Origin: an uncultured Eubacteriales bacterium | GTDB lineage: Bacteria; Actinomycetota; Coriobacteriia; Anaerosomatales; JAAXUF01 | NCBI GenBank assembly: GCA_964521195.1 | Contig: CAZFRE010000001.1 | Span: 334,317 to 398,316 of the forward strand | Direction of reading: 5' to 3' | DNA: 64,000 nucleotides | Part shown: positions 1-64,000 of the stretch, in pieces | Position numbering within the stretch: position 1 is the stretch's first letter | Layout of the letters: every line of letters starts with the position of its first letter | The notes under the pieces: generated by a model | What the model was told of the DNA's origin: nothing | Seen by the model: the letters and a program-made list of their open reading frames with translations, nothing else | Database searches by the model: none | Program-made: the position numbers and the translations under genes

Positions 1-29
1 CCTTCAGCGCTGAACCGCGAGCTGGTCGT

Positions 30-794
30 CTAGCCCCACGAAGCCTGCTTCTCGATCGGCAGCGGCTCCACGATGTAGCCGCCGTCGAACTGCGGGTCGA
101 TGTAGATGGTGCCCAGGGTGTCGAGCGTGTCGAGATACTCGCTCTGCTCGATGTCGTAGGTGAACGTCAGCGTGCGTTGCGTGGCGATCTCACGCTGCGA
201 GTACGTGTAGGATCCGGCTTCGTACTCGATAGTGGCGGAGTCATCGAACATGCCCATGTACTCGACCTTGATGAGCCCGTCGAACGCCTCGGCGTTCCAA
301 CTGACCGGGTACGCGACGCTGACCCGCGCGACACCGGGCGAAGGGTTGACCACTTCGATCGTCGGCTCGCCGAGTGCCAGACCGATGTTCTCGCGGAACG
401 ACGAGTACGCGACGCAGGACTTCGCCGTCGACGAACCGGCGAAGTAGAGCTTGTAGCGGCCCCGTCGGGCGATCTCGAAGGACGGGTTCGAACTCTTCTT
501 GCTGGTGATGTAGACGTAGCGCCCCTCCGCGGGGTCGTAGCGATAGAGCTTCACCGTACCGGTGTAGGCGCGGTAGGTGCCGCTGACCTTCTTCTGCAGC
601 TTCGCCGAAAGGGTCACCGGCCACGGGTTCGTACCGGGCGTCGAGCGGTCGACGGTCGTCGTCTTCGCGGCGACGATGCGCGTCGACGCCTTCGCTGCCA
701 GCGCGGTGGCAGGCAGGGCGAGCATGGCGCCGATCGCGAGGAGCGAGCAGGCCATCAAGACCAGGCGGTGCCGCGGCAGTGCGTGCGTCCTCAT
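30..794 (-). CDS. secreted protein of unknown function, tandem paralog 1
   Basis: ORF 30..842 trimmed to ATG at 794, which is preceded by GAGGAAGGG. Signal peptide LLAIGAMLALPATALA. Collinear similarity to the next ORF (TRIVA.KTTTV.R.TPG.NPWP, RGRYKL.F.GSS, YPVSWN.EAF). No named family recognised. Confidence 0.6.
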   Translation of the reverse strand: MRTHALPRHRLVLMACSLLAIGAMLALPATALAAKASTRIVAAKTTTVDRSTPGTNPWPVTLSAKLQKKVSGTYRAYTGTVKLYRYDPAEGRYVYITSKKSSNPSFEIARRGRYKLYFAGSSTAKSCVAYSSFRENIGLALGEPTIEVVNPSPGVARVSVAYPVSWNAEAFDGLIKVEYMGMFDDSATIEYEAGSYTYSQREIATQRTLTFTYDIEQSEYLDTLDTLGTIYIDPQFDGGYIVEPLPIEKQASWG

Positions 795-1007
795 ACGTGG
801 GTCCCTTCCTCTACGTTCTCTCATGAGCACGTGCTTCCCCAATATTCTCCATATAGCGCTTCATCACAAGTGCAGACCGGAGAACGCGCACGCACAACGG
901 CCCGCCATGGGTTCAGACCCGCGGCGCGCTGACCTGCTGGACGCGGGGCACGAGGAAGGGCCGCCCGGATCGGGCGGCCCTTCGCTATCCTCAGACGGTC
1001 GTGCGCG

Positions 1008-1760
1008 CTAGAACGTGCTGCGCGAGTACTCGGCGGTCGCCGGTGTGAGGATGTGGCTTCCTCCGAGGTAGTCCTCGACGAACGCGCTGCCCCACGTGTT
1101 CAGCGTCGTGAGCAGCTCGGCGCCCTCGACCTTGTAGTTGTACTCGACGGTGCCCGGAGCGGTGACGTCGCGGTAGTAGGTGACCCACCCTGCTTCGTTC
1201 ACGCCGTCATCGAAGTAGGCCTCATAGCTCACCGTAGCCGGGCCGGCGAACGCCTCGGTGTTCCAGCTCACGGGGTAGGAGACGTTGACCCAGTACTTCG
1301 TGGTGGCAGGAATCGCCTCGATGCTCACGGTGGGCGAGCCAAGCGTGAGCCCGACCGACTCGTAGAAGTCGGAGTAGGCGGTAGAGGCCTTGGCCTTGGA
1401 CGAGCCGCTGAAGCGGAGCTTGTACCTGCCGCGCTGTGCGATCGAGAACGATACGGTCGAGCCCTTCTTGCTGCTCATGAGCACATAGGCCTTCGTGGCG
1501 GGGTTGAACCAGTAGAGCTTTACGGTGCCCACGTAGGCCCGGTACTTGCCGGAGGACTTGCGCTGCAGCTTCGCCGTGAGACTGGACGGCCACGGGTTCA
1601 CGCCGGGCGTGTCTCGATAGACGGTCGTGGTCTTCGTCGCAACGATGCGCGTGGCCGCCTTCGCGGCGAACGCAGACGCCGGCATCGCGGCCACCATCGC
1701 GACAACGAGTACGGCAGCTGCCAGCACGACCAGGCGTGCGGACCTCGGTGACTTCCTCAT
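1008..1760 (-). CDS. secreted protein of unknown function, tandem paralog 2
   Basis: ORF 1008..1901 trimmed to ATG at 1760, which is preceded by AAGGAAAGG. Signal peptide VVAMVAAMPASAFA. Paralog of 30..794. Confidence 0.6.
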   Translation of the reverse strand: MRKSPRSARLVVLAAAVLVVAMVAAMPASAFAAKAATRIVATKTTTVYRDTPGVNPWPSSLTAKLQRKSSGKYRAYVGTVKLYWFNPATKAYVLMSSKKGSTVSFSIAQRGRYKLRFSGSSKAKASTAYSDFYESVGLTLGSPTVSIEAIPATTKYWVNVSYPVSWNTEAFAGPATVSYEAYFDDGVNEAGWVTYYRDVTAPGTVEYNYKVEGAELLTTLNTWGSAFVEDYLGGSHILTPATAEYSRSTF

Positions 1761-1903
1761 GGTGTCGCCTTTCCTTGTCGGCCGCTCGATGCTCGAGCGG
1801 TCCCGTGACCCTGTTATCGGCAGGTATGTGACTTGCTGTGAGACTCGCTTTCGGGCCCTCATCCGTGCGAGACTATAGTATTGACTCACTCGAAGGGACA
1901 TGC

Positions 1904-2965
1904 ATGAAGGCGCCCAGTACCGCCAGCCGAATCCTGCTCGTTCTCGCCGCCACGCTGCTGATCGCTCTGTCTGCGACGCTGGCGTGGGCGGTCGTGGTCG
2001 ACTACCAGTCCCGGGGGCTCGTTCCCAGCGGCGTGACGGTCGTCGGCGAGGATCTCGGTGGCATGACCGAAACGCAGGCGCGAGAGGCGATCGAGGAGGC
2101 CGTCTCGACGCCGATGTTTCGGCCTGTGACCGTCACCGGTGACGGCAGGTCCTGGACGCTGGATCCCAAGGGCATCGTCACCGTCGACGTCGACTCGATG
2201 ATCGCCTCGGCCTACCACCCGCGCCGCAACGCGACGATGGTGCAGCGGCTGAACAACCAGATCGCCGGTGAGCCGATGACCGCGGAGATCGAGCCGGTCT
2301 ACTCGGTGGACGAGAGCGCAGTCGCCGCGTGGGTCGCAAGCGCTGCAGAGCAGGTCAACCGCAAGCCCAAGGACGCGAAGCGCGAGCTGAGGGGCTACAA
2401 GTTCAAAATCACCAAGTCCAAGCCGGGCGCGAAGGTGAACCAGGCCGCGACGGTCGAGCAGATCTCCAACGCTCTCACCGCCGATGCCGCGCTCTCGTCG
2501 GACGCTCGTACCGTGGCGATGACGATCAAGTCGCTCAAGCCCAAGGTGCACGAGAAGTCCTTCAAGACCGCGATCATCGTGTCGCTCTCGCAGTGCAAGA
2601 TCCGCCTGTACAAGGGCTCGAAGCTCGTCAAGACGTACATGTGCGCGCCGGGCCGTCCTGCATTCCCCACGCCCACCGGCGACTTCAAGATCGTGACCAA
2701 ACTCGCGAACGCGCCGTGGATCAACCCGGGGTCAGACTGGGCGAAGGACATGCCGCCGAGCATCCCGCCGGGGCCGTACAACCCGATGGGCGTGCGCAAG
2801 ATCGGCATCAACTACCCAGGCGTGTTCATGCATGGCATCCCGCCGAGCGAATTCGGAAGCATCGGCACGCACGCGAGCCACGGCTGCATGCGCATGATGC
2901 CGAGCGCCGTGCTCGACCTGTTCGGGCGCGTCAAGGTGGGCGACCCGGTCTACATCCGGCAGTAG
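1904..2965 (+). CDS. L,D-transpeptidase (YkuD domain) with N-terminal membrane anchor
   Basis: C-terminal YkuD catalytic signature ...GTHASHGCMRMMP. N-terminal TM segment ILLVLAATLLIALSATLAWAVV. Start set at the internal ATG (MKAPSTAS). Confidence 0.85.
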   Translation: MKAPSTASRILLVLAATLLIALSATLAWAVVVDYQSRGLVPSGVTVVGEDLGGMTETQAREAIEEAVSTPMFRPVTVTGDGRSWTLDPKGIVTVDVDSMIASAYHPRRNATMVQRLNNQIAGEPMTAEIEPVYSVDESAVAAWVASAAEQVNRKPKDAKRELRGYKFKITKSKPGAKVNQAATVEQISNALTADAALSSDARTVAMTIKSLKPKVHEKSFKTAIIVSLSQCKIRLYKGSKLVKTYMCAPGRPAFPTPTGDFKIVTKLANAPWINPGSDWAKDMPPSIPPGPYNPMGVRKIGINYPGVFMHGIPPSEFGSIGTHASHGCMRMMPSAVLDLFGRVKVGDPVYIRQ

Positions 2966-2969
2966 CCGC

Positions 2970-4010
2970 TCACTCACGTACCAGCGACACGTCGTCGACG
3001 TACGCGGAGCTACCCGCGCTCACCACGCCCGATGCATCGACACTGCTCGCGCCCGCGAGCAGGACGCTGACGCGTGCGAGGACGGCACCGTTGGGGGCGG
3101 CACCCGCGACGCCCAGCCGAGCGAACGAACTTGCGCCGACTCCGGCGGACGCGCCGGTGGTGCTCGTCTCGGCGAGTGATCGGCCGGACTCGTCGAGGTA
3201 GGAGAGGCGAAGTTCGACACCCTCGGGTGCGTAGCCGGTCATCGCCCAAGCTGCCGCGCGGTATGAGGTCCCGGCAACGACGCTCGTCTCCTGCGACAGC
3301 TCGGTCCGGCCGCCGGGGTCAGCGTCGGGGTTGAGCAGCTTGAGTGAGTTGCGAGCGGTGCGGTATGTCTTCTTGGCGTGCTTGGTCCGCGTCTCGTCCC
3401 ACTGCTCGTTCGCCGTCCACCACACCGGTTTCTCGGGAGCGCTGCTCCAGCTGCGTGCCCACGTGTTGAACGAGCCGTTGCGCAGCAGATTCGAGGGTGC
3501 CGGGCTGTTCTTGATGCGGTCGAACCGAGCCGGCACGTACCCGAAGTCGAGATCGTCGCGCAGCCGGTGGATGCGGCACACCGCGACCTTGCCGTTGCCG
3601 GACTCGTAGGCAACGTAGTAGGTGTGCTCGGGGTCGAGCCAGCCGTAGAACAGCCGGATGTGGTACCCGCGCTTGAGCATCGCGTCGCCCGGCTTGAGCT
3701 CAGAGGACTTGATGCGGTGGGCGACATTGCGGAACGAGCGAGTCGACCACGACGTGCCGGTCTTCCAGCACATCGACACGTAGCCCGAGCAGTCCGTCCG
3801 GTAGCCGGCGTGGTACTTCGACTGGCTATAGCCCACGGGCGAGTCGACCCAGCGCTGGGCGCGAGCGAGCACGTCGTTGCGCGTGATCGCGGATGCCGGC
3901 GCCGCGCATGAGAGCGCGATGGCGCACGCGAGTACGAGTGTGCGCCCGACCGGCGGGCGTCCACGCCGCGTCCGGGCTGTCTTCGTCGAAGCGATGGTGA
4001 CTGTGTCCAT
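2970..4010 (-). CDS. NlpC/P60-like cell-wall hydrolase fused to a C-terminal carbohydrate-binding-like beta-sandwich
   Basis: Signal peptide. Cys nucleophile context YRTDCSGYVSMCW followed by HIRLFYGW. The C-terminal half (LLRNGSFNTW...YVDDVSLV) resembles CBM4/9-type modules. GGAGG lies 10 nt upstream of the ATG at 4010. Confidence 0.65.
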   Translation of the reverse strand: MDTVTIASTKTARTRRGRPPVGRTLVLACAIALSCAAPASAITRNDVLARAQRWVDSPVGYSQSKYHAGYRTDCSGYVSMCWKTGTSWSTRSFRNVAHRIKSSELKPGDAMLKRGYHIRLFYGWLDPEHTYYVAYESGNGKVAVCRIHRLRDDLDFGYVPARFDRIKNSPAPSNLLRNGSFNTWARSWSSAPEKPVWWTANEQWDETRTKHAKKTYRTARNSLKLLNPDADPGGRTELSQETSVVAGTSYRAAAWAMTGYAPEGVELRLSYLDESGRSLAETSTTGASAGVGASSFARLGVAGAAPNGAVLARVSVLLAGASSVDASGVVSAGSSAYVDDVSLVRE

Positions 4011-4119
4011 GGGGCCGTTCACCTCCGGCTTCGGTATCGGCGCGAGGGCGGTGTTCCGTGAGCGTCGCGAGGCGATTGCGCCGAGCGCCGGTGACGCTCG
4101 TCACCGGCCATGCGCTACC

Positions 4120-4521
4120 ATGACGGGCATGCCACGCCAACTCATCGTACCTGCCATCATCATGTCGCTCGCCTTCGTCTTCTACACGACCGGCGTGTGG
4201 TCCGAGAGGGTCCAGCGCGACCTGCGGGGCTGGCACATCGCGCTCTTCTGGCTCGGCCTGGCGTGTGACGGCTACGCGACCACGCTCATGTCCGGGCTCG
4301 TGGCCGCCGGCGAGGACCCCGGCATCATCCACAGCGTCACAGGGTTCTCGGCGTTCTGGCTGATGGCGGCGCATGCCGCATGGGCGACGTTGGTGCTCTT
4401 CCGGGGTACGCCCGAGGCCAAGGCGCGTTTCCACCGCTTCAGTCTCGCCGTCTGGAGCGTGTGGCTCATCCCCTACTTCGGCGGCATGATCGCCGGAATG
4501 GCGCGAGGGGTGAACGGTTGA
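4120..4521 (+). CDS. HsmA-family (TIGR03987-like) small integral membrane protein
   Basis: About 133 aa with 4 TM segments. Characteristic FYTTGVWSER...WH.ALFWLGL..D...T..MS and FH.FS..VW..WLIPYF blocks, as I remember the family. Confidence 0.55.
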   Translation: MTGMPRQLIVPAIIMSLAFVFYTTGVWSERVQRDLRGWHIALFWLGLACDGYATTLMSGLVAAGEDPGIIHSVTGFSAFWLMAAHAAWATLVLFRGTPEAKARFHRFSLAVWSVWLIPYFGGMIAGMARGVNG

Positions 4522-4763
4522 TGTCGTCGACGCCTGAGAGCCCGCCCGCGCGCACGCCCGTGATGACGTGCAACCTGAGCCGCACCGACCGTGTGGTCCG
4601 CTGCTTGGGCGGCGCGCTGCTCGCCGGGCTGGGCCTGTTCGCCGTGCGCGGTTGGCCGGGAGTGCTGCTTGCCGTGGTCGGGGGCGTCTTCGTGTTCAGC
4701 GGGACCGTGGGCTTCTGCCACATCTACAAGGTGCTGCATATCAGCACGAAGCGCCGGGCGTAG
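4521..4763 (+). CDS. DUF2892 (YgaP-like) membrane protein
   Basis: CNLSRTDRVVRCLGGALLAGLGLF motif typical of DUF2892. ATGA overlap with the upstream stop. The start could instead be the later Met (MTCNL). Confidence 0.55.
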   Translation: MSSTPESPPARTPVMTCNLSRTDRVVRCLGGALLAGLGLFAVRGWPGVLLAVVGGVFVFSGTVGFCHIYKVLHISTKRRA

Positions 4764-4890
4764 TCGAGCAGGTCCGCTCGGTCGATCCGCTGTGCGACCT
4801 CAAGCACCGCCTCGGGCGTGCCGAAACACTCCACGGGAAGACCACCGGCTACCGTGCGCGCCGCGGTAGCCTCACGCACACTCTGGAGAG

Positions 4891-7662
4891 ATGATGTCCG
4901 CTCGCATACGAGTGTCGGCCGCACTGTCCGCTGCGGGGCTCGTGTGCGCGCTCGTGTGGGGGGCGAGCCCGGCATTCGCTGCGACCGCCGAGGACGCAGC
5001 CTCCGAGTTCGTCATCGGCACGGTCGTCTCGGCACAGCCACGATTGGTCGCCGAGACCGGCGTGATCGTCACCGATGTCGAGGTCGTGCAGGCCGCACCG
5101 GGCGGGGGAGTCGAGGTCGCCGGGTTCGCCATGCGCGGCGGCGAGATCGGCGACATGGGCATGTGGTCCGAGCAGTACGTGGCCCTCTCACCGGGAGATC
5201 CGGTGCTCGCGCCGGTCGAGGAGATCGGCGGCGCGGTCACCGCTGTCGGCGCGCCCGTCTCGGGGGTGGCCGCTGTCAGCGCGGGCTACATCTGGGAAGG
5301 TCTGAGCTGGCCCGACAGTTCGCTCCCCGTGCACTACCGGTTCAATCCCTCAGGCATGCCGACGGGGTCTGAGTCCGCCGTCATCGCGAGCGCCGACGCA
5401 TGGGAGAACGATGCTGGCTCGTACATGGACTACACGTACGACGGCACCACGTCGACGTCAGCCGGTGCCGCGGACGGGGTGAACGTCGTCGGCACGGGCG
5501 CTCTCGGCGCCGGGGGCCCACTGGCGGTGTGCCAGTACTGGTACAACCCTTCGACGATGTCGATCGTGCAGTTCGACATACAGTTCAACGTCTCGAACTA
5601 CAGCTTCGCGACCAACGGAAGCGGGTCGGCGTACGACGTTCGCGCCGTAGGCACGCACGAGTTCGGGCACACGCTGTGCCTCTCGGACATGTACGAGGCC
5701 GAGAACGCCAACCAGGTGATGTATGGCTACGTGACCGCGGGCGACCTGTCCAGCCGTACCCTCAAGTGGGGCGACATCGCGGGAATCCGCGCCATCTACC
5801 CCAGTCCCGCCGGCTCGCTCTCGGGCACCGTCACCGATGCCGTGGGCACCGGGCTCTCGGGTGCGTCAGTCTCGGTACCAGGCAGCCCGGCGGTCCTGAC
5901 GGGCGCGAGCGGGACGTACGCGATCTCCGGCATCGAGCCCGGGGCCTACGACGTCACGTACTCCAAGCCCGGCTACATCAGCCGGACCCTGAGCGTCACC
6001 ATCGCCGATGACGGGAACACGGTGAGCAACGTGGCGCTGTCCGCTCCGCCGGCAACCACGGCAAGCGTGTCGCCGTCGACGGCGCTGAGCTCGTGGATCG
6101 CCACGTCGGCGACGGTGAGCCTGTCCGCGTCGGCGAGTACCGGGACGATCGCGTGGACGCACTACGCCGTGAACGGCGGTGCCGAGCAGGCCTACGCGAC
6201 GCCGTTCGTCATCTCAGGCGAGGGCACCACGACGATCGGGTACCGCTCGCAGGACTCGCACGGCAACCTCGAGACCTCGAAGACCGCCGCGGTCCGCATC
6301 GATCTGTCCGCGCCCGTGACGACGCTCGTGCGCCCCGGAGCCACCTATGCCGCAGGCGCGGGCGGCTGCTTGAGCCTGGTCGCAAGCGATGCGCTGTCAG
6401 GTGTCGCGACCACTTCGTGGCGACTCGGTGCGAGCGGCGGCTTCAAGTCGGGAACGGCGGTTCCGGTGCCGGCGGCAGTCGGCACCTACACGATCCAGTA
6501 CTTCTCCGTGGATGCGGTCGGCAATGCCGAGGCCGTGCAGTCGTCGCAGTTCGCGGTCATCAGCGACGCCCTGCCCCCGGTCACCACGAGCGACGCGAAG
6601 GCGCAGTATGACACGTCCGCCAGGGTGTCGCTCACGGCCACCGACCTCGTCTCGGGCGTGGCGAGCACCCATTGGCTGCTCGACGGTATCGCCGGCACCG
6701 GCACGACCATCGACGTCGCCGCCTACGGAAACCACTCGTTGAGTTTCTGGTCGATCGACGGCGTCGGCAACGCGGAGACGCCGAGTGCTGTCAGCTTCTT
6801 CGTGCGCGATGTGACCGCTCCGACGGTCAGCGCGTTCGTCGACGCTCTGAACACCGAGAACGCGACGATTGAATTGCGCGCTTCGGACGAGGCGCATGGG
6901 AGCGGCGTCGCATCGATCTCCTATCGGCTCGACGACGAGGCCACCCAGACCGTCGCGGGTGCCTACACCACCGTGACTCCGTCGCAGGGCGTGACGCACA
7001 CCGTCACGTACTGGGCGAACGACGTCGCGGGCAACGCCAGCTCGCCCGGTTCTGTCACGCGCAAGGTGATCGGGCCGACGCGTTTCCTGCTCGATACGCT
7101 GCCGTCCCCCGTGGCGCCGGGTGCATTCGTGACACTATCGGCTCGCGTCGAGACGTTCTCGGCGGTCGCGCCTGTGGCCGGTGAGAGCGTCATCCTGCAG
7201 GTCAGCAATGGCGGCGTCTGGTCGAAGGCCGTGCCCACGGGAGCCCTGGTAGCCGAGGACGGCTCCTTCACGTTCGAGTTCTCGCCACTGCAAAGCGCCA
7301 CCTACCGGTTCTCGACATCACCGGGCACCGCTCTGCGCTACGGCGTGAGCGACCCGTTCGTCATCGGGGTGCGCGCGCTGGTCACCCGTCCTTCGGCGCC
7401 GAAGTCACCCATGGCGAAGCGCACCTTCTCGGTCTCAGGCCGGGTGACTCCGAAGCTCGCAAGCACGGCTCGGCTGAAGTGGTACCGCGTGAAGAGCACC
7501 GGCAAGAAGTACTACGCCGGCAAGACCGTCTCGCTCTCGTCGACCGGCAAGTGGACGGCCAAGCGCAGCCTGCCGAGGGGGACCTGGGCGGCGCGGGTGG
7601 TCTACACAGACCCGTTCGGCGTTGTGACGACGAGTTCGTACCGGACGTTCAAGGTGAGGTAG
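4891..7662 (+). CDS. secreted metzincin (matrixin/snapalysin-like) protease with CarboxypepD_reg-like domain, about 4-5 Ig-like (OmpL47/CHB_HEX_C-type) repeats and a C-terminal beta-sandwich
   Basis: Signal peptide ...SPAFAATAED. Zinc site HEFGHTLCLSDMY (HExxHxxxxxD). SGTVTD..G..L.GA.V.....TG..G.Y.I.G..PG.Y resembles carboxypeptidase-regulatory/PEGA modules. Repeats carry the signature ...SGVA.T.W.L.G......G.H...Y.S.D..GN.E. Confidence 0.8.
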   Translation: MMSARIRVSAALSAAGLVCALVWGASPAFAATAEDAASEFVIGTVVSAQPRLVAETGVIVTDVEVVQAAPGGGVEVAGFAMRGGEIGDMGMWSEQYVALSPGDPVLAPVEEIGGAVTAVGAPVSGVAAVSAGYIWEGLSWPDSSLPVHYRFNPSGMPTGSESAVIASADAWENDAGSYMDYTYDGTTSTSAGAADGVNVVGTGALGAGGPLAVCQYWYNPSTMSIVQFDIQFNVSNYSFATNGSGSAYDVRAVGTHEFGHTLCLSDMYEAENANQVMYGYVTAGDLSSRTLKWGDIAGIRAIYPSPAGSLSGTVTDAVGTGLSGASVSVPGSPAVLTGASGTYAISGIEPGAYDVTYSKPGYISRTLSVTIADDGNTVSNVALSAPPATTASVSPSTALSSWIATSATVSLSASASTGTIAWTHYAVNGGAEQAYATPFVISGEGTTTIGYRSQDSHGNLETSKTAAVRIDLSAPVTTLVRPGATYAAGAGGCLSLVASDALSGVATTSWRLGASGGFKSGTAVPVPAAVGTYTIQYFSVDAVGNAEAVQSSQFAVISDALPPVTTSDAKAQYDTSARVSLTATDLVSGVASTHWLLDGIAGTGTTIDVAAYGNHSLSFWSIDGVGNAETPSAVSFFVRDVTAPTVSAFVDALNTENATIELRASDEAHGSGVASISYRLDDEATQTVAGAYTTVTPSQGVTHTVTYWANDVAGNASSPGSVTRKVIGPTRFLLDTLPSPVAPGAFVTLSARVETFSAVAPVAGESVILQVSNGGVWSKAVPTGALVAEDGSFTFEFSPLQSATYRFSTSPGTALRYGVSDPFVIGVRALVTRPSAPKSPMAKRTFSVSGRVTPKLASTARLKWYRVKSTGKKYYAGKTVSLSSTGKWTAKRSLPRGTWAARVVYTDPFGVVTTSSYRTFKVR

Positions 7663-7741
7663 CCCCGCACCACCGTGCGGCTCGGCTCGACTTCGGGAAC
7701 AAACGTCTCACGGCCGTCGAGTTCCCGAAAGGTCATACCTC

Positions 7742-8536
7742 ATGATTCGTCGTGCGCTCACGCTGTTCGCCGCCATCGCACTCGTCACGCTTCTGCTCGC
7801 GGGCTGCGGCGCTGAGGACCAGATGTCCGAGCTGACCGCGAACCCGTGGGTCGCCACGCAGATCCAGACGTCGGCCGGGATGGGGCCCACGCTGCAGGGT
7901 TCGTCGCCGGCGGTCTACTTCAATCCTGATGGGACCGTCACCGGTAACGCCACGGTGAACTCGTTCAAGGGGCCCTACACCGTGAACGCGCGAAACATCG
8001 CGATCGGCCCGCTCGTGGTGAGCGACTGGGACGCACCGCAGATGGAGAGCACGCAGGATCAGACCGTGCTCGATGCGCTCAAGTCCGCCGCCAGGTACCA
8101 CATCAAAGACGGTGTGATGCAGCTTTCCGACGCGTCGGGCAACCTGCTGATGAGCTTGACCGTGGCCCAGGAGCCCAAGCTGGTGGGGCCGGTGTGGAAG
8201 TGCACGGCGTGTCTCGACGAGAAGGGCGAGCTCGCCTCGACGATCGGGACGAGCCAGGTGGTCGCCGAGTTCGCTCCCGACGGCGAGCTCAAGGGCTCGA
8301 CAGGCGTGAACCAGTACTCGGCGGCATACACGGTCTCGGGCACGAACATGACTATCGGTCCGGACGTGAGCGTGACGAAGACATCCGGACCGGAGGCGCT
8401 GATGGTGCAGGAGGCGAGATACCTCGCGGCCATCACGCGAACCGCCGGCTACCGCATCGAGGCCTACAGCCTGACCCTGACAGACGCGCAGGGTGTCACG
8501 GTGGCCACCTACGTTCCGCTCGCGCCGAAGCAGTGA
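7742..8536 (+). CDS. lipoprotein with two META (HslJ-like) domains
   Basis: Lipobox LLLAGC. Two repeats of the META pattern (NSFKGPY.V....I.IGP......; GVNQYSAAYTVSGTNMTIGP). Confidence 0.7.
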   Translation: MIRRALTLFAAIALVTLLLAGCGAEDQMSELTANPWVATQIQTSAGMGPTLQGSSPAVYFNPDGTVTGNATVNSFKGPYTVNARNIAIGPLVVSDWDAPQMESTQDQTVLDALKSAARYHIKDGVMQLSDASGNLLMSLTVAQEPKLVGPVWKCTACLDEKGELASTIGTSQVVAEFAPDGELKGSTGVNQYSAAYTVSGTNMTIGPDVSVTKTSGPEALMVQEARYLAAITRTAGYRIEAYSLTLTDAQGVTVATYVPLAPKQ

Positions 8537-8584
8537 TCGCACCGGTGGCGGGTCCGTCGGCTCGCAGTCGCGCGACCGTCACCA

Positions 8585-9529
8585 CTACTCCCCGGCGTTC
8601 CACCCCTCGTCCTGAGCGGCCCAGCGCCCGGGTGACATCCCCACCCAGTCGTACTGGCTGATCCCGATGCTGCCGGCCTTGCGCGCGGCCTTGGTGAACG
8701 CACGGATCTGCGGGGACGACGAGCCGCTCGAGATTCCGCCGATCAGGTGGACCGGCACGTCCGAGCAGCCCGGCTGCGCTCGTAGCAACTGCATACTCGA
8801 GGTCGCGTACGCCCCGGCCGCCTTGGCGGTGTGCGCGTCGAAGGTGTAGTAGGCCATCGGCAGCAGCACGTCGTAGTTCTCAGCCACCTCCGCATAGGGG
8901 AAGACGTCCCAGAAGCCGGTCTGCTTCGCGAGTCCCACGGGCGAAGGGATGATGCCGCCGAGCGGGTACTTGGAGCCCACGTGCTTGCGCAGGGCCTTGG
9001 TGAGGCGCAGCAGATTACGGTTGCGCTTCGCGTACGACTTCACCGCGGTCGATTCGATGTCGAGCGCGAACGAGTCGGCTTTGTCGCCGTCGGGTGTCTC
9101 GAAGTCGATCGCGGCGATGCAGCGGTCGAGGTCGGTGGAGTCGGTCTTGAGGTTGGGCAGGTACCACGTCACCACGTAGATGCCGCGTTCGTGCGCCTCG
9201 GTGATGAACTTCGCGAGTGCATCCGGGTTCGAGATGCCCTCCGGCGACTTCGAGTTGCCGGTCTGGATGTAGAGCGTCGTCACGCCATGCTGCTCGAGAT
9301 CGCGCACGGTCGCCGCGGGATCGCGCCACGCCCGGGCGTCCCAGAGGTCGACCCACGCACCAACGCCCTCGTACGGCTCGATGCCTCGCACCACCCTCGG
9401 CTTCTTCCTCTCGGCTGCCGGTGGCTTCTCGCCGAGCAGCCCGGCCCCGAGCGCGCCGGCCATCGCCAGCATGAGCAGCGCAGCCGCGCCAAGCAGCGGC
9501 CACCGGTATCGGAGAATGAACTGACGCAT
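8585..9529 (-). CDS. membrane-anchored putative glycoside-hydrolase-like TIM-barrel protein (GHL/DUF4015-like)
   Basis: ORF trimmed to ATG at 9529 with a perfect AGGAGG 4 nt upstream. N-terminal TM segment. Alternating beta/alpha pattern with ...TTLYIQTGN..., ...IYVVTWYLP..., ...DSFALDIES... The family call is tentative. Confidence 0.45.
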   Translation of the reverse strand: MRQFILRYRWPLLGAAALLMLAMAGALGAGLLGEKPPAAERKKPRVVRGIEPYEGVGAWVDLWDARAWRDPAATVRDLEQHGVTTLYIQTGNSKSPEGISNPDALAKFITEAHERGIYVVTWYLPNLKTDSTDLDRCIAAIDFETPDGDKADSFALDIESTAVKSYAKRNRNLLRLTKALRKHVGSKYPLGGIIPSPVGLAKQTGFWDVFPYAEVAENYDVLLPMAYYTFDAHTAKAAGAYATSSMQLLRAQPGCSDVPVHLIGGISSGSSSPQIRAFTKAARKAGSIGISQYDWVGMSPGRWAAQDEGWNAGE

Positions 9530-9627
9530 CAGACCTCCTGTCGCAATGAAGGCGATTGTACGCATGCCGAGAAGCCCGGGTGCACGTCCGTAGTAGAATC
9601 GTCGCGCAGCCGTGATGGGAGAGCGCG

Positions 9628-10488
9628 ATGGGATGCACGCGAGGGCACGCACCGGAAGCGCGCAGTGCGCTGCGCGCGCTTGGCGCGGCCGTCGCCGGGT
9701 CTGCGCTGGTCGTCGCGGTGTTTGCGGCGACGCTGATGGCACTTCCCGTGACCGCCTCGGCGTTGACCGCGCCCGCCGCCGAGCCCACCGGCAGTGTCGA
9801 GCCCACCGGCACCACCGAGCCCACCGGCAGTGTCGAGCCGACGACCGTAGTGTCGCAGGTCACCACCCGCTCGATCGGGGTCACCGTTCGCGGGCGGCCG
9901 ATCGTGCTCGAACGGTTCGGGTCGGGTTCGCGGCACATCCTCATCGTAGGGGGCCTCCACGGCGACGAGGCCGGCGGGCTACTCGGCGCGCGGTTCAAGG
10001 CGTACCTGCGGTCGCACCCCTCCGCCATTCCCACGGACACGGTCGTCGACGTCATCGCATACGCGAATCCGGACGGCCGGGCTCTCAAGCGCCGAACGAA
10101 CGCGCGCCGGGTCGATCTCAATCGCAACTTCCCGGCGAGCAACTGGACCCGCAAGCACCCGCGCGGCACCCCATCGCACGGCAAGAAGGCCGCCTCCGAG
10201 CCCGAGACCCGCGCGCTGGTCAGGCTGCTGGCCGACGAGAAGTACCTGCGCGTCATCACCCTGCATTCGCGCGGCGGATTCATCGACCCGGACGGCGCCG
10301 GCAGTCGTGCGCTCGCCAAACGCATGGCGCGCGCCGCTCATATCCGAGTGGTCAACCTGCCCGCGTACAACGGCTCGATGGGCAGCTACGTTCCCGAGAA
10401 GCACCGCATCCCGATCGTGACCTGGGAGTTGTCGAGCCGCACGCTCACCAAGCGCGTGCGCAACGGGCTGCTCGCGGGCCTGCGGTAG
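9628..10488 (+). CDS. M14-family zinc carboxypeptidase / murein peptide amidase-like
   Basis: Signal peptide. ILIVGGLHGDEAGG (HxxE zinc site), NPDG, VDLNRNFP, SEPET..L. Confidence 0.75.
   Translation: MGCTRGHAPEARSALRALGAAVAGSALVVAVFAATLMALPVTASALTAPAAEPTGSVEPTGTTEPTGSVEPTTVVSQVTTRSIGVTVRGRPIVLERFGSGSRHILIVGGLHGDEAGGLLGARFKAYLRSHPSAIPTDTVVDVIAYANPDGRALKRRTNARRVDLNRNFPASNWTRKHPRGTPSHGKKAASEPETRALVRLLADEKYLRVITLHSRGGFIDPDGAGSRALAKRMARAAHIRVVNLPAYNGSMGSYVPEKHRIPIVTWELSSRTLTKRVRNGLLAGLR
9781..9852 (+). repeat. 18-bp in-frame tandem repeat (3.5-4 copies) encoding an EPTG(SV/TT) linker
   Basis: gagcccaccggcagtgtc / gagcccaccggcaccacc / gagcccaccggcagtgtc / gagccgacgaccgtagtg, read directly. It lies inside the M14 peptidase just after the signal peptide. 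Confidence 0.9.
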
Positions 10489-10503
10489 TCGGGAGGCCAG
10501 TGC

Positions 10504-12309
10504 ATGCCAGTGCGCACCATCCGCGTCGACTGCGCCGCCGAGCAGACCGTCTTCGAGGGCTGGGGGACGTCGCTTGCGTGGTGGGCGAACGCGGTGGGAC
10601 GTTGGCCCGCCGAGCAGCGCGCGCCGCTTCTGCGCCGACTCTTCACGCTTGATGCCGGCGGCCTCGGGCTCACGATCGCGCGCTTCAATGCGGGCGGCGG
10701 CGAGCGGCCGGGCACCCAGACGACGATGATGCCGCGTGCGGTCATGGACGGCTACCGGTCGCGGCCGGGCGCGCCGTTCGACGAGACCGCCGACCCTGGT
10801 CAGCGCGCCGTGCTGCGCGAGGCCGCAGCGCTCGCCTCGGCGTCGGGTGACGAGCTCGTGGTGGAGCTGTTCGGCAACTCGCCTCCATGGTGGATGACGC
10901 GCTCGGGCAGCGTGACCGGCGACTCGCTCATCGGCCGAATCCCCGCACCCAATCTCGCTCCCTCGTTCGAGCGCGACTACCTCGCCTACCTTGCCGAGGT
11001 CGCGTCGTTCGTCGAGCGCGACGCCGGCGTACGCGTGGAGTCGATCTCGCCGGTCAACGAACCGACGTCACAGGCGTGGGCGCTCGGCGGGCGGCAGGAG
11101 GGCTGCACGTATTCGCTGCGCGGTATCGACCGGCTGCTCTCGCGCTACGCCGAGGAGCCCGCGCTCGCTGGCGGCCACGTGGTCGCGGGTACCGAGGAGT
11201 GGGGGCTGCACGAGGCGGTGCGTACGTTCGACGCACTCGGCTCCGTCGCTCGCGGCGTCCTCGGGCGGCTCAACACGCACACGTACCGCGGCGCTTCGCG
11301 CTCGGCGGTTCGGGCTCGCGCGGTGCGTGCCGGTCTCTCTCTGTGGCTGTCGGAGTTCGGCGAGGGCGGCCCTTGCGGCTACGAACTCGCGCTCGCCATC
11401 GTGCGCGACCTGCGGGAGCTCGCACCGAGCGCGTGGGTGCTCTGGCAAGCCGTCTCGCCCGACGACTGGGGACTCTATCGCCTCACGCACGGCGGCTCGC
11501 GCGCCGAGGTCGCACCCAAGTTCGAGGTCTTCTCGCGGTTCACGCGCTCGATCCGCCCGGGCATGCGCCTGCTGGGCACCGACGACCCGCATTCGGTCGC
11601 CGCGCGCGGCGGCGGGCGGCTTGCCGCGGTCCTCCTCGGCAGCCTCACCGCCGAGGAGGACGTGCACCTCGACTTTGGCGCTCCTGCGGCCGGTGCAGGC
11701 GTACCCGCCGTGGTCACGGTCGCATCCGCGCTCTGCGGTGGGCTGCCGGAGCGTTTCGAGGTGCACGCCGGCGACGGGACCGTGCGGTTCTCGTTACCGC
11801 GGGGAGCCATCGCGTCGGTGGAGCTCGCCGCCGCCGACCCGTCCGCCGCCGAGCAGGGCTATCGCGGCTGCGGCACGTGGCGGCTCGTGCACGGGTCGGG
11901 GCAGCAGCTCGGTCTCGCGGTCGCGGGCGATGCCGAGTTGCGAGCAGGCGTGCGCGCGATCGGTGTCGCTCCGGACGATCGTGCCGCCGTGCAGCGCTGG
12001 CGTGCCGAACCATGTGGCGGTGGCGACGTGCGATGGGTGTGCGAGGCCTCCGGCTGCCAGCTCGACGTGGCGTACGCATCGCGTCGCCACGGGGCGCCGG
12101 TAGTGCAGTGGCGTGCCCGACTCGCCGAGAAGACCCCGCTGCATTGCCGCTTCGCCGTGCGCGAGGTCGGCGACGGCGCCTTCGAGCTGATCGCGCGCCA
12201 CAGCGGCCTCGCGCTCGCGCTGGACGGTGCCGGTAGAGCGGTGACGCAGCGGCCCGGTGACGCGGCCACGCGGTGGCGTCTCGTTCGCGCGACCGGGGCG
12301 CGATTGTAG
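10504..12309 (+). CDS. glycoside hydrolase family 30-like enzyme with C-terminal ricin-B lectin domain
   Basis: N-terminal Q.FEGWGTSLAWWAN pattern typical of GH30/O-glycosyl hydrolases. C-terminal region has QxW-like repeats (VQRW, VVQW, TRW). GGAGG lies upstream of the ATG. No signal peptide is visible. Confidence 0.65.
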   Translation: MPVRTIRVDCAAEQTVFEGWGTSLAWWANAVGRWPAEQRAPLLRRLFTLDAGGLGLTIARFNAGGGERPGTQTTMMPRAVMDGYRSRPGAPFDETADPGQRAVLREAAALASASGDELVVELFGNSPPWWMTRSGSVTGDSLIGRIPAPNLAPSFERDYLAYLAEVASFVERDAGVRVESISPVNEPTSQAWALGGRQEGCTYSLRGIDRLLSRYAEEPALAGGHVVAGTEEWGLHEAVRTFDALGSVARGVLGRLNTHTYRGASRSAVRARAVRAGLSLWLSEFGEGGPCGYELALAIVRDLRELAPSAWVLWQAVSPDDWGLYRLTHGGSRAEVAPKFEVFSRFTRSIRPGMRLLGTDDPHSVAARGGGRLAAVLLGSLTAEEDVHLDFGAPAAGAGVPAVVTVASALCGGLPERFEVHAGDGTVRFSLPRGAIASVELAAADPSAAEQGYRGCGTWRLVHGSGQQLGLAVAGDAELRAGVRAIGVAPDDRAAVQRWRAEPCGGGDVRWVCEASGCQLDVAYASRRHGAPVVQWRARLAEKTPLHCRFAVREVGDGAFELIARHSGLALALDGAGRAVTQRPGDAATRWRLVRATGARL

Positions 12310-12326
12310 GAGAATGACGCGAGTCG

Positions 12327-13799
12327 GTGCTGCGAAGGGGAGGTTCGTTGGCTGGAGCTGAGTGGCAGGCGGTCGCGCTGATCGTCGTCGACATCGCGAT
12401 CGTCATCTACTGGATCATCGTGTCGGTGCTCATCATCTCGCAGGACCGAGACCCCAACGCCACGCTCGCGTGGCTGCTCATCCTGTTCGCAGTGCCGTTC
12501 TTGGGGCTCGTCATCTACTTCCTGTTCGGCCGCAACTGGGCCCACAACATCCAGAACTCGCCGGCGACACGCCGGCTGCACGACGAGATCGACCGCTTCA
12601 TGCCCACGGTGTACCAGCCGTTCGCCGAGGCCTCGCGTGAGTTCCAGTCCGAGGCCTCGCCACAGGTCTTGCGCATCGCCAATCTCGGCGGTGTGGCGCA
12701 AGGTGCACCCGTACTGCCGGTGCGCACGTTCGAGCTGTTCGGATCGGGGGAGGAGTACTTCGATGTGCTGCTCGCCGATCTTGCCTCGGCGAAGCGGTTC
12801 GTCCACATGGCGTACTTCATCTGGGAGGCCGACGAGCTCACGGCTCGGATCACGGAGGTGCTGCTCGACCGCCTCGCGGCCGGTGTCGAGGTGCGGATCG
12901 CCAACGACGTGTACGGAAGCCTTCGCTACTCCAAAGCCGAGATGCGGGCGATGAGCCGCGCCGGCGCGCACATCGGGTTCGACCGCAGCCAACTCGCACG
13001 CGTGAACTATCGCAACCACCGCAAGATCACCGTGGTCGACGGGGAGATCGGGCACACGGGCGGATTCAACGTCGGCCAGGAGTACATCGACGGTGGCAAG
13101 CGGTTCCCGGCGTGGCGCGACACCGGCGTGCGCATCACGGGCCCGGCGGTCGCCGAACTCGAGAAGCTCTTCGGCATGCGGTGGTTTCGCACGACGGGCC
13201 AGAGCCTGTTCAGGCAGGAGTATTACCCCGACCCGTCGCTTGCGCACGGCGACGTGATGGTGCAGTCCGTGCACCAGGGCTACGACGAGGCGTGGGATCC
13301 GATCACGCGCGGCTACCAGCTGGCGATCTCGGGCGCGCAGGAGCGCATCATGATCCAGTCGCCCTACTTCATCCCTGATGCGACCACCCTCGACGTGCTC
13401 ATCAACGCGGCCGCGGGTGGCGTGCGTGTCGACTTCATGACGACGAGTTGGCTCGACAAGAAGCTGCCGTGGTACGCCGCCGAGTCCTACTTCGAGCCCC
13501 TGCTCGTGGCCGGCGCACGCGTGTGGCAGTGGCAAGACGGGTTCTTCCACGCCAAGTCGCTCACCGTCGACGGTGAGATGACCGCGGCCGGCACGATGAA
13601 CACCGACCTGCGCAGCTTCCGTATCAACAAGGAGAACATGGTATGGGCGTTCGACCGCGACGCCGCGGCGCGGGCCACCGCCATGTTCGAGGCCGATCTC
13701 GAGCGGTGCCGGGAGCTGACGCTCGATGAGGTACGCGAGTGGTCGCGGTTCCGCCGCTTCCGCAACTCGACGGCGCGGCTGCTCTCGAACCTGATGTAG
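12327..13799 (+). CDS. cls: cardiolipin synthase
   Basis: Two N-terminal TM helices plus two PLD HKD motifs: HRKITVVDGEIGHTGGFNVG and HAKSLTVDGEMTAAGTMN. Confidence 0.9.
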   Translation: MLRRGGSLAGAEWQAVALIVVDIAIVIYWIIVSVLIISQDRDPNATLAWLLILFAVPFLGLVIYFLFGRNWAHNIQNSPATRRLHDEIDRFMPTVYQPFAEASREFQSEASPQVLRIANLGGVAQGAPVLPVRTFELFGSGEEYFDVLLADLASAKRFVHMAYFIWEADELTARITEVLLDRLAAGVEVRIANDVYGSLRYSKAEMRAMSRAGAHIGFDRSQLARVNYRNHRKITVVDGEIGHTGGFNVGQEYIDGGKRFPAWRDTGVRITGPAVAELEKLFGMRWFRTTGQSLFRQEYYPDPSLAHGDVMVQSVHQGYDEAWDPITRGYQLAISGAQERIMIQSPYFIPDATTLDVLINAAAGGVRVDFMTTSWLDKKLPWYAAESYFEPLLVAGARVWQWQDGFFHAKSLTVDGEMTAAGTMNTDLRSFRINKENMVWAFDRDAAARATAMFEADLERCRELTLDEVREWSRFRRFRNSTARLLSNLM

Positions 13800-13918
13800 C
13801 GGCTGCGGTTCACCGCATCTCAGCGGCGCCTTCTCATCCGTGAGAGGCGCGCCACGCCTCCACACAATGCCCATTAATGGTCCATAAGAAGTTGGCGTGC
13901 TACTTGCCATACTCGTGA

Positions 13919-15772
13919 GTGTCGGGGCCTGCCTCCCGGCGGATTGGACCAGCAGTGAGCCTCAGGACCAGCAGTCACGCCACAACCCGCGGCGCCGCGG
14001 CAGCCTTCGTGCTGCTCGCGGCCGTTGCGTATGGCGCATCTGCGGTCACGGCAGCCCGCGCCGACAGCCCCCACCTCAGCGCATCGACCGACACCTCCAG
14101 CTGTGCGGCTTGCCACTGGAGCCATGCGGCCACGCACCCCACACTCACGCGCAGTACCGACGCCTCCGACGCCGTCACGCCGACGTGCCTGTCGTGTCAC
14201 AGCGGTGTGGATGATGAGATCTCGAACGTCACGAGTGGCACGGTCGACTCGTTCTCGCTGCCATCCGGGCATTCGATAGATCCCGACTCCGGACTCGACG
14301 CGCATATCGCCGGCTGCGAGACGTGCCACGACATCCACGGGTCCTCGGAAGAGACGCGACGCACTCCTGCGCGGACGATCAACGGGGTCTCGGTCTCCTC
14401 GGCGGACAAGCAGACGTGCGTGGCCTGCCACGCGTCATCTGAAGACTGGTTCGGTGCAGGCTACCCCGCAACCGACAGCCCGACTCGCGACGCGACCGGC
14501 TACCCCGTGGCCGGCACATGGCCCGGTCCGAGCACGTACGAGTCCCAGACCAACGCACACCGTCTGATCCCCGAATCGACACGCACGGTCGGCGTGAGCG
14601 AGCCGATCATGCGCGAGGAGGGCTCCTGCCTCTACTGCCACGCCGCTCACGGCGCAGCCAACGCCTACGACGGCCTCGTGACCACGTACACGGTTCCGAG
14701 TACCGCCACGCTCGAGGCGGACCGCACGGATGGTGACTACGCGGCCGTGTGCTTCGAGTGCCACGGCGGCTCCACGCCGGCGGGCTTCGATGACCGGCCC
14801 GTCGATATCAAGCAGTTCGCGACGGTATCCGGCGCAGGCGGCCACTCGATCGTCACGAGCGGTGGGGCACTACCGGTCGGCGCGCAGCTGCCGTGCTTCG
14901 AGTGCCACAACCCGCACGGCTCGACGCGTGGCAATGCGGCCAACATCTCCGATGAACTCGGCGGCTCCCTGGCGACCACGAGCGCTGCCGGCGTCCGTGC
15001 GTTCTGCTTCACCTGCCACACCACGAGCGACACGGTGGCCGGGTGGAGCAGCACCGACGAGACGTACACCCCGGTGGTGTGGAGCGACGAGGTCGTGGGA
15101 TTGCCGCGTGAGGGTGCACTGCTGAACCTGCCGGACACGGCGGGGCACAGCCAGGAAGACACCGCGTCGTGCTACGAGTGCCACGGTGACGACTACAACG
15201 AGGATGGCAACAACGTTCACAACCCGGCCGACCCGCACGCCGGCCGGTTCGCCATCGCGGCGCCGCTCGGCGAGAGCATGCTGACGACCCCGACAGTCGA
15301 GGCGACTTCGAGTGTCGACGCATCCGCATCGCTGGATGCCAGCGCGAGCCTCGTGGCGACCGGCAGCATCGTGGCGACCGGCACCGTCGTCGTGCCCGAT
15401 GCCGGCGTGCCGAGCGAACCGTCATCCGGCGTAGCGGCGGCCGACCTCATCGCGCCACTGACCGCCTCCGACGCGGTCGCCACCTACAGCGTCACTGCGA
15501 CGATCACGTTGACTGCGGCCGATGACGCCGGCGGGAGCGGGGTCGCCGAGACGTTCTGGTCGCTCGACGGCGGTGAGCTCTGCACCGGCACGGTCGTCGC
15601 GACGTCGACGCCGGGCACCCACACGCTCACGTTCTGGTCGGTGGATGTGGCGGGCAACGCCGAGCCGGCCAACACCGTCGACTTCACGGTCGAAGACGCC
15701 CTGACGTACTCGGCGATGCCTGCGCTGATCGCCCGGCGCGGCTGGGTGATCGGCGAGCGCTCGGGCAGCTAG
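13919..15772 (+). CDS. exported multihaem c-type cytochrome (9 CxxCH) with C-terminal Ig-like surface domain
   Basis: Signal peptide ...AAVAYGASAVTAARA. CxxCH motifs: CAACH, CLSCH, CETCH, CVACH, CLYCH, CFECH, CFECH, CFTCH, CYECH; several appear as CxxCHxxHG. The C-terminus has ...DDAGGSGVAETFWSLDGG...GTHTLTFWSVDVAGNAE. The GTG start is uncertain. Confidence 0.75.
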   Translation: MSGPASRRIGPAVSLRTSSHATTRGAAAAFVLLAAVAYGASAVTAARADSPHLSASTDTSSCAACHWSHAATHPTLTRSTDASDAVTPTCLSCHSGVDDEISNVTSGTVDSFSLPSGHSIDPDSGLDAHIAGCETCHDIHGSSEETRRTPARTINGVSVSSADKQTCVACHASSEDWFGAGYPATDSPTRDATGYPVAGTWPGPSTYESQTNAHRLIPESTRTVGVSEPIMREEGSCLYCHAAHGAANAYDGLVTTYTVPSTATLEADRTDGDYAAVCFECHGGSTPAGFDDRPVDIKQFATVSGAGGHSIVTSGGALPVGAQLPCFECHNPHGSTRGNAANISDELGGSLATTSAAGVRAFCFTCHTTSDTVAGWSSTDETYTPVVWSDEVVGLPREGALLNLPDTAGHSQEDTASCYECHGDDYNEDGNNVHNPADPHAGRFAIAAPLGESMLTTPTVEATSSVDASASLDASASLVATGSIVATGTVVVPDAGVPSEPSSGVAAADLIAPLTASDAVATYSVTATITLTAADDAGGSGVAETFWSLDGGELCTGTVVATSTPGTHTLTFWSVDVAGNAEPANTVDFTVEDALTYSAMPALIARRGWVIGERSGS

Positions 15773-15778
15773 CGCGTC

Positions 15779-17269
15779 TCACTCGCGCTCCCACTTCATC
15801 GATCGCCTGACCGCCTCGCTCCACAGCACGCGCAGCGCCTCCATCCGAGCGACCTCGTCGGGCTGCGCCGGGTAGGTCTGCGCGACCGCTCGGAGGAGCG
15901 GGAGGTCGTCGGGTCCTGCGAACACGCCAACCGCGAGTCCTGCCAGGTAGGCGGCGCCGAGCGCGGTCGACTCGGCGAGTTGCGCGACTTCGACGGGGCG
16001 GTCGAGTACGTTGGCGAGCGTCTGCATGACAAGCGAGTTCACCGTGACGCCGCCGTCGGCGCGCACGGATTCCAGGTTGTGGCCGGCGTCTGTCTCCATC
16101 GCCACCATGAGGTCGCCCACCTGCAGCGGGATCGCCTCCATCGCCGCGCGTGCGATGTGCGCGTCGGTGGCGCCGCGCGTCAGACCGAAGATCGCGCCAC
16201 GCGCGAGCGGGTCCCACTCAGGAGCGCCGAGCCCCGTGAGCGCGGGCACGAATACGACGCCGTTACTGTCCGGCACCGTCTCGGCGAGCGCCTGCGCGGC
16301 GGCGGGGGAGTCGGCGAGCTTGAGGCCTTCGACCACCCACTGCACCACCGCGCCGCCCATGAAGATGGAGCCCTCGAGCGCGTACTCGAGCTCCTCGCCG
16401 ATCTGCGCCGCGACAGTGGCCGCGAGCACTTCCGAGTGTGGGCGGGTGGTTCCGGAGTGCATGAGCGCGAAGATCCCCGTCCCGAACGTCACCTTCGCGT
16501 CGCCCGCCGAGAAGCACCCGTTGCCAACGAGCGCCGCCTGCTGATCGCCCACGATCGATGCGACCGGGATCGCGGCGTCGAACACGCCTGCGGCGGTCGA
16601 ACCGACCACCTGCGACGAGCGCACGACCTCTGGCATGAGCGCCCGCGGTACGCGAAACAGGCCGAGCAGTTCGTCGTCCCACACGCCGCGCTCGATGTCG
16701 AAGAGCAACGTTCGCGACGCGTTCGAGGAGTCGGTGGCGTGCACGGTACCGCCGGTCAGCTGCCACACGAACCAGGTGTCGACCGTCCCGAACGCGAGCT
16801 CGCCCGCCTCGGCCCGCTCGCGCGCACCCTCCACGTTGTCGAGCACCCACGCGATCTTGCTCGCCGAGAAGTACGGGTCGATCGGCAGGCCGGTCTTGGC
16901 GCGAACGCGCGGGCCGACGCCGGTGGCCGCGAGCGCCTCGCACGTCTCGGCGGTTCGCCGGTCCTGCCAGACGATCGCGTTCATGAGCGGCTCGCCGGTC
17001 GCGCGGTCCCACACGATCACGGTCTCGCGCTGGTTCGTCACGCCGAGCCCGGCGATATCGCCCGCCTGCACGCCCGCCTGCACGATGGCGTTGCGAGCGC
17101 ACTCGAGCTGGTTGTTCCACATGAGCACAGCGTCCTGCTCGACCCAGCCAGCCTGGGGAAACACCTGCGGCAGCGGTATCTGCACCTGTGCGAGCTTCCG
17201 GCCCAGGTCATCGAAGACGATCGCCCGGGAGCTGGTCGTACCTTGGTCGAGCGCGAGGATGAACGACAT
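15779..17269 (-). CDS. glpK: glycerol kinase
   Basis: MSFILALDQGTTSSRAIVFD..., GWVEQD, TNQRET..VWD. ORF trimmed to the ATG with AAGGAG upstream. Confidence 0.95.
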   Translation of the reverse strand: MSFILALDQGTTSSRAIVFDDLGRKLAQVQIPLPQVFPQAGWVEQDAVLMWNNQLECARNAIVQAGVQAGDIAGLGVTNQRETVIVWDRATGEPLMNAIVWQDRRTAETCEALAATGVGPRVRAKTGLPIDPYFSASKIAWVLDNVEGARERAEAGELAFGTVDTWFVWQLTGGTVHATDSSNASRTLLFDIERGVWDDELLGLFRVPRALMPEVVRSSQVVGSTAAGVFDAAIPVASIVGDQQAALVGNGCFSAGDAKVTFGTGIFALMHSGTTRPHSEVLAATVAAQIGEELEYALEGSIFMGGAVVQWVVEGLKLADSPAAAQALAETVPDSNGVVFVPALTGLGAPEWDPLARGAIFGLTRGATDAHIARAAMEAIPLQVGDLMVAMETDAGHNLESVRADGGVTVNSLVMQTLANVLDRPVEVAQLAESTALGAAYLAGLAVGVFAGPDDLPLLRAVAQTYPAQPDEVARMEALRVLWSEAVRRSMKWERE

Positions 17270-17424
17270 CGGAGCTCCTTCGGCTGCGCGAAGCGGATAT
17301 GTGGGTGTTGTTCCCGAGCAGGTCGTTCGCGTAGCGATTGTAGTCGTCGAGTCTTGGGAACGAACGACACGGTTCGTTACGAATTTCACGATGTCAGGCG
17401 CGGCGGACTCAGCGGAGGCTCGAA

Positions 17425-17993
17425 TGAAGAAGGGGTTGCGCGCGACGTTGTGGGTGGTGGCCGGGCTGGCGGTGGTCTTCAGCCTGGGTGCCTACAACAA
17501 GTCCATCGGGTCGGGCGAGCGGGGGAGTTTCGTCATGAACTACCCGGCGAGCGGGACCGCAGCAGGCGGCCCCTCGCCTCGGGCGCTGACGGGGCAAGTC
17601 GTCGTCTCGCTTGATGATGCGGGCGCGATCAAGCGCGCGCTCCAGCCGGATGTGATCGAGGTCGCTTCGCATGTCGTGTCCAATGTCGGCGACGTCCCGC
17701 GGCGCATCCGCTTCGAGACGGCAGGGTTCCCCTCCGGGCTCGAGTTGCACTCGCGCGATCGCGCCTGGAACCCCGTGACTCATGAGATCGAACGCGACCT
17801 GCCTCCCGGCTCCTCCGTCGACTTCGGCCTTCTCGTGCGGCTGCCGAGCCCATTGCCCGATCGGGCGGTGGCTGCCAGCGGCACCATTCGGATCGTCGAC
17901 GCGCGATCGGGAGAGCGACTGAGCTCGCTCCCGGTCCAGTTCCGGCGCGAGGGATACCCGGTGCAGGCAGGTGACTGCTGTGCACCTCAGTGA
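17425..17993 (+). CDS. membrane-anchored beta-sandwich protein ending in a CC motif (unknown function)
   Basis: ATG at 17425 with GGAGG 6 nt upstream. N-terminal TM segment LWVVAGLAVVFSL. DUF1573-like beat (HVVSNVGDVPRRIRFE...). The C-terminus is ...AGDCCAPQ. Confidence 0.55.
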
Positions 17994-18840
17994 TGGGGTC
18001 ACCCGTAACCGCCTGCGGCGTCTGGTGGGATTCGCCCTCGGTCTCGTGCTCTTCTACGCCCCGTTCGCGCTGCTGGTCCGGGGCTTCGGGATACTCTTTC
18101 CGAGCACGGCGGCAGGGACTTCGATCTCGGACGTGCACGGAGCGTGCCTTCGGATGCCGCTGGGCTGGCTGGCCCAGCCCTGGATGTGGGGAACACTGGC
18201 GAACAGCCCCGCCTCATGGCTGCCGATCGCCGTCTTGCCGCTGGCAGCCATGGCGGCAGGTCCGCTGTTCTGCGGCTGGTTGTGCCCTGCAGGCGCGCTG
18301 CCCGAGTATCTCGGCCGAGCGGTTCCGGACCGTTTCAAGTTCGACTTCAAAGGTACCGTCGACATCGTCCCGCTGCGGTACGGGTTCCTCGCAGGCATCA
18401 TGCTGGTGCCGTTTGTGGCATCGAGCATCTGCTGCTCGTTCTGCAACTTCAATCAGATGCAGTACCTGGTGGGCGGCGTGTTCGGTGATCTGTCCGGGTT
18501 CGCATACTTCAGTTCTATGGGAGTGCTCGCGGCCGCCGTATGGATCGTCCCCCTCGGCCTGTTCACTCGGGGCGGGCGTGGTTGGTGCCTGTTCCTGTGC
18601 CCGGCCGGCACCGTTCAGGGCCTGGCGTCGAAGCTCACGGCACGGCTCCCGTGGGCTGTGCGCGTGCGGCGTGACCACGGCGCTTGCACGAGTTGCGGCC
18701 AATGCGAGGATGTCTGTCCGATGAGGGCCGCGGATGCGGCTGCGGATTCTGCGCCCGACATCGACGGTCACCTGTGCATCCAATGCCAGGACTGCGTGGC
18801 CACCTGCCCTGCGGGGGCTCTGTCGTACCGGAGGCCCTGA
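17971..18840 (+). CDS. NapH/MauN-type membrane polyferredoxin (4Fe-4S binding protein)
   Basis: Two membrane CxxCP-type motifs (CGWLCPAG, CLFLCPAG) and two ferredoxin motifs (CTSCGQCEDVCP, CIQCQDCVATCP). Overlaps the upstream gene by 23 nt. Confidence 0.8.
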   Translation: MTAVHLSDGVTRNRLRRLVGFALGLVLFYAPFALLVRGFGILFPSTAAGTSISDVHGACLRMPLGWLAQPWMWGTLANSPASWLPIAVLPLAAMAAGPLFCGWLCPAGALPEYLGRAVPDRFKFDFKGTVDIVPLRYGFLAGIMLVPFVASSICCSFCNFNQMQYLVGGVFGDLSGFAYFSSMGVLAAAVWIVPLGLFTRGGRGWCLFLCPAGTVQGLASKLTARLPWAVRVRRDHGACTSCGQCEDVCPMRAADAAADSAPDIDGHLCIQCQDCVATCPAGALSYRRP

Positions 18841-19106
18841 TGGGCGATCCGAAGACACGTGCGGGCTCGTTCCTGGCTGCCGTTGGCACGCTTGGGCTGG
18901 CCGGAGTACTCACCAGGGGTTGCCCGGGGTCGTGCCAGTCATGCGTCTCGTGCGCGAACGCGCTGGTGCCGCTCGGGGCCTCGGTCGCTGCGGTGGGCGG
19001 TGCGTTCGTGACGTCGGCGGTGCTCCGCCATCGGAGCTCGAACGACCACACGGGTGGGCGAGATGCTGTGCGCAAGGCGCGAGGCGACGGCTCCGGGAAC
19101 CCGTGA
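18840..19106 (+). CDS. small 2-TM membrane protein with loop Cys cluster CPGSCQSCVSC
   Basis: ATGA overlap with the polyferredoxin stop. Two hydrophobic helices flank GCPGSCQSCVSC. Confidence 0.5.
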   Translation: MGDPKTRAGSFLAAVGTLGLAGVLTRGCPGSCQSCVSCANALVPLGASVAAVGGAFVTSAVLRHRSSNDHTGGRDAVRKARGDGSGNP

Positions 19107-19196
19107 GCAGCCGCTCGTCGGGCTGGTGGCGCGCGGCGCCCTGCACTTGCCCCCCACGGGCGTGAAAGCTACCGTCGAGCGTGACAGCGTAACTTC

Positions 19197-19889
19197 GTGC
19201 GGGAGGCCGACGTGAGCGACTTCGGACCACGACGGGACTACGGGCGTATCCGCGAGCGCCCGTATCGGCATGGCAGCCACGATCGCGAGAAGCGCCTGCA
19301 GTTCACCATCGGAGTCGGCGCAGCCATCATGCTGGTGCTCGGCGCGGGAATCGGGTTCGCGCTCGGCAGGGCCACGGCGCCGACACCCGATCCCACGGAG
19401 CCTGCGACCATCGTCGAGGAGACGACGCTGCCCGCCGGCGTCATCGAGGACGTCCCCACCGAGAGCGTCGACGCGAGCTTCACCGACGACGTCACGCTGT
19501 CCGAGGAGCCCACGGAAGACGTCAAGCCGCCCACGAGGCCCAAGCAACTCGCGCCCTCCAACGGCGCGGTGATCGATGCCACGAATGTGTACCTGAAGTG
19601 GTCGAAGTCGAAGGACGATTCCGGATCGGTGACGTACTCCTTCGAGATCCAGGACCGGCTCTCGAACGGCACGTACGGCCGCACGCAGGTCATCAAGAAG
19701 CTCAAGAAGCGCCAGTACTACGCACGCGTGCTCTCAGTGAAGCGCCGTTGGCGCGTGTGGGCAGTGGACGAGGCCGGCAACAAGAGCAAGAAGAGCCCGT
19801 GGCACTACTACATCAAGAAGTACACGCCGCCGGCGACCCCGAAGAAGTCGACGAACACGTCGGACAGCAAGAGCGACGAGACGACGTAG
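19197..19889 (+). CDS. membrane-anchored protein with FN3/Ig-like ectodomain and Lys-rich tail
   Basis: TM segment IGVGAAIMLVLGAGIGFALG. Acidic/Pro linker, then ...LKWSKSKDDSGSVTYSFEI...WRVWAVDEAGNKS. Confidence 0.5.
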   Translation: MREADVSDFGPRRDYGRIRERPYRHGSHDREKRLQFTIGVGAAIMLVLGAGIGFALGRATAPTPDPTEPATIVEETTLPAGVIEDVPTESVDASFTDDVTLSEEPTEDVKPPTRPKQLAPSNGAVIDATNVYLKWSKSKDDSGSVTYSFEIQDRLSNGTYGRTQVIKKLKKRQYYARVLSVKRRWRVWAVDEAGNKSKKSPWHYYIKKYTPPATPKKSTNTSDSKSDETT

Positions 19890-19982
19890 CCACGACGCAG
19901 CTGCCGCCTGTCGTCTGACTTGCTGGGAGTCGGACCCTTCGGGCAGAAACCCCGTACAGGTCGTTCGGGTACGGAGGTGCAC

Positions 19983-21323
19983 GTGGCCGAGAACGAGTTC
20001 GACGTCATCGTCATCGGTACGGGAGTAGCGGGTCAGACCGCCGCCGAGGAGCTCGCCGCTGCCGGCAAGCGTGTCGCCGTGGTCGAGTGTCGAGAGGTCG
20101 GTGGCACGTGCGCGCTGCGCGGCTGCGAGCCGAAGAAGGCGCTGTTCAGCATCGCCGAGGCGTCCGAGCGCGCGCGGGCGCATCTCGGCGACGGGGTCAC
20201 CGGCTGTGGTCCGGTCCAGTGGTCCGAGTTGCTGGCCTTCAAGCGCACGTTCACCGATGACGCGTCCGAGGCGATCACGGGAGCGTTGACCGGCTCGGGC
20301 GTTTCGATCCTGAGAGGCGTCGCGGTCTTCTCGGACCCGAGCACCATCGTCGTGGACGGGACGCGCCACAGCGCGGACCACATCGTGGTCGCGACGGGCG
20401 CGCGATCTCGGCCCCTGGGCATCCCGGGCGAGGAACTGGTGCTGACGAGCGAGCAGTTCATGGCCGCCGAGTCGATCGGCCCACGCGTCGTGTTCATCGG
20501 CGGCGGCTACGTGAGCTTCGAGTTCGCGCACATCGCAGACGCCACGGGGGCGCGGGTGACGATCGTCCATCGAGGTGAGCGCGTGCTCGACGGTTTCGAG
20601 CCTCGACTCGCGACGATGCTTGCCGATTCGTACCGCGCCCGTGGAATCGACATCATGCTCGGAGCTCCGGTGGCTGCGCTCAAACGCGAGGGCGGCGGGC
20701 TTGCGGTGCTGCTGGGCGACGGCAGCCGCATCGAGTGCGATACGGTCGTGCACGGGGCGGGCCGAATCCCTGATCTCGAGGCGCTCGATCTCTCGGCGGG
20801 CGGTGTGGCGTTCGGGCCGCGCGGCATCGAAGTCGATGACGCCCTGCGAAGCACCTCGAATCCGCGCGTCTGGGCCGCTGGCGACGCAGCGGCACTCGGG
20901 CCGCCACTGACCCCGGTCGGCATCGCTCAGGCGCGTGTGATCGTTCGTCAGCTCCTCGGTGACACGGGAGCGAGGTTCAGACCCCCGGCCGTGCCGAGCG
21001 TCGTGTTCTCCGACCCGCCACTCGCCAGGGTGGGGCTCACCGAGGCGTCGGCCGCCGAGAAGGGCCTCGATGTCGACGTCCGGTTCACCGACATGAGCGG
21101 ATGGGCGTCGTCGCGCCGCGCAGGCGTCACCGCGGCTGGTGCCAGCATCCTCGTCGCACGAGACACAGGCATGGTGGTCGGCGCACATCTGCTCGGTCCG
21201 CACGCCGACGAGATGATCAACGTGCTTGCGACAGCGATCATGGGGGGTGTGACGGCCGGCGAGCTCAAGAGCGCGATCTGGGCGTATCCGACATCAGGCT
21301 ACGAACTCGTGTACCTGCTCTAG
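19983..21323 (+). CDS. class-I pyridine-nucleotide disulfide oxidoreductase (MerA/RclA-like variant)
   Basis: GTG at 19983 with GGAGG upstream. FAD motif VIVIGTGVAGQTAA. Redox disulfide GGTCALRGCEPKK. The C-terminal dimerisation motif reads AYPTSGYELV where glutathione-reductase-type enzymes have HPTSSEEL. Confidence 0.8.
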   Translation: MAENEFDVIVIGTGVAGQTAAEELAAAGKRVAVVECREVGGTCALRGCEPKKALFSIAEASERARAHLGDGVTGCGPVQWSELLAFKRTFTDDASEAITGALTGSGVSILRGVAVFSDPSTIVVDGTRHSADHIVVATGARSRPLGIPGEELVLTSEQFMAAESIGPRVVFIGGGYVSFEFAHIADATGARVTIVHRGERVLDGFEPRLATMLADSYRARGIDIMLGAPVAALKREGGGLAVLLGDGSRIECDTVVHGAGRIPDLEALDLSAGGVAFGPRGIEVDDALRSTSNPRVWAAGDAAALGPPLTPVGIAQARVIVRQLLGDTGARFRPPAVPSVVFSDPPLARVGLTEASAAEKGLDVDVRFTDMSGWASSRRAGVTAAGASILVARDTGMVVGAHLLGPHADEMINVLATAIMGGVTAGELKSAIWAYPTSGYELVYLL

Positions 21324-21336
21324 CGCTTGCACGGCG

Positions 21337-21360
21337 AAGGGCGCCCCGTGGGGCGCCCTT
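21337..21360. terminator. GC-rich hairpin between convergent genes
   Basis: aagggcgcccc-gtg-gggcgccctt, a perfect 10-11 bp stem. No clear U-tract. Confidence 0.5.
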
Positions 21361-21385
21361 GCTGGTCAGAGCATGTGTCGCTGTG

Positions 21386-22366
21386 CTAGCGGACGCGCAC
21401 CGAGACGATCTGCGAAACGCTCGGGGCGAGTTCGGCGGTGCCGGCGAAGCGTGCCTGGAACTTGTACGTGCCCTTGGACGACGCGTTGTAGCGATACTTC
21501 CAGCTGGCGCTGTTCGACTTCTCGGAGTCCTTCGTCTCGACCTTCTTGACGAGGACCCACGTGCTGGAGCCGGGCTTCATGACGTAGATCGCGACCTTGA
21601 GGTCGTCCTCATTCGCACTCAGCTTGCCGGACAGCGAGACGCTCCTGCGCGACTTGTGATCGTCGTCGTCGCCGTCACGTTCGTACGAGGCGCGGAGAGT
21701 CACGGTGGTGGACGTCAAGCCGCTCGGGTCGACCGGCACCGGGGCGGTGATCGTGAAGCTCGCGGTCTTGTGGGTCTCGGCGTTACCGGCCACGTCGACC
21801 GACCAGAACTCGATGGTGTGGGAGCCGACGGTGGCGACGTTGATCGACGTGCCCGTCATCTGCGCACCGCCGTTGAGCTTGTAGTAGGTGTTGGCGACAC
21901 CGGAGCCCGCGTCGGTGGCGGAGAGCTTGATCGCCGCCGAGGAGACGTAGGTCGCCTTGGCATCCGACGTCGTCACCGGGGCGGTGGCGTCGACGGGCAC
22001 CGGGGCGGTGGCGTTCAGGATGGCCGTACCGAGCCCATCAGACGTTCCCGGCCCGGTGACGGCGAAGATCGTGTACACGTTGCCGGTGGTCACGGTGAAC
22101 TGGCCAGAGGCGCCGGCGACAGTGGTCACGCGGGTCGTACCATTGAACACGGAGACGTAGTCGGCGCCGGGGGCGCTGAAGCTGTACGTCGCGGAGGTGC
22201 CCGATGCCGAGAGAAGCGTGGTGGTGATGGTCGCGCCTGCACCGTCGTGACAGTTGCTGCATTGCGAGGTCTTGCTTGGGGTCGCCGAAGCGGTGGTGGC
22301 GAACACAGCCAGCATGCCAACCGCGATCAAGGCGACGGCCACACCGAGTCTTCCTTTGCGAATCAC
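21386..22366 (-). CDS. secreted protein: single CxxCH + Ig-like (OmpL47-type) domains + shared C-terminal beta-sandwich
   Basis: GTG at 22366 with GGAGG upstream. Signal peptide ...AVFATTASA. CSNCH lies directly after the signal peptide. ...SATDAGSGVANTYYKLNGG...GSHTIEFWSVDVAGNAE. The C-terminus has KGTYKFQARFAGT. Confidence 0.65.
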   Translation of the reverse strand: MIRKGRLGVAVALIAVGMLAVFATTASATPSKTSQCSNCHDGAGATITTTLLSASGTSATYSFSAPGADYVSVFNGTTRVTTVAGASGQFTVTTGNVYTIFAVTGPGTSDGLGTAILNATAPVPVDATAPVTTSDAKATYVSSAAIKLSATDAGSGVANTYYKLNGGAQMTGTSINVATVGSHTIEFWSVDVAGNAETHKTASFTITAPVPVDPSGLTSTTVTLRASYERDGDDDDHKSRRSVSLSGKLSANEDDLKVAIYVMKPGSSTWVLVKKVETKDSEKSNSASWKYRYNASSKGTYKFQARFAGTAELAPSVSQIVSVRVR

Positions 22367-22721
22367 GAAACACCTCCGAGAGTTGCGGGATGCGGCGGAT
22401 CCAGCGTCCGCCTTGCGAACCGTTTCGGCGGTTAGAAAGCGCATCTAGAGCCAATTCGTGCTAGCTAAGAAGACTCTAAGGGTGGCCTAATGTCCGAGAC
22501 GGCCCAGAGGGTCGAGGGCGACGCACCCGACGGTCAGTCGCTTCACCGCTCTGAGCAGGCGTGACGTGGCTGAGAGCGTGGTTGGCTCGCGCAGCCGACG
22601 CCGCGGAGCGGTCAGACCGCTCTCATCCACCGCTCTCATCTGCGGCTTCCTCTACTGTGCGCTTCGTCACAGTGTGGGCGCCGACGGGACCGCACGTCGC
22701 CAGATCGCGGCCGAGGTGACG

Positions 22722-24026
22722 CTACGACGCGGCGGCCACCACGGGCTCGCGCGCCTGGTCGACCGGGCCGATCACCTTGAGGCGCTTGCCGTCAAGCGCG
22801 CTCAGCAGCGCGTCGACCACCGCTGGATCGAACTGGGTCCCGCGTCCGTTCTCCAGTTCGGCCCGTGCCGCTGATTCGCCCATGGCGCGCCGATACGGTC
22901 GCGTGGACATCATCGCGTCGAACGCATCGGCCACTGCGAGCACGCGTGCTGCGTAGGGGATGGCCTCGCCAGCGAGACCGTCGGGATACCCGGTGCCGTC
23001 CCAGCGCTCGTGGTGGCTTCGTATCACGGGTACGGCGTCGGCGAGGAACGGTATCGACTCGATGATCTGCGCACCGGTGGCGGGGTGCGCCTCGACCTCA
23101 CGGAACTCGACGGCATCGAGCTTCCCCGGCTTCTGGAGGACCTTCTCGGAGGTGCCGATCTTGCCGATGTCGTGCAGCAGGCCGGCACGCTCGAGGAGCT
23201 CCGCCGCCTCGGGGTGGCCCATCTCGCCAGCGACGCATTTCGCGTAGTCCGCGACATGCACCGAGTGCATCGCCGTGTAGCGGTCCCGTGCGTCGATCGC
23301 CATGAGGAGCGAGACGAGGGTGCCGAGCGACGCGCTCTCGAGGTCGACCAGCGCATCACCCAGACGACGGTGCGCGGTCTCGGCCTCAGCCTGCTGCCGC
23401 CTGATCTCCCGTTTGGCCTGTGCGACGAAGATCGACAGGAGCAGGTAGGTGGACGCGGCACCCAGCAAGACGATGCCCGCGACAGCCCCGGACGCCATCC
23501 GCACGTTGGCGGCTATTGGAGCATACGGGCGCCAGCCGACCCAGACCGCTTCAGGTGGTCCGTCGTCGGCATCGACCGCCCCGGTGACTCGCAGCGTGGT
23601 CCCGGCGGGGCCGGTTCCGATCAGGGTCGAGTCGATGCGTCCGTCGAGCGCGTGATCCAGCGTGGCCTGGCTCGGCATCGGGGGAAGATCGTCCTCGCTC
23701 CGGTAGAGCACGGTGCCGTCCGAGCGAACGACTGCGACTTGGGACAGTGCGCCCTGCACGATCCGCTTGCGGATGAGCTCCTCGAGCCGAGCTGCGGCCT
23801 CGGGCGAGGCATTCTGCACGTCAGCGGGCGTATACGCCTCGGACACGAACCCGCCGAGACCGGACTGCACGATACGGGCGAACCCGTTGAGGACGACGTT
23901 GCGGACGAACAGTGCGGCGATGACGGCGACAGCGATTCCCAGCAACGCGATCGCCCACATCGCGCGCGTCTTGAGCCGCTTGAGGAGGTCGAGCTCCTGG
24001 CCGGCGTCCATGCGTCGGGTCTCCAA
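22722..24026 (-). CDS. HD-GYP domain c-di-GMP phosphodiesterase with membrane-bounded extracytoplasmic sensor region
   Basis: HS.HVA....LLHDIGKIG...HHERWDGTGYPDGL. Two TM segments flank a segment of about 150 aa. Confidence 0.85.
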   Translation of the reverse strand: METRRMDAGQELDLLKRLKTRAMWAIALLGIAVAVIAALFVRNVVLNGFARIVQSGLGGFVSEAYTPADVQNASPEAAARLEELIRKRIVQGALSQVAVVRSDGTVLYRSEDDLPPMPSQATLDHALDGRIDSTLIGTGPAGTTLRVTGAVDADDGPPEAVWVGWRPYAPIAANVRMASGAVAGIVLLGAASTYLLLSIFVAQAKREIRRQQAEAETAHRRLGDALVDLESASLGTLVSLLMAIDARDRYTAMHSVHVADYAKCVAGEMGHPEAAELLERAGLLHDIGKIGTSEKVLQKPGKLDAVEFREVEAHPATGAQIIESIPFLADAVPVIRSHHERWDGTGYPDGLAGEAIPYAARVLAVADAFDAMMSTRPYRRAMGESAARAELENGRGTQFDPAVVDALLSALDGKRLKVIGPVDQAREPVVAAAS

Positions 24027-24201
24027 TCACGCTGTGCGCGTCCCCGCCCCGAACGGCCGCCCTGAGACGCCCGGTGGCCATGGACTGGATGATACAGCAG
24101 GCCCTCTGCCGCCGCGAGGCTCGCACGCGCCGCTGCCGCGTGAGCCGTTCCTGCTTCTCGGGAACAAGCCACAACACGACCCCGCGACGAAAGGGTTCCC
24201 C

Positions 24202-24960
24202 ATGGATGCCACCACACGCGTCGTCTCGCTCTACCCACGACTCATCGACGGGGACATCGGCGTCCTGGCCGCCTTCGCCGACAAGGCGACGATCGACACG
24301 CCGCTGCAGGGCCATCACGAGCCACCCGAATTCGTCGCCGAGACCCGCGCGTGGCTCTCCGCTCACGACGCGCGCGTGGATGCGGGTCCGACCGTCGTCA
24401 CGCCAGAGCGCATCGTCCACGAGTTCGTGCTCTGCGTGAGCGTCGACGGCGCAGACAAAGAGCTTCCGGTCATGCTTGTGGCCGATATCGACGGTGACGG
24501 GTGCATTCGTGATCTGCGCGTCTACCACTCCACGTGGCCGTTGACCGGGACGCACCGCGTGCGTAGCCCGCTCATCCAGTACTCCCTCACCGACCGGCCA
24601 GCCGAGCCGGTCGGCAGCTACCACGCGGCGCTCGGCGCGGGGGATGCCTCGGCTGCCGACGCCGCGTTCGAGCCGGACGGCACCGTTCGCGAGCCTGCGG
24701 GATCGACGTGGACACACTCGGGTGAGGACCGAGCGGCGTGGTACGCGAGCATCCTCTCGGACGGTCCGTTGCCGCTCAAGCTCGGGACGGTCACCGACGA
24801 CGGCACGACCCTGGTCTACGAGTACGAGGTCGAGCAGTGGGGCTCGACGCGGATCCCGCCCCAGGCCGGAGCTGCCGCGTACCAGCGCGGGCCGAACGGC
24901 GGGATCGCTTCCGCGCGCATCTACGACGACGTCGAGCCTCCGGCGGTGCTCGGCGCGTGA
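24202..24960 (+). CDS. tandem NTF2/SnoaL-like domain protein
   Basis: Two segments of about 120 aa with a ketosteroid-isomerase-like pattern. ORF trimmed to ATG at 24202. Weak family call. Confidence 0.4.
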   Translation: MDATTRVVSLYPRLIDGDIGVLAAFADKATIDTPLQGHHEPPEFVAETRAWLSAHDARVDAGPTVVTPERIVHEFVLCVSVDGADKELPVMLVADIDGDGCIRDLRVYHSTWPLTGTHRVRSPLIQYSLTDRPAEPVGSYHAALGAGDASAADAAFEPDGTVREPAGSTWTHSGEDRAAWYASILSDGPLPLKLGTVTDDGTTLVYEYEVEQWGSTRIPPQAGAAAYQRGPNGGIASARIYDDVEPPAVLGA

Positions 24961-25073
24961 TCGCACGGCGGCCCGGTAGCCGGGACCGGACTACGGTCGC
25001 CAGCGTGAGCACTGGGGCCTCGGCGCGGTAGAATCGAGTGGCTTCACCGCGCGCCGAACGACCGGAGGTGCTC

Positions 25074-25640
25074 GTGGACGTACTGACAGGCATCACTCTC
25101 GCTGCACCAGCGGGGCTCAACGCCTACATTCCGGTGCTCGCCGTCGCGATCGCGCAGCGCATGGGCTGGCTTCATCTGAGCGGCGTCTACGAGCACATGG
25201 GCGACTGGTGGTTCATCGCACTGGTCTCGGTGTTGTTGCTCGTCGAGATCGTGGCGGACAAGGTCCCGGCGGTCGACCACGTCAACGACGCCGTCCAGAC
25301 GGTCGTGCGACCTGCTGCAGGCGGCCTGCTCGCGGTCGCGGCTTCCGGCGAAGGCAGGCTCGAGCCGTGGTTGCTCCTTGCGGCGGGCGTCCTCGTGGCG
25401 GGAGGCGTGCACGCCGTCAAAGCGTCCGCTCGGCCTGTGATCAACGCTGTGTCGGGTGGCACGGGTGCGCCGGTCGTGTCGACGGTCGAAGACGTGGGGG
25501 CCGCGACCGTCTCGGTCATGGCGATCGTCTGGCCGGTGCTGGCCGCTCTTGTGGTGGTCGCCGCAGTGGCGTTCACGCTCTGGGCCGTCTCGCGGTGGCG
25601 GTCGGCTCGAGCCCGACGACGTGCCGCCGAGCAACCCTAG
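25074..25640 (+). CDS. DUF4126 membrane protein
   Basis: ...GLNAYIPVLAVAI...LLVEIVADKVPAVDHVND..QT.VRP.AG motif block. GTG at 25074 with GGAGG upstream. Confidence 0.65.
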   Translation: MDVLTGITLAAPAGLNAYIPVLAVAIAQRMGWLHLSGVYEHMGDWWFIALVSVLLLVEIVADKVPAVDHVNDAVQTVVRPAAGGLLAVAASGEGRLEPWLLLAAGVLVAGGVHAVKASARPVINAVSGGTGAPVVSTVEDVGAATVSVMAIVWPVLAALVVVAAVAFTLWAVSRWRSARARRRAAEQP

Positions 25641-26095
25641 CGCTCGATGTCGGCCGGCGTGAGCGTGCCTCCCGGCCCCTCGTGCCCGTGCTGCAGATGC
25701 GCCTTGCGGTTCGTTTCCTCGGTCTGGATGCGTTGCGCCTCGCGGTACAACGCGAGCAGATCCGGCTCGGCGAGTGTTCGGCCGATCGTCTCGGAGAGCA
25801 GCGTGACAGCATCCTTGTAGTCGCCCGCCGCCAGCAGCGTGTCGGCGCGAAGCCACGCCGCGACATAGTCGCGCCGGGCGACGAACCGTGGGTTCCAGGG
25901 CTCGATCGCTGCCGCCACGTACGCCCGCTCGTAGCGAGCGTCGAGGTCCGTGCCCGGGGCGCTGGAGGCGGTGTACGTCTCGGAGGCGTAGGCGTGCAGT
26001 GCTAAGGCTCCACCCGCGAGCGCGAGTGCCAGCAGCCCGCCGATCAGTGGCAGCGTCGTGCGCGTCGAGACTCGATCGGTCGTGCCGTCAGCCAT
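25637..26095 (-). CDS. membrane-anchored hypothetical protein (helical repeat-like ectodomain)
   Basis: A TM segment LPLIGGLLALALAGGALAL followed by a helical region. Plausible codon usage. No family recognised. Confidence 0.4.
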   Translation of the reverse strand: MADGTTDRVSTRTTLPLIGGLLALALAGGALALHAYASETYTASSAPGTDLDARYERAYVAAAIEPWNPRFVARRDYVAAWLRADTLLAAGDYKDAVTLLSETIGRTLAEPDLLALYREAQRIQTEETNRKAHLQHGHEGPGGTLTPADIER

Positions 26096-26226
26096 CGCGA
26101 CTCCATCAGTAGGTCCGAGACGTCAGTGTACCCGCGCAGGCGGCCGAGGTTGCGGATGACGAGGTGGCGAACCATCAGTAGTATGGTCGCCAGACCCCGT
26201 TCCCACGCCGCCGAGGAGACCGCGCC

Positions 26227-26601
26227 ATGCGAGACGTGCTGTTCGTCGCCGCCGGTGGCGCCATCGGCGCCGCGTTGCGCTACGTCGTGGGGACGGCGAT
26301 CGTGGCGCGTACCGGTGAGACGTTCCCGTGGCACACTGCGGCCATCAATCTATCCGGCGCGTTTCTCATCGGCATGCTGCTGGCGATGCCGTGGGCGGGA
26401 ATGGCGACCGGCGCACCCTGGCGGCTGTTCCTCATCGTCGGCGTGCTCGGGGGCTTCACCACGTTCTCGACACTGGCATACGAGTCCATCGCGCTCGCGG
26501 CCGAGGGGCGCACGCTCGCGGGGTTCGCCAACATGTTCGGTAGCGGGATGCTCGGCCTCACGGCGGCATGGCTCGGCGTGATGACGGGCCGCGCGCTGTA
26601 G
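26227..26601 (+). CDS. crcB: fluoride ion channel CrcB/FluC
   Basis: GGAIGAALRY...INL.GAFLIG...LGGFTTFST. Confidence 0.9.
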   Translation: MRDVLFVAAGGAIGAALRYVVGTAIVARTGETFPWHTAAINLSGAFLIGMLLAMPWAGMATGAPWRLFLIVGVLGGFTTFSTLAYESIALAAEGRTLAGFANMFGSGMLGLTAAWLGVMTGRAL

Positions 26602-26834
26602 GGGGGCCCGCGGCGCGCATCCCGGACTTCGTGACGAAGGTCACAGGCGCGGGCCGCCCGGGTATTCACACAGCCGCAGGACGGCCACATCATGAGCCCA
26701 AGCTCCCGTGCGAGCCCGAACAACCCCCCATATCCCGCGGTACCGCCCACCCAGCAGCCCCGGAACCCGCTACCCCACAAGCGGGATTCTCGCTGGAGTG
26801 GGCGGTGCGGCGTCCGGGGCCGGTCGTTGCGGTG

Positions 26835-27266
26835 CTAGACGGCGATCTTGCGCCAGGTCACCGGGGAGGACAGCACGATCGACGTGGTGGTCTGTCCGTA
26901 GGGGAGGAACTTCACGACGATCCGCTCGAGGTGTTCGATCGAGCTGACGGCGAGTTTCATCACGTAGCCCTCGGTACCGGTGACCCGATTGAACTCGAGC
27001 ACTTCGAGCGTCTCGGAGGCGAGACGCTCGAGCTGTGGCGCAAGGTCCGGCGGCGAGGTGAGGCGGACGTAGGCCACGATCCCGTAGCCGGCCTTCTTCA
27101 GGTCGATCGAGGCGTGGTATCCCGTGATGACGCCGGAGTTCTCGAGCCTGCGCATGCGTTCAGCCACGGCAGGTGCGGACAGCCCCACGCGTCGACCGAG
27201 CTCGGCGTAGCTGCACCGCGCGTCGTCCTGCAGCGCAGATATGAGTGCGCGATCGATCTCGTCCAT
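26835..27266 (-). CDS. Lrp/AsnC-family transcriptional regulator
   Basis: MDEIDRALISALQDDARCSYAELGRRVGLSAPAVAERMRRLE..GVI.GY plus a RAM domain. Confidence 0.9.
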   Translation of the reverse strand: MDEIDRALISALQDDARCSYAELGRRVGLSAPAVAERMRRLENSGVITGYHASIDLKKAGYGIVAYVRLTSPPDLAPQLERLASETLEVLEFNRVTGTEGYVMKLAVSSIEHLERIVVKFLPYGQTTTSIVLSSPVTWRKIAV

Positions 27267-27469
27267 CGTCGTCCTTTCGAAGGGCGCTACGGTGTGTCTC
27301 GCCCGATACGACGGCGATTGTAGCGCAGTACGCCCGAAACGAAGCCACCGCACCCGTGTCGCAGCTGGTGGCCGCCATCCGCGATCGAGGCGGGGGCGCG
27401 TCGGCCGAGTGACGCTTCCCGTGCGCTAGACTTGACCGCAACAACCGCCAGGATCAGCAGGGAGGCTCA

Positions 27470-28165
27470 ATGCCCGACAAGCCCACACGAGCGACCGCCA
27501 TCGCCGCGATCGGCTGCATGGTCACGCTGAGCGTCATCGTCTTCGTGCTCGTCATGCGGTTGCCCGACGTGGTCGGGCTGGGCTCGCGCGTGAAGCTGCC
27601 GATCTTCCACGGGGCGTCCACCTGGGTGGACCTGATGCTCTTCGTGCTGATGGGAATCGCGGCCATCATCTACGTCGCCGGGCGAAGCGACCGTGTCTAC
27701 GCGTGGGAGGTCGGGCTGCGGGCGGTCGCCATGCCGCTGTGGGCCCTGAACAGCGTCCTCGGCTTGGTCGCAGCGCTCAACACGTGGGACTTCACGGCAT
27801 CCAAGCAGTCCCCGCTCGTCGTCGCAAGCCAGGACCCGCGACTGACGGCGCAGCTCGTGCTGTTGCTGGGCATCGGCATCGTGCTGCTGCTCGACTGGCT
27901 CGTGCATGAGAAGCGCGTGCACAAGGCCCTCACAGACCTCGCGTTCGTGGTCGTCGCGGCCTACCTGCTGTCCGACATCTTCTTGGACCCGGCGAAGCGG
28001 GCGCTTCATCCGGACAGTCCGGTGCTGAACTCGGGGTGGGAGATCAAGGGCCCGTTCTTCGGGATCGTCACCGCGTGGCTGGGTGCGATGCTGATCGGTG
28101 CGTGGCTCGTGAGCCGCTACGTCGGCCCCGAGACGTCGCTGCCGGACGCGCAGGAAGAGGCGTAA
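27470..28165 (+). CDS. 6-TM membrane protein, divergent CcmC/CcsA-like (haem-handling) candidate
   Basis: Predicted topology and landmarks parallel CcmC as I recall it. His in loop 1 (LPIFHGASTW). Degenerate Trp-rich loop ending in DPRLTAQLVLLL (compare WGxxWxWDxRLTSELVLL). His in loop 3 (ALHPDS). Confidence 0.4.
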   Translation: MPDKPTRATAIAAIGCMVTLSVIVFVLVMRLPDVVGLGSRVKLPIFHGASTWVDLMLFVLMGIAAIIYVAGRSDRVYAWEVGLRAVAMPLWALNSVLGLVAALNTWDFTASKQSPLVVASQDPRLTAQLVLLLGIGIVLLLDWLVHEKRVHKALTDLAFVVVAAYLLSDIFLDPAKRALHPDSPVLNSGWEIKGPFFGIVTAWLGAMLIGAWLVSRYVGPETSLPDAQEEA

Positions 28166-28217
28166 GTCCCGCGGCTCGCCACCCCGGGCGCCCTCACGCT
28201 GCGACCGGCGTCTGCCG

Positions 28218-28829
28218 ATGAACCCACAAAGGCCCCACACGAAGGACGACACACACATGGCCGACACCCGCCGAGCGATGCGCTCTCTCAGTTCGTCCGG
28301 CGCCGACCCCGAACTCGTGGCGGCGCTCCTGTCGGCCGTGTCCGACGCCGACGCGGTCGTCTCGTTCTCACTCCTGCGCGGGACGATTCCCGACGAGGAG
28401 CTCGTACTGCTCGCCAACCTCCGAGAAGTGCTGTTCGAGCTGCCGGAGCCGCCCTTTCGCGTGGGCGAGGACCTTGCGCTGCTGGAGCTCGGCGACGCGT
28501 ACGAGGACACCGGGCGATCGTATCGGCGGCTCTTCACGAGCAGCCACGGGGTGTTCGGGCTCGAGTTCCTCGGGCGGGGCAGACAGTGTGACGGCATCGT
28601 CGTCCACACGCCCAAGAGCCGCATGGAGCTCAGTACGGCCGGGGACTACCGCATCGACACCGAGATGATCACGCTGTTCGTGAATCACCGGATACTGCTC
28701 GACGCCTTGCTCGAGGCGCTCGCGCTCCTTGGCGTGCCGATGTCGCCGGCGATCCATGTGACACCGGAGGACTTCCTCGAGGAGCACGGTCCCGCAGCGG
28801 CATCGCAAGCGCTCGGCGAGCTGTTCTAG
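28218..28829 (+). CDS. hypothetical cytoplasmic protein
   Basis: Long ORF with normal composition. The start may be the Met at 28257. No family recognised. Confidence 0.4.
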   Translation: MNPQRPHTKDDTHMADTRRAMRSLSSSGADPELVAALLSAVSDADAVVSFSLLRGTIPDEELVLLANLREVLFELPEPPFRVGEDLALLELGDAYEDTGRSYRRLFTSSHGVFGLEFLGRGRQCDGIVVHTPKSRMELSTAGDYRIDTEMITLFVNHRILLDALLEALALLGVPMSPAIHVTPEDFLEEHGPAAASQALGELF

Positions 28830-28898
28830 CCGCGAGCGGCGCCGGCGTCCACGCCCGAATAGCCCCTCACCGACTGCGGCTTTCGGCTGTTCCCGGCA

Positions 28899-28926
28899 TT
28901 GACTTCGCGCGTCAAACGCATACCAT
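28899..28926 (+). promoter_or_regulatory. candidate sigma-70-type promoter for the nrdD leader
   Basis: TTGACT (28899-28904), a 16-nt spacer, then TACCAT (28921-28926), just upstream of the riboswitch. Confidence 0.4.
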
Positions 28927-28949
28927 ATGCTGTACCACGGTTCGCCAGA

Positions 28950-29118
28950 CCACCATATCTGGTGCTAAGAGGGAAGCCGGTGCGCCAACGCGGCAACGCC
29001 GGCGCTGCCCCCGCAACTGTAGACGGAGAGCCGCTGTCGACCACCGCCACTGGCGCGCAAGTGCTGGGAAGGCCCGACAGCCGCACTGACCCGCAAGCCA
29101 GTAGACCTGCCGTGGCGC
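28950..29118 (+). promoter_or_regulatory. cobalamin (B12) riboswitch upstream of nrdD
   Basis: Conserved blocks read directly: AGAGGGAAGCCGGTG (28968), GCCCCCGCAACTGTA (29007), B12 box GCCACTGG (29046), GGGAAGGC (29066), AGCCAGTAGACCTGCC (29096). Confidence 0.85.
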
Positions 29119-29226
29119 ACGAGCAATGTATCGCCAGGGCGGGGTGTCCCGGTGGCTTGCAGGGGGAGCGTCGACCGTCGCCTGCGCCAGCCGCAGACCA
29201 CCCGGACCTTGCAGAGGAGGACGGGT

Positions 29227-31251
29227 ATGGCAGCGCAGGGCATCTCGGCACCATCGGGCATCATCACTCGCGGCGGCCAGATCACGCCGTTTGAGCTTGA
29301 GAAGATCCGCTCGGCGATCGAGCGCGCGGGCAAGGCCACCAACGAGTTCGACGGGGACGAGGCCGACCTGCTTGCCAAGCAGGCGTTCAAGGTGCTCGCG
29401 CACCGCTTCGCCGACGCGCCGCCGCACATCGAGCAGATCCAGGACGTCGTCGAGCAGGTGCTGATCAGCGCCAACCACTTCGCGACGGCCCGTGCCTACA
29501 TCGTCTACCGAGAGCAGCGCGCCCGCCTGCGCGAGGACAAGCGCACCGTCGTCGAGGTCGAGAGCTCGATGAACGAGTACCTGTCGCGGGCCGACTGGCG
29601 GGTCAACGCCAACGCGAACCAGGGCTACTCGCTCGGCGGGCTGATCCTGAACGTGTCGGGCAAGGTCGTCGCGAACTACTGGCTCTCGCACGTCTACCCG
29701 CGCGAGGTCGGTCAGGCGCACCGCGACGGCGACGTCCACATCCACGACCTCGACATGCTCGCCGGCTACTGCGCGGGCTGGTCGCTGCGCACGCTGCTCA
29801 ACGAGGGCCTCAACGGCGTGCCCGGCAAGATCGAGTCGGGTCCCCCCAAGCACCTGTCGAGCGCCGTGGGCCAGATCGTGAACTTCCTCGGCACGCTGCA
29901 GAACGAGTGGGCTGGCGCGCAAGCGTTCAGCTCGTTCGACACGTACATGGCCGCGTTCGTGCGCAAGGACTCGCTGTCCTACGACGACGTGCGCCAGTCG
30001 ATCCAGGAGCTCGTCTACAACCTCAACGTCCCCTCGCGGTGGGGCACGCAGACGCCGTTCACGAACCTCACCTTTGACTGGACGTGCCCGGACGACCTCA
30101 AGGATGAGTACCCGATCATCGGCGGAGAGATCTGCGACTTCACCTACGGCGAGCTGCAGGCCGAGATGGACATGATCAACCGCGCCTACATCGAGGTCAT
30201 GACCGCGGGCGACGCCAAGGGCCGCGTCTTCACGTTCCCGATCCCGACGTACAACATCACGCCCGAGTTCCCCTGGGAGTCCGAGAACGCCGCGCTGCTC
30301 TTCGAGATGACGGCGAAGTACGGGCTTCCGTACTTCCAGAACTTCCTGAACTCCGAGCTCAAGCCGAACATGGTGCGCTCGATGTGCTGCCGCCTGCAGC
30401 TCGACCTCACCGAGCTGCTCAAGCGCGGCAACGGCCTCTTCGGCTCCGCCGAGCAGACCGGGTCACTCGGCGTCGTGACCATCAACTGCGCCCGTCTCGG
30501 CCACCTGTACGCGGGCAACGAGACGGCGCTGTATGCGGCGCTCGACACGCTGCTCGAGCTCTCGCGCACCTCGCTCGAGCTCAAACGCAAGGTCATCCAG
30601 CACCACATCGACGGCGGGCTGTTCCCGTACACCAAGCGCTACCTCGGCACGCTGCGCAACCACTTCTCGACGATCGGGGTCAACGGCCTCAACGAGATGG
30701 TGCGCAACTTCACCGGCGACGCGCACGACATCACGACGCCGGAAGGCCACGCGATGGCGGTACGCTTCCTCGACCACGTGCGCGAGCAGATCACGCGCTT
30801 CCAGGAGGAGACCGGGCACCTCTACAACCTTGAGGCCACGCCCGCGGAGGGCACCACGTACCGCTTCGCCCGTGAGGACAAGAAGCGCTACCCGGAGATC
30901 CTGCAGGCCGGCACGGCCGACAACCCGTACTACACCAACTCTTCGCAGCTGCCGGCTGGCTTCACCGACGACCCCTTCGAGGCGCTCTCGCGCCAGGAGG
31001 AGCTGCAGCGCAAGTACACCGGCGGCACCGTGCTGCACCTGTACATGGGCGAGCGGGTCTCCTCGGCGGAGGCGTGCAAGAAGCTCGTGAAGCGCTCGCT
31101 CGAGAACTTCCGCCTGCCCTACATCACGATCACCCCGACGTTCTCGGTCTGCCCCGTCCACGGCTATCTCGCCGGTGAGCACGAGTACTGTCCCGTCTGC
31201 GACGAGGAGATCGCCGAGAAGAAGCGGCTCGAAGCCGCGTCATGCTGCTGA
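29227..31251 (+). CDS. nrdD: anaerobic ribonucleoside-triphosphate reductase, large part (lacks the glycyl-radical loop)
   Basis: ATP-cone-like N-terminus (ITPFELEKIRSAIERA). Class III RNR core. C-terminal Zn site CPVH...CPVC. The ORF stops 17 codons after CPVC, with no RxxGY motif. Confidence 0.85.
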   Translation: MAAQGISAPSGIITRGGQITPFELEKIRSAIERAGKATNEFDGDEADLLAKQAFKVLAHRFADAPPHIEQIQDVVEQVLISANHFATARAYIVYREQRARLREDKRTVVEVESSMNEYLSRADWRVNANANQGYSLGGLILNVSGKVVANYWLSHVYPREVGQAHRDGDVHIHDLDMLAGYCAGWSLRTLLNEGLNGVPGKIESGPPKHLSSAVGQIVNFLGTLQNEWAGAQAFSSFDTYMAAFVRKDSLSYDDVRQSIQELVYNLNVPSRWGTQTPFTNLTFDWTCPDDLKDEYPIIGGEICDFTYGELQAEMDMINRAYIEVMTAGDAKGRVFTFPIPTYNITPEFPWESENAALLFEMTAKYGLPYFQNFLNSELKPNMVRSMCCRLQLDLTELLKRGNGLFGSAEQTGSLGVVTINCARLGHLYAGNETALYAALDTLLELSRTSLELKRKVIQHHIDGGLFPYTKRYLGTLRNHFSTIGVNGLNEMVRNFTGDAHDITTPEGHAMAVRFLDHVREQITRFQEETGHLYNLEATPAEGTTYRFAREDKKRYPEILQAGTADNPYYTNSSQLPAGFTDDPFEALSRQEELQRKYTGGTVLHLYMGERVSSAEACKKLVKRSLENFRLPYITITPTFSVCPVHGYLAGEHEYCPVCDEEIAEKKRLEAASCC

Positions 31252-31295
31252 CCCGCACGCGTTCATCCCGCACGCCCGCCACGAAAGGACCCGTC

Positions 31296-31487
31296 ATGAG
31301 CCACACCGACGACACCGCCCCCGAACTGCAGCTCCAGCCCGTCCTCTCCGATGAGGAGCGCCAGCCCTGTGAGATCTGGACGCGCGTGATGGGCTACCAC
31401 CGCCCGGTCGCGTCGTTCAACGCCGGCAAGAAGGGCGAATTCGCCGAGCGCACCTGCTTCACCGAGGACCGTGCCGAGCTCAACTAG
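31296..31487 (+). CDS. stand-alone NrdD glycyl-radical domain (63 aa)
   Basis: CEIWTRVMGYHRPVASFNAGKKGEFAER matches the class III RNR C-terminal glycyl-radical consensus (..R..GY.RPV...N.GK..EF..R). It is in a different frame from nrdD. Confidence 0.65.
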   Translation: MSHTDDTAPELQLQPVLSDEERQPCEIWTRVMGYHRPVASFNAGKKGEFAERTCFTEDRAELN

Positions 31488-32232
31488 CGACACGCGTGCG
31501 GCGGGCGCCTGGGACCAGCGCGACGCAGGGGCCCAGAGCCTGCCCGCCGCACCGCTGCGCGTCGCCGGGGTGTCGCCGCTTTCGAGCGTGGATTGGCCCG
31601 GCGAGCTTGCTGCGACGGTGTTCCTGCAGGGCTGCCCGTGGCGCTGCCCGTACTGCCACAACCCGCACCTGCAGGGCGTTGAGGGCGGCGATGCGCTCGA
31701 ATGGGGCGGCGTCCTCGACTTCCTGCGCGCACGCGTGGGCCTGCTCGACGGGGTCGTCTTCAGCGGCGGTGAGCCGACCGCGCAGAAGGCGCTCGCTGCC
31801 GCGATCGAAGAGGTGCGCGAGCTCGGGTTCCGCGTCGCGCTGCACACCGGAGGGCCGGTGCCCGCGCGCGTGACCGAAGTGCTGCCGCTGCTGGACTGGG
31901 TCGGCTTCGACCTCAAGGCCCCCTTCGAGGAATACGAGCGCATCACCCACGTGCCGCGCAGCGGCGACGCTGCGCGCGAGAGCCTGTTGGCGGTGGTGGC
32001 GAGCGGGGTCGCGTACGAGGTGCGAACGACGGTGCACCCGGCACTGCTCGATGAGGGCGCGTTGACGCGGATGGCCGATGAACTCGCGGCGCTCGGCGTG
32101 CACGAGTGGGTGCTGCAGCCGTTTCGCGCCGCGGGGTGCGCCGACGAGGGACTGCTGGCGACGGGGCCGGCGACGCTCGGGCTACCAGCCGATCTGCTCG
32201 GCCGAGTGGTCGACGTCTCGATCCGCGAGTAG
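31471..32232 (+). CDS. nrdG: anaerobic ribonucleotide reductase activating radical-SAM protein
   Basis: SSVDWPGELAATVFLQGCPWRCPYCHNP (CxxxCxxC). GTG start overlaps the preceding ORF. Confidence 0.85.
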   Translation: MPSSTSDTRAAGAWDQRDAGAQSLPAAPLRVAGVSPLSSVDWPGELAATVFLQGCPWRCPYCHNPHLQGVEGGDALEWGGVLDFLRARVGLLDGVVFSGGEPTAQKALAAAIEEVRELGFRVALHTGGPVPARVTEVLPLLDWVGFDLKAPFEEYERITHVPRSGDAARESLLAVVASGVAYEVRTTVHPALLDEGALTRMADELAALGVHEWVLQPFRAAGCADEGLLATGPATLGLPADLLGRVVDVSIRE

Positions 32233-32339
32233 CTCTCGGCACCTGGCGGCATTGTCGGCGAGTGCGCGAGGTCCCGACCTGCGGTGCTGGCGTCGTGAGG
32301 TTCGGCTCGGCTAGACTCGCAGCGTTCACAACAGAACAG

Positions 32340-32470
32340 GCGTCATTCGGTGCCCGGGAGCGCGCAAGCGGCCTCGGGAGAATAGGGAACCCGGTGAGAG
32401 TCCGGGACGGTACCCGCCACTGTGAGCGCCGCGATGACGCGGCGTGGAGTCAGGAGACCTGCCGAGTGAT
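32340..32470 (+). promoter_or_regulatory. cobalamin (B12) riboswitch upstream of btuF-like transporter operon
   Basis: AATAGGGAACCCGGTGAGAGTCCGGGAC (32381), GGTACCCGCCACTGTGA (32409, B12 box), AGTCAGGAGACCTGCC (32448). Confidence 0.9.
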
Positions 32471-32568
32471 GCGCGACGCGGCCTTCGAGGATAGAGGCCG
32501 GCTCGCGGTGCCCGGCGATGCGACTCCAACGGCCGGCTCCCCGAACCGCTCCGCTGCACACTCGAAAG

Positions 32569-32607
32569 CCCGCTCGCCTCGGTACGTCACAGGCGGCGGG
32601 TTTTCTC
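32569..32607 (+). terminator. candidate riboswitch expression-platform terminator
   Basis: cccgc(t)cgcc ...13-nt loop... ggcggcggg followed by TTTTCTC. Located between the aptamer and the btuF start. Confidence 0.55.
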
Positions 32608-32652
32608 ATGTCAGGGGCGCGTCATGACCGCCCCGTAGCAAGAGGAGGACGC

Positions 32653-33642
32653 ATGACCTGCACCACGCGCACGACCCGCACCGACCGGCCCACGCGCCGG
32701 GCCCGCCCGCGCATCGCGCTAGCGCTCGCGGCCGCGGCGCTCGCCGCCGCCGCGCTCGCAGGCTGCTCAGGCGCTGCGCCCGCGCCGCCCGCGCCCGCCG
32801 AGGCGCCCGCGCCCGCCGCAGCATTCCCGGTCACGATCACCGACGACGCGAGCCAGTCCGTCACAATCGAGACGGAGCCGCAGCGCATCGTCTCGCTCGC
32901 GCCGGCGAACACCGAGATCGCATTCGCGCTCGGCCTGGGCGACAAGGTCGTCGGCGTCACGACGTTCGACGACTACCCGGCCGAGGTGGCCGGAATCGCC
33001 AAGGTCGGCGACTTCACGACCCCGAACTTCGAGGCGATCGCCGCGGCCAAGCCCGACCTCGTGCTTGCGACGACCGGCGTGCAGGCCGACGCTATCGCCA
33101 AGCTCAAGGAACTCGGCGCCACCGTGATCGCGATCGACCCGCAGAGCCTCGAGGGTGTGTATACCGACATCGAGCGCGTCGGTCAGGCGACCGGCACTTC
33201 CGAGAAGGCGGCCGAGGTCGTCGGCGGCATGAAGGCCGAGGTCGCAGCGGTTCAGAAGGCGGTTGAGGGCACCGAGGCCGTCACCGCGTTCGTCGAGATC
33301 GCCCAAAACCCGCTCTATACCGTCGGCTCGGGCACGCTCATCGACGAGCTGCTGACGCTCGCAGGTGGCACCAACGTGGTGACCGAGCCGAGCTATGTCG
33401 CCTACTCCTCCGAGCACGTCATCAAGGCCGACCCGCAGGTCTACCTCGCGACGAAGGGCTCGATGAGCGACCCGGCCGCACTTGCCAAGCGCGCCGGCTT
33501 CGCCAAGCTCTCGGCGGTCAAGAACGACCGCGTCTACATTCTCGACGACAACTGGGTGTCGCGGCCGGGTCCGCGCGTGGTACTGGGCCTCAAGCAGATC
33601 GCGGCTGCGCTGCACCCCGGCGCGGTCGACGCCCCGCAGTAG
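32653..33642 (+). CDS. cobalamin/siderophore-type ABC substrate-binding lipoprotein (BtuF-like)
   Basis: ATG with GAGGAGGA upstream. Lipobox LAGC. PRIVSLAPANTEI.FALGLGDKVVGVT pattern. B12 riboswitch upstream. Confidence 0.8.
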   Translation: MTCTTRTTRTDRPTRRARPRIALALAAAALAAAALAGCSGAAPAPPAPAEAPAPAAAFPVTITDDASQSVTIETEPQRIVSLAPANTEIAFALGLGDKVVGVTTFDDYPAEVAGIAKVGDFTTPNFEAIAAAKPDLVLATTGVQADAIAKLKELGATVIAIDPQSLEGVYTDIERVGQATGTSEKAAEVVGGMKAEVAAVQKAVEGTEAVTAFVEIAQNPLYTVGSGTLIDELLTLAGGTNVVTEPSYVAYSSEHVIKADPQVYLATKGSMSDPAALAKRAGFAKLSAVKNDRVYILDDNWVSRPGPRVVLGLKQIAAALHPGAVDAPQ

Positions 33643-33645
33643 CCG

Positions 33646-34662
33646 ATGAGCGCCCGCCGGCAGCCGCGCCCTGCGCTCGCACTCGCCGCACTCGCCGTCA
33701 CGTTGTTGGCGGCGATGGTGGCAGGCGTGGCGCTCGGCGCGGTGCCGGTCGCGCCAGCCGACGTCATCGGTGCGATCGGCCGGGCGCTTCGCGGTGCGAC
33801 GAGCGGGCTCGCCGACACCCTCATCATCGACGTGCGCCTGCCCCGTGTGGTGCTCGCAGCGCTCGTGGGGGCGGCGCTCGGCGGCGCGGGCGCTCTGTAC
33901 CAGGCACTCTTCCGTAACCCGCTCGCCGACCCCTACATCCTCGGCATCTCGAGCGGCGCAGGTCTCGGCGCGATGGCGGCGATCGTGGCGACGGCCGGAG
34001 CCACGGCGCTGCGCTTTGCGGCCGTACCGCTCTCCGCGTTCGTGGGCGCAACTCTCACCATGCTGCTCGTCGTGCGGCTTGCGACGCATCGTGGCCGGCT
34101 CGATGCGACATCGCTCCTGCTCGCGGGTGTCGCGCTGTCGTACACGCTCGCGGCGGTCACTTCGTTTCTGATGGTCGTCGCGCGCGAGCAGATGGCGGCC
34201 ATCGTCTACTGGATGATGGGCGGCTTCTCGGCGGCGTCATGGCCGTACGTCGCGATGGTCGCGCCGATGTTTGTGGCCGGCATCGTGTTGCCACTGCTCT
34301 CGACGCGAGAGCTCAACCTCATGCTGCTCGGTGACGAGCGCGCGGGGCATCTCGGCCTGTCCGTCGAGCGCTTCAAGCTGCTCACGCTCGCCTCGGCATC
34401 GCTGCTCACGGCGGCGGCGGTCTCGGTGGCCGGTCTTATCGGGTTCGTCGGGCTCATGACGCCGCACATGGTGCGGCTCGTACTCGGCCCCGACCATCGC
34501 ACCCTGCTGCCCGCATCGTTGCTCGGGGGCGCGATCGTGCTCGTGCTCGCCGACCTCGTCGCACGTACGATCATCGCGCCGATCGAGATTCCGGTGGGTA
34601 TCGTGACGGCGGTGCTCGGCGGGCCGTTCTTCATCTGGCTGCTCGTCAGGGGGCGACGATGA
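33646..34662 (+). CDS. FecCD-family ABC permease (BtuC-like)
   Basis: RLPRV..A.LVGAALG.AGA.YQ...NPLADPYILGISSGA and a C-terminal ...GGPFFIWLL. Confidence 0.9.
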   Translation: MSARRQPRPALALAALAVTLLAAMVAGVALGAVPVAPADVIGAIGRALRGATSGLADTLIIDVRLPRVVLAALVGAALGGAGALYQALFRNPLADPYILGISSGAGLGAMAAIVATAGATALRFAAVPLSAFVGATLTMLLVVRLATHRGRLDATSLLLAGVALSYTLAAVTSFLMVVAREQMAAIVYWMMGGFSAASWPYVAMVAPMFVAGIVLPLLSTRELNLMLLGDERAGHLGLSVERFKLLTLASASLLTAAAVSVAGLIGFVGLMTPHMVRLVLGPDHRTLLPASLLGGAIVLVLADLVARTIIAPIEIPVGIVTAVLGGPFFIWLLVRGRR

Positions 34663-35933
34663 TGCCTACACCCCTGACTCCAGCACTGCTGTCATACGAG
34701 GCGGCCGCGGTCGGCTATGCCGCCGCACCGGTCGTGTCGGAGGCGACGTTGCAGGTCCACGCGGGCGAGGTCGTGGGGCTCGTCGGTCCGAACGGCGCGG
34801 GCAAGTCCACGCTTCTGCGCGCTGTGACCGGTGACGCCGAGATCCTCGGCGGGGCGCTCTACGTGGGTGGAACCGAAGTGCGGGTGCTCGCGCCACTCGA
34901 CCGAGCGCGGCTTGTCGGCGTCGTACCGCAGCAGGTCACAGCGGCCTTCGCGCTTCCGGCGCGCGAGTACGTCGAGATGGGCCGATACGCACACCTGCCG
35001 CGCTTCTCGGCGCTCGGCGAGGCGGATCGCGCCGTCGTCGACGAAGCACTCGACCTCACCGATACCAAGCATCTCGCGTCGCGTCCGACCGATGAGCTGT
35101 CCGGCGGCGATCTGCAACGGCTCGCGCTCGCGCAGGCGCTCGCGCAGCAGCCGCGCATGCTGCTGCTTGACGAGCCGGTCAGTCATCTCGACTTGAACCA
35201 CCGCCTGCAGGTGCTCGACCTCGTGCGGCAGTTCGCCGCGGAGCGCGACATCGGAGTCCTCGCCGTCTTCCACGACCTCGACCTCGCGGCGCGGTACGCG
35301 GACCGTGTGAGCATCGTCGCTGGCGGGCGTCTGGGCGAGGCGCAACCGCCGGAGCAGGTGATCACCGCCGAGTCCCTCAGGACCGTCTTCGGCGTTCGCG
35401 CCGTGGTGGGGACCGACCCGGTCACCGGGTCGGTGAGCGTGACGCCCGTGCTGCGCGAAGGCGCGGTTGCAGCTGGCGGGCGCGGAACGGTGCTCGTGAT
35501 CGGCGGGTCCGGCGCGGCAGCTCCGCTGCTACGACGCCTCGTCCTGGCCGGGTGGGACGTCAGCGCGGGAGCGCTCAACGCTGGCGACGCCGACCAGATC
35601 CTCGCCGAGGCGCTCGGCGTACCCTACGTCGCTCTGTCGCCATTCGCGCCCATGGACGAGACCGCCGCCGAGAAGACCGCTGCCATCGCCCGCGAGGCGG
35701 ACGCGGTGATCGTATGCCAGGTGCCTTTCGGGCACGGCAACGTCGCAAATCTCGCGGCCGCCGCCGAGGCCGCCCGTGCCGGACGGCGCGTGGTGCTGGT
35801 AGGCGACATCGAGGGGCGCGACTACACCGGGGGCACGGCTGCGGTGCTGTGGGAGAAGGCGCTCGCCGCGGGGGCGATCACCGTAGCCGATGCGGAGCAC
35901 GCCTTCGACGAACTGAGCGGCATCGCGGGGTAG
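34659..35933 (+). CDS. ABC ATPase (BtuD/FepC-like) fused to an uncharacterised ~165-aa C-terminal domain
   Basis: Walker A GPNGAGKST, signature LSGGDLQR, Walker B LLLDEP. An additional alpha/beta-like domain starts at about residue 260 (VLVIGGSGAAAPLLRRLVLAGWDV...). Confidence 0.8.
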   Translation: MMPTPLTPALLSYEAAAVGYAAAPVVSEATLQVHAGEVVGLVGPNGAGKSTLLRAVTGDAEILGGALYVGGTEVRVLAPLDRARLVGVVPQQVTAAFALPAREYVEMGRYAHLPRFSALGEADRAVVDEALDLTDTKHLASRPTDELSGGDLQRLALAQALAQQPRMLLLDEPVSHLDLNHRLQVLDLVRQFAAERDIGVLAVFHDLDLAARYADRVSIVAGGRLGEAQPPEQVITAESLRTVFGVRAVVGTDPVTGSVSVTPVLREGAVAAGGRGTVLVIGGSGAAAPLLRRLVLAGWDVSAGALNAGDADQILAEALGVPYVALSPFAPMDETAAEKTAAIAREADAVIVCQVPFGHGNVANLAAAAEAARAGRRVVLVGDIEGRDYTGGTAAVLWEKALAAGAITVADAEHAFDELSGIAG

Positions 35934-36069
35934 CTGCGCTGCGAAGGCTCCCGCATCGCAGCCGATCCTACCAGGGTGCTCGAAACGCGCTGCTCACGCG
36001 CTCAAGTGCGCCGATTCACGAGCCGATAGGAATCGTGGGGACCGTCGTGCGCGCGAAGGGGCGTGAAGC

Positions 36070-39000
36070 ATGCTGAGAATGCGTTGGGCACTGGTCGCGC
36101 TTGCGGCCGCCGCGCTGGTCACCATCGCGGGGGTGCTCGGCGTGCCCTTCCCAACGGCGCTGTCGCAGCCGTCCGTCGCCCGGCCGTTGGCCCAACCTGC
36201 AGACGTGTCGATCGCGCAGGAGAGCGCGTGTGTGTCGAACGCGCTGTCCATGCCCGGCGTATCGGCGACCTCGACGGCTGCCATCAGTGCGCTCGGCTCG
36301 CAGTTGCCCGCAGTCGCACGACGATACGGCATGACCCCTGAAGTACTCGAGCAGACGCTGCTCTCGGATTCCACACTCAACGTGGATCGGCGAGGCGCGC
36401 TCTTCTACGTCGAGCCTGCGCCCGAGGTGGATGCCCCGCCCTCGATCTCCGAGATGGACTCGGCGGTGCAGCGAGACGCCGCCGCCGCGCCCTTCCCGCT
36501 GTCGCAGACGTTCATGCTTCACAGCCGACCTGGTGCCGAGCGCACGATCCTGCTCGACTTCAAGGGCATGCGCATGTCCGGCAATGCCTGGACCGCGAGC
36601 TACAACGGCGGGGCCGACATCGTGTGTCCACCGTTCTCCCTCGATGGGAGCCCCTCCTTCAGCGAGGCCGAGCAGGCCATCATCCAAGAGGTCTGGCAGC
36701 GGGTGGCCGAGGACTACGCCCCGTTCGACATCGACGTGACCACCGAGTTCACCAGTGAGGAAGTCATCACGCGGAGCTCATCCGCCGACCGAATCTACGG
36801 CACGCGAGCCCTCATCAGCCCGATCAGCGACAAGATTCCGGATGCCGCGGGCATCGCCTATGTCGGAGCCTTCAACGACATCGGCGACTACTACAAGCCG
36901 GCGCTGGTGTTCCCAGAATCCTGGGGCAACACGGCGAAGGATATCGCGCAGACGACGTCGCATGAGTGCGGCCACAACCTCGCGCTTCTCCACGATGGCA
37001 CCTCCGCGATCGAGTACTACCCCGGCGGGAACGGCTGGGCGCCAATCATGGGCCAAGGTCACTACGAAAGCCTCACCCAGTGGAGCAAGGGCGAGTATTC
37101 GGGAGCGAACAACTTCCAAGACGACCTCGCGCTCATCGCTGCGATGTCCGGTTTCCGTGCCGACGATGCCGCCGGAAGCCGCGAGAACGCCGCTGAGCTG
37201 CAGGTAGGTTCGTCCATCTCAGCGGCCGGCGTCATCACCGATGCGGGGGATGCCGACTACTACCGGTTCGTGGCAGGCGCGGGCCCGGCGGCGATCAGCA
37301 TCGTGCCTGCACCGAGCGGCCCGAACCTCGATATCGCGGCCGAGCTGCTGGATGCGAATGGCGCCGTAGTCGCATCGAGCGACTCGGCCTCGACACTGTC
37401 CGCCAGGATCAGCGTGCCCATCTCCCAGGGGGTCTACTACATCCGCGTCCGAGGCACCGGAAAAGGCGACCCTCTCACCACCGGGGGGTACTCGAACTAC
37501 GCCAGTGTCGGTCAGTACACCCTCTCAGGCAGCGTCCCCGCGATTCCGCCGCCCACGACCACCCTCACAGCGGTTCCCTCGGCGGCACTCAGTGGCTGGG
37601 TGTCCGGTGACGTGACGATCACCCTCACGGCGGTCAGCTCCATGGATCCAGTCGCCCGCACGAGCTACACGGTGGACGGGTCGGCGGAGCAGGACTACGC
37701 ATCTCCATTCCGCGTCACAGGCGATGGCGCCGTGCCGGTCACATACCACTCGTTCAGCAACCTCGGAATCGCCGAGACCGTGCGCACAGCGACCGTCTAT
37801 CTCGACAACTCCTCGCCGGTCACGGGTCCCACCAACATGCGCGCGATGTATCGAGTCTCGTCGGGGGCGACCATCGCGCTCGCAGCCAACGATCCACAGT
37901 CCGGCGTGGCATCGACGCGCTGGAGGCTCGGCTCGGCAAGCACATTCACCTCCGGTGCGGCTGTGCCGGTGCCGAGTCAGGCGGGCACCTACACCGTGCA
38001 GTACTACTCGGTCGACAAGGTCGGTAACGTTGAGCCCACGAAGTCCCTGAGCTTTGCGGTCGTGAACGATTCCACGCCGCCGAGGACGACCAGTGACGCG
38101 GCGGCCACCTATGACACGTCGGCACGCGTGACACTCGTCGCCACAGACACGGGAATCGGCGTCGAGTCGACTCACTGGCTCCTCGACGGGGCCGCAGGAA
38201 CCGGCACGACTGTCGACGTCCTTGACTATGGATCCCACGAGCTGCGGTTCTGGTCGGTCGACGCCGCCGGCAACGCCGAGACACCGACGACAGTGACGCT
38301 GTTCGTTCGGGATGTGAACTCGCCGACGGTGTGCGCGAGCGCGGACTACGCTTGGCTGAACGGGATGTCTGTGGAGTTCCAAGCCGCTGACGAGTCCCAC
38401 GGCAGCGGTCTTGACGTGATCGCGTACCGGCTCGACGGAGCTGAGACGCAGACCATCGCTGCGTCCAACTACGTTCTCACGCCCCGGCGTCCGGGCCGCC
38501 ACGAATGCGTCTACTGGGCCGTCGACAAGGCGGGGAACGCGAGTGCGCTCGCGACGCTCGTGTTCGACGTCATCGCGCCGACCCGCTTCGTGATGGACGC
38601 GATTCCGGCGCCGGTGAAGCCCGGCGTGGAGACGACCATCTCGGGTCGCGTCGACACCGAATCGGTCACCGCCCCGCTTCTCGGCGAGCCCGTGGTGCTC
38701 CAAGTGCTCCGGGACTCCGCGTGGACGAAGGCGCTTCCCTCGCCCGCGCTCGCGCAGGCGGACGGGGCGTTCGCCTTCAGGGTCGCTCCATACGAGAGCG
38801 GCGTGTATCGGGTGATCGTCGGCACTGGGAGCGCGCTGCGAGCCGGGGAGAGCGAGACCTTCGTGATCGGAGCGAAGGCGTCGGTCACGCGGCCGTCCAA
38901 GCCGAATTCTCCGCGCCACCGTCGCGCGTTCACACTCACCGGTTGGGTGATGCCGTCGCTCTCACGGAGCGTGCAGGTCAAGTACTACCGCGTGAAGAGC

Positions 39001-39165
39001 GGGAAACGGACGCTGTACTCCACGAAGACGGCATCGCTGTCGTCGGCGGGGAAATGGACCTACCGGCGCTCGCTTCCCCGCGGATCGTGGGCCGTGCGGG
39101 TGGTCTACACCGATCCGCTGAAGGTCGTCAGCACCAGCAGCTACCGGTCCTTCACGGTGAAGTAG
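36070..39165 (+). CDS. secreted reprolysin/adamalysin-like zinc metalloprotease with PPC domain, Ig-like repeats and shared C-terminal beta-sandwich
   Basis: Signal peptide. HECGHNLALLHDG (HExxHxxxxxHD). Pre-peptidase C-terminal-like block (DADYYRF...YYIRVRG...YTLSG). The stalk is collinear with that of 4891..7662. Confidence 0.8.
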   Translation: MLRMRWALVALAAAALVTIAGVLGVPFPTALSQPSVARPLAQPADVSIAQESACVSNALSMPGVSATSTAAISALGSQLPAVARRYGMTPEVLEQTLLSDSTLNVDRRGALFYVEPAPEVDAPPSISEMDSAVQRDAAAAPFPLSQTFMLHSRPGAERTILLDFKGMRMSGNAWTASYNGGADIVCPPFSLDGSPSFSEAEQAIIQEVWQRVAEDYAPFDIDVTTEFTSEEVITRSSSADRIYGTRALISPISDKIPDAAGIAYVGAFNDIGDYYKPALVFPESWGNTAKDIAQTTSHECGHNLALLHDGTSAIEYYPGGNGWAPIMGQGHYESLTQWSKGEYSGANNFQDDLALIAAMSGFRADDAAGSRENAAELQVGSSISAAGVITDAGDADYYRFVAGAGPAAISIVPAPSGPNLDIAAELLDANGAVVASSDSASTLSARISVPISQGVYYIRVRGTGKGDPLTTGGYSNYASVGQYTLSGSVPAIPPPTTTLTAVPSAALSGWVSGDVTITLTAVSSMDPVARTSYTVDGSAEQDYASPFRVTGDGAVPVTYHSFSNLGIAETVRTATVYLDNSSPVTGPTNMRAMYRVSSGATIALAANDPQSGVASTRWRLGSASTFTSGAAVPVPSQAGTYTVQYYSVDKVGNVEPTKSLSFAVVNDSTPPRTTSDAAATYDTSARVTLVATDTGIGVESTHWLLDGAAGTGTTVDVLDYGSHELRFWSVDAAGNAETPTTVTLFVRDVNSPTVCASADYAWLNGMSVEFQAADESHGSGLDVIAYRLDGAETQTIAASNYVLTPRRPGRHECVYWAVDKAGNASALATLVFDVIAPTRFVMDAIPAPVKPGVETTISGRVDTESVTAPLLGEPVVLQVLRDSAWTKALPSPALAQADGAFAFRVAPYESGVYRVIVGTGSALRAGESETFVIGAKASVTRPSKPNSPRHRRAFTLTGWVMPSLSRSVQVKYYRVKSGKRTLYSTKTASLSSAGKWTYRRSLPRGSWAVRVVYTDPLKVVSTSSYRSFTVK

Positions 39166-39238
39166 GTCTGATTTCTGACGTGTGGGTATCTTCCTCACAG
39201 CCCTCGCATTCGCGAGGCGCGCATGGAGGTGACGGCTC

Positions 39239-39439
39239 ATGTCGGAGAAGGGCCACTGGCCATTCGGGCAAGAGGGTGCGGAGGGTATGTCGCGCGAAGA
39301 GGAGCGCGCTTTGGAGCGCGAGCGCGAGCGCGAAGCGCACCAGCGCGAAATGGCGGCCAAGGCCGCGAACCAGCAGTCTCGCAACAACCGGCTCATCGTC
39401 GGCGGCAAGGCTCATACGCGGAAGAAGGGCCTGAGCTAG
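39239..39439 (+). CDS. small charged hypothetical protein (66 aa)
   Basis: GGAGG 9 nt upstream of the ATG. Glu/Arg-rich helix and a basic tail. No family recognised. Confidence 0.35.
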   Translation: MSEKGHWPFGQEGAEGMSREEERALEREREREAHQREMAAKAANQQSRNNRLIVGGKAHTRKKGLS

Positions 39440-39452
39440 GTCGCCCGAGCAC

Positions 39453-39905
39453 TCAGCGCTTGTGCGCTCGCGCGGCCTTCTCGGCGTCCTTGACCATCGC
39501 GTCCCAGCCGGGCTCGCAGATCAGTTCCCACGTGCAGCCGTGGCATGCGTCCGCCCGCCACGTGCCCACGCCGATCGCGTCGGCTTCGAGTCGTTCGCGC
39601 GCGGCCTCAAGCGACAGCCTGTCGCCGGGGGCCACACCCAGCACGTCGCACGCGAGCGCGTCGATGCGCGCGATCTCATCCTCGCCGCCCGCGCCTTCGC
39701 TCGCACACCGGCTATCAGTCCCGAGTTCGGGGCACGCCGCGCACACGTTATCGACACCCGGGACGATCAGCGCCGGAGCCGATTCCGCGTGCCCGATCAC
39801 GTGCTCGAGGTTGGCGACGAAGTCGTCGGAGTAGCCCTCGCCGCGGAAGAACTGCAGGCAGATCAGGTGGTGGCCGCGGAGCCGGACCAGAGGCGCCGCG
39901 CTCAC
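39453..39905 (-). CDS. DUF1284-family (Cys-rich, putative Fe-S) protein
   Basis: LRGHHLICLQFF.GEGYS..F..N.... and C..CP...C, ...CHGC.W blocks. GTGA overlap with the upstream MBL gene. Confidence 0.55.
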   Translation of the reverse strand: MSAAPLVRLRGHHLICLQFFRGEGYSDDFVANLEHVIGHAESAPALIVPGVDNVCAACPELGTDSRCASEGAGGEDEIARIDALACDVLGVAPGDRLSLEAARERLEADAIGVGTWRADACHGCTWELICEPGWDAMVKDAEKAARAHKR

Positions 39906-40720
39906 AGGTGCTCCTCCGGGAACAGCGTCGACTGGGCGGGATCGGAGTCGAGCGGCTCGTGCTGTGGGGCGACGTGCACCGGTACGCTCAGGCCGATCGC
40001 CGTCAGCCGAGCGACGAGCGCGCGCTTCGCGAGCGAGGGCGTGTTGTTCGTGTCCGAGCGGTGGAGCGCGATGATGCGCCGCAACCTCGAGGACGCCAGC
40101 GACTCGACGGCGTCCGCAGCGTCCGGGTTCGACAGGTGCCCCTGGGCCGAGCGGATCCTGCGCTTGAGGTAGCTCGGGTACGGCCCGTTGTCCAGCATCC
40201 CGAGGTCGTGGTTGCTCTCGATGCCGAGCAGGTCGACGTCGGCGAGCGCCTCGGCCGCCTCGGGGGTCACGACCCCCGTGTCGGTCGCCAGGCCGAACCG
40301 CTCGCCGGCCGCATTCTGTACGCGGTAGCCGACCGGCTCGGCGGCGTCGTGTGACGTCCTGAACGGCAGCACCGTGAGGGAGCCGATCCGCAGCTCCTCG
40401 CCCGTGCGCAGCGTGCAGACCTCGCTGCCGAGACAGTCGAGTCCCGCCGCCATGCGCGTGCCGCGGGTGGCGTGCACCGCGCAGCCATGCCGGCGCGCGA
40501 ACACTTCGACCCCGCGCAGGTGGTCCGAGTGCTCGTGTGTGAGCAGGACCGCCCGCACCGAGTTCGCATCGAGGCCGGCGAGCGCCATTCGTCGAGCGAC
40601 CTCGCGGGCCGAGAACCCGCAGTCGATGAGCAGCGTGGTGTCGCCGTCGGTCACGGCGACGGAGTTGCCGCCGGAACCGGAGCCGAGCACGACCACGCGA
40701 AGGGGAGTGGTATCGGGCAT
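39902..40720 (-). CDS. MBL-fold metallo-hydrolase (YycJ/WalJ-like)
   Basis: VLGSGSGGN...LIDCG......LLTHEHSDH. Confidence 0.8.
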   Translation of the reverse strand: MPDTTPLRVVVLGSGSGGNSVAVTDGDTTLLIDCGFSAREVARRMALAGLDANSVRAVLLTHEHSDHLRGVEVFARRHGCAVHATRGTRMAAGLDCLGSEVCTLRTGEELRIGSLTVLPFRTSHDAAEPVGYRVQNAAGERFGLATDTGVVTPEAAEALADVDLLGIESNHDLGMLDNGPYPSYLKRRIRSAQGHLSNPDAADAVESLASSRLRRIIALHRSDTNNTPSLAKRALVARLTAIGLSVPVHVAPQHEPLDSDPAQSTLFPEEHL

Positions 40721-40888
40721 GCGGGCAGTGTACACCGCTCCGGTGACATCTCCTCACGAACACCACAGCTTCCCGGCGCTGCCGCGGCGATTATCGGGAA
40801 TAGAACTCCTAGCAAACCCACCGGGCCGATCCGACACCGGCCCGTCAGCGTTCGTGCACCACCTGCACGACCGGAGCGAGGAGCGACG

Positions 40889-41134
40889 ATGGCTGTCCAC
40901 CTGTACGCGCTGTCCACCTGCCCGTACTGCCGCATGACGAAGAAGTACCTCGACGAGCATGAGATCGCGTACGAGATGACCGAAGTCGACCTGCTCGAGG
41001 GTGACGAGAAGGACGCCGCGGTCGCTGAGGTCGTTCGGCTGTCGGGCGGCAAGTCCTTCCCGGTGCTCGATGCGGACGGTCAGGTGGTCGTCGGTTTCAA
41101 CAAGGGGCGCATGGCCCAGGTCCTCGGGCTGTAG
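40889..41134 (+). CDS. glutaredoxin-like small redoxin (CPYC)
   Basis: 81 aa. LYALSTCPYCRMTKKYL...FPVL...VVGFN. GAGGAG lies upstream. Confidence 0.8.
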   Translation: MAVHLYALSTCPYCRMTKKYLDEHEIAYEMTEVDLLEGDEKDAAVAEVVRLSGGKSFPVLDADGQVVVGFNKGRMAQVLGL

Positions 41135-41143
41135 GCCACGCAC

Positions 41144-41827
41144 ATGACCGCCGAGAAGCCCGGGCGCCGCGTCTTCTTCGCCGGCACCACCATCGACGAC
41201 CTGAAGGCCTACATGGGCCCGTTCGCCGAGCGTCTCGGCTACAAGTTCAACACCGAGACCGACTTCGTCGACGAGGTGCTGATCAGTGAGCTCGAGATCC
41301 TTGAGCGAGACGGGGACGTCTACTGCCCATGCCGGATACGCAGTGGGGATCCCAAAGAAGACGCGCAGATCGTCTGTCCGTGCATCCCGTTCTACCGCGA
41401 CGAGTTCGCAGCTATCCGCAAGTGCTGGTGCGGGCTCTTCATACTCTCTGACGTCGAGGATGGCGCCGACCTCATCGGCGTGCTCGACGAGGTGGAACCG
41501 GGCACCGTGGTCGACGTACCGGTCGCGACGCTCGCCGACCTCGCCCCCGGCACGCCTCGCCACGTCAAGATCGGGAAGCGCGACATCGCGGTGGTGCGAG
41601 TCGGCGAGGAGGTGTTCGCGCTGTCGAACCTCTGCCGGCACGCGTTCGGGCCCCTCGCCGAGGGGTTCGTCGATGGCTATCACCTGATGTGCCCGTGGCA
41701 TGGGTGGCGCTACGACGTCCGCGATGGGACCACCGATCATCCCAATGCCGATGTCGCGACGTTTCCGGTAGCGGTTCGCGACGGCGTCGTGTTGGTCTCG
41801 ATACCGCTCGGCCGCTCGCGGCGCTGA
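41144..41827 (+). CDS. ferredoxin:thioredoxin reductase catalytic-subunit-like domain fused to a Rieske [2Fe-2S] domain
   Basis: CPC(61-63)-x14-CPC(78-80)-x13-CWC(94-96)GLF, compared with the FTRc CPC-x16-CPC-x8-CHC pattern. C-terminal Rieske motif CRH(164-166)-x16-CPWH(183-186). Starts 9 nt after the glutaredoxin stop. Confidence 0.75.
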   Translation: MTAEKPGRRVFFAGTTIDDLKAYMGPFAERLGYKFNTETDFVDEVLISELEILERDGDVYCPCRIRSGDPKEDAQIVCPCIPFYRDEFAAIRKCWCGLFILSDVEDGADLIGVLDEVEPGTVVDVPVATLADLAPGTPRHVKIGKRDIAVVRVGEEVFALSNLCRHAFGPLAEGFVDGYHLMCPWHGWRYDVRDGTTDHPNADVATFPVAVRDGVVLVSIPLGRSRR

Positions 41828-41939
41828 AGGCCACAGGCCTCGAGACGCTGGGGTGGCGACGCCGCTACCTCGGCCGGCGTAGCGCGAGATACTCCCTCGG
41901 GTGCATGCGTCGCCTCGGCAGGGGGGCTACTATCGACCC

Positions 41940-43202
41940 ATGAGCCCCACACCGAACAAGCCCCGCAAAGCGCTCTCCGCAGCCGTATCCGACGTGCTTC
42001 TCGCCGTCGGTCTCGCAGCCGCGAGCGCCATCTCGGTGGCGTTGCGGGTGCCGCTCTTCATCCGCGGCGGCGGATTCGGGGGAGGGCCCGGCGTCGACCC
42101 GCCGAACGTACCCGATGCCGCCGTGCGGGCCGCCATAGAGCGACCGGAGCTCGCCGTCTACAGCATCCCGCTTGCGGCCGTGGCGTTCCTGCCTCTCGCC
42201 GTGCGGCGACGCTTCCCGGTTCCGGTGCTGGCGGTCGTGGTCGCGATCGCTGCCGTCAACGACCTGCTTCCCGGGCCACCCTCGCTCGTCTTTCTCGCGC
42301 CACTCATCGCCCTGTACACGGTGGGTACCGAGCGTTCGCGCACGACCCTCGTGTGGTCGGCATTGTTCGCGGCCGCGGTCCAGCTTGCCGTGAACCTTCC
42401 GCATCACGCCGGCGTGACGTACTGGGCGGACGTCGTGCGCATCGTCTCGATGGTGACGGTGGCCGCCGCGTTGGGCGATGCCACCCGAACGCGCCGCGCC
42501 TACGTTGCCGAGGTCGAGCAGCGCGCGATCGAGGCCGAACGCACGCGGGACGAGGAGGCCCGACGCCGTGTGGACGAGGAGCGGCTGCGGATCGCCCGCG
42601 AGCTGCACGACGTCACGGCACACTCGCTGTCCATCATCGCCGTGCAGTCGGGCGCCGCCGCGCACGTCATCGACACGAACCCGGCGGAGGCGCGCCGCTC
42701 GCTCGAGGCGATCCGGCAGACCAGCAAGCAAGCCCTCGACGAGCTGCGCTCGATGCTCGGCGTGCTCCGCTCGGCCGATGAACCCGACGCGCCGCTGGCG
42801 CCTGCACCGGGCCTGGCGCGCCTCGACGAGCTCGCGGTGCCGATGCGCGAAGCCGGCATCGACGTGACGCTCGACGTCGATGACGACCTGGGCGAGATCC
42901 CGGCGCTGGTGGACGCATCCGCCTACCGCATCGTCCAGGAAGCGCTCACGAACGTGGTGCGCCACGCCGGCCCCTGCGCGGCGCGAGTGGTGGTGAAGAG
43001 AGCCAACGGCGACCTGGTGCTCCAGGTGACCGACGACGGCGCGGGCACGCGGGCGGCGACCAATGCCGAGGGCCACGGCATCGAAGGTATGCGCGAGCGC
43101 GCCGTGGCACTGGGTGGCGCGTTCGAGTCGGGGCCGCTCGCCGACGGCGGCTTCCGCGTGAGCGCCAGGCTGCCGGTGGGCGCCCGGGGCGGGCGGGCGT
43201 GA
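41940..43202 (+). CDS. sensor histidine kinase (HisKA_3 / NarL-partner type)
   Basis: Multi-TM N-terminus. RIARELHDVTAHSLS H-box. HATPase blocks. Confidence 0.85.
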   Translation: MSPTPNKPRKALSAAVSDVLLAVGLAAASAISVALRVPLFIRGGGFGGGPGVDPPNVPDAAVRAAIERPELAVYSIPLAAVAFLPLAVRRRFPVPVLAVVVAIAAVNDLLPGPPSLVFLAPLIALYTVGTERSRTTLVWSALFAAAVQLAVNLPHHAGVTYWADVVRIVSMVTVAAALGDATRTRRAYVAEVEQRAIEAERTRDEEARRRVDEERLRIARELHDVTAHSLSIIAVQSGAAAHVIDTNPAEARRSLEAIRQTSKQALDELRSMLGVLRSADEPDAPLAPAPGLARLDELAVPMREAGIDVTLDVDDDLGEIPALVDASAYRIVQEALTNVVRHAGPCAARVVVKRANGDLVLQVTDDGAGTRAATNAEGHGIEGMRERAVALGGAFESGPLADGGFRVSARLPVGARGGRA

Positions 43203-43882
43203 TGTCGGAGCGTATCCGCGTGCTCGTCGCCGACGATCAGGCGCTCGTTCGGGGCGGGTTCCGCGTCCTGGTGGACTCATCCCCCGACCTCGAGGTCGTG
43301 GGTGAGGCTTCCGACGGCGCCGAGGCGCTTGCGCTTGCGCGAAAGCTGACGCCCGACGTCGTGCTGATGGACATCCGGATGCCGGTCAAGGACGGCATCG
43401 AAGCCACTCGTGAGATCGCACAGGATCCGACAACCGCCGAGACCCGCGTGCTCATCCTCACGACGTTCGATCTCGACGAGTACGTCTACGAGGCGCTGCG
43501 GGCCGGCGCGAGCGGCTTCCTTCTCAAAGACACCGAGCCGAACGCGCTGCTCGATGCGATCCGGGTCATCGCGTCGGGAGATGCGCTCCTGGCACCGTCG
43601 GTGACACGCCGGCTGATCGCCGAGTTCGCGCACCGGCCTTCACCGAGCAAGGTGAGCGCTGCCCATCTCGAGGCGCTGACCGGGCGTGAGCGTGAGGTGC
43701 TGGCGCTCGTCGCGCGCGGGCTCTCCAACGCAGAGATCGCCGCCGAGCTGTTCATCAGCCCTGCCACAGCCAAGACCCACGTGAGTCGCGTGATGATGAA
43801 GCTCGCGGCGCGCGATCGCGCCCAGCTCGTCGCCATCGCGTACGAGGCGGGCGTCGTCGCGCCCGGCACCTCCGGCGAGTAG
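43202..43882 (+). CDS. response regulator, NarL/LuxR family
   Basis: RVLVADDQ...D.....DVVLMDIRMP. C-terminal LTGREREVL.LVARGLSN.EIA helix-turn-helix. Confidence 0.9.
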   Translation: MSERIRVLVADDQALVRGGFRVLVDSSPDLEVVGEASDGAEALALARKLTPDVVLMDIRMPVKDGIEATREIAQDPTTAETRVLILTTFDLDEYVYEALRAGASGFLLKDTEPNALLDAIRVIASGDALLAPSVTRRLIAEFAHRPSPSKVSAAHLEALTGREREVLALVARGLSNAEIAAELFISPATAKTHVSRVMMKLAARDRAQLVAIAYEAGVVAPGTSGE

Positions 43883-44084
43883 CACCTCAGACTGGCGTCG
43901 CGCTCGCACGGCCCCGCGTACTCCCGTAGGAGTACGCGAAGTGACTCCCCCGGCATGACGAACGGCGCCTCCCGCCCGCCTAGGCTGAGTACGTGACGTA
44001 CCCGCCCGCGAGGAGGATCCCGATGCCCACCGTCTCCCATGCCACCCAGCGCGCAGCGCGCGCGAACGGCGAACGGGCCTGCCG

Positions 44085-45479
44085 ATGAACGCCGAGGCAG
44101 CGCCGCGCGCAGCGGCCCGCAAGCGCACGAGCCGCGCGGTCATCGGCCTGGTCGTCGCGCTCGTGCTCGTCGGCGCCGGCGTCGCGGCCTTCACCGTGCT
44201 CCGGTCGAGCTCGACGCCCACATCCAGCGTCTCCACCGCCGTCGCCGAGCGACGGACACTCAGCGTCTTGGTCTCGGGAACCGGCACCACGGTGGTCTCC
44301 GACTCCGTGACGGTCAATCCCAAGATCAGTGGCACGGTCAAGAAGCTCTACGTCAGCCTCGGCGAGACCGTGACCGCAGGCGACAAGCTGTACACGATCA
44401 CGAGTGACGACGTCGAGACGTCCCGGCTTCAGGCGAAGGCCTCGCTCCTGCAGTCCAAACAAAGCCTCGCGCAGGCCGAGGGAAGCAAGACGCAGGCGAA
44501 CAACCAGCTCTACAGCGCCAACACGGCGCTCATCGAAGCCGAGCAGAACCTCGACGCCCTGCGCAGCCAACCCGAGACGGCCGGACTCGACGACAAGATC
44601 ACGATCGCCAAGCGCCAGGTGACCAGCGCGAAGAAGAGCGTCGCAAGCGCCGAGGACAGCGTCGACTCCGCATCGATCGGCATCGAGGTCGCGCAGGCGA
44701 ACTACACCTCGGCCAAGCAGTCCTACGAAGACGCGGTCGACGCGACGCACGACACGGTCGTCGAGGCACCCATCGACGGCGTGGTCACCGAACTGCCCAT
44801 CTCGGTGGGCTCGGACGTCAACGCAGGCACCACGAGCACGTCCTCCGGCGGCTCGACCGGCGCTGCGGCGACCGGGAGCTCCTCGTCGAGCGCGTCATCA
44901 GGCAGCTCGGGATCGTCCATCACGATCTCGGACATGGGCAGTCTCGAGGTCGAGGTCTCAGTCAGCGAGGCCGACATCACATCGGTCGCCGTCGACCAGA
45001 CCGCCACCGTCACGTTCGACGCACTGGACGACACCGAGTTCACCGGCACCGTGAAGTCCATCTCTCCCAACGGCACGAGTTCCTCCGGTGTCGTCAATTT
45101 CACCGTCACGCTGTCGCTCGACCGCCAGGACGACCGGCTCCGTCCCGACATGACCGCCACCGCCGATATCGCGACACAGGTCGCCGAGAATGTCGTCGCG
45201 GTGCCGGTCGCTGCCGTGAGATCCAGCGACGGCGAGAAGTACGTGATCGTGATGAACGGCGCACAGCAGTCCAACACCCCGGTGACTGTCGGCGTCAGTG
45301 ATGACTCGTATGTCGAGATCGAGAGCGGCCTGTCCGAGGGTGACGTCGTCGTCACCGGGTCGCAGTCAGCGACATCGAACTCGTCGAGCCCTTCTCAGAG
45401 CGATCGCCGCTCCGGCGGCTTCATGATGGGTGGGCCCGGCGGGGGCGCGCCGCCCTCGGGTGGACCGGGTGGCAACTGA
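44085..45479 (+). CDS. HlyD/MacA-type periplasmic adaptor protein
   Basis: N-terminal TM segment. Coiled-coil hairpin. Beta-barrel blocks (A.V.FDAL....F.G.V..I.P). Ser/Gly-rich tail. Confidence 0.8.
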   Translation: MNAEAAPRAAARKRTSRAVIGLVVALVLVGAGVAAFTVLRSSSTPTSSVSTAVAERRTLSVLVSGTGTTVVSDSVTVNPKISGTVKKLYVSLGETVTAGDKLYTITSDDVETSRLQAKASLLQSKQSLAQAEGSKTQANNQLYSANTALIEAEQNLDALRSQPETAGLDDKITIAKRQVTSAKKSVASAEDSVDSASIGIEVAQANYTSAKQSYEDAVDATHDTVVEAPIDGVVTELPISVGSDVNAGTTSTSSGGSTGAAATGSSSSSASSGSSGSSITISDMGSLEVEVSVSEADITSVAVDQTATVTFDALDDTEFTGTVKSISPNGTSSSGVVNFTVTLSLDRQDDRLRPDMTATADIATQVAENVVAVPVAAVRSSDGEKYVIVMNGAQQSNTPVTVGVSDDSYVEIESGLSEGDVVVTGSQSATSNSSSPSQSDRRSGGFMMGGPGGGAPPSGGPGGN

Positions 45480-46174
45480 TGGGCGCGATCATCGAAGTGC
45501 GCGACATGGTCAAGACCTACGTGACCGGCGATACCTACACGATGGCGCTGAAGGGCGTGTCACTGACGGTGCGGGAGGGCGAGTTCCTCGCGATAATGGG
45601 GCCGTCGGGATCGGGCAAGTCGACGCTCATGAACCTCCTGGGCCTGCTCGACACGCCGACGAGCGGGACGTACAGGATCCGCGGCGTCGACGTGTCCGAG
45701 CTCGATGAGATCGAGCTCGCGGAGGCGCGTTCGCGCGAGATCGGGTTCGTATTCCAGTCGTTCAACCTGCTGCCGCGTGCAACGGTGATGCGCAACGTGA
45801 TGCTGCCGCTCGTCTACGCACGCACGCCCGACCGCGAGCGGGAACCCCGCGCGCTCGCCGCGCTCGCAGCGGCCGGACTCCCGCCGGAGTTGCACCACAA
45901 GGGTTCGAACCAACTCTCGGGAGGCCAGATCCAGCGTGTCGCGATCGCACGCGCGCTCATCAACGACCCCGCACTCATCCTCGCAGACGAGCCGACAGGC
46001 AACCTCGACACCGTGACCGGCGACCACATCCTCGCCACGTTCAAGCGCCTCAAGGAGCAGGGCCGTACCATCGTCCTCATCACGCACGAACCCGAGGTGG
46101 CAGAGCACGCGGATCGCACCATCCACATCCGAGACGGGCTCGTCACCGACGAGGTGGGGGTGGGACACCGATGA
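45479..46174 (+). CDS. MacB/LolD-type ABC ATPase
   Basis: GPSGSGKSTL, LSGGQIQRVAIARAL, ILADEPTGNLD. Confidence 0.9.
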   Translation: MGAIIEVRDMVKTYVTGDTYTMALKGVSLTVREGEFLAIMGPSGSGKSTLMNLLGLLDTPTSGTYRIRGVDVSELDEIELAEARSREIGFVFQSFNLLPRATVMRNVMLPLVYARTPDREREPRALAALAAAGLPPELHHKGSNQLSGGQIQRVAIARALINDPALILADEPTGNLDTVTGDHILATFKRLKEQGRTIVLITHEPEVAEHADRTIHIRDGLVTDEVGVGHR

Positions 46175-47394
46175 GGCTCAAAGACCTCCTCGCCGAGACC
46201 TTCCTGTCGCTTACTGCGAACAAGGCCCGCTCCTTCCTGACGGTGCTCGGCATCGTCGTGGGCATAACGTCGGTCATCGTCATGGTCGGGTTCGGACAGG
46301 GCACGAAGGCGTCGATCGAGGGAAGCATCTCCTCGATGGGTGCGAACCTGCTCATGGTCTCTCCCGGTGGCCAGATGAGCCGCATGGTCGGCGGCGGCGG
46401 TGCAGGGGCGAGTACGAACTCGCTCACGCTCAAAGACGTCGCCGCCATCGAATCGCAGGTGGGCAACATCAAGCGCGTCGCGCCGACGACGTCGGGGTCG
46501 TATCAGGTGTCGGCAGAGGCCAGCAACACGAACGTGACGGTCACAGGCACGACCTCCGACTATCAAGCAATCCGCAACCTGAGCCTGCAGGCGGGGAGCT
46601 GGTTCAGCGAGGACCAGAACGCCGGTGGGGCGCGCGTCGCGGTGCTCGGCCCGACGACCGCCGAGACGCTCTTCGGTGACGCGGCGTCGGCGGTTGGCCA
46701 GAAGATCCGCATCAATGCGCAGCCGTTCACGGTCATCGGCGTCACGGTGTCGAAGGGCAGCAACGGGATGCAGAGCCAGGACGATGCCGCCTACATCCCG
46801 TACGAGACGTTCTCGAATCACCTGTCGAGTTCGACCGGGGTCTCGATGGTCTACGTCGAGGCCGAGAGCCAGGACGTCATGTCGCAGGTCGAAGCGGACC
46901 TCGAGAGCCTGCTACTTGCTCGCCACGGCATCGATGACTCGGACAGCGCTGACTTCTCGATCATGAATCAGGAGGACATCGCGTCGACCCTGTCCACCGT
47001 CACCACGACGCTCACGATCCTGCTCGGCTCCATCGCCGGCATCTCACTCGTGGTGGGCGGCATCGGCATCATGAACATGATGCTGACGACGGTCACCGAG
47101 CGCATCCGCGAAATCGGTCTTCGCAAGGCGCTCGGGGCCACCCGCTCGGACCTTACGTCGCAGGTCCTCGCCGAGGCGGTCGCGCTCACGCTCACGGGTG
47201 GCGTGATCGGCATCCTCCTCGGCTGGCTGATCTCGCTCGCCATCACGGCGCTGTCGAGCTACGCGACCACCGTGAGCCTCATGTCCGTGCTGCTGGCGGT
47301 CGGCGTCTCGACGGCGATCGGTGTCGTCTTCGGCTACTACCCGGCGCGGCGTGCGGCCAAGCTCGATCCGATCGACGCACTCAGATACCAGTAG
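46171..47394 (+). CDS. MacB/FtsX-type ABC permease
   Basis: MacB_PCD plus an FtsX C-terminus (...GGIGIMNMMLTTVTERIREIGLRKALGA...). Confidence 0.9.
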   Translation: MRLKDLLAETFLSLTANKARSFLTVLGIVVGITSVIVMVGFGQGTKASIEGSISSMGANLLMVSPGGQMSRMVGGGGAGASTNSLTLKDVAAIESQVGNIKRVAPTTSGSYQVSAEASNTNVTVTGTTSDYQAIRNLSLQAGSWFSEDQNAGGARVAVLGPTTAETLFGDAASAVGQKIRINAQPFTVIGVTVSKGSNGMQSQDDAAYIPYETFSNHLSSSTGVSMVYVEAESQDVMSQVEADLESLLLARHGIDDSDSADFSIMNQEDIASTLSTVTTTLTILLGSIAGISLVVGGIGIMNMMLTTVTERIREIGLRKALGATRSDLTSQVLAEAVALTLTGGVIGILLGWLISLAITALSSYATTVSLMSVLLAVGVSTAIGVVFGYYPARRAAKLDPIDALRYQ

Positions 47395-47457
47395 CGGACG
47401 TGCGTCACGCGCGACACCCCGCGTGATGCCCCGCGCGACGGAGCAGGAGGTCACGAT

Positions 47458-47868
47458 ATGGACGGCACACAAGCGACACCGCAGGGCGCGCCGGGTGCGG
47501 CACAGGGCACGGGAGTCATGGGCGGCCCCGGCGCGTTCCCTGGCGGCCCTCCCGGCGGGCGAGGGGGCCTCATGCTTTTGGGTGGCCCGACCGGCGCCAT
47601 CGTGCTCGCGTTGTACGCGATCACGTGTGTCGTGCTCGCCATCTCGTTCTGGAAGTTCCTGAGCGAAGCCGGGCTTACCCCGGCGGTCGCTCTGCTCATG
47701 CTCGTGCCCGTGGTCAACCTCGGCGTGGCCCTTTGGGCCGCGTTGGCGGAGTGGCCCGCGCTCAAGGAGGTCGCCCGCCTCAGGGAGCGTGTCGCGTCGT
47801 ACGAGCTGCGTGCCGAGGATCCGGCACCGGATGCCGGCGCAACCCCCACCCCTTCAGCTCCCGCCTAG
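47458..47868 (+). CDS. small membrane protein with Gly/Pro-rich N-terminus
   Basis: Two TM helices. No family recognised. Confidence 0.4.
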   Translation: MDGTQATPQGAPGAAQGTGVMGGPGAFPGGPPGGRGGLMLLGGPTGAIVLALYAITCVVLAISFWKFLSEAGLTPAVALLMLVPVVNLGVALWAALAEWPALKEVARLRERVASYELRAEDPAPDAGATPTPSAPA

Positions 47869-47944
47869 AGCAGGGCGACCGGTGCAGCCCTCGTGATGCC
47901 CTCGGAGTACTCGCGGCGTCGCGTGCCACCGCCAGGAACGAACA

Positions 47945-47972
47945 GAAGGGCGGCTCGGATGAGCCGCCCTTC
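47945..47972. terminator. perfect 12-bp hairpin between convergent genes
   Basis: gaagggcggctc-ggat-gagccgcccttc. Confidence 0.6.
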
Positions 47973-48000
47973 GCCATGTGAGAGCGTGATCCGACCCGTT

Positions 48001-48219
48001 TCAGCGCTTCACCACGAAGCGTTGTCCGAGTACGACGAGCAGTGAGGCGACGCCGACGAAGGCGATCCACTGCCAGCCGTTGGGCGCCTGGAACGCCTCG
48101 AGAACCGCGGCGACGACAGCACCGATGCTCCACGGCAGCGTGAGCAGTCCGCCTGTCACGCACTCCCCGAGTGCGCACACCACGGCGACGACTATCCATG
48201 CCCAGAACGCAAGCGACAC
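48001..48219 (-). CDS. small 2-TM membrane protein (NfeD-like N-terminal region?)
   Basis: GTG at 48219 with GGAG upstream. 72 aa and hydrophobic. Confidence 0.35.
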   Translation of the reverse strand: MSLAFWAWIVVAVVCALGECVTGGLLTLPWSIGAVVAAVLEAFQAPNGWQWIAFVGVASLLVVLGQRFVVKR

Positions 48220-48433
48220 GCGAAGGCTCCGATTCGTCGGTCCGGTAGTGGCTAGCGTAGTCGATTGTCGGGCGTGCGGCGAGGCGGCAGCCGCCGCGTC
48301 GGCCACTCCGTTCGTCGGTTGCCCACACGCTCCGGTGAGTAAGCGCATATTGCGCATCGTAATAGTGCGCAACTAGTCGACCTTTCGGTGCTACCATCGG
48401 CGCAGAAGCCAGCCACGTCGAAGGAGACGCGCC

Positions 48434-49390
48434 ATGTCCGAGATAGCGTCCGCTGTCGATGTCACCATCGGCGACACGCCGCTCGTCCGCCTTAACCGAC
48501 TGTCCGAGGGCCTTGCGGCTACGGTCGCCGTCAAGCTCGAATCGCGAAACCCTGGCGGTTCGGTGAAGGACCGCATCGGCCGCGGGATGATCGATGACGC
48601 CGAGGCGCGCGGCATCATCACGCGTGGCAGGACCGTCATCGTCGAGCCCACGAGCGGCAACACGGGTATCGCGCTCGCGCTTGTCGGCGCAGCGCGAGGC
48701 TACAAGGTCATCCTCACGATGCCGGAGTCCATGTCGGTCGAGCGGCGCAAGCTGCTGCGGGCGTTCGGCGCCGAGCTGGTGCTGACCGACAAGGCGCTCG
48801 GGATGAAGGGTGCGGTCGATGCCGCGAACGAGATCGCCGAGAGCACGCCTGACGCATGGATCGCAGGCCAGTTCGACAACCCCGCCAACCCGCGGGCGCA
48901 CTACCAGACGACCGGCCCTGAGATCCAGGCCGCGATCGGCGATGCGACGCTGGCGGCATTCGTTGCCGGTGTCGGCACGGGCGGCACTATCTCGGGGGCG
49001 GGACGCTACCTCAAGGAACGCTATCCGGGAGCACTGGCTATCGCGGTCGAACCCGCCGAGTCGCCGATCATCACTCAGCGCCGTGCAGGTGAGGCGCTCA
49101 CGCCCGGGCCGCATCTCATCCAGGGAATCGGCGCCAACTTCATTCCCGGCGTGCTCGACTTGGATGTACTCGACGGCGTCGAGCAGGTGAGTGGCGACGA
49201 GGCCATCGCGACGGCGCGTCGCGTCGCCGCCGAGGAGGGGCTGCTCGTCGGCATCTCGAGTGGCGCAAACGTCACCGCCGCCCTGCGGCTCGCCTCGAGG
49301 CCGGAGTTCGCCGGCAAGCTCGTCGTCACAGTGGCGCCCTCGACCGGCGAGCGCTATCTGACCACCAAGCTGTGGGATGAGCTGGGCTAG
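48434..49390 (+). CDS. cysK: cysteine synthase A (O-acetylserine sulfhydrylase)
   Basis: IGDTPLVRLNRL...KLE..NP.GSVKDRI...EPTSGNTGIALA. Confidence 0.95.
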   Translation: MSEIASAVDVTIGDTPLVRLNRLSEGLAATVAVKLESRNPGGSVKDRIGRGMIDDAEARGIITRGRTVIVEPTSGNTGIALALVGAARGYKVILTMPESMSVERRKLLRAFGAELVLTDKALGMKGAVDAANEIAESTPDAWIAGQFDNPANPRAHYQTTGPEIQAAIGDATLAAFVAGVGTGGTISGAGRYLKERYPGALAIAVEPAESPIITQRRAGEALTPGPHLIQGIGANFIPGVLDLDVLDGVEQVSGDEAIATARRVAAEEGLLVGISSGANVTAALRLASRPEFAGKLVVTVAPSTGERYLTTKLWDELG

Positions 49391-49392
49391 CG

Positions 49393-49809
49393 ATGCGAGT
49401 ACCACAGAGTCTCGACTACGCCGTGCGTGCGCTCGTGCTGCTCGCCCTGCGACCCGATGGTGATTACATCGCCGCGGGCGATCTAGCCGACCGGCTGGGC
49501 CTGCCGCGGCGGTTCGTCGAGCAACAGATCACCTCGCTTTCACGCGCGGGGATCGTCCACTGTCGCCGAGGAGCCAACGGCGGCTGCGCCCTCGCGAGGC
49601 CTGCTCAAGACGTCACCGTATTCGATATCGTCGAGGCCGTGCAGGGCGAGGTTCTGGACGTGCCGCACGTGACCGGCTCGGCGGCTTCGCTCCTTTGGCA
49701 ACAGGCTGCCGGCCAACTAGCAGCGTTTCTGCAAGGGGTGACCCTTCACGCGCTGGCCGAGAGCCAGAGAGAGCTTGATGGTGCCGGAGCGCACATGTAT
49801 TGGATTTGA
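49393..49809 (+). CDS. Rrf2-family transcriptional regulator (CymR-like context)
   Basis: DYAVRALV.LA............LP..F..QI...L..AG.V...RG..GG. Starts 2 nt after cysK. Confidence 0.8.
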   Translation: MRVPQSLDYAVRALVLLALRPDGDYIAAGDLADRLGLPRRFVEQQITSLSRAGIVHCRRGANGGCALARPAQDVTVFDIVEAVQGEVLDVPHVTGSAASLLWQQAAGQLAAFLQGVTLHALAESQRELDGAGAHMYWI

Positions 49810-49849
49810 TGCACTCAAGCGATTGAAAGCACCTATCCAATACATATGT
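49793..49849. promoter_or_regulatory. AT-rich inverted repeat (terminator or operator)
   Basis: ATGTATTGGAT (49795-49805) pairs perfectly with ATCCAATACAT (49835-49845). It spans the Rrf2 stop codon and is the most AT-rich spot nearby. Confidence 0.45.
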
Positions 49850-50030
49850 CGCGCGTGCGCGGTCGAAGCTTGAAGCCGGGTCCGGTTATGCAGCGGGAGG
49901 CTGGTTGCATTCCTCGCCATTCTGATACACTCCGAGAGTCCTGCGGTGGGATGGCCGCGGGTCCCGGGATTCCCAGACGGGAATCGCGGTGCATCGCAAG
50001 GGTATTTGTCCAGGGAGCAAGGGAGGAACT

Positions 50031-51254
50031 ATGAAGGTGAGCAACAAGCTTCTGCTCGCCGTCGTCGCTGCGCTGGTTGCGCTTGCGATGATCGCCACCG
50101 GTTGCGGTGGCGGCGGTAGCACCGAGGGCACCACCGGTGGTACCGAGGCGAAGACCGTCACGATCGGCATCGGCGCACCGCTGACTGCCGGCGCGGTCGC
50201 ACTTGGCCAGGGCATGAAGCGCGGCGCCAACCTCGCCGTCAGCGAGGCCAACGAGTCCGAGGCCGCCAAGGCCGCGGGCATCACGTTCAAGACCGTCGAC
50301 GGCGACGATCAGGGCGACCCGAAGGTCGGCGTTACCGTCGCCAACACCTTCGCGTCCGATCCGAACCTCCTGGGCGTCATGGGCCACCTGAACTCGGGTG
50401 TCTCGATCCCGGCTTCCAAGGTCTACGCCGAGAAGAAGATCGTTCAGATCTCGCCGGCCTCGACCAACCCGGCTCTGACCCAGCAGGGTCTCAAGAACGT
50501 CTTCCGCGTCTGCACCACCGACGCCGTTCAGGGCCCGGCCGCTGCTGACTACGCGATCGACCTGCTCGGCCTGAAGTCCGCCTACGTCATCGACGACTCG
50601 ACTCCGTACGGCGAGGGCCTCGCGGCCGAGTTCGCCAAGCAGTTCGAGGCCAAGGGCGGCAAGGTGCTCGGCACCGCGAAGACCTCCGACAAGGACACGG
50701 ACTTCAACGCGCTGGTCACCAAGATGAAGGGCGCCAACCCGGACGTCATCTACTACGGTGGCATCTACAACGCCGGCGCCCTGCTCTCGAAGCAGTCCAA
50801 GGAAGCGGGCCTCAAGGCCCCTCTCATGGGCGGCGACGGTCTGTACGACGGTGAGTTCATCAACCTTGCTGGCGCTGCCGCCGCCGAGGGCGACTTCGCG
50901 ACTTCCGTCGGTCTGCCGATCGACAAGCTGCCGAAGGGCCAGGAGTTCACGGCTGCCTACAAGGCAATGTTCCCGAGCGATGAGATCGCTGCGTACGACG
51001 CGTATGCGTACGACGCCACGAACGTGATCATCGAAGCCATCCTCAAGGTTGCCGCTGAGAAGGGCGCTGCCGCTGTCTCGACCCCTGAGGGTCGCGACGC
51101 GATCATCGCTGCTGTCGCTGCGACCAAGACCACCGGCGTCACCGGTGACATCGCGTTCGACGCCAACGGCGACACCACCAACAAGGCGATCAGCCTGTAC
51201 ACGGTCGCCGAGGGCAAGTGGACCACGAAGGCCGCAGCAGGCGCAGCTCAGTAG
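50031..51254 (+). CDS. livJ: branched-chain amino-acid ABC substrate-binding lipoprotein
   Basis: GGAGGA upstream. Lipobox ATGC. IGAPLTG..A..G.......A..E.N...G..... Type-I PBP pattern. Confidence 0.85.
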   Translation: MKVSNKLLLAVVAALVALAMIATGCGGGGSTEGTTGGTEAKTVTIGIGAPLTAGAVALGQGMKRGANLAVSEANESEAAKAAGITFKTVDGDDQGDPKVGVTVANTFASDPNLLGVMGHLNSGVSIPASKVYAEKKIVQISPASTNPALTQQGLKNVFRVCTTDAVQGPAAADYAIDLLGLKSAYVIDDSTPYGEGLAAEFAKQFEAKGGKVLGTAKTSDKDTDFNALVTKMKGANPDVIYYGGIYNAGALLSKQSKEAGLKAPLMGGDGLYDGEFINLAGAAAAEGDFATSVGLPIDKLPKGQEFTAAYKAMFPSDEIAAYDAYAYDATNVIIEAILKVAAEKGAAAVSTPEGRDAIIAAVAATKTTGVTGDIAFDANGDTTNKAISLYTVAEGKWTTKAAAGAAQ

Positions 51255-51297
51255 ATCTGACACGCCTACCGCCGTCCTGGTCTTCCTAGGACTCGGT

Positions 51298-51328
51298 CCG
51301 GGCGGGCACCGCGCTGGTGCCCGCCCGG
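51298..51328 (+). terminator. intercistronic 13-bp stem-loop after the binding-protein gene
   Basis: ccgggcgggcacc-gcgct-ggtgcccgcccgg. No U-tract, so it is probably an attenuator or mRNA-stabilising hairpin. Confidence 0.5.
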
Positions 51329-51389
51329 ATTCCATGTCCGGAAGCCTCAAGACCGTCGGCGGAATCCCGGATAGACAGGAACGCCTGCA

Positions 51390-52376
51390 GTGTCTCTAAA
51401 CATCATCGTTGAGCAGCTGATCAACGGCATCACGCTGGGTGGCATGTACGCTCTCATCGCCCTCGGCTACACGCTCGTATACGGCATCCTGCTCATGATC
51501 AACTTCGCGCACTCCGAACTCTTCATGTGCGGCGCGTACGTGGGCCTCGGCACCATGCAGGTGCTGACCAACCCGGAAATCGCGCAGAGCATCGCTGCGA
51601 AGATGCCGTTCTTCGCATGGCTCATCCCGGCGCAAGCCTTCTTCACCAGCGGGACCGCCGGGCTCATATCGCTGTTCCTGATCGTCTTCTTGGTGTCGAT
51701 GATCGCCATCGGCCTCCTCGGAGTCATCATCGAGCGGTTCGCGTACCGCCCGCTGCGTCACGCACCTCGCCTGGCGCCGCTCATCTCGGCGGTGGGCGTG
51801 TCGATCTTCCTGCAGAACGCGATTCTGCTGTGGGTCGACTCAAAGCAGATTCCTTTCCCGAGCCCGCTCGGGACGCGAGTCGCGTTCACCTTCATGGGTG
51901 TCTCGGTGAGCGCGCTCAAGGTGTTCATCTTCGTCACGGCCATCACTCTCATGCTGCTGCTGGACCTCTACGTGAGCCGCAGCCGGATGGGTAAGGCCAT
52001 GCGCGCGACGTCGCAGGACCGCGAGGCTGCGGGTCTGATGGGCATCGATATCAACCTCGCGATCATGCTCGCGTTCTTCATCGGCCCGGCTCTTGGAGCC
52101 GTCGCCGGTGTGTTCTACGGCATGTACTACGGGTCGATCGTCTTCAGCATGGGCTTCATCCCCGGCATGAAGGCGTTCACCGCGGCGGTTATCGGCGGTA
52201 TCGGTAACCTCCGTGGCGCGATGCTCGGTGGGTTCGTGTTGGGAATCGTCGAGTCGCTTGCGGCCGGCTTCCTCTCATCGGGCTACAAGGACGTCATCGC
52301 GTTCGCGGTTCTCATCCTCGTCCTGATCTTCCGTCCGGGCGGTCTGCTCGGCGAATCCGTAGTGGAGAAGGTGTAA
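51390..52376 (+). CDS. livH: branched-chain amino-acid ABC permease
   Basis: QLINGITLGGMYALIALGYTLVYGIL..INFAH. Confidence 0.9.
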   Translation: MSLNIIVEQLINGITLGGMYALIALGYTLVYGILLMINFAHSELFMCGAYVGLGTMQVLTNPEIAQSIAAKMPFFAWLIPAQAFFTSGTAGLISLFLIVFLVSMIAIGLLGVIIERFAYRPLRHAPRLAPLISAVGVSIFLQNAILLWVDSKQIPFPSPLGTRVAFTFMGVSVSALKVFIFVTAITLMLLLDLYVSRSRMGKAMRATSQDREAAGLMGIDINLAIMLAFFIGPALGAVAGVFYGMYYGSIVFSMGFIPGMKAFTAAVIGGIGNLRGAMLGGFVLGIVESLAAGFLSSGYKDVIAFAVLILVLIFRPGGLLGESVVEKV

Positions 52377-52379
52377 GCC

Positions 52380-53588
52380 ATGGGCGGCGGAAAGATGGAC
52401 GTCTCAACCAAGGTCGACTCCGGCAAGATCACGCCGACCAAGATCGCGCTGTACGTGCTCCTGGGCGTCGCGTTGATCGGTGCACCGTTCCTCTTCGAGG
52501 GCTTCGGTCTGCTGTTCATGACGCGTATCCTCGCGCTCGTCGGCCTGTACGTCATGCTGGCCCTCGGCCTCAACATCGTGGTCGGCTACGCAGGACTGCT
52601 CGACCTCGGCTACATCGCGTTCTACGCGATCGGCGCGTACTCGGGTGTCATCGTGGGCAACCTCGCAACCAGGTCGTTGCCGGTCGCGCTGCAGCCGTTC
52701 TCCTACTTCTTGATGATTCCAGTTGCCGCTGCGTTCGCGGCGCTTGCAGGTCTCGCGCTCGGCACGCCGGTCCTACGGCTTCGTGGTGACTACCTCGCCA
52801 TCGTCACGCTCGGATTCGGTGAGATCGTGCGCATCATCATCAACAACAACGCGTTCGGCATCACCAACGGCGCCGCCGGTCTCCCGCGCGCCGGGGAGTT
52901 CCTCGCCAAGCCGCTCGGGCTCGTGTGGCTGTCGAACAACTTCTACTTCAGCATCCCGGGTCTCGGTCCCAACGGGTTCAACTTCATGTTCTCGTCGAAC
53001 CTGTACTGGTACTACATCATCGTGATCCTGTGCGTCCTGACGGTCTTCGTCGTCAACCGCCTCAACCAGTCGCGTCTCGGCCGGTCCTGGGTCGCGATGC
53101 GCGAGGACGAGGTGGCTGCCGCGTCGATGGGCATCAGCATCATGGGCGCGAAGCTCTGGGCGTTCTCGCTCGGCGCGGTCTGGGGCGGCATCGCGGGTCT
53201 GACGTTCGCCAACTTCCAGCAGTTCGTCAGCCCCGAGTCGTTCACGTTCATGGAGTCCGTGTTCGTGGTCTGCAGCGTCGTCATCGGTGGTATGGGATCG
53301 ATTCCCGGCGCCATCGTCGGCGCGCTGCTCATCCAGGGCACACCGGAGATCATTCGTGGCTTCGCATCTTCCGGCATCATCCCGGGCCTCTCGGGTGAGC
53401 AGGTGTCGGCGATCTCGAGCTACCGCAACCTGGTGTTCGGCATGGTCATGGTTCTGATGATGATCTGGCGTCCGCAGGGCATCATCCCCTCCAAGCGTCG
53501 CGCGGCGGAGCTCCTCGCCGATGACGACATCTTGGAAGAGGAGAACGAGACGCTCTACGACGCGCAGCACGACACCGGCGGGTTTTAG
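52380..53588 (+). CDS. livM: branched-chain amino-acid ABC permease
   Basis: LGLNIVVGYAGLLDLGYIAFYAIGAY... LivM pattern. Confidence 0.9.
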   Translation: MGGGKMDVSTKVDSGKITPTKIALYVLLGVALIGAPFLFEGFGLLFMTRILALVGLYVMLALGLNIVVGYAGLLDLGYIAFYAIGAYSGVIVGNLATRSLPVALQPFSYFLMIPVAAAFAALAGLALGTPVLRLRGDYLAIVTLGFGEIVRIIINNNAFGITNGAAGLPRAGEFLAKPLGLVWLSNNFYFSIPGLGPNGFNFMFSSNLYWYYIIVILCVLTVFVVNRLNQSRLGRSWVAMREDEVAAASMGISIMGAKLWAFSLGAVWGGIAGLTFANFQQFVSPESFTFMESVFVVCSVVIGGMGSIPGAIVGALLIQGTPEIIRGFASSGIIPGLSGEQVSAISSYRNLVFGMVMVLMMIWRPQGIIPSKRRAAELLADDDILEEENETLYDAQHDTGGF

Positions 53589-53630
53589 CGATGACCGCGG
53601 ACCCAGCAACGGGCCGGGAAGGGTACTGAG

Positions 53631-54479
53631 ATGGCAAACCTAGTAGACGCACAAAACGTCACGATGCAGTTCGGCGGCCTCAAGGCCGTATCGAACGTGA
53701 CGCTGCATATCGATGAAGGCGAGATCGTCGCGCTCATCGGCCCCAACGGGGCGGGCAAGACGACGTTCTTCAACATGTTGACCGGCATCTACACGCCGAC
53801 CGAGGGTGCCCTCACGTTCGACGGCAACTCGGTCAGCGGTAAGAAGACGCACGTCATCGCCCGCATGGGCATCTCGCGGACGTTCCAGAACATCCGCCTG
53901 TTCCAGAACATGACGGCACTCGAGAACGTCATGGTCGGACGCCATATGCGCACCGGTTCGAGCCCTCTCGGTGCCGTTCTTCGTACACCGAAGTTCAAGG
54001 CCGAGGAGCAGAAGACCCTCGAGGTCGCTTACGAGTGGCTCAAGTTCGTCGGGCTCGGACCCAAGGGTAACGAGCTCGCCAAGAACCTGCCCTACGGTGA
54101 GCAGCGCAAACTCGAGATCGCGCGGGCCCTGGCCACAGAGCCCAAGCTGCTCTTGCTCGACGAGCCGGCGGCCGGCATGAACCCGCAGGAGAGCCAGGCG
54201 CTCAACGCGCTGGTGCGCAAGGTGCGCGACCTCGGCATCACGATCCTGCTCATCGAGCACGACATGAAGGTCGTCATGGACCTCGCGGACCGCATCTACG
54301 TACTTGACTTCGGCGAGCTGATCGCCCAGGGGCTCCCGGCGGAGATCCAGCGCGACCCGAAGGTCATCGAGGCGTATCTCGGCAAGGGCGCCGACGAGAT
54401 GCTCAAGAACGCGCACGCGGAGAATGAGGCCGCCGCCGTGGCTGCCGAGTCCGTTGAGGAGGGCTCGACCAATGGCTGA
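53631..54479 (+). CDS. livG: branched-chain amino-acid ABC ATPase
   Basis: FGGLKAV..V.L....GEIVALIGPNGAGKTT.FN, LPYGEQRKLEIARAL. Confidence 0.9.
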   Translation: MANLVDAQNVTMQFGGLKAVSNVTLHIDEGEIVALIGPNGAGKTTFFNMLTGIYTPTEGALTFDGNSVSGKKTHVIARMGISRTFQNIRLFQNMTALENVMVGRHMRTGSSPLGAVLRTPKFKAEEQKTLEVAYEWLKFVGLGPKGNELAKNLPYGEQRKLEIARALATEPKLLLLDEPAAGMNPQESQALNALVRKVRDLGITILLIEHDMKVVMDLADRIYVLDFGELIAQGLPAEIQRDPKVIEAYLGKGADEMLKNAHAENEAAAVAAESVEEGSTNG

Positions 54480-55191
54480 CGTCGTACTCAAGGTAACCGA
54501 CCTCTACGCCGCTTACGGCAAGATCGAGGCGCTTCGCGGTGTCTCCCTCGAAGTCAACTCGGGCGAGATCGTCACGCTCATCGGCGCCAACGGCGCCGGC
54601 AAGTCGACGACGCTCAAGACGATATCGGGTCAGCTCGTCCCCAAGAGCGGCACGATCGAGTACATGGGTGAGGCGATCGGCGGTACCAAGCCGCACCTCA
54701 TCACCGGCAAGGGCATCATCCAGGTCCCAGAGGGTCGTCGCATCTTCTCGCGCATGACCGTCATGGAGAACCTCGAGATGGGCGCATTCCTGCGCAAGGA
54801 CAAGGACGAGATCAAGGCCGACCTCGATCACGTCTTCGAGCTCTTCCCTCGCCTCAAGGAGCGCATCGCGCAGAAGGGCGGTACGCTGTCCGGAGGCGAG
54901 CAGCAGATGCTGGCCATGGGCCGCGCGCTCATGAGCAAGCCGACGCTGCTGATGCTCGACGAGCCGTCGATGGGCTTGGCGCCTGTCGTCGTCGAGACGA
55001 TCTTCGAGATCATCCAGAAGCTCAACTCTCAGGGCATCACGATCCTGCTCGTCGAGCAGAACGCCAACCTCGCGCTCGCTATCGCGAACCGCGGGTACGT
55101 GCTCGAGACCGGCGAGATCGCTCTGACCGGTACCGGACGCGAGCTGCTCACGAACGAGGCAGTCCGCAAGGCGTATCTGGGCGAGGACTAG
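54472..55191 (+). CDS. livF: branched-chain amino-acid ABC ATPase
   Basis: YG.I.AL.GVSLEV..GEIVTLIGANGAGKSTTL, LSGGEQQMLA.GRAL. Confidence 0.9.
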   Translation: MADVVLKVTDLYAAYGKIEALRGVSLEVNSGEIVTLIGANGAGKSTTLKTISGQLVPKSGTIEYMGEAIGGTKPHLITGKGIIQVPEGRRIFSRMTVMENLEMGAFLRKDKDEIKADLDHVFELFPRLKERIAQKGGTLSGGEQQMLAMGRALMSKPTLLMLDEPSMGLAPVVVETIFEIIQKLNSQGITILLVEQNANLALAIANRGYVLETGEIALTGTGRELLTNEAVRKAYLGED

Positions 55192-55215
55192 CCTCACACT
55201 TCATGCACGACTGCC

Positions 55216-55245
55216 GAGAAGGGCGTCCCGAGGGGCGCCCTTCTC
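55216..55245 (+). terminator. hairpin terminator after livF
   Basis: gagaagggcg-tcccgagggg-cgcccttctc. Confidence 0.6.
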
Positions 55246-55510
55246 TCATGCGAACCACCGGGCGCAGGGGCGAGGCGCGGGACGTGAAAGGCCTGCAGGT
55301 AGACAGGCCATTGGCGTACGCAGCGCGGGCGCTTCTGTCGAATCGAAAGCGTCGCCGCACGCGGCGTTCCGATTCGCAGGAAAGACCCGCGATATACAGT
55401 CAACAAACTACTTCATGCGTTCGTGGTGCTGTCGTACGCTTCGCGGCGTTTGCCGTGCGGACAACGGTGTCCGCCACTGGGCTGATCCAGGTGAACGACA
55501 GGAGGAGACA

Positions 55511-56722
55511 ATGCAGGCTCGCAAGTACGTGGTAGGCGGCGCGCTGGTCGCGCTCGCACTCACCGCCACGCTTCTCGGCGGATGTGGGGGCGGCAGCGCC
55601 CCGGCAGGCGAGGGGAGCGAGAAGGTCGTCAAGATCGGTATCGGCGCACCGCTCACGGCCGGTTCGGTCGCTCAGGGCCAGGGCATCCAGCGCGGCGTCG
55701 AACTCGCCGTCAAGCAGGCGAACGAGAGCGAGGAGCTCAAGGCGCTCAAGCTCAAGATCGAGACCGTCCCCGGCGACGACCAGGGTGACCCCAAGACAGG
55801 CGTCACCGTGGCCAACACCTTCACGTCGGATCGCTCGCTCGTGGCGGTCGTCGGCCACCTGAACTCGGGCGTCACGATCCCGGCCTCGAAGATCTACAAC
55901 CAGGCCAAGATCGCGATGATCTCGCCCGCAGCAACGAACCCTGCTCTCACCCTTCAGGGCCTGAACAACGTGTTCCGCGTCTGCACCATCGACTCGGTGC
56001 AGGGACCGACCGGCGCGGATGCAGCCTTCAACGAGGCTGGCGCCAAGAAGGTCGTCGTCATCGACGACTCGACGCCGTACGGCGAGGGACTTGCGTCGGA
56101 GTTCGCCAAGCAGTTCGCGGCCAACGGCGGCGAAGTCCTGTTCACCGAGAAGACCTCGGACAAGGACTCGGACTTCAACGCGCTCGTCACCAAGATCAAG
56201 GCTGCGGGCGCCGACCTGGTCTACTACGGCGGTACGTACAACGCCGGCGCGCTGCTGTCCAAGCAGATGTCTGAGTCTGGCGTGCAGGCGCCGCTCATGG
56301 GCGGCGACGGCCTGTTCGACGCGCAGTACGTGAAGCTCGCGAGCACCGACGCCGCGCAGGGCGACATGGTGACCTCGGTCGGCCTCCCGATCGACAAGCT
56401 TCCCAAGGGCCAGGAGTTCACGGCGGCCTACAAGGAGGCCTTCCCGAGTGAGGAGGTGGGCGCGTACGACGCGTACTCGTACGATGCCGCCAACACGCTC
56501 ATCGCCGCGATCGTGGCGGCCGCGAAGGAGAAGGGCGTTGACGCGCTCGTTCTGCCCGCCGGCCGCGATGCGATCATCGCCAACGTCGCCAAGACCGACA
56601 CCGAGGGCGTGACCGGCAAGATCTCGTTCGACGCCAACGGCGACACGACGAACAAGGCCATCACGGTCTACAAGATCGAGGGCGAGGAGTTCGTCCCGTT
56701 CGTGGTGCCCACCGCCAACTAA
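55511..56722 (+). CDS. second branched-chain amino-acid ABC substrate-binding lipoprotein (paralog)
   Basis: GGAGGAG upstream. Lipobox LGGC. Collinear with 50031..51254. Confidence 0.85.
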   Translation: MQARKYVVGGALVALALTATLLGGCGGGSAPAGEGSEKVVKIGIGAPLTAGSVAQGQGIQRGVELAVKQANESEELKALKLKIETVPGDDQGDPKTGVTVANTFTSDRSLVAVVGHLNSGVTIPASKIYNQAKIAMISPAATNPALTLQGLNNVFRVCTIDSVQGPTGADAAFNEAGAKKVVVIDDSTPYGEGLASEFAKQFAANGGEVLFTEKTSDKDSDFNALVTKIKAAGADLVYYGGTYNAGALLSKQMSESGVQAPLMGGDGLFDAQYVKLASTDAAQGDMVTSVGLPIDKLPKGQEFTAAYKEAFPSEEVGAYDAYSYDAANTLIAAIVAAAKEKGVDALVLPAGRDAIIANVAKTDTEGVTGKISFDANGDTTNKAITVYKIEGEEFVPFVVPTAN

Positions 56723-56750
56723 GGCTGGGGCACGTCAGGGCTCTTCCCGC

Positions 56751-56775
56751 GGGGCGCCTCGATCAGGGGCGCCCC
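56751..56775. terminator. hairpin between convergent genes
   Basis: ggggcgcc-tcgatcagg-ggcgcccc. Confidence 0.5.
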
Positions 56776-56798
56776 GCTCCCGCTATCGCGCGGGCGGG

Positions 56799-58103
56799 CT
56801 ACCCGCCCGCGAGGGCCTGCCGGGCTCGCGCGGTCGCGTCCGCGGCACGTGCCTCCGCAATGGTGTCACGCCGGAGCAGGGCGCCGTCGCGAACGCGCCA
56901 CACCCCGCCGCTCAGCACCGCACGGACCGTGTCTCGACCGGCGCTCGCGATGACCGACCGTTCCGCGTCGTCGTGCTGCCCAAGGGCGAAGACGGCCACG
57001 TCGGCCTGCATGCCGGGCGCCAACGCCCCGTAGCGGTCCCCCACGCCGAGAGCTCGAGCTCCGGTCGCTGTCGCCATTCGCAGCAGCGCCTCCGACGGAA
57101 GGCCCGGCTCCGCTGACGCGACCTCGCGCACCTCCGCCATCAGGTCGAGGTCGTGATTGCTTGCCGACGAGTCGGTCCCCACGCCCACCGCGACACCCGC
57201 CGACAAGAGCGGGGCCACCGCGGGGGGTGGGTTGTCGAGGTAGCGGTTGGAGCGCGGGCAGGTCACCACGCCTCGGGCGTGGCGGGCGACAAGGTCGCGG
57301 TCCGCATCCTCCAAGTGGCAGCAGTGGACAGCGGTAGCGTCGTCGAGCACACCGAGTGCGGCGAGGTAGGCGACCGTGGAGGTGCCGGGGGGCGCGAAGC
57401 CGTGCGCAGTGCGCGCGGCGACCTCGGCAAGCGGGCCGGTGCCGTCGCGAAGCAGCTGCGATTCGGCCGCGGACTCGGCCACGTGGATGGCGAAGGGTAC
57501 TCCGAGTTCGCACGCGCGCGCATGTACGGCGCGCAGCAGCGCCGGCCCGCTGGTGTATGGCGAGTGAGGCGAGAGCCCGGCGGTCACCCGGGCACCGTAC
57601 CCGTCGTGTGACGTCGGGTAGCGCAGGTAGGCGAGCTGCTCCCCGATCTGCTCGGCGTCCAGGCCGAGCAACTCCCAGTAGTAGACGCCGCCGAGTCCCG
57701 CCCGGCTCGCCGAGGCGACCTCGGCCGCGCCGTAGGCGATGTCGCCGACCACCGTCACCCCCGCAAGCAGGCACTCTTGGGCGCCTACGACCCCCGACGC
57801 CTCGTGGTCACCGATGTCCCAGGGCCCCATCGCCGAGACGAGTCGCGGCAGCCACTCGTGGAAAGGCGCCGGCGGCACCACACCCGAGAGCGCGGTCAGC
57901 GTGAGATGCGTGTGCGCGTTCACCAGGCCCGGCGTGATCGTGCAGCCGGGGAAGTGCACACGCTCGACGTCTGCGGCGGTCTCGGCATCCAGTGTGGCGC
58001 GTGCGCCGACCGCGGCGATCCGGTCGCCCTCGACGAGCACCGCGCCGTCGCGCAGCGGAGCCGAAACGACCGGGAGCACCCAGTCAGCCGAGATGAGCAG
58101 CAT
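56799..58103 (-). CDS. amidohydrolase-superfamily nucleoside deaminase (MtaD/DadD-like)
   Basis: PGLVNAHTHL.LT, ...HVAES..E, ...HC......D.. metal-ligand pattern. Confidence 0.7.
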   Translation of the reverse strand: MLLISADWVLPVVSAPLRDGAVLVEGDRIAAVGARATLDAETAADVERVHFPGCTITPGLVNAHTHLTLTALSGVVPPAPFHEWLPRLVSAMGPWDIGDHEASGVVGAQECLLAGVTVVGDIAYGAAEVASASRAGLGGVYYWELLGLDAEQIGEQLAYLRYPTSHDGYGARVTAGLSPHSPYTSGPALLRAVHARACELGVPFAIHVAESAAESQLLRDGTGPLAEVAARTAHGFAPPGTSTVAYLAALGVLDDATAVHCCHLEDADRDLVARHARGVVTCPRSNRYLDNPPPAVAPLLSAGVAVGVGTDSSASNHDLDLMAEVREVASAEPGLPSEALLRMATATGARALGVGDRYGALAPGMQADVAVFALGQHDDAERSVIASAGRDTVRAVLSGGVWRVRDGALLRRDTIAEARAADATARARQALAGG

Positions 58104-58106
58104 CGG

Positions 58107-58991
58107 CTACGACTCGCGCTCGTCGGGCAGGTTGAGCAGACTCGGCTTGCGGTACTCCATGCAGCCGCAGTCGGAGGCGAGGTCGGTGGCGGCGATGGCG
58201 TCGACGACGATGCGAGAGATCGTCTCGGACTCGTCGTAGAAGGCCGACTTCAGTTCCTCATGCGCCCAGTCTCGCACGATGCCCTCGCCGTAGTTGACCA
58301 CCAGGTAGATGCCGGCGAAGCAGGCACCGATGTCGCGCGCCAGGAAGACCTCGGGAGCGAGCGACTGACCGATGACATCGCCGCCGAGGCGCTTCATGTA
58401 GTCGACCTCGGCCGGCGATTCGAAGCGCGGGCCGTCCGTGACGAGATAGCTGCCGCGGCCGAAGACGCGTCCGAAGTCGGCAGCGCACGCGCCGCGGTAG
58501 AGGGTCGCAGCCATGTCGGGGCAGATGGGCTGGCGCATGATGAGCAGGTGGTCGCCTCGGACGTAGATGTCCTGCTTGATCGACAGGTCGATGAAGTCGT
58601 TGGGAATGACGACGTCGCGCGGGTCGAGCAGGTGATTCAGGCTGCCCACGCCGCCGTCCGCCAGCACCTTCCTGACGCCGGCCTCATGGAAGACCCAGAA
58701 CGCCTGCAGGGAAGCGTCGGCGCGCTTCACGCCGCGTCGCCAGCCGTGCATCTTGATGGCGAGAGCCTCGCGCGGGCCGCGCTCGCCGTCAACGCGGAAG
58801 TGCGTGAACGCCGGCGACCGCCCGAACGGCGTTTCGAAGACGAGGTCGGTCGCGAGCACGGTGACGCGCGGGTCGTTCAGGGCGGCGGGGAAGTCGAAAC
58901 TCAAGCTGCCGCTGCCGCCGCAGATGCCGAACTCGGCGCGCGGGATCGTCTGGTCGGGCACGGGTCCTCCTCGGTCCGGTCGTCGAGCCAA
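58107..58991 (-). CDS. MTAP-family purine nucleoside phosphorylase
   Basis: FGICGGSG...TPFG.S......H G......RA...A....GV..V....GVGSL.......D.V.P.DFID. Starts 4 nt from the deaminase. Confidence 0.65.
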   Translation of the reverse strand: MARRPDRGGPVPDQTIPRAEFGICGGSGSLSFDFPAALNDPRVTVLATDLVFETPFGRSPAFTHFRVDGERGPREALAIKMHGWRRGVKRADASLQAFWVFHEAGVRKVLADGGVGSLNHLLDPRDVVIPNDFIDLSIKQDIYVRGDHLLIMRQPICPDMAATLYRGACAADFGRVFGRGSYLVTDGPRFESPAEVDYMKRLGGDVIGQSLAPEVFLARDIGACFAGIYLVVNYGEGIVRDWAHEELKSAFYDESETISRIVVDAIAATDLASDCGCMEYRKPSLLNLPDERES

Positions 58992-58998
58992 GGCTACC

Positions 58999-60270
58999 CT
59001 ACTTGTGCATCGCGAGCATCTGACGCGTCCGGCTCCAGGCGAGGCGGAAGCTGCCCACTTGCAGCCAGTAGAGCACGTACGTGAGCCGCTTCATGACGAT
59101 CGCCGGCCAGCCGCTGACGTTGAGCCCGAACATCCAGCCCACGCCCCAGCGCGGGCCGATGCTCACGAACTCGCCGTGCATGTTGGGGACGAACGGCTTG
59201 GGCGTCTCGCCGCGGGCCTCGGCGATGATGTTGTCCGCGGCCTGCTCGGCCTCACGGATCGCGAACTGCGCGAGCATCGGGAGCACGCGGTTGTCGGCGG
59301 GGTCGCGGAAGGCCGCGACATCCCCGGTGGCGTAGATGGCCTCGCAGCCCGGCACCTTGAGGTCCGGGCCAACGATGATGCGGCCGGAGTTGTCGAAGTC
59401 GAGTCCCCAGTCGACCGCGTCGGGGTCGGCGTGCGCGCCGCCACACCACACGAGCGTCTCGGCGGGGACACAGCGGCCGGACTCCGTGTACGCGCAACCG
59501 GCCTCTACGCGGGAGAGCATCTCGCCGCACACCAGCTCGACGCCCATCCGCTCGAGCTGGCGCCGGGCACGGGAGCGCTGTGCCTCTGGAAGGTCGTACA
59601 GGATGTCGGGCCGGCCTTCGAGAAGGCACAGCTTGAGTTCGCGCGGGTCGTAGCCGGATCGCCTGATCATCTTGGGGAGGACCGCGGCGATGGTGCCGAT
59701 GATCTCGACGCCGGTGGCACCACCACCGACCACGGTGAAGCTCAGCGCTTGCCGACGCGCCGCGGGATCGGTGAGACTCGCAGCTCTGCGGAACTGTCGC
59801 TCGATGCGGCGCTGCAGGAGGAAGGCGTCCTCGACCGACCACATGGTGATCGCGTGATCCGCGAGTCCCGGCACGGGTGGCACGGACGCGACCGCACCGG
59901 TGGCGATCACGAGGCGCCAGTAGGGCACGGACGCGGTGGGGTCGTCCCGCGGGCCGAGGTCGACGGTCTGCTCGGCGGGGTGGACCGCCTCGAGCCGGTC
60001 GTAGCAGACGCTGATGGGGAGGTCGCGGAAGATCGACGCGTGCCACAACTCGGCGAACTGCGGCCGAGACGTACCGGCGGCCACGAGGTCGAGCTCGGAG
60101 AGCGCCTGCTGGAAGGGCCGCGGGTCCACGAGCACGATCTCGAGGTCGTCGGAGGGCCGCATCCGGTGCGCGAGCGTGGTGGCGAGTGTGATGCCCGCGT
60201 AGCCGCCGCCGGCGATGAGCACTCGGCGCGCGGCGGGGGAGCACAGCTCGGTGGTCTCGACAACCTTCAC
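58999..60270 (-). CDS. type II NADH dehydrogenase-like FAD oxidoreductase
   Basis: GTG at 60270 with GGGAGGG upstream. RVLIAGGGYAG, VVGGGATGVE, ATGD.A. Amphipathic C-terminal tail. Confidence 0.75.
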   Translation of the reverse strand: MKVVETTELCSPAARRVLIAGGGYAGITLATTLAHRMRPSDDLEIVLVDPRPFQQALSELDLVAAGTSRPQFAELWHASIFRDLPISVCYDRLEAVHPAEQTVDLGPRDDPTASVPYWRLVIATGAVASVPPVPGLADHAITMWSVEDAFLLQRRIERQFRRAASLTDPAARRQALSFTVVGGGATGVEIIGTIAAVLPKMIRRSGYDPRELKLCLLEGRPDILYDLPEAQRSRARRQLERMGVELVCGEMLSRVEAGCAYTESGRCVPAETLVWCGGAHADPDAVDWGLDFDNSGRIIVGPDLKVPGCEAIYATGDVAAFRDPADNRVLPMLAQFAIREAEQAADNIIAEARGETPKPFVPNMHGEFVSIGPRWGVGWMFGLNVSGWPAIVMKRLTYVLYWLQVGSFRLAWSRTRQMLAMHK

Positions 60271-60426
60271 TTCGGTAGTCCCTCCCAGGCAGGGTGTGAC
60301 GGCCTCGCGATTACGTATCGTTCCGACCATACGTCATCGGGAGGAGTTGTGCATAGAACGGGCCCCGCCGTGAATCGACGGGGCCCGTTGTCGTGCAGTT
60401 CAAGCGCCGACGTGCGGCGCTCGCGC

Positions 60427-61377
60427 TCAGGGCTGCTCGATGCGCAGCAGCACCCAGTCGAGCGCCGGGTCGTTCATCATCGTGCCGCAGTACGCGCACT
60501 TGACGTAGTTGCCGTCGGTGACCGGCCCACCGCAGTTCGGGCACTTCTGGATGGTCGCGTCGGACTTCGTCTGTGCACCCACCTTGCGCACGAGCGTCCA
60601 GAACTCGTCGAACGTCTTGGGGGTCTTGCCGTCACCGAGCACGTCCGGGTTCACGATCTGCCCGGTGCGCTCGTCGACGGTGTAGTCGATGACGGTAGCC
60701 GTGATCATGACCTTGACGTAGTCGGAGTCGCCCTCGCGGGTCACCGACACCGGCAAGATCTTGTCGATGTGGATGCTATCGAGCTTGTTGATCTGACCGT
60801 TGCGGACGTACTCGCCCACGCCACCCGCAAGCACGTCGAACTGCTGCTGCGAGAGGAAGCGACGGGCCGGCTCCATGTTGCGGGCCTCCCACGCCTTCTG
60901 GATCGCGAGGAACATCTCGTTGACGCGCCCGTAGAAAAGCTGCTCCGAGAAGGCCGGATCCGATGCCTTGAGCTCGTCGAAGCTTGCGGACGCCGCTGCG
61001 GCCGCGGCTGCGGCGCGCTCGTACATGCCTGCCTGTTCCGCGAGGTCCTCGGGGCTGATGCCCTTCTTCTTAAGCGACTGCAGAACGGCGAACACGACGA
61101 TGATGATGACGACGAGCCCTATGAAGCCGCAACAGCCACCACCGCCGACGCTACTGGCAGCCGCGCTGCCAAGGGCGACGCCGCCTGCCGCACTACCGAG
61201 GCTGCGACCGGAGCTGCTCGACCTTGAGCTGCTGCCTCCCGAGCGGCCCGGATTGCTCGTGTGCCCGCCTCCAGCACGCCCCAATGCGACGACAGGCACG
61301 AGCACCGCGACGACGAGAGCGGTGACGAGGAGTATCGCCCCGACTCGAATCCACGTGCGTCGGTTCATCGCCACCAC
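60427..61377 (-). CDS. membrane protein with Tim44-like domain and C-terminal zinc ribbon
   Basis: Two TM segments, Ser/Gly-rich loop, Tim44-like block (F...V...F..IQ.AW...........L......), and CPNCG...CAYCG. The start may be the Met at 61368. Confidence 0.65.
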   Translation of the reverse strand: MVAMNRRTWIRVGAILLVTALVVAVLVPVVALGRAGGGHTSNPGRSGGSSSRSSSSGRSLGSAAGGVALGSAAASSVGGGGCCGFIGLVVIIIVVFAVLQSLKKKGISPEDLAEQAGMYERAAAAAAAASASFDELKASDPAFSEQLFYGRVNEMFLAIQKAWEARNMEPARRFLSQQQFDVLAGGVGEYVRNGQINKLDSIHIDKILPVSVTREGDSDYVKVMITATVIDYTVDERTGQIVNPDVLGDGKTPKTFDEFWTLVRKVGAQTKSDATIQKCPNCGGPVTDGNYVKCAYCGTMMNDPALDWVLLRIEQP

Positions 61378-62529
61378 CTACTCCTGCTTGGTGCCGCATT
61401 CGGGACAGAACTTGGCGTCAGCAGCCAACTCCGCCCCGCAGTTCGCGCACGTCTTGGGCCCGAGGCCTGTGCCACACTCCTGGCAGAACTTCGCCCCCGG
61501 GGTGTTGGCTGCGCCGCACTTCGGGCACGCGACCGTCGCCTCGGCAGGAGCCGCGGGCGCCGCGGCGGCGGCTGCGGCGGCCGCCGGCGCGGCAGCAGCG
61601 GCCTGCTCGGCCTGAGCCGCGTCAGTGGCGGCCTGCTGCACCTGGCCGGACTGTATGCCGCCCGCGATGTTCTGCCCGATGCCGGCGCCCACGAACAGCC
61701 CAGCCATCGACGTGCCGTCGCCTCCCTGCGCCATACCCTCGGCGGCGCCGAACATCGCCTCGGTCTGCGCGGCGGCCATGTAGCGAGCATCGCCGGCGAG
61801 TCGCATCTTCGCCATGCGGTCCTTGAGCTCCAGCAGGCGTACGCGGTCCGCCTCGTCCATGTTGACGAGGAAGTCCTCGATGCGGGTGATCTGGAGGCCG
61901 AACGGCTCGAGGTAACCCGCGGCCGCGGCGACGATCGCCTGCTCGAACTCGAGCGTGTACATGCCGGACGTCACGTCGAGCAGCGACCATTGCTGGTCCT
62001 TCATCTGGCGATTGACGGTCGCCCGCAGGATCTTCGTGAGCTGGTCCTTGATCGCGTCGATGATGAAGTCGTTGCTCGTGATCGGCTGCGTGCCGATGAG
62101 GTTGAGGATCAGCTTCGCAGGATCGACGACCTTGAACACGAACTCGCCGAACACGCCGCACCGGACGACCTCACCGGTCCCCGGATCTTCGACTTCGCCC
62201 ATCGAGCCGCCGAACTTGTTGTTCGCGAACTCGCGGCTGGAGATGAAGTAGAGCTCGGCCATGAGCACATTGCCGCCGGTGAAGCTGTCGATCAGCCCGC
62301 CGAGGAATGGGATCTGCGCGCCGTCGAGCTTGTGCTGGCCGCCCTGGAGGTAGCCGACGACCGTGCCTTGCTTGATGAAGTACGCCCATTCGTCGGGCTG
62401 GACGGTGAGCACCGAGAGCATACGGATGTTCGTCTCGGGCCACTTGTAGATCACGAGATCCTTGCTCGAATCCGGGCGAGCTACGAACTGCTGTTGCACT
62501 TCGCCCTTCATGCCATCGAACAGTCCCAT
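61378..62529 (-). CDS. SPFH-domain protein (YdjI / COG4260-like) with Ala-rich linker and double zinc ribbon
   Basis: MGLFDGMKGE... N-terminus typical of the family. The C-terminus has CPKCG..N..GAKFCQECG...CANCG......KFCPECG. Confidence 0.7.
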   Translation of the reverse strand: MGLFDGMKGEVQQQFVARPDSSKDLVIYKWPETNIRMLSVLTVQPDEWAYFIKQGTVVGYLQGGQHKLDGAQIPFLGGLIDSFTGGNVLMAELYFISSREFANNKFGGSMGEVEDPGTGEVVRCGVFGEFVFKVVDPAKLILNLIGTQPITSNDFIIDAIKDQLTKILRATVNRQMKDQQWSLLDVTSGMYTLEFEQAIVAAAAGYLEPFGLQITRIEDFLVNMDEADRVRLLELKDRMAKMRLAGDARYMAAAQTEAMFGAAEGMAQGGDGTSMAGLFVGAGIGQNIAGGIQSGQVQQAATDAAQAEQAAAAAPAAAAAAAAAPAAPAEATVACPKCGAANTPGAKFCQECGTGLGPKTCANCGAELAADAKFCPECGTKQE

Positions 62530-62652
62530 AGCTCCACCCTTCACTCAGACGGACACAAGGCGTGCGACTCGCCGCTCGCGAGCTGCGGCGCGGTCACTTC
62601 AGGTGATTCCCATAACGGGAAGTGAATCGCGCCGGCCCGAGACGGTGTTTGG

Positions 62653-62919
62653 TCACGCCTTGCGCTTGATCGCGTAGCGCCAGACCAGCAGGACGACGAC
62701 GGCACCGGCGATCGAGCTCACGATCCCGCCGATTCGCAGGCTCAGGCCCTCGCCCAGGAGGAGGCTGCCCACAGTCCCGCCGAGAAGCGATCCGAGCGCA
62801 CCGGCGACCAATGCCTGCAGCCAGTCGGTGTTGCCGATTCCCTTGCCGCCCAGGATCATCTGGCCGACCCAGCCGATCGCCATACCCCACACGAGCGCAC
62901 CGATGATGAACAGTCCCAC
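62653..62919 (-). CDS. GlsB/YeaQ/YmgE-family (transglycosylase-associated) small membrane protein
   Basis: GTG at 62919 with GGAGG upstream. GlsB/YeaQ/YmgE-type blocks read directly: IIGALVWGMAIGWVGQ...LVAGALGSLLGG...GGIVSSIAGAVVVLL. Confidence 0.7.
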   Translation of the reverse strand: MGLFIIGALVWGMAIGWVGQMILGGKGIGNTDWLQALVAGALGSLLGGTVGSLLLGEGLSLRIGGIVSSIAGAVVVLLVWRYAIKRKA

Positions 62920-63063
62920 GGCGTATTCCTCCCCAACGTCATGTCTGAACGTGCGGGGCAATCATAGCGTATGCGGCCTTGCCGAACGGCAGCCGGCAGA
63001 CCGTGTGCGACAATGCGGACCGGGGGTTCAGCCAGCACGATCCGGCCCGCGAGAAGGGGAGCG

Positions 63064-64000
<937 letters not shown>

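Follow-up and report, generated by a model that had tools for sequence, protein, structure and literature searches.

A class III ribonucleotide reductase probably made of two polypeptides, with the glycyl-radical loop encoded by a separate 63-residue ORF

Background

To our knowledge, the radical glycine lies on the catalytic chain in every characterised glycyl-radical enzyme. In the 64,000-nucleotide stretch of DNA analysed here, referred to as the window, the nrdD gene for a class III ribonucleotide reductase (RNR) stops before any glycyl-radical motif, and the motif is found in another reading frame, in a short ORF that precedes the activase gene nrdG. Is this a gene broken by a sequencing frameshift or by decay into a pseudogene? 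Are the two frames joined by programmed frameshifting? Or is this a genuinely two-piece NrdD, with a radical subunit that stands alone? A preliminary description of the locus listed all three possibilities, likened the small protein to GrcA/YfiD, and suggested that such a subunit would be novel for an RNR. The only validated autonomous glycyl-radical cofactors are YfiD and Y06I, both of which serve pyruvate formate-lyase, and whether YfiD-like equivalents exist for other glycyl-radical enzymes is a question already raised in the field (PMC8683613). Here we analyse the locus, its homologues and their distribution in cells and phages.

Results

The large subunit lacks a glycyl-radical loop

The features of the large-subunit gene are:

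29227..31251, + strand: nrdD, large (alpha) subunit of 674 aa, with ATP-cone, ten-stranded barrel carrying a double-Cys finger loop, and Zn ribbon, without glycyl-radical loop
30385..30390, + strand: finger-loop Cys387-Cys388 in RSMCCRLQ (residues 384-391); RSMCCRL present in 120 of the 120 closest homologues
31150..31200, + strand: Zn ribbon, Cys642-x2-His645 ... Cys655-x2-Cys658; columns invariant in the large-subunit alignment and matching the Zn sites of T. maritima and P. copri
31201..31248, + strand: C-terminal tail of the alpha subunit, DEEIAEKKRLEAASCC, ending in vicinal Cys673-Cys674 (31243-31248)

Translation from the ATG at 29227 gives a 674-aa product that is 100% identical to database protein P0241. 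The ORF ends ...CPVCDEEIAEKKRLEAASCC-TGA, with the stop codon at 31249-31251, 16 residues past the Zn ribbon and before any radical motif, as had been described. The product scores 1129 bits against NCBIfam NF006126 (cut-off 548) and 470 bits against TIGR02487 (cut-off 326), and matches the Pfam models NRDD (E = 2e-175) and ATP-cone (E = 3e-21). The alignments cover only positions 4-656 of 684 in NF006126 and 2-534 of 562 in Pfam NRDD. Among PDB entries the product matches the NrdD of T. maritima, P. copri and phage T4; in the 651-residue T. maritima enzyme (4COI) the alignment runs from residue 103 to residue 611, where it stops at CPVCGKA. The finger loop is of the double-cysteine type discussed previously (10.1101/2022.04.23.489257). 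Barrel, finger-loop cysteines and Zn ribbon of a class III RNR are thus on this chain, and the radical glycine is not. All the elements of the enzyme are present once both ORFs and nrdG are counted together.

An indel error in the window would lead one to expect a single continuous ORF in relatives, and this is not what we found. Of the 120 large subunits closest to it, 119 are glycine-less, with a tail of 12-21 residues after the CxxC and no RVxGY. Identity within this set of 120 homologues, which come from several phyla, is 81-100%, and neither the finger loop nor the Zn ribbon is disrupted. A homologue search with the C-terminal 183 aa of NrdD returned mainly partial proteins. The terminal Cys-Cys is present in 53 of 119 close relatives, compared with 5 of 72 other loci.

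The small ORF encodes the missing end of NrdD

The features of the small ORF are:

31296..31487, + strand: small radical-subunit gene, 63 aa, with a variable N-terminus of about 20 residues followed by the invariant core ERQPCEIWTRVMGYHRPV.SFN.GK.GEF.ER
31368..31370, + strand: codon of Cys25, invariant in cellular small subunits (33-sequence alignment)
31392..31394, + strand: codon of Gly33, predicted to carry the radical; in the natural fusion P0350, RVMGY aligns with RIVGY (T. maritima NrdD) and RITGY (P. copri NrdD)

The small ORF starts at its own ATG (31296), behind the Shine-Dalgarno sequence GAAAGGA (31283-31289), in a frame different from that of nrdD. This second frame had been given as open from 31242; it is in fact open from 31179. 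At 31242 an ATG arises incidentally where the codons TCA and TGC meet, and close relatives do not have it. The motif RVMGYHRPV, with Gly33, is the only RVxGY in a six-frame scan of the window, and no second NrdD was found in the window.

The assignment of the small ORF to NrdD is borne out by profile comparison. It matches positions 531-561 of 562 in Pfam NRDD (E = 3.8e-07, 29.6 bits, cut-off 26.2) and covers positions 649-682 of 684 in NF006126, which is the profile tail that the large ORF lacks. Stand-alone homologues match with E down to 9e-32, and these matches, with that of the small ORF itself, are far beyond chance. Among Pfam and NCBIfam families only NrdD models were hit, the pyruvate formate-lyase type of glycyl-radical domain not being matched, and the small-protein profile gave no match at E <= 1 against PDB sequences.

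Homologues of the small protein number 3210, the best 120 all being 48-74 aa long; an exhaustive search yielded 3836 clusters at 50% identity, of which the best 150 are all 54-109 aa. An alignment of 33 diverse sequences from across phyla has 27 invariant columns. The small protein is under strong constraint. The radical residue of P. copri NrdD is Gly711 (PMC11226230), and the fusion P0350 is collinear with this protein through the radical glycine. With the T. maritima enzyme its collinearity extends as far as residue 641 (of 651). Homology through such collinear natural fusions fixes the structural role of the small protein. The column of Cys25 holds Val or Ile in solved NrdDs, and in a few phage orphans Cys25 is replaced by Val or Thr.

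The operon

The remaining features of the operon are:

28921..29128, + strand: cobalamin riboswitch, located in the operon's 5' leader ahead of nrdD; full-length hit to Rfam RF00174 at 118.7 bits (E = 3.7e-29)
31252..31295, + strand: 44-nt intergenic spacer containing the Shine-Dalgarno sequence, seen in DNA alignment with loci L089, L090 and L001
31471..32232, + strand: nrdG activase (radical SAM), GTG start at 31471; TIGR02495 (NrdG2) 203 bits (cut-off 131), Pfam Radical_SAM E = 1.4e-16

The overlap of the small ORF with the start of nrdG, previously pointed out, measures 17 nt. Gene calls for L001 and L003 show the same overlap, and translation of nrdG is probably coupled to that of the small ORF. 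Across 80 genome loci nrdG is adjacent in 70. Cobalamin riboswitches precede the split nrdD also in L001, L089, L090 and the R. palustris locus L003, and are absent before it in L005 and L087. The spacer of the window holds a 24-nt insertion relative to its nearest relatives, inside which is the direct repeat CCCGCACGC (31252-31260 and 31267-31275).

The split is conserved while its details vary

Comparison of orthologous loci, as had been proposed, showed that the split is shared and that stop codon, spacer and frame relation vary. Loci L089 and L090 come from independent assemblies, and their NrdD is 94-96% identical to that of the window. Both are split likewise, but the stop codon is TAG where the window has TGA, and the spacer is shorter by about 24 nt. 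In L001 the small ORF is in frame with nrdD, behind a TAA. The order nrdD, small ORF, nrdG was seen in an actinobacterium, R. palustris and Diaphorobacter, in at least 600 pattern matches in species-representative genomes, and on 161 plasmid or chromid records, including those of Cupriavidus necator (pHG1), Paracoccus denitrificans, C. metallidurans and Ralstonia solanacearum.

For 68 loci the junction was compared directly. The nrdD stop codon is TGA in 34, TAA in 25 and TAG in 9; relative to nrdD, the small ORF is in frame 0 in 19 loci, +1 in 20 and +2 in 29, and a uniform distribution is not rejected (chi-square p = 0.26). The gap between the two genes runs from -4 to 221 nt (median 30), with an ATGA overlap in 6 loci. 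Every small ORF starts with ATG (68/68), and all except one have a Shine-Dalgarno-like motif upstream (67/68).

The split state is kept in about 98% of the clade (174 of 176 cores, and the 119 of 120 large subunits above). Three natural fusions join both parts (P0350, L060 and L085); 5 of 7 apparent fused loci were rejected because the alternative frame was merely open in GC-rich DNA. The re-fused forms are placed among split relatives, at ordinary identity, and these rare cases show that fusion is viable too. Split nrdD also occurs in strict anaerobes, for example Coriobacteriia and Sutterella, so it does not cleanly track exposure to oxygen.

Model denitrifiers and pathogens are included in the clade, namely C. 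necator H16, P. denitrificans, R. solanacearum and Bradyrhizobium. The 675-aa PA1920 of P. aeruginosa is of the size of the truncated form, and may belong with it. According to PMC2864759, in a passage that cites Siedow 1999, C. necator H16 needs the nrdDG locus of pHG1 to grow under anaerobic, denitrifying conditions. A locus with the split layout is on this report functional in vivo.

Orphan copies occur in phages and cells

The small protein is encoded on 324 viral contigs in IMG/VR. No large subunit or NrdG lies within +/-10 kb in 72 of the best 80 of these, and the neighbouring genes are bona fide phage genes; GenBank phages gave no match to the small protein. Orphan copies are present in cellular genomes too, and the catalytic core is intact in those of phages and of some bacteria. 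Only a small chain that works in trans would account for such copies, and those in phages lend real support to the idea of a replaceable part. They suggest a previously unrecognised auxiliary metabolic gene.

Discussion

A two-polypeptide enzyme

What we observe directly is the gene structure and its conservation, the signals for independent translation, the homology of the large and the small part, and the existence of orphans. These observations point strongly to an obligate, naturally split class III RNR of two polypeptides, in which the radical subunit, of 7 kDa, works in trans and is possibly exchangeable. Of the three possibilities first put forward, it is the genuinely two-piece NrdD that agrees with the conserved layout, the small ORF's own start signals and the glycine-less partners.

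For the rest we infer complex formation between the chains, activation on the small one, and exchange or repair. ATP-cone, catalytic barrel with cysteine finger loop, and Zn ribbon all come from the large 674-aa chain. The 63-aa chain supplies the Gly33 loop together with the C-terminal tail that follows the loop in ordinary NrdD. All three genes, nrdD, the small ORF with its own ribosome-binding site, and nrdG, make up one operon behind the cobalamin riboswitch. By homology, NrdG would take a hydrogen from Gly33 of the small protein, whose loop would enter the barrel of the large subunit beside the finger-loop cysteines, and catalysis would then proceed as in single-chain NrdD. A radical site on a separate 7-kDa chain could be supplied in trans and replaced, oxygen damage might be confined to that chain, and phages with the small gene alone could supply it to the large subunit of their host. 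A structure predicted for the chains of the window joined head to tail had a mean pLDDT of 66.7, and below 35 in the small part, which is too poor to inform on docking; the homologues used were of the large subunit only, and more than 80% identical.

Weighing the alternatives

Could the true gene be one continuous nrdD, interrupted by a sequencing or assembly indel or recently decayed? Loss of one base between 31179 and 31251 would fuse both frames, and the spacer of the window does carry a repeat-bearing insertion of 24 nt relative to its relatives. Yet L089 and L090 are split likewise with another stop codon and spacer, the small ORF of L001 follows a TAA in frame, the truncation point is the same in 119 of the 120 closest homologues, and the layout recurs across phyla with a Shine-Dalgarno sequence, an ATG and an invariant core belonging to the small ORF itself. 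An error or pseudogene has next to no chance of being the answer. Programmed -1/+2 frameshifting or stop read-through, giving a fused NrdD without separate translation of the small ORF, fits the overlap of the two frames at 31179-31251 and the 19 of 68 loci in which a single stop codon separates nrdD from an in-frame small ORF. We consider recoding very improbable all the same. The interval 31179-31251 contains no XXXYYYZ slippery heptamer, frame relations do not differ from uniform, TGA, TAA and TAG all occur as the nrdD stop, and the gap can be as long as 221 nt; the sequence between the ORFs is unconserved even among close relatives, ATG is universal and the Shine-Dalgarno motif near-universal, and orphan copies have no nrdD upstream. 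Selenocysteine insertion or read-through specific to TGA is ruled out by TAA and TAG at other loci, and an intein or trans-splicing by the absence of such motifs and the small size of the pieces.

It is also improbable that the small protein is a GrcA-like spare part for a working fused NrdD encoded elsewhere, the adjacent truncated nrdD being a relic. YfiD/GrcA and T4 Y06I are precedents for such a part in pyruvate formate-lyase (PMC8683613). Against it stand the 81-100% identity of the truncated nrdD in 120 homologues, always in linkage with nrdG, the window's lack of a second NrdD or RVxGY, and the growth requirement for the pHG1 locus of this same layout, as related in PMC2864759. With 119 of 120 neighbouring large subunits glycine-less, the small protein is an obligate operon subunit and not a back-up. 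Harder to set aside, although we still think it unlikely, is a selectively neutral fission, after which the chains assemble once, co-translationally, and act as ordinary NrdD with no exchange, repair or special activation. The tight linkage of the genes, with frequent overlaps (the ATGA of 6 loci), the re-fused forms of ordinary identity among split relatives, and the presence of the split in strict as well as facultative anaerobes all agree with it. Retention of the split in about 98% of a clade spanning several phyla argues against drift alone, and phage and bacterial orphans that keep the catalytic core speak against a chain that never acts apart.

Within the two-polypeptide reading, we tentatively propose a stronger version, to which we give somewhat less than an even chance. 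The small protein would be an autonomous, exchangeable glycyl-radical cartridge that NrdG activates while it is free; it would dock reversibly into the glycine-less barrel and would alone be replaced after cleavage by oxygen. For temperate and lytic phages its gene, carried alone, would serve as an auxiliary metabolic gene, the product fitting into the large subunit of the host and sustaining dNTP supply during infection. C-terminal cysteine pairs of class I and class II RNRs shuttle reducing equivalents, and the free Cys-Cys tail of the large subunit in the clade of the window organism, a side benefit of the split, could do the same.

Comparison with known systems

Single-chain class III RNRs (phage T4, E. 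coli, T. maritima 4COI/4U3E and P. copri 8P23) have in common with the split system the ATP-cone, barrel, finger loop, Zn ribbon, the Gly-loop motif RVxGY.RP...N.GK and an adjacent NrdG, and the chemistry is presumably alike. The split system differs in being broken between Zn ribbon and Gly loop, the glycine lying on a 63-aa protein with its own start codon, and in the free C-terminal tail that the large subunit gains, Cys-Cys-ended in the clade of the window organism.

The likeness to GrcA/YfiD holds as an analogy. GrcA/YfiD of E. coli and Y06I of phage T4 are likewise small stand-alone RVxGY proteins with a variable or disordered N-terminus and a cognate radical-SAM activase, and phage-encoded orphans of the split-NrdD small protein recall T4 Y06I (PMC8683613). 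It goes no further, as the small protein is of the Pfam NRDD family, half the size, without homology to the pyruvate formate-lyase domain, and is an obligate subunit and the sole source of the glycine in its operon; its partner has no glycine domain to rescue.

In the class II NrdJa/NrdJb of Pseudomonas aeruginosa an RNR chain is also divided between two adjacent genes, with the C-terminal module second (PMC9669993, PMC4860495). That enzyme is B12-dependent and has no glycyl radical, and the part split off is a large module, IscU-like with a zinc finger. Benzylsuccinate synthase (alpha-beta-gamma) is a glycyl-radical enzyme with small accessory chains, and its radical glycine is on the large catalytic chain. 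In split NrdD the glycine is on the small chain.

Annotation and significance

The suggestion of novelty stands in part. The searchable literature yielded no account of a class III RNR divided in this way; Siedow 1999, Torrents 2005 and Wei 2014, outside that literature, may already mention the small ORF. RefSeq annotates the gene as a separate CDS, and gives the 66-aa piece of pHG1 (H16_RS32675) the gene name nrdD. Gene callers sometimes miss it, as in L089. For C. metallidurans a genome paper names NrdDG as Rmet_5137 and Rmet_5139 and omits the gene between; the DNA has the split layout, and Rmet_5138 would be the small ORF.

If a class III RNR normally consists of two chains, an essential enzyme has a subunit architecture that is new. 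Cloning 'nrdD and nrdG' alone from such bacteria would leave out the radical site. A natural 7-kDa substrate would help in studying how activases gain access to a loop that the active enzyme keeps buried, and with a split RNR damage by oxygen and its repair would become directly accessible to experiment.

A class III reductase gene in two parts

The nrdD ORF of the window stops before the glycyl-radical motif, as the preliminary description had claimed. It begins at ATG 29227 and ends ...CPVCDEEIAEKKRLEAASCC followed by TGA (31249–31251), leaving the tail of the profiles unmatched. Its 674-aa product has the same sequence as database protein P0241, scores 1129 bits against NCBIfam NF006126 (cut-off 548 bits), matching profile positions 4–656 of 684 only, and covers positions 2–534 of 562 of Pfam NRDD. 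The claim that the motif lies in a different reading frame also holds, as the second frame encodes CEIWTRVMGYHRPVASFNAGKKGEFAER. This small ORF corresponds exactly to the absent tail of Pfam NRDD (positions 531–561 of 562, E = 3.8e-07, with a score over the gathering threshold) and matches positions 649–682 of 684 of NF006126. The RVxGY motif occurs once in the window, within the small ORF, when six frames are scanned; the window G+C content is 67.7%. The gene downstream encodes an NrdG2-type activase (203 bits, cut-off 131). The features of the region are:

28921–29128, cobalamin riboswitch of the nrdD-operon leader
29227–31251, + strand, nrdD, large subunit
31296–31487, + strand, small ORF of 63 aa
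32331–32480, cobalamin riboswitch upstream of a periplasmic-binding-protein gene (32518–33642)

ATG 31296, proposed earlier as the start of the small ORF, is the true start, with GAAAGGA (31283–31289) ahead of it. The frame had been described as open from 31242 and is open already from 31179. ATG 31242 was rejected as a start, being a by-product of TCA-TGC codons that is missing from relatives. Relative to the nearest relatives the spacer contains a 24-nt insertion (31252–31275) with the direct repeat CCCGCACGC at 31252–31260 and 31267–31275, which is probably a small duplication. It leaves the frame offset unaltered.

The nrdD-leader riboswitch is conserved at loci L001, L089 and L090 (the latter two from the nearest independent assemblies) and in Rhodopseudomonas palustris (L003). 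This fits repression by B12 of a B12-independent reductase. The product of 32518–33642 is BtuF-like, judged by its neighbour's Peripla_BP_2 match in L089.

Conservation of the split

Is the break a sequencing frameshift or a pseudogene? Or is the motif reached by programmed frameshifting around the stop codon? The closest independent assemblies, with NrdD 96% and 94% identical to that of the window, keep the break at the identical residue, but with a TAG stop and a spacer of about 20 nt where the window has TGA and 24 nt more. The order nrdD, small ORF, nrdG is common to three distant genomes, those of an actinobacterium, R. palustris BisB18 and Diaphorobacter, with nrdD products of 670–673 aa and small ORFs of 61–64 aa. 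Their nrdD stops are TAA, TAG and TGA, respectively, each followed by an AAGGAG-like site and ATG. The same split with other stops, frames and spacers in relatives therefore rules out both a sequencing artefact and a pseudogene. At least 600 matches to this layout came from a scan with each species represented by one genome, and junction statistics were compiled for 68 loci with a measurable junction.

Junctions between nrdD and the small ORF (68 loci)
nrdD stop codon: TGA 34, TAA 25, TAG 9
Small-ORF frame with respect to nrdD: 0, +1, +2 at 19, 20, 29 loci (chi-square p = 0.26)
Spacing of nrdD stop and small-ORF start: median 30 nt, range -4 nt (six loci with an ATGA overlap) to 221 nt
Start codon of small ORF: ATG 68/68
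Shine-Dalgarno-like motif before small ORF: 67/68

These variable stops, frames and gaps, together with the lack of a slippery heptamer in the 31179–31251 overlap zone of the window, are incompatible with a conserved mechanism of frameshifting or read-through. The data support instead a genuinely two-piece NrdD with a stand-alone radical subunit, each part having independent translation signals. The small ORF has 3210 database homologues, the best 120 of which are all stand-alone (48–74 aa).

The putative small radical subunit

Searched exhaustively with a profile, 1.84 billion representatives yielded 3836 clusters of the small protein at E ≤ 1e-3, 940 of them at E ≤ 1e-10; the best 150 of the 3836 are all 54–109 aa. 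Among 33 diverse sequences 27 positions are invariant, with a variable N-terminus of about 20 residues and the core ERQPCE[IV]WTRVMGYHRPV.SFN.GK.GE..ER.

The large ORF aligns with residues 103–611 of 651 of Thermotoga maritima NrdD (4COI), up to CPVCGKA. Three natural fusions of the two pieces are present in the clade, all with different junctions: P0350 (...C..C-DEERTPCEVWTRVMGY...), L085 (...CPQCEALGERQPCEIW...) and L060 (...CPKCDAEKQAALPEGSVLAEEDRQPCEVW...). The alignment of P0350 is collinear both with T. maritima NrdD, as far as residue 641 (CPVCGKAK--VDEYMRIVGYLVPVSAFNKER), and with the P. copri enzyme, through RITGY. Because the radical residue of the latter is Gly711 (PMC11226230), Gly33 of the small ORF (31392–31394) is, by homology, the radical glycine. 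The gene break falls inside the glycyl-radical domain as defined in the same study, after the Zn site and ahead of the buried loop. This domain is reported to be highly mobile (PMC11226230), which makes a non-covalent version of it plausible.

Core identity of the L060 and L085 fusions to split neighbours is 80–84%, against a typical split-to-split value of 83%, and remnants of the tail and N-terminus are still present at the L060 junction. This suggests that these two are secondary re-fusions. The motif DEE stands just past the CxxC in the large tail and again immediately ahead of RQPCE in the small protein; P0350 looks like the product of a deletion from one copy to the other. Cys25 (31368–31370), eight residues N-terminal of the radical glycine, is invariant in the 33 cellular small subunits. 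In T. maritima and P. copri NrdD the corresponding residue is Val or Ile, and a few phage orphans (L119, L124, L125, L129) have Val or Thr there.

The large subunit

The 120 closest large-subunit homologues (P0241–P0360) are 660–711 aa and 81–100% identical, a high identity that spans Coriobacteriia to Alphaproteobacteria (e.g. Magnetospirillum, Rhodocista). All 120 have the double-cysteine finger loop RSMCCRL, and 119 end 12–21 residues past the Zn-ribbon CxxC with no glycine motif. The large subunit would thus appear to depend on the small one for its glycine. Large subunits of Coriobacteriia, Alphaproteobacteria and Betaproteobacteria are 81–96% identical, unusually high across phyla, which suggests that the operon has recently spread horizontally as a whole. 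Megaplasmids and chromids (pHG1, Ralstonia, Paracoccus) carry the operon too.

The window NrdD ends in vicinal Cys673-Cys674 (31243–31248) on a flexible tail. Such a Cys-Cys end is present in 53 of 119 close relatives versus only 5 of 72 other, mostly proteobacterial, loci. It resembles the pairs of redox-active cysteines at the C-termini of class I and II RNRs; in NrdD it is possible only because the split frees that end.

Orphan copies in phages and cells

The small protein had no match in GenBank phages; relatives were found on 324 IMG/VR contigs. In the best 80 of these, large subunit and NrdG were both absent within 3 kb in 74 and within 10 kb in 72, compared with cellular loci where both were there in 70 of 80. 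The 58 distinct orphan peptides recovered from phage and prophage contigs (49–89 aa) all retain the core and glycine, and almost all have a Shine-Dalgarno sequence. G+C of these loci runs from 33% to 70%. Neighbourhoods vary, with an integrase, a tape-measure gene, or replication and terminase modules, and the phage context was verified in four unrelated genomes:

L093 (orphan at 2980–3171): tail proteins, integrase (E = 9e-63), excisionase
L121 (2995–3174): tape-measure protein
L131 (near 3000): helicase, replication initiator, large terminase
L097: integrase

Eight phage contigs carry the large subunit too, directly upstream of the small ORF in six (split junction read in two, L104 and L140) and about 2.6 kb downstream in two. 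Retention of such a lone gene, its catalytic core still intact, can be understood only if the product acts in trans on a glycine-less large subunit that the host makes. In L167 and L169 (near 3001–3189) the small ORF ends right after ...CEIWTRL, before the glycine; these copies may be decayed. The L093 protein (2980–3168) matches PHROG family phrog_4132 (E = 1.6e-06, profile positions 115–155 of 179), which is annotated as of unknown function. A phage protein family with this motif therefore exists, functionally unannotated.

Cellular orphans occur in Magnetospirillum fulvum (L058 3138–3650), where class I nrdAB lie on one side and an ScfR-type regulator with a 4HBT thioesterase on the other, and in Sutterella (L021 near 3500), beside an IS605-family OrfB/TnpB transposase gene. 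Both are outside operons and away from any nrdD or nrdG. The ScfR-type regulator and thioesterase also border the split operon in L003 and L005.

Annotation and previous descriptions

Plasmid or chromid records with the small ORF number 161, of which Ralstonia solanacearum accounts for 132, Bradyrhizobium for 7, Cupriavidus for 5 and Paracoccus for 4, the rest being from other taxa. The layout was read directly in the DNA of Cupriavidus necator H16 pHG1, Paracoccus denitrificans and C. metallidurans CH34. RefSeq divides the pHG1 locus into three CDSs: one of 676 aa labelled 'ribonucleoside triphosphate reductase', one of 66 aa to which the gene name nrdD is given, and the activase. This nrdDG locus is reported to be necessary for anaerobic, denitrifying growth without supplied B12 (PMC2864759). 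The CH34 genome paper gives NrdDG as Rmet_5137 and Rmet_5139, passing over the gene between (PMC2864759). In L089 (GCA_013334745.1, 3526–3800) the small ORF is uncalled and nrdG is over-extended across it to 276 aa, an example of a radical subunit lost in annotation.

The arrangement had been thought novel. No account of a class III RNR made of two polypeptides was found in full-text searches or in the main reviews of RNR evolution, structure and glycyl-radical enzymes, although a prior mention is possible and the gene is already an unremarked database CDS. The only split RNR discussed in this literature is class II NrdJa/NrdJb (PMC9669993, PMC4860495). Validated spare parts are limited to YfiD and T4 Y06I, both for pyruvate formate-lyase, and it has been speculated that other enzymes may have them too (PMC8683613).

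A model for the split enzyme

In the model suggested by these homologies, NrdG would generate the radical at Gly33 in the small chain, whose loop would insert beside Cys387/Cys388 of the large subunit, with catalysis as in single-chain NrdD. More speculatively, the separate chain may be exchangeable, so that oxygen damage would cost only a 7-kDa protein; phages might supply their own copies, and the free C-terminal tail of the large subunit could act as a redox shuttle. Neutral fission is a possible alternative to this adaptive part. The two-chain system itself represents a new architecture within a known enzyme class. It is widespread, and its occurrence in tractable model organisms makes the key experiments straightforward.

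Follow-up and report, generated by a model that had tools for sequence, protein, structure and literature searches.

A glutaredoxin-fold redoxin and an FTR-type::Rieske fusion protein from an uncultured Coriobacteriia bacterium: a candidate compact form of a widespread Rieske-containing disulfide cassette

Introduction

Enzymes of the ferredoxin:thioredoxin reductase (FTR) type are, to our knowledge, the only catalysts known to split a disulfide by means of an iron-sulfur cluster with single electrons, and the only electron sources we know of for them so far are free ferredoxin or a fused rubredoxin. A 64-kb stretch of DNA from an uncultured member of the Coriobacteriia (hereafter, the window) encodes a small redoxin and, directly after it, a protein in which an FTR-like half is joined to a Rieske half. 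A dedicated Rieske partner is unexpected for such an enzyme because oxygenases and bc complexes are the usual setting of Rieske proteins. This raises the question of whether the pair is a thiol/disulfide relay with a Rieske centre as its one-electron port and, if so, in which direction it would run. An initial annotation of the locus had proposed a self-contained disulfide reductase. Here, we analyse the two proteins, their relatives and their genomic contexts.

Results

Organization of the gene pair

The window contains both open reading frames of the initial annotation, the 81-aa CPYC redoxin and the 227-aa fusion protein, on the plus strand; the stop codon of the first is separated from the ATG of the second by 9 nt. 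The features of the pair are as follows.

40878..40883, plus strand: putative Shine-Dalgarno-like GAGGAG, read off the sequence, 5 nt 5' of the redoxin start
40889..41134, plus strand: glutaredoxin-fold redoxin, 81 aa, with C11-P-Y-C14 (Pfam, NCBIfam, synteny)
40919..40930, plus strand: CPYC redox motif of the redoxin (sequence, conservation)
41144..41827, plus strand: FDR(CWC)::Rieske fusion protein, 227 aa (Pfam, homologues, AF2 model)
41198..41464, plus strand: FTRc-like/ferredoxin:disulfide-reductase (FDR)-like domain, aa 19-107 (Pfam, PDB sequence matches, Foldseek)
41324..41332, plus strand: C61-P-C63, with C61 a predicted [4Fe-4S] ligand and C63 the predicted exposed redox-active Cys (alignment, invariance)
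41375..41383, plus strand: C78-P-C80, two predicted [4Fe-4S] ligands (alignment, invariance)
41423..41431, plus strand: C94-W95-C96, with C94 a predicted cluster ligand and C96 the predicted cluster-proximal redox-active Cys (alignment, invariance)
41516..41806, plus strand: Rieske [2Fe-2S] domain of the soluble ferredoxin type, aa 125-221 (Pfam, PDB matches, Foldseek)
41633..41641, plus strand: Rieske box 1, C164-R-H166 (sequence; invariant)
41690..41701, plus strand: Rieske box 2, C183-P-W-H186 (sequence; C and H invariant)

A scan of the GC-rich region 40600-42000 for promoter and terminator consensus sequences gave no match. A homology search with P0130 as the sole query returned only two matches. 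Genes for a histidine kinase and a response regulator lie directly downstream of the pair in the window and in its closest relatives.

The FTRc-like domain belongs to a CWC subfamily

The N-terminal half of the fusion protein matches the FeThRed_B profile (PF02943; aa 19-107, E=3e-18, 66.2 bits against a cut-off of 22), and its cysteines are arranged as C61-P-C63, x14, C78-P-C80, x13, C94-W-C96-G-L-F. In HMMER alignments with solved catalytic subunits and relatives (FTRc; 2pvd, 7bzk, 4tpu, 7pwe), the six cysteines coincide with the cluster ligands and the disulfide pair, C61-P-C63 being aligned to C55-P-C57 of Synechocystis FTRc; it is from these established FTR structures that the probable roles of the individual cysteines listed above are taken. 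The PDB sequence matches were led by 4tpu_A (3e-10) and 7pwe_A (4e-10), with cyanobacterial and plant FTRc at 0.004-0.01. An AF2 model of aa 1-120 was of moderate confidence (pLDDT 76), and its only meaningful Foldseek matches were 7PWE (the best), 4TPU, 1DJ7, 7C2B and 2PU9, with TMq values of 0.46-0.59. The profile, the matches to solved structures and the predicted fold support the assignment of this half as an FTRc/FDR-type domain, and the six-Cys signature given in the initial annotation is upheld.

The same annotation had described a mechanistically important His as replaced by Trp. W95 does align with the His of the CHC motif found in cyanobacteria and plants, a position held by Tyr in 4TPU and 7PWE, but this is not a one-off loss, as Trp is typical of a whole subfamily. 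A profile search for this subfamily recovered 1,233 proteins, mostly of about 110 aa and stand-alone, and the best 120 of these 1,233 matches all share the pattern CPC-x14-CPC-x13-CWC-GL[FY], with CWC and the same spacing. Judged from these alignments, the CWC proteins are a sharply defined subfamily of FTRc-like proteins, to which the N-terminal domain of the window protein belongs.

The Rieske domain is of the soluble ferredoxin type

The C-terminal half matches the Rieske profile (PF00355; aa 125-207, E=4.4e-19, 68.6 bits against a cut-off of 20.3) and carries the ligand set C164-R-H166, x16, C183-P-W-H186. Its PDB matches include CarAc (4e-13), and Foldseek places it with the Rieske ferredoxins of dioxygenases (TMt 0.67-0.77). 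The domain is thus complete, as first described, and is of the soluble-ferredoxin type. The fused Rieske (CRHAFG...CPWHGWRY) lacks the bc1-type extra Cys pair and has Trp for Ser, with the Tyr kept, and so departs from the high-potential bc1/b6f type (CxHxGC...CPCH with Ser and Tyr).

The best sequence and fold matches of this half are the Rieske ferredoxins of ring-hydroxylating dioxygenases (CarAc, BphF/BphA3, TodB), which share with it the CxH...CxxH ligands and the absence of a bc1-type disulfide. In aerobes, those proteins act as free carriers that link an NAD(P)H flavoprotein reductase to an oxygenase, whereas the window Rieske is fused to a disulfide-reductase module and occurs in an anaerobe; in the box 2 context, CPWHGWRY, it has Tyr where Phe is usual.

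The fusion is conserved together with its redoxin

Homologues of the fusion protein numbered 649, and the best 120 of the 649 all contain both domains. The family was recovered at 80 Coriobacteriia genome loci, and an alignment of 122 full-length members shows no variation at the six Cys, at W95 or at any of the four Rieske ligands. A chance match is excluded by the E-values together with conservation over more than 80 independent assemblies. In the AF2 model of the whole protein (pLDDT 88.5, pTM 0.83), the pTM is consistent with a defined packing between the two predicted domains.

The redoxin has a glutaredoxin (Grx) fold (PF00462; E=1.3e-12, 48.1 bits against a cut-off of 22.9) with an N-terminal CPYC. 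Its best NCBIfam match, the YruB family (TIGR02196), is below cut-off (55.1 against 88.55 bits), as is NrdH (TIGR02194; 43.2 against 85.75 bits). The hallmark motifs of NrdH-redoxins, which we take to be C[VM]QC and WSGFRP, differ from what the sequence holds, namely CPYC and no WSGFRP. PDB matches of the redoxin to "Cake" entries were set aside as repeat artefacts. At 79 of the 80 Coriobacteriia loci, the fusion gene is immediately preceded by the redoxin gene. Of 82 redoxin copies, 80 carry CPYC, and the distance from the redoxin gene to the fusion start is in most cases -11 to +32 nt, so that the spacers are short or overlapping. This linkage marks the CPYC redoxin as a conserved partner within the operon, and we propose it as the dithiol/disulfide partner of the FDR domain.

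A four-gene cassette in other phyla

Stand-alone CWC FDR genes are adjoined by Grx homologues. At 69 of 80 metagenome loci they form a tight, same-strand, four-gene Rieske-Grx-FDR-Rieske cassette; among the other loci, most of them truncated by contig ends, four show Rieske-Grx-FDR and two Grx-FDR-Rieske. The cassette also occurs in Methanolobus, Methanocella, Elusimicrobia, Omnitrophica and Thermodesulfobacteriota, and an alternative fusion, Grx::FDR, is found between two Rieske genes. The existence of the cassette and of the Grx::FDR fusions makes the window protein a Rosetta-stone fusion within a conserved module, and comparative genomics supports a stronger linkage among the three parts than the initial annotation could know.

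As in the cassette, a Grx-fold CxxC gene lies immediately 5' of the FDR in the window, on the same strand. The downstream Rieske is present too, but fused in frame to the FDR, whereas at the cassette loci it is a separate gene. The second Rieske, of the CxHxxC...CPCH type and encoded upstream of the Grx, is absent: no other Rieske open reading frame was found in the 64-kb window, nor a second one in 83 related loci. This upstream Rieske of the cassette carries a bc1-like extra Cys pair at 69 of 72 loci. The fused Rieske is equidistant from the upstream and downstream cassette Rieske proteins (mean distances 0.76 and 0.75; HMM scores 65 and 54 bits). The best explanation of the window pair is that it is the compact Coriobacteriia version, Grx plus FDR::Rieske, of the widespread Rieske-Grx-FDR(CWC)-Rieske cassette.

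Comparison with characterized systems

The FDR MA1659 of Methanosarcina acetivorans (4TPU), a fold match and, by sequence, the closest PDB entry to the N-terminal half, resembles the window protein in having an FTRc-like domain with CPC-x14-CPC, no variable subunit and a second one-electron metal centre fused C-terminally. It differs in that the fused domain is of the rubredoxin type, not Rieske, and that its motif is CYC with x12 rather than CWC with x13. The partner redoxin of MA1659 is a thioredoxin homologue (PMC6262447), unlike the adjacent CPYC Grx here. The best fold match is the Grx/FDR fusion of Desulfotalea psychrophila (7PWE), in which an FDR is physically coupled to a Grx-fold redoxin from the same subfamily as the window redoxin; the latter matches the N-terminal domain of 7PWE at E=1.7e-7. 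The Grx is fused in 7PWE and separate in the window, 7PWE has CGFC and CYC where the window has CPYC and CWC, and the 7PWE chain has no Rieske. The 7PWE fusion shows Grx to be the thiol partner of this enzyme family, and, taken together, 7PWE and 4TPU establish that either kind of fusion partner is found in the family.

In Methanosarcina barkeri, an NrdH-like redoxin, an FDR and ferredoxin feed a class III ribonucleotide reductase (RNR), according to Wei et al. (2015) as relayed in PMC6262447 and PMC9176816. As far as these accounts describe it, the pathway resembles the window in that an FTRc-like [4Fe-4S] enzyme of an anaerobe supplies electrons to a small Grx-like redoxin, and the client of the pathway is a thiol-dependent class III RNR, a thiol-type NrdD being encoded in the window too. 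The donor in M. barkeri is free ferredoxin, against a fused Rieske in the window, where nrdD lies 10 kb off with weak synteny. Both the solved fusion 7PWE and this pathway had been omitted from the known systems of the initial annotation.

Classical FTR (1DJ7, 2PVD) shares with the window protein the six-Cys design, a [4Fe-4S] cluster beside a disulfide and the fold family. It is a heterodimer with a variable subunit, has CHC and x16/x8 spacing, and works with a free plant-type [2Fe-2S] ferredoxin as donor and WCGPC thioredoxins as acceptors, unlike the window system. The FTRc/FDR enzymes, the Grx/FDR fusion and the FDR::rubredoxin fusion were thus known, and what is new here is the CWC subfamily, the Rieske-Grx-FDR-Rieske cassette and Rieske as the partner. 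The literature that we searched contained no report linking FTRc/FDR to Rieske proteins, in keeping with the initial annotation, which knew of no characterization of the architecture, though an earlier mention may exist.

Discussion

The predicted relay of Rieske centre, [4Fe-4S]-disulfide site and CxxC site is well supported. In this relay, the fused Rieske [2Fe-2S] centre would serve an FTR-type catalytic domain as its dedicated one-electron port; in that domain, a [4Fe-4S] cluster, bound by C61, C78, C80 and C94, would stand beside the redox-active disulfide C63-C96. Two successive one-electron transfers from the Rieske centre to the cluster would add up to one two-electron dithiol/disulfide exchange, the conversion that FTR and FDR carry out, and the exchange partner would be the CPYC site of the co-encoded Grx-fold protein, which may in turn reduce client disulfides. 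On balance, we lean towards the view that the two genes form an operon for such a three-centre iron-sulfur/thiol relay with the cofactors predicted here, running in the reductive direction.

Several points count against this relay. An acid-base role has been proposed for His86 of FTR, and Trp is unable to fill that role. Rieske potentials are usually more positive than those of dithiol/disulfide couples: soluble Rieske ferredoxins lie at about -150 mV, and FTR disulfides and NrdH/Grx couples at about -200 to -250 mV, so that transfer from the Rieske centre to the disulfide would be uphill unless the Rieske potential is unusually low, which makes the textbook direction thermodynamically awkward. 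The window lineage also has no counterpart of the upstream cassette Rieske, and its fused Rieske is no nearer to one type of cassette Rieske than to the other. Finally, a survey of conserved neighbours of the cassette loci found no general further neighbour or donor gene, the neighbours varying by lineage.

The initial description of the relay as self-contained is not supported: the Rieske centre needs an outside donor or acceptor, and the pair encodes none. Nor is there support for the initially predicted independence from NAD(P)H flavoenzymes. Of 83 related loci, 32 have a gene for a flavoprotein resembling type II NADH dehydrogenase (NDH-2) divergently next to the redoxin gene; in the window, this gene is found at a distance of 18 kb. 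In other phyla, the cassette has other flavoprotein genes beside it. We considered the nearby flavoprotein as a Rieske-ferredoxin reductase of the BphA4 type and rejected this, as it is closer to the type II NADH dehydrogenases (1e-44 against 2e-8). Reduction of the Rieske centre by the NDH-2-like flavoprotein is a speculative candidate.

The potentials bear most directly on a relay that runs the other way, in which the FDR domain would oxidize the redoxin dithiol and the electrons would leave singly through the Rieske centre, with a flavoprotein, a quinone-linked enzyme or an O2-dependent sink among the conceivable acceptors, giving a disulfide-generating or redox-sensing device in an anaerobe. 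The bc1-like Cys pair of the upstream cassette Rieske and the Tyr after box 2 of the fused Rieske, as in high-potential Rieske proteins, would suit that direction, as would the peroxiredoxin and other stress-type genes found in contexts elsewhere and the histidine kinase and response regulator next to the pair. Against it, every characterized FTR/FDR enzyme is reductive, no acceptor was identified, and cytoplasmic disulfide generation has no obvious role in strict anaerobes. The fused Rieske, moreover, is without the disulfide Cys pair and the Ser, and its fold is like that of the low-potential dioxygenase ferredoxins. We regard an oxidizing or sensing function as unlikely.

A narrower form of the reductive relay would make the pair the dedicated reductant of the class III RNR encoded upstream, with Rieske replacing free ferredoxin. 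The genes concerned are these.

29152..31251, plus strand: class III RNR NrdD (ATP-cone and NRDD), a candidate client with weak linkage to the pair (Pfam NRDD, E=2e-175)
31471..32232, plus strand: NrdG-like radical-SAM activase that goes with nrdD (Pfam Radical_SAM and Fer4_12; tblastn match to L083 nrdG)

They lie about 10 kb upstream of the pair on the same strand. Aligned to Thermotoga maritima NrdD, the window NrdD shows Y-C and M-C-C-R, which are typical motifs of the thiol-dependent NrdDh subclass (motif definitions from PMC4493059). Since this subclass contains the thioredoxin-dependent N. bacilliformis enzyme, the window NrdD probably needs a thiol reductant rather than formate. Several members of the redoxin cluster were named "NrdH" by JGI annotators, and the M. 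barkeri pathway, so far as it is relayed, is a published precedent for an NrdH-like redoxin and an FDR serving this client. In that organism, the pathway genes are said to share the nrdD operon, whereas here nrdDG and the pair are separated by an ABC transporter, by further genes and by genes of opposite orientation, and so do not form one operon. The redoxin also scores well under the NrdH cut-off. The nrdDG genes occur near the pair only in the window and in L083, L001 and L069; no nrdD-like group appeared among the conserved neighbours of the cassette, and the called genes of the named-taxon loci gave no NRDD match. As nrdDG is absent from the 10-kb contexts of three relatives (L081, L174 and L175), we dropped tight nrdD linkage and kept nrdDG as a candidate client only. 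A dedicated role for the pair in class III RNR reduction is, on this record, rather improbable.

It is very improbable that the fusion is the catalytic subunit of a classical ferredoxin:thioredoxin reductase of the kind through which ferredoxin controls thioredoxins in cyanobacteria, plants and deeply rooted autotrophs. The FeThRed_B match, the six-Cys motif and the JGI name "ferredoxin-thioredoxin reductase catalytic chain" would fit such an assignment, but we rejected it because of the x14/x13 spacing, the missing His, a similarity to plant and cyanobacterial FTRc that is weak beside that to the FDR types, and a partner of the glutaredoxin fold instead of a WCGPC thioredoxin. Moreover, no FeThRed_A match was found among the called genes of syntenic relatives within ±10 kb, and the host is an anaerobic Coriobacteriia MAG. 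That the fusion is an assembly or frameshift artefact joining two genes, or a decaying gene, has a negligible probability, as the 220-230-aa architecture recurs in hundreds of independent assemblies with invariant ligands and a conserved linker length; the fusion is genuine.

In summary, the compact pair and the four-gene cassette point to a Rieske partnership of FTR-type enzymes that is conserved from methanogens to Elusimicrobia and fused in Coriobacteriia. As a broader and more tentative proposal, which we hold to be possible and still doubtful, the Rieske-Grx-FDR(CWC)-Rieske cassette and the Grx plus FDR::Rieske form may constitute a distinct, widespread class of thiol/disulfide system in anaerobic Bacteria and Archaea, with Rieske proteins, rather than ferredoxin or NAD(P)H, as obligate one-electron partners. 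In such a class, either an unusually low-potential, proton-coupled Rieske would drive reduction, or the system would be reversed and represent the first FTR-type dithiol oxidase or redox sensor.

The fusion offers a convenient entry point, since two proteins suffice and the Rieske:FDR stoichiometry and docking are fixed. If the relay is real, the "orphan" Rieske ferredoxins of strict anaerobes would have a function, and the natural His-to-Trp variant in the relay would serve as a probe of the FTR mechanism. Anaerobic thiol redox networks would also gain a new branch, for input or for output, whose possible clients include class III RNR and peroxiredoxins.

Domain architecture and conservation of the gene pair

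The redoxin gene, with a GAGGAG read in the sequence 5 nt ahead of its ATG, and the fusion gene encode three domains whose Pfam matches are all well over the curated cut-offs.

Genes and domains of the pair
40889-41134, + strand: redoxin, ORF of 81 aa (protein MAVHLYALSTCPYCRM...); Pfam Glutaredoxin, E=1.3e-12
41144-41827, + strand: fusion, ORF of 227 aa, 9-nt spacer after the redoxin gene
Fusion aa 19-107, + strand: FeThRed_B domain; Pfam E=3e-18
Fusion aa 125-207, + strand: Rieske domain; Pfam E=4.4e-19

The nearest NCBIfam models of the redoxin, YruB-family and NrdH glutaredoxin-like, both scored under cut-off, and by this measure it is a protein of predicted glutaredoxin (Grx) fold outside the NrdH and YruB families. 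Its top PDB matches, the designer repeat proteins Cake3-Cake10, were rejected as artefacts of many weak 20-residue-repeat matches summed. In the fusion, the motif string of the initial annotation is exact (CPC-x14-CPC-x13-CWC-GLF, then CRH-x16-CPWH), and the proposed kinship of the N-terminal half with the catalytic subunit of ferredoxin:thioredoxin reductase (FTRc) is upheld by the FeThRed_B match and by solved structures. The best of these are 4TPU (E=3e-10), the Methanosarcina acetivorans ferredoxin:disulfide reductase (FDR) with a rubredoxin fused C-terminally, and 7PWE (E=4e-10), named in Foldseek as a glutaredoxin/ferredoxin-disulfide-reductase fusion protein of Desulfotalea psychrophila, whose N-terminal domain is homologous to the window redoxin; cyanobacterial and plant FTRc match weakly (E=0.004-0.01). 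The AF2 model of the whole fusion is confident (mean pLDDT 88.5, pTM 0.83), and in its C-terminal half it can be overlaid on the soluble Rieske ferredoxins that serve dioxygenases (TMt up to 0.77). When aa 1-120 were modelled alone (pLDDT 76), Foldseek matched only FDR and FTRc structures. The whole-model structure search found no solved chain spanning both halves (TMq <=0.38).

A large protein database holds 649 homologues of the fusion, the named members being Coriobacteriia MAGs, and both Pfam domains are present in all of the best 120 of the 649 (74-100% identical). A one-genome-per-species scan returned 80 loci, every one from an uncultured Coriobacteriia, Anaerosomatales or Actinomycetota MAG; the redoxin gene lies directly upstream of the fusion in 79, and the one remaining locus starts 44 nt ahead of the fusion gene. 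Most spacers fall between -11 and +32 nt, some of them 4-nt overlaps, and CPYC is retained in 80 of 82 redoxin copies. Across 122 full-length homologues C61, C63, C78, C80, C94, W95 and C96 are invariant, as are the Rieske ligands C164, H166, C183 and H186, so that the cysteine pattern singled out earlier holds across these homologues. Following the second Rieske box, DGTTDHP (aa 195-200, window 41726-41743) is likewise invariant except at T196; this stretch is probably a loop over the Rieske cluster, in which H199 could have a role in potential or docking. The initial annotation had allowed that the fusion might be a frameshift artefact; the conserved fusion, redoxin partner and ligands in these 80 loci and 122 homologues exclude a frameshift or assembly artefact.

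The CWC subfamily and the Rieske-Grx-FDR-Rieske cassette

Replacement of the mechanistically important His by Trp had been noted in the third motif. The Trp is indeed present in CWC, but the loss of the catalytic His is not an isolated one, since 4TPU and 7PWE carry CYC rather than the CHC of plants. A profile search with the FTRc-like domain retrieved 1,233 proteins, and CPC-x14-CPC-x13-CWC-GL[FY] is exact in all of the best 120. Most members of this CWC subfamily are stand-alone proteins of ~110 aa from anaerobes (Elusimicrobia, Omnitrophica, Terriglobia, Thermodesulfobacteriota, Methanolobus, Methanocella, Methanomethylovorans and Nanoarchaeota among them). Only two clusters formed at 50% (P0121 and P0122) represent the full-length FDR::Rieske fusion, which is thus a narrow, lineage-specific event.

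The stand-alone FDR profile gave at least 556 confirmed matches in a metagenome scan, with 80 loci returned, to which custom HMMs for Rieske, Grx and FDR were applied. Among the matches listed, 69 of the 80 loci have a same-strand Rieske-Grx-FDR-Rieske cassette, and contig ends interrupt it in most of the other 11.

Gene order at cassette loci of named taxa
Elusimicrobia, Methanocella, Omnitrophica and Thermodesulfobacteriota: Rieske-Grx-FDR-Rieske
Methanolobus: Rieske-Rieske-Rieske-Grx-FDR, then nitroreductase

One further protein, P0144, joins Grx to FDR (Grx::FDR), bears the CWC motif and is encoded between two Rieske genes. The three arrangements (separate R, G, F, R; R, G::F, R; and the G, F::R of the window) therefore form a classical Rosetta-stone pattern, which together with the solved Grx/FDR fusion is strong evidence that Rieske, Grx and FDR function jointly. 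The stand-alone CWC FDR closest to the window domain (P0130, 48% identical; L084-L086, Nanoarchaeota-labelled contigs) has no Grx or Rieske neighbour; close by are a toxin-antitoxin pair and a gene for a Cas12f1-like TnpB. The cassette therefore does not hold every CWC FDR.

In 69 of 72 loci (L090-L169; e.g. L088:5421-5735) the motif of the upstream cassette Rieske is CxHxxC...CPCH, with the additional Cys pair that makes a cluster-side disulfide in Rieske proteins of the bc1/b6f type. Such a pair is odd in a small cytoplasmic protein of anaerobes and might be a second redox-active disulfide beside the Fe-S cluster. The downstream cassette Rieske lacks the pair, as does the fused Rieske, which is about equidistant from both types. 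No second Rieske gene was found in the window or in 83 related Coriobacteriia loci.

Genomic neighbourhood

Divergent from the redoxin gene and upstream of it are genes for an MBL-fold hydrolase (39902-40735, -) and a DUF1284 protein (39453-39902, -). The pair keeps the MBL gene as a neighbour in most Coriobacteriia loci, which may reflect lineage synteny and not a functional link. The slot between MBL and redoxin genes varies among relatives, holding an NrfA-like multihaem cytochrome (Cytochrom_C552) in L174:7847-9568 and L175:6519-8231 and an ArsC-like LMWPc gene in L081. Between an iron/cobalamin-type ABC transporter (32518-35933) and the DUF1284/MBL genes lies a gene for a 1031-aa protein (36070-39165, +) whose N-terminus is hydrophobic and which carries PPC and Big_13 domains; the gene is absent there in the syntenic locus L083.

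A HisKA_3 histidine kinase (41901-43202, +) starts 74 nt past the fusion and is followed by a GerE-type response regulator (43199-43882, +) and a MacB-type ABC exporter (44085-47394), an arrangement conserved no further than the closest relatives (L001, L006, L007, L010, L021 and L083). Further on are a cysteine-synthase-like PALP gene (48434-49387, +) and an Rrf2-family regulator (49393-49806, +). In about 28 related loci these two genes follow the fusion within a few kb, a recurrence suggestive of a neighbourhood linked to sulfur or thiol metabolism.

A proposed electron relay

Established structural work on FTR defines four [4Fe-4S] ligands and an adjacent redox-active Cys pair with an exposed nucleophile. 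By alignment to Synechocystis FTRc, C61, C78, C80 and C94 would be the cluster ligands, and C63 and C96 would form the neighbouring disulfide, with C63 as the exposed nucleophile. Single electrons would pass between the fused Rieske [2Fe-2S] and the [4Fe-4S] cluster, two one-electron events would open the C63-C96 disulfide via an FTR-type cluster-bound intermediate, the resulting dithiol would exchange with the CPYC site of the redoxin encoded alongside, and the redoxin would act on client proteins. Cofactor content, residue roles, inter-domain electron transfer and the direction of the relay are what we infer here. It is highly probable that Rieske, FDR and redoxin constitute one relay; for the entire proposal, reductive direction included, the balance tips only slightly in favour. 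At about -150 mV, Rieske ferredoxins lie above the disulfide couples of FTR, Grx and NrdH (about -200 to -250 mV). A fairly positive centre would have a precedent within the FDR enzyme family, in the rubredoxin fused in 4TPU.

No donor gene conserved with the cassette was found among the neighbours of cassette loci. Flavoprotein genes of differing families recur near the pair or the cassette: nitroreductase in Methanolobus, FMN_red in Methanocella, and a Fer2_4/Pyr_redox_2/BFD protein with DAO in Elusimicrobia. Consequently, the independence from NAD(P)H flavoenzymes predicted in the initial annotation is not supported. The Rieske domain may have a redox partner in an NDH-2-like flavoprotein, whose gene is divergent from and adjoins the redoxin gene in 32 of the 83 Coriobacteriia loci (e.g. 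L081:8370-9587, L175:8330-9598) and in the window lies 18 kb from the pair.

Candidate partner and client genes in the window
59002-60222, - strand: NDH-2-like flavoprotein (Pyr_redox_2); best PDB match YjlD/NDH-2, E=1e-44
29152-31251, + strand: class III RNR NrdD (ATP-cone and NRDD) with Y-C and M-C-C-R motifs, 10 kb upstream of the pair
31471-32232, + strand: NrdG, radical-SAM activase, next after nrdD

The Y-C and MCCR motifs of NrdD fit the NrdDh subclass, which takes in the thioredoxin-dependent Neisseria bacilliformis enzyme (PMC4493059); the likeness to NrdDh4 implies a thiol-dependent type. Work on M. barkeri, as cited in PMC6262447 and PMC9176816, has an NrdH-like redoxin and FDR supplying class III RNR. 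Synteny of nrdDG with the pair is limited to the closest relatives of the window, and class III RNR is a possible client of the window redoxin. Elsewhere, a peroxiredoxin gene lies directly upstream of Rieske-(Grx::FDR)-Rieske (L170/L171:4056-4667), and GCS2 (glutamate-cysteine ligase) and gamma-glutamyl transpeptidase genes lie directly downstream of a Thermodesulfobacteriota cassette (L177:4870-7592), a hint of peroxide or low-molecular-weight-thiol clients.

In summary, the fusion belongs to the FeThRed_B superfamily and is predicted to work in an FDR/FTR-like manner. It differs from classical FTR in lacking the His and in its spacing, and from the Methanosarcina-type FDR (4TPU) in lacking both rubredoxin and CYC. 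Among the genes called within ±10 kb in syntenic relatives, none matched the variable subunit (FeThRed_A) of classical FTR. Our literature searches, in which coverage of key papers was incomplete and an earlier mention may have escaped, found no description of an FTRc/FDR-Rieske architecture. Coupling of Grx to FDR is already known from 7PWE and M. barkeri; the novelty appears to lie in the dedicated Rieske partner and in the CWC-subfamily cassette.
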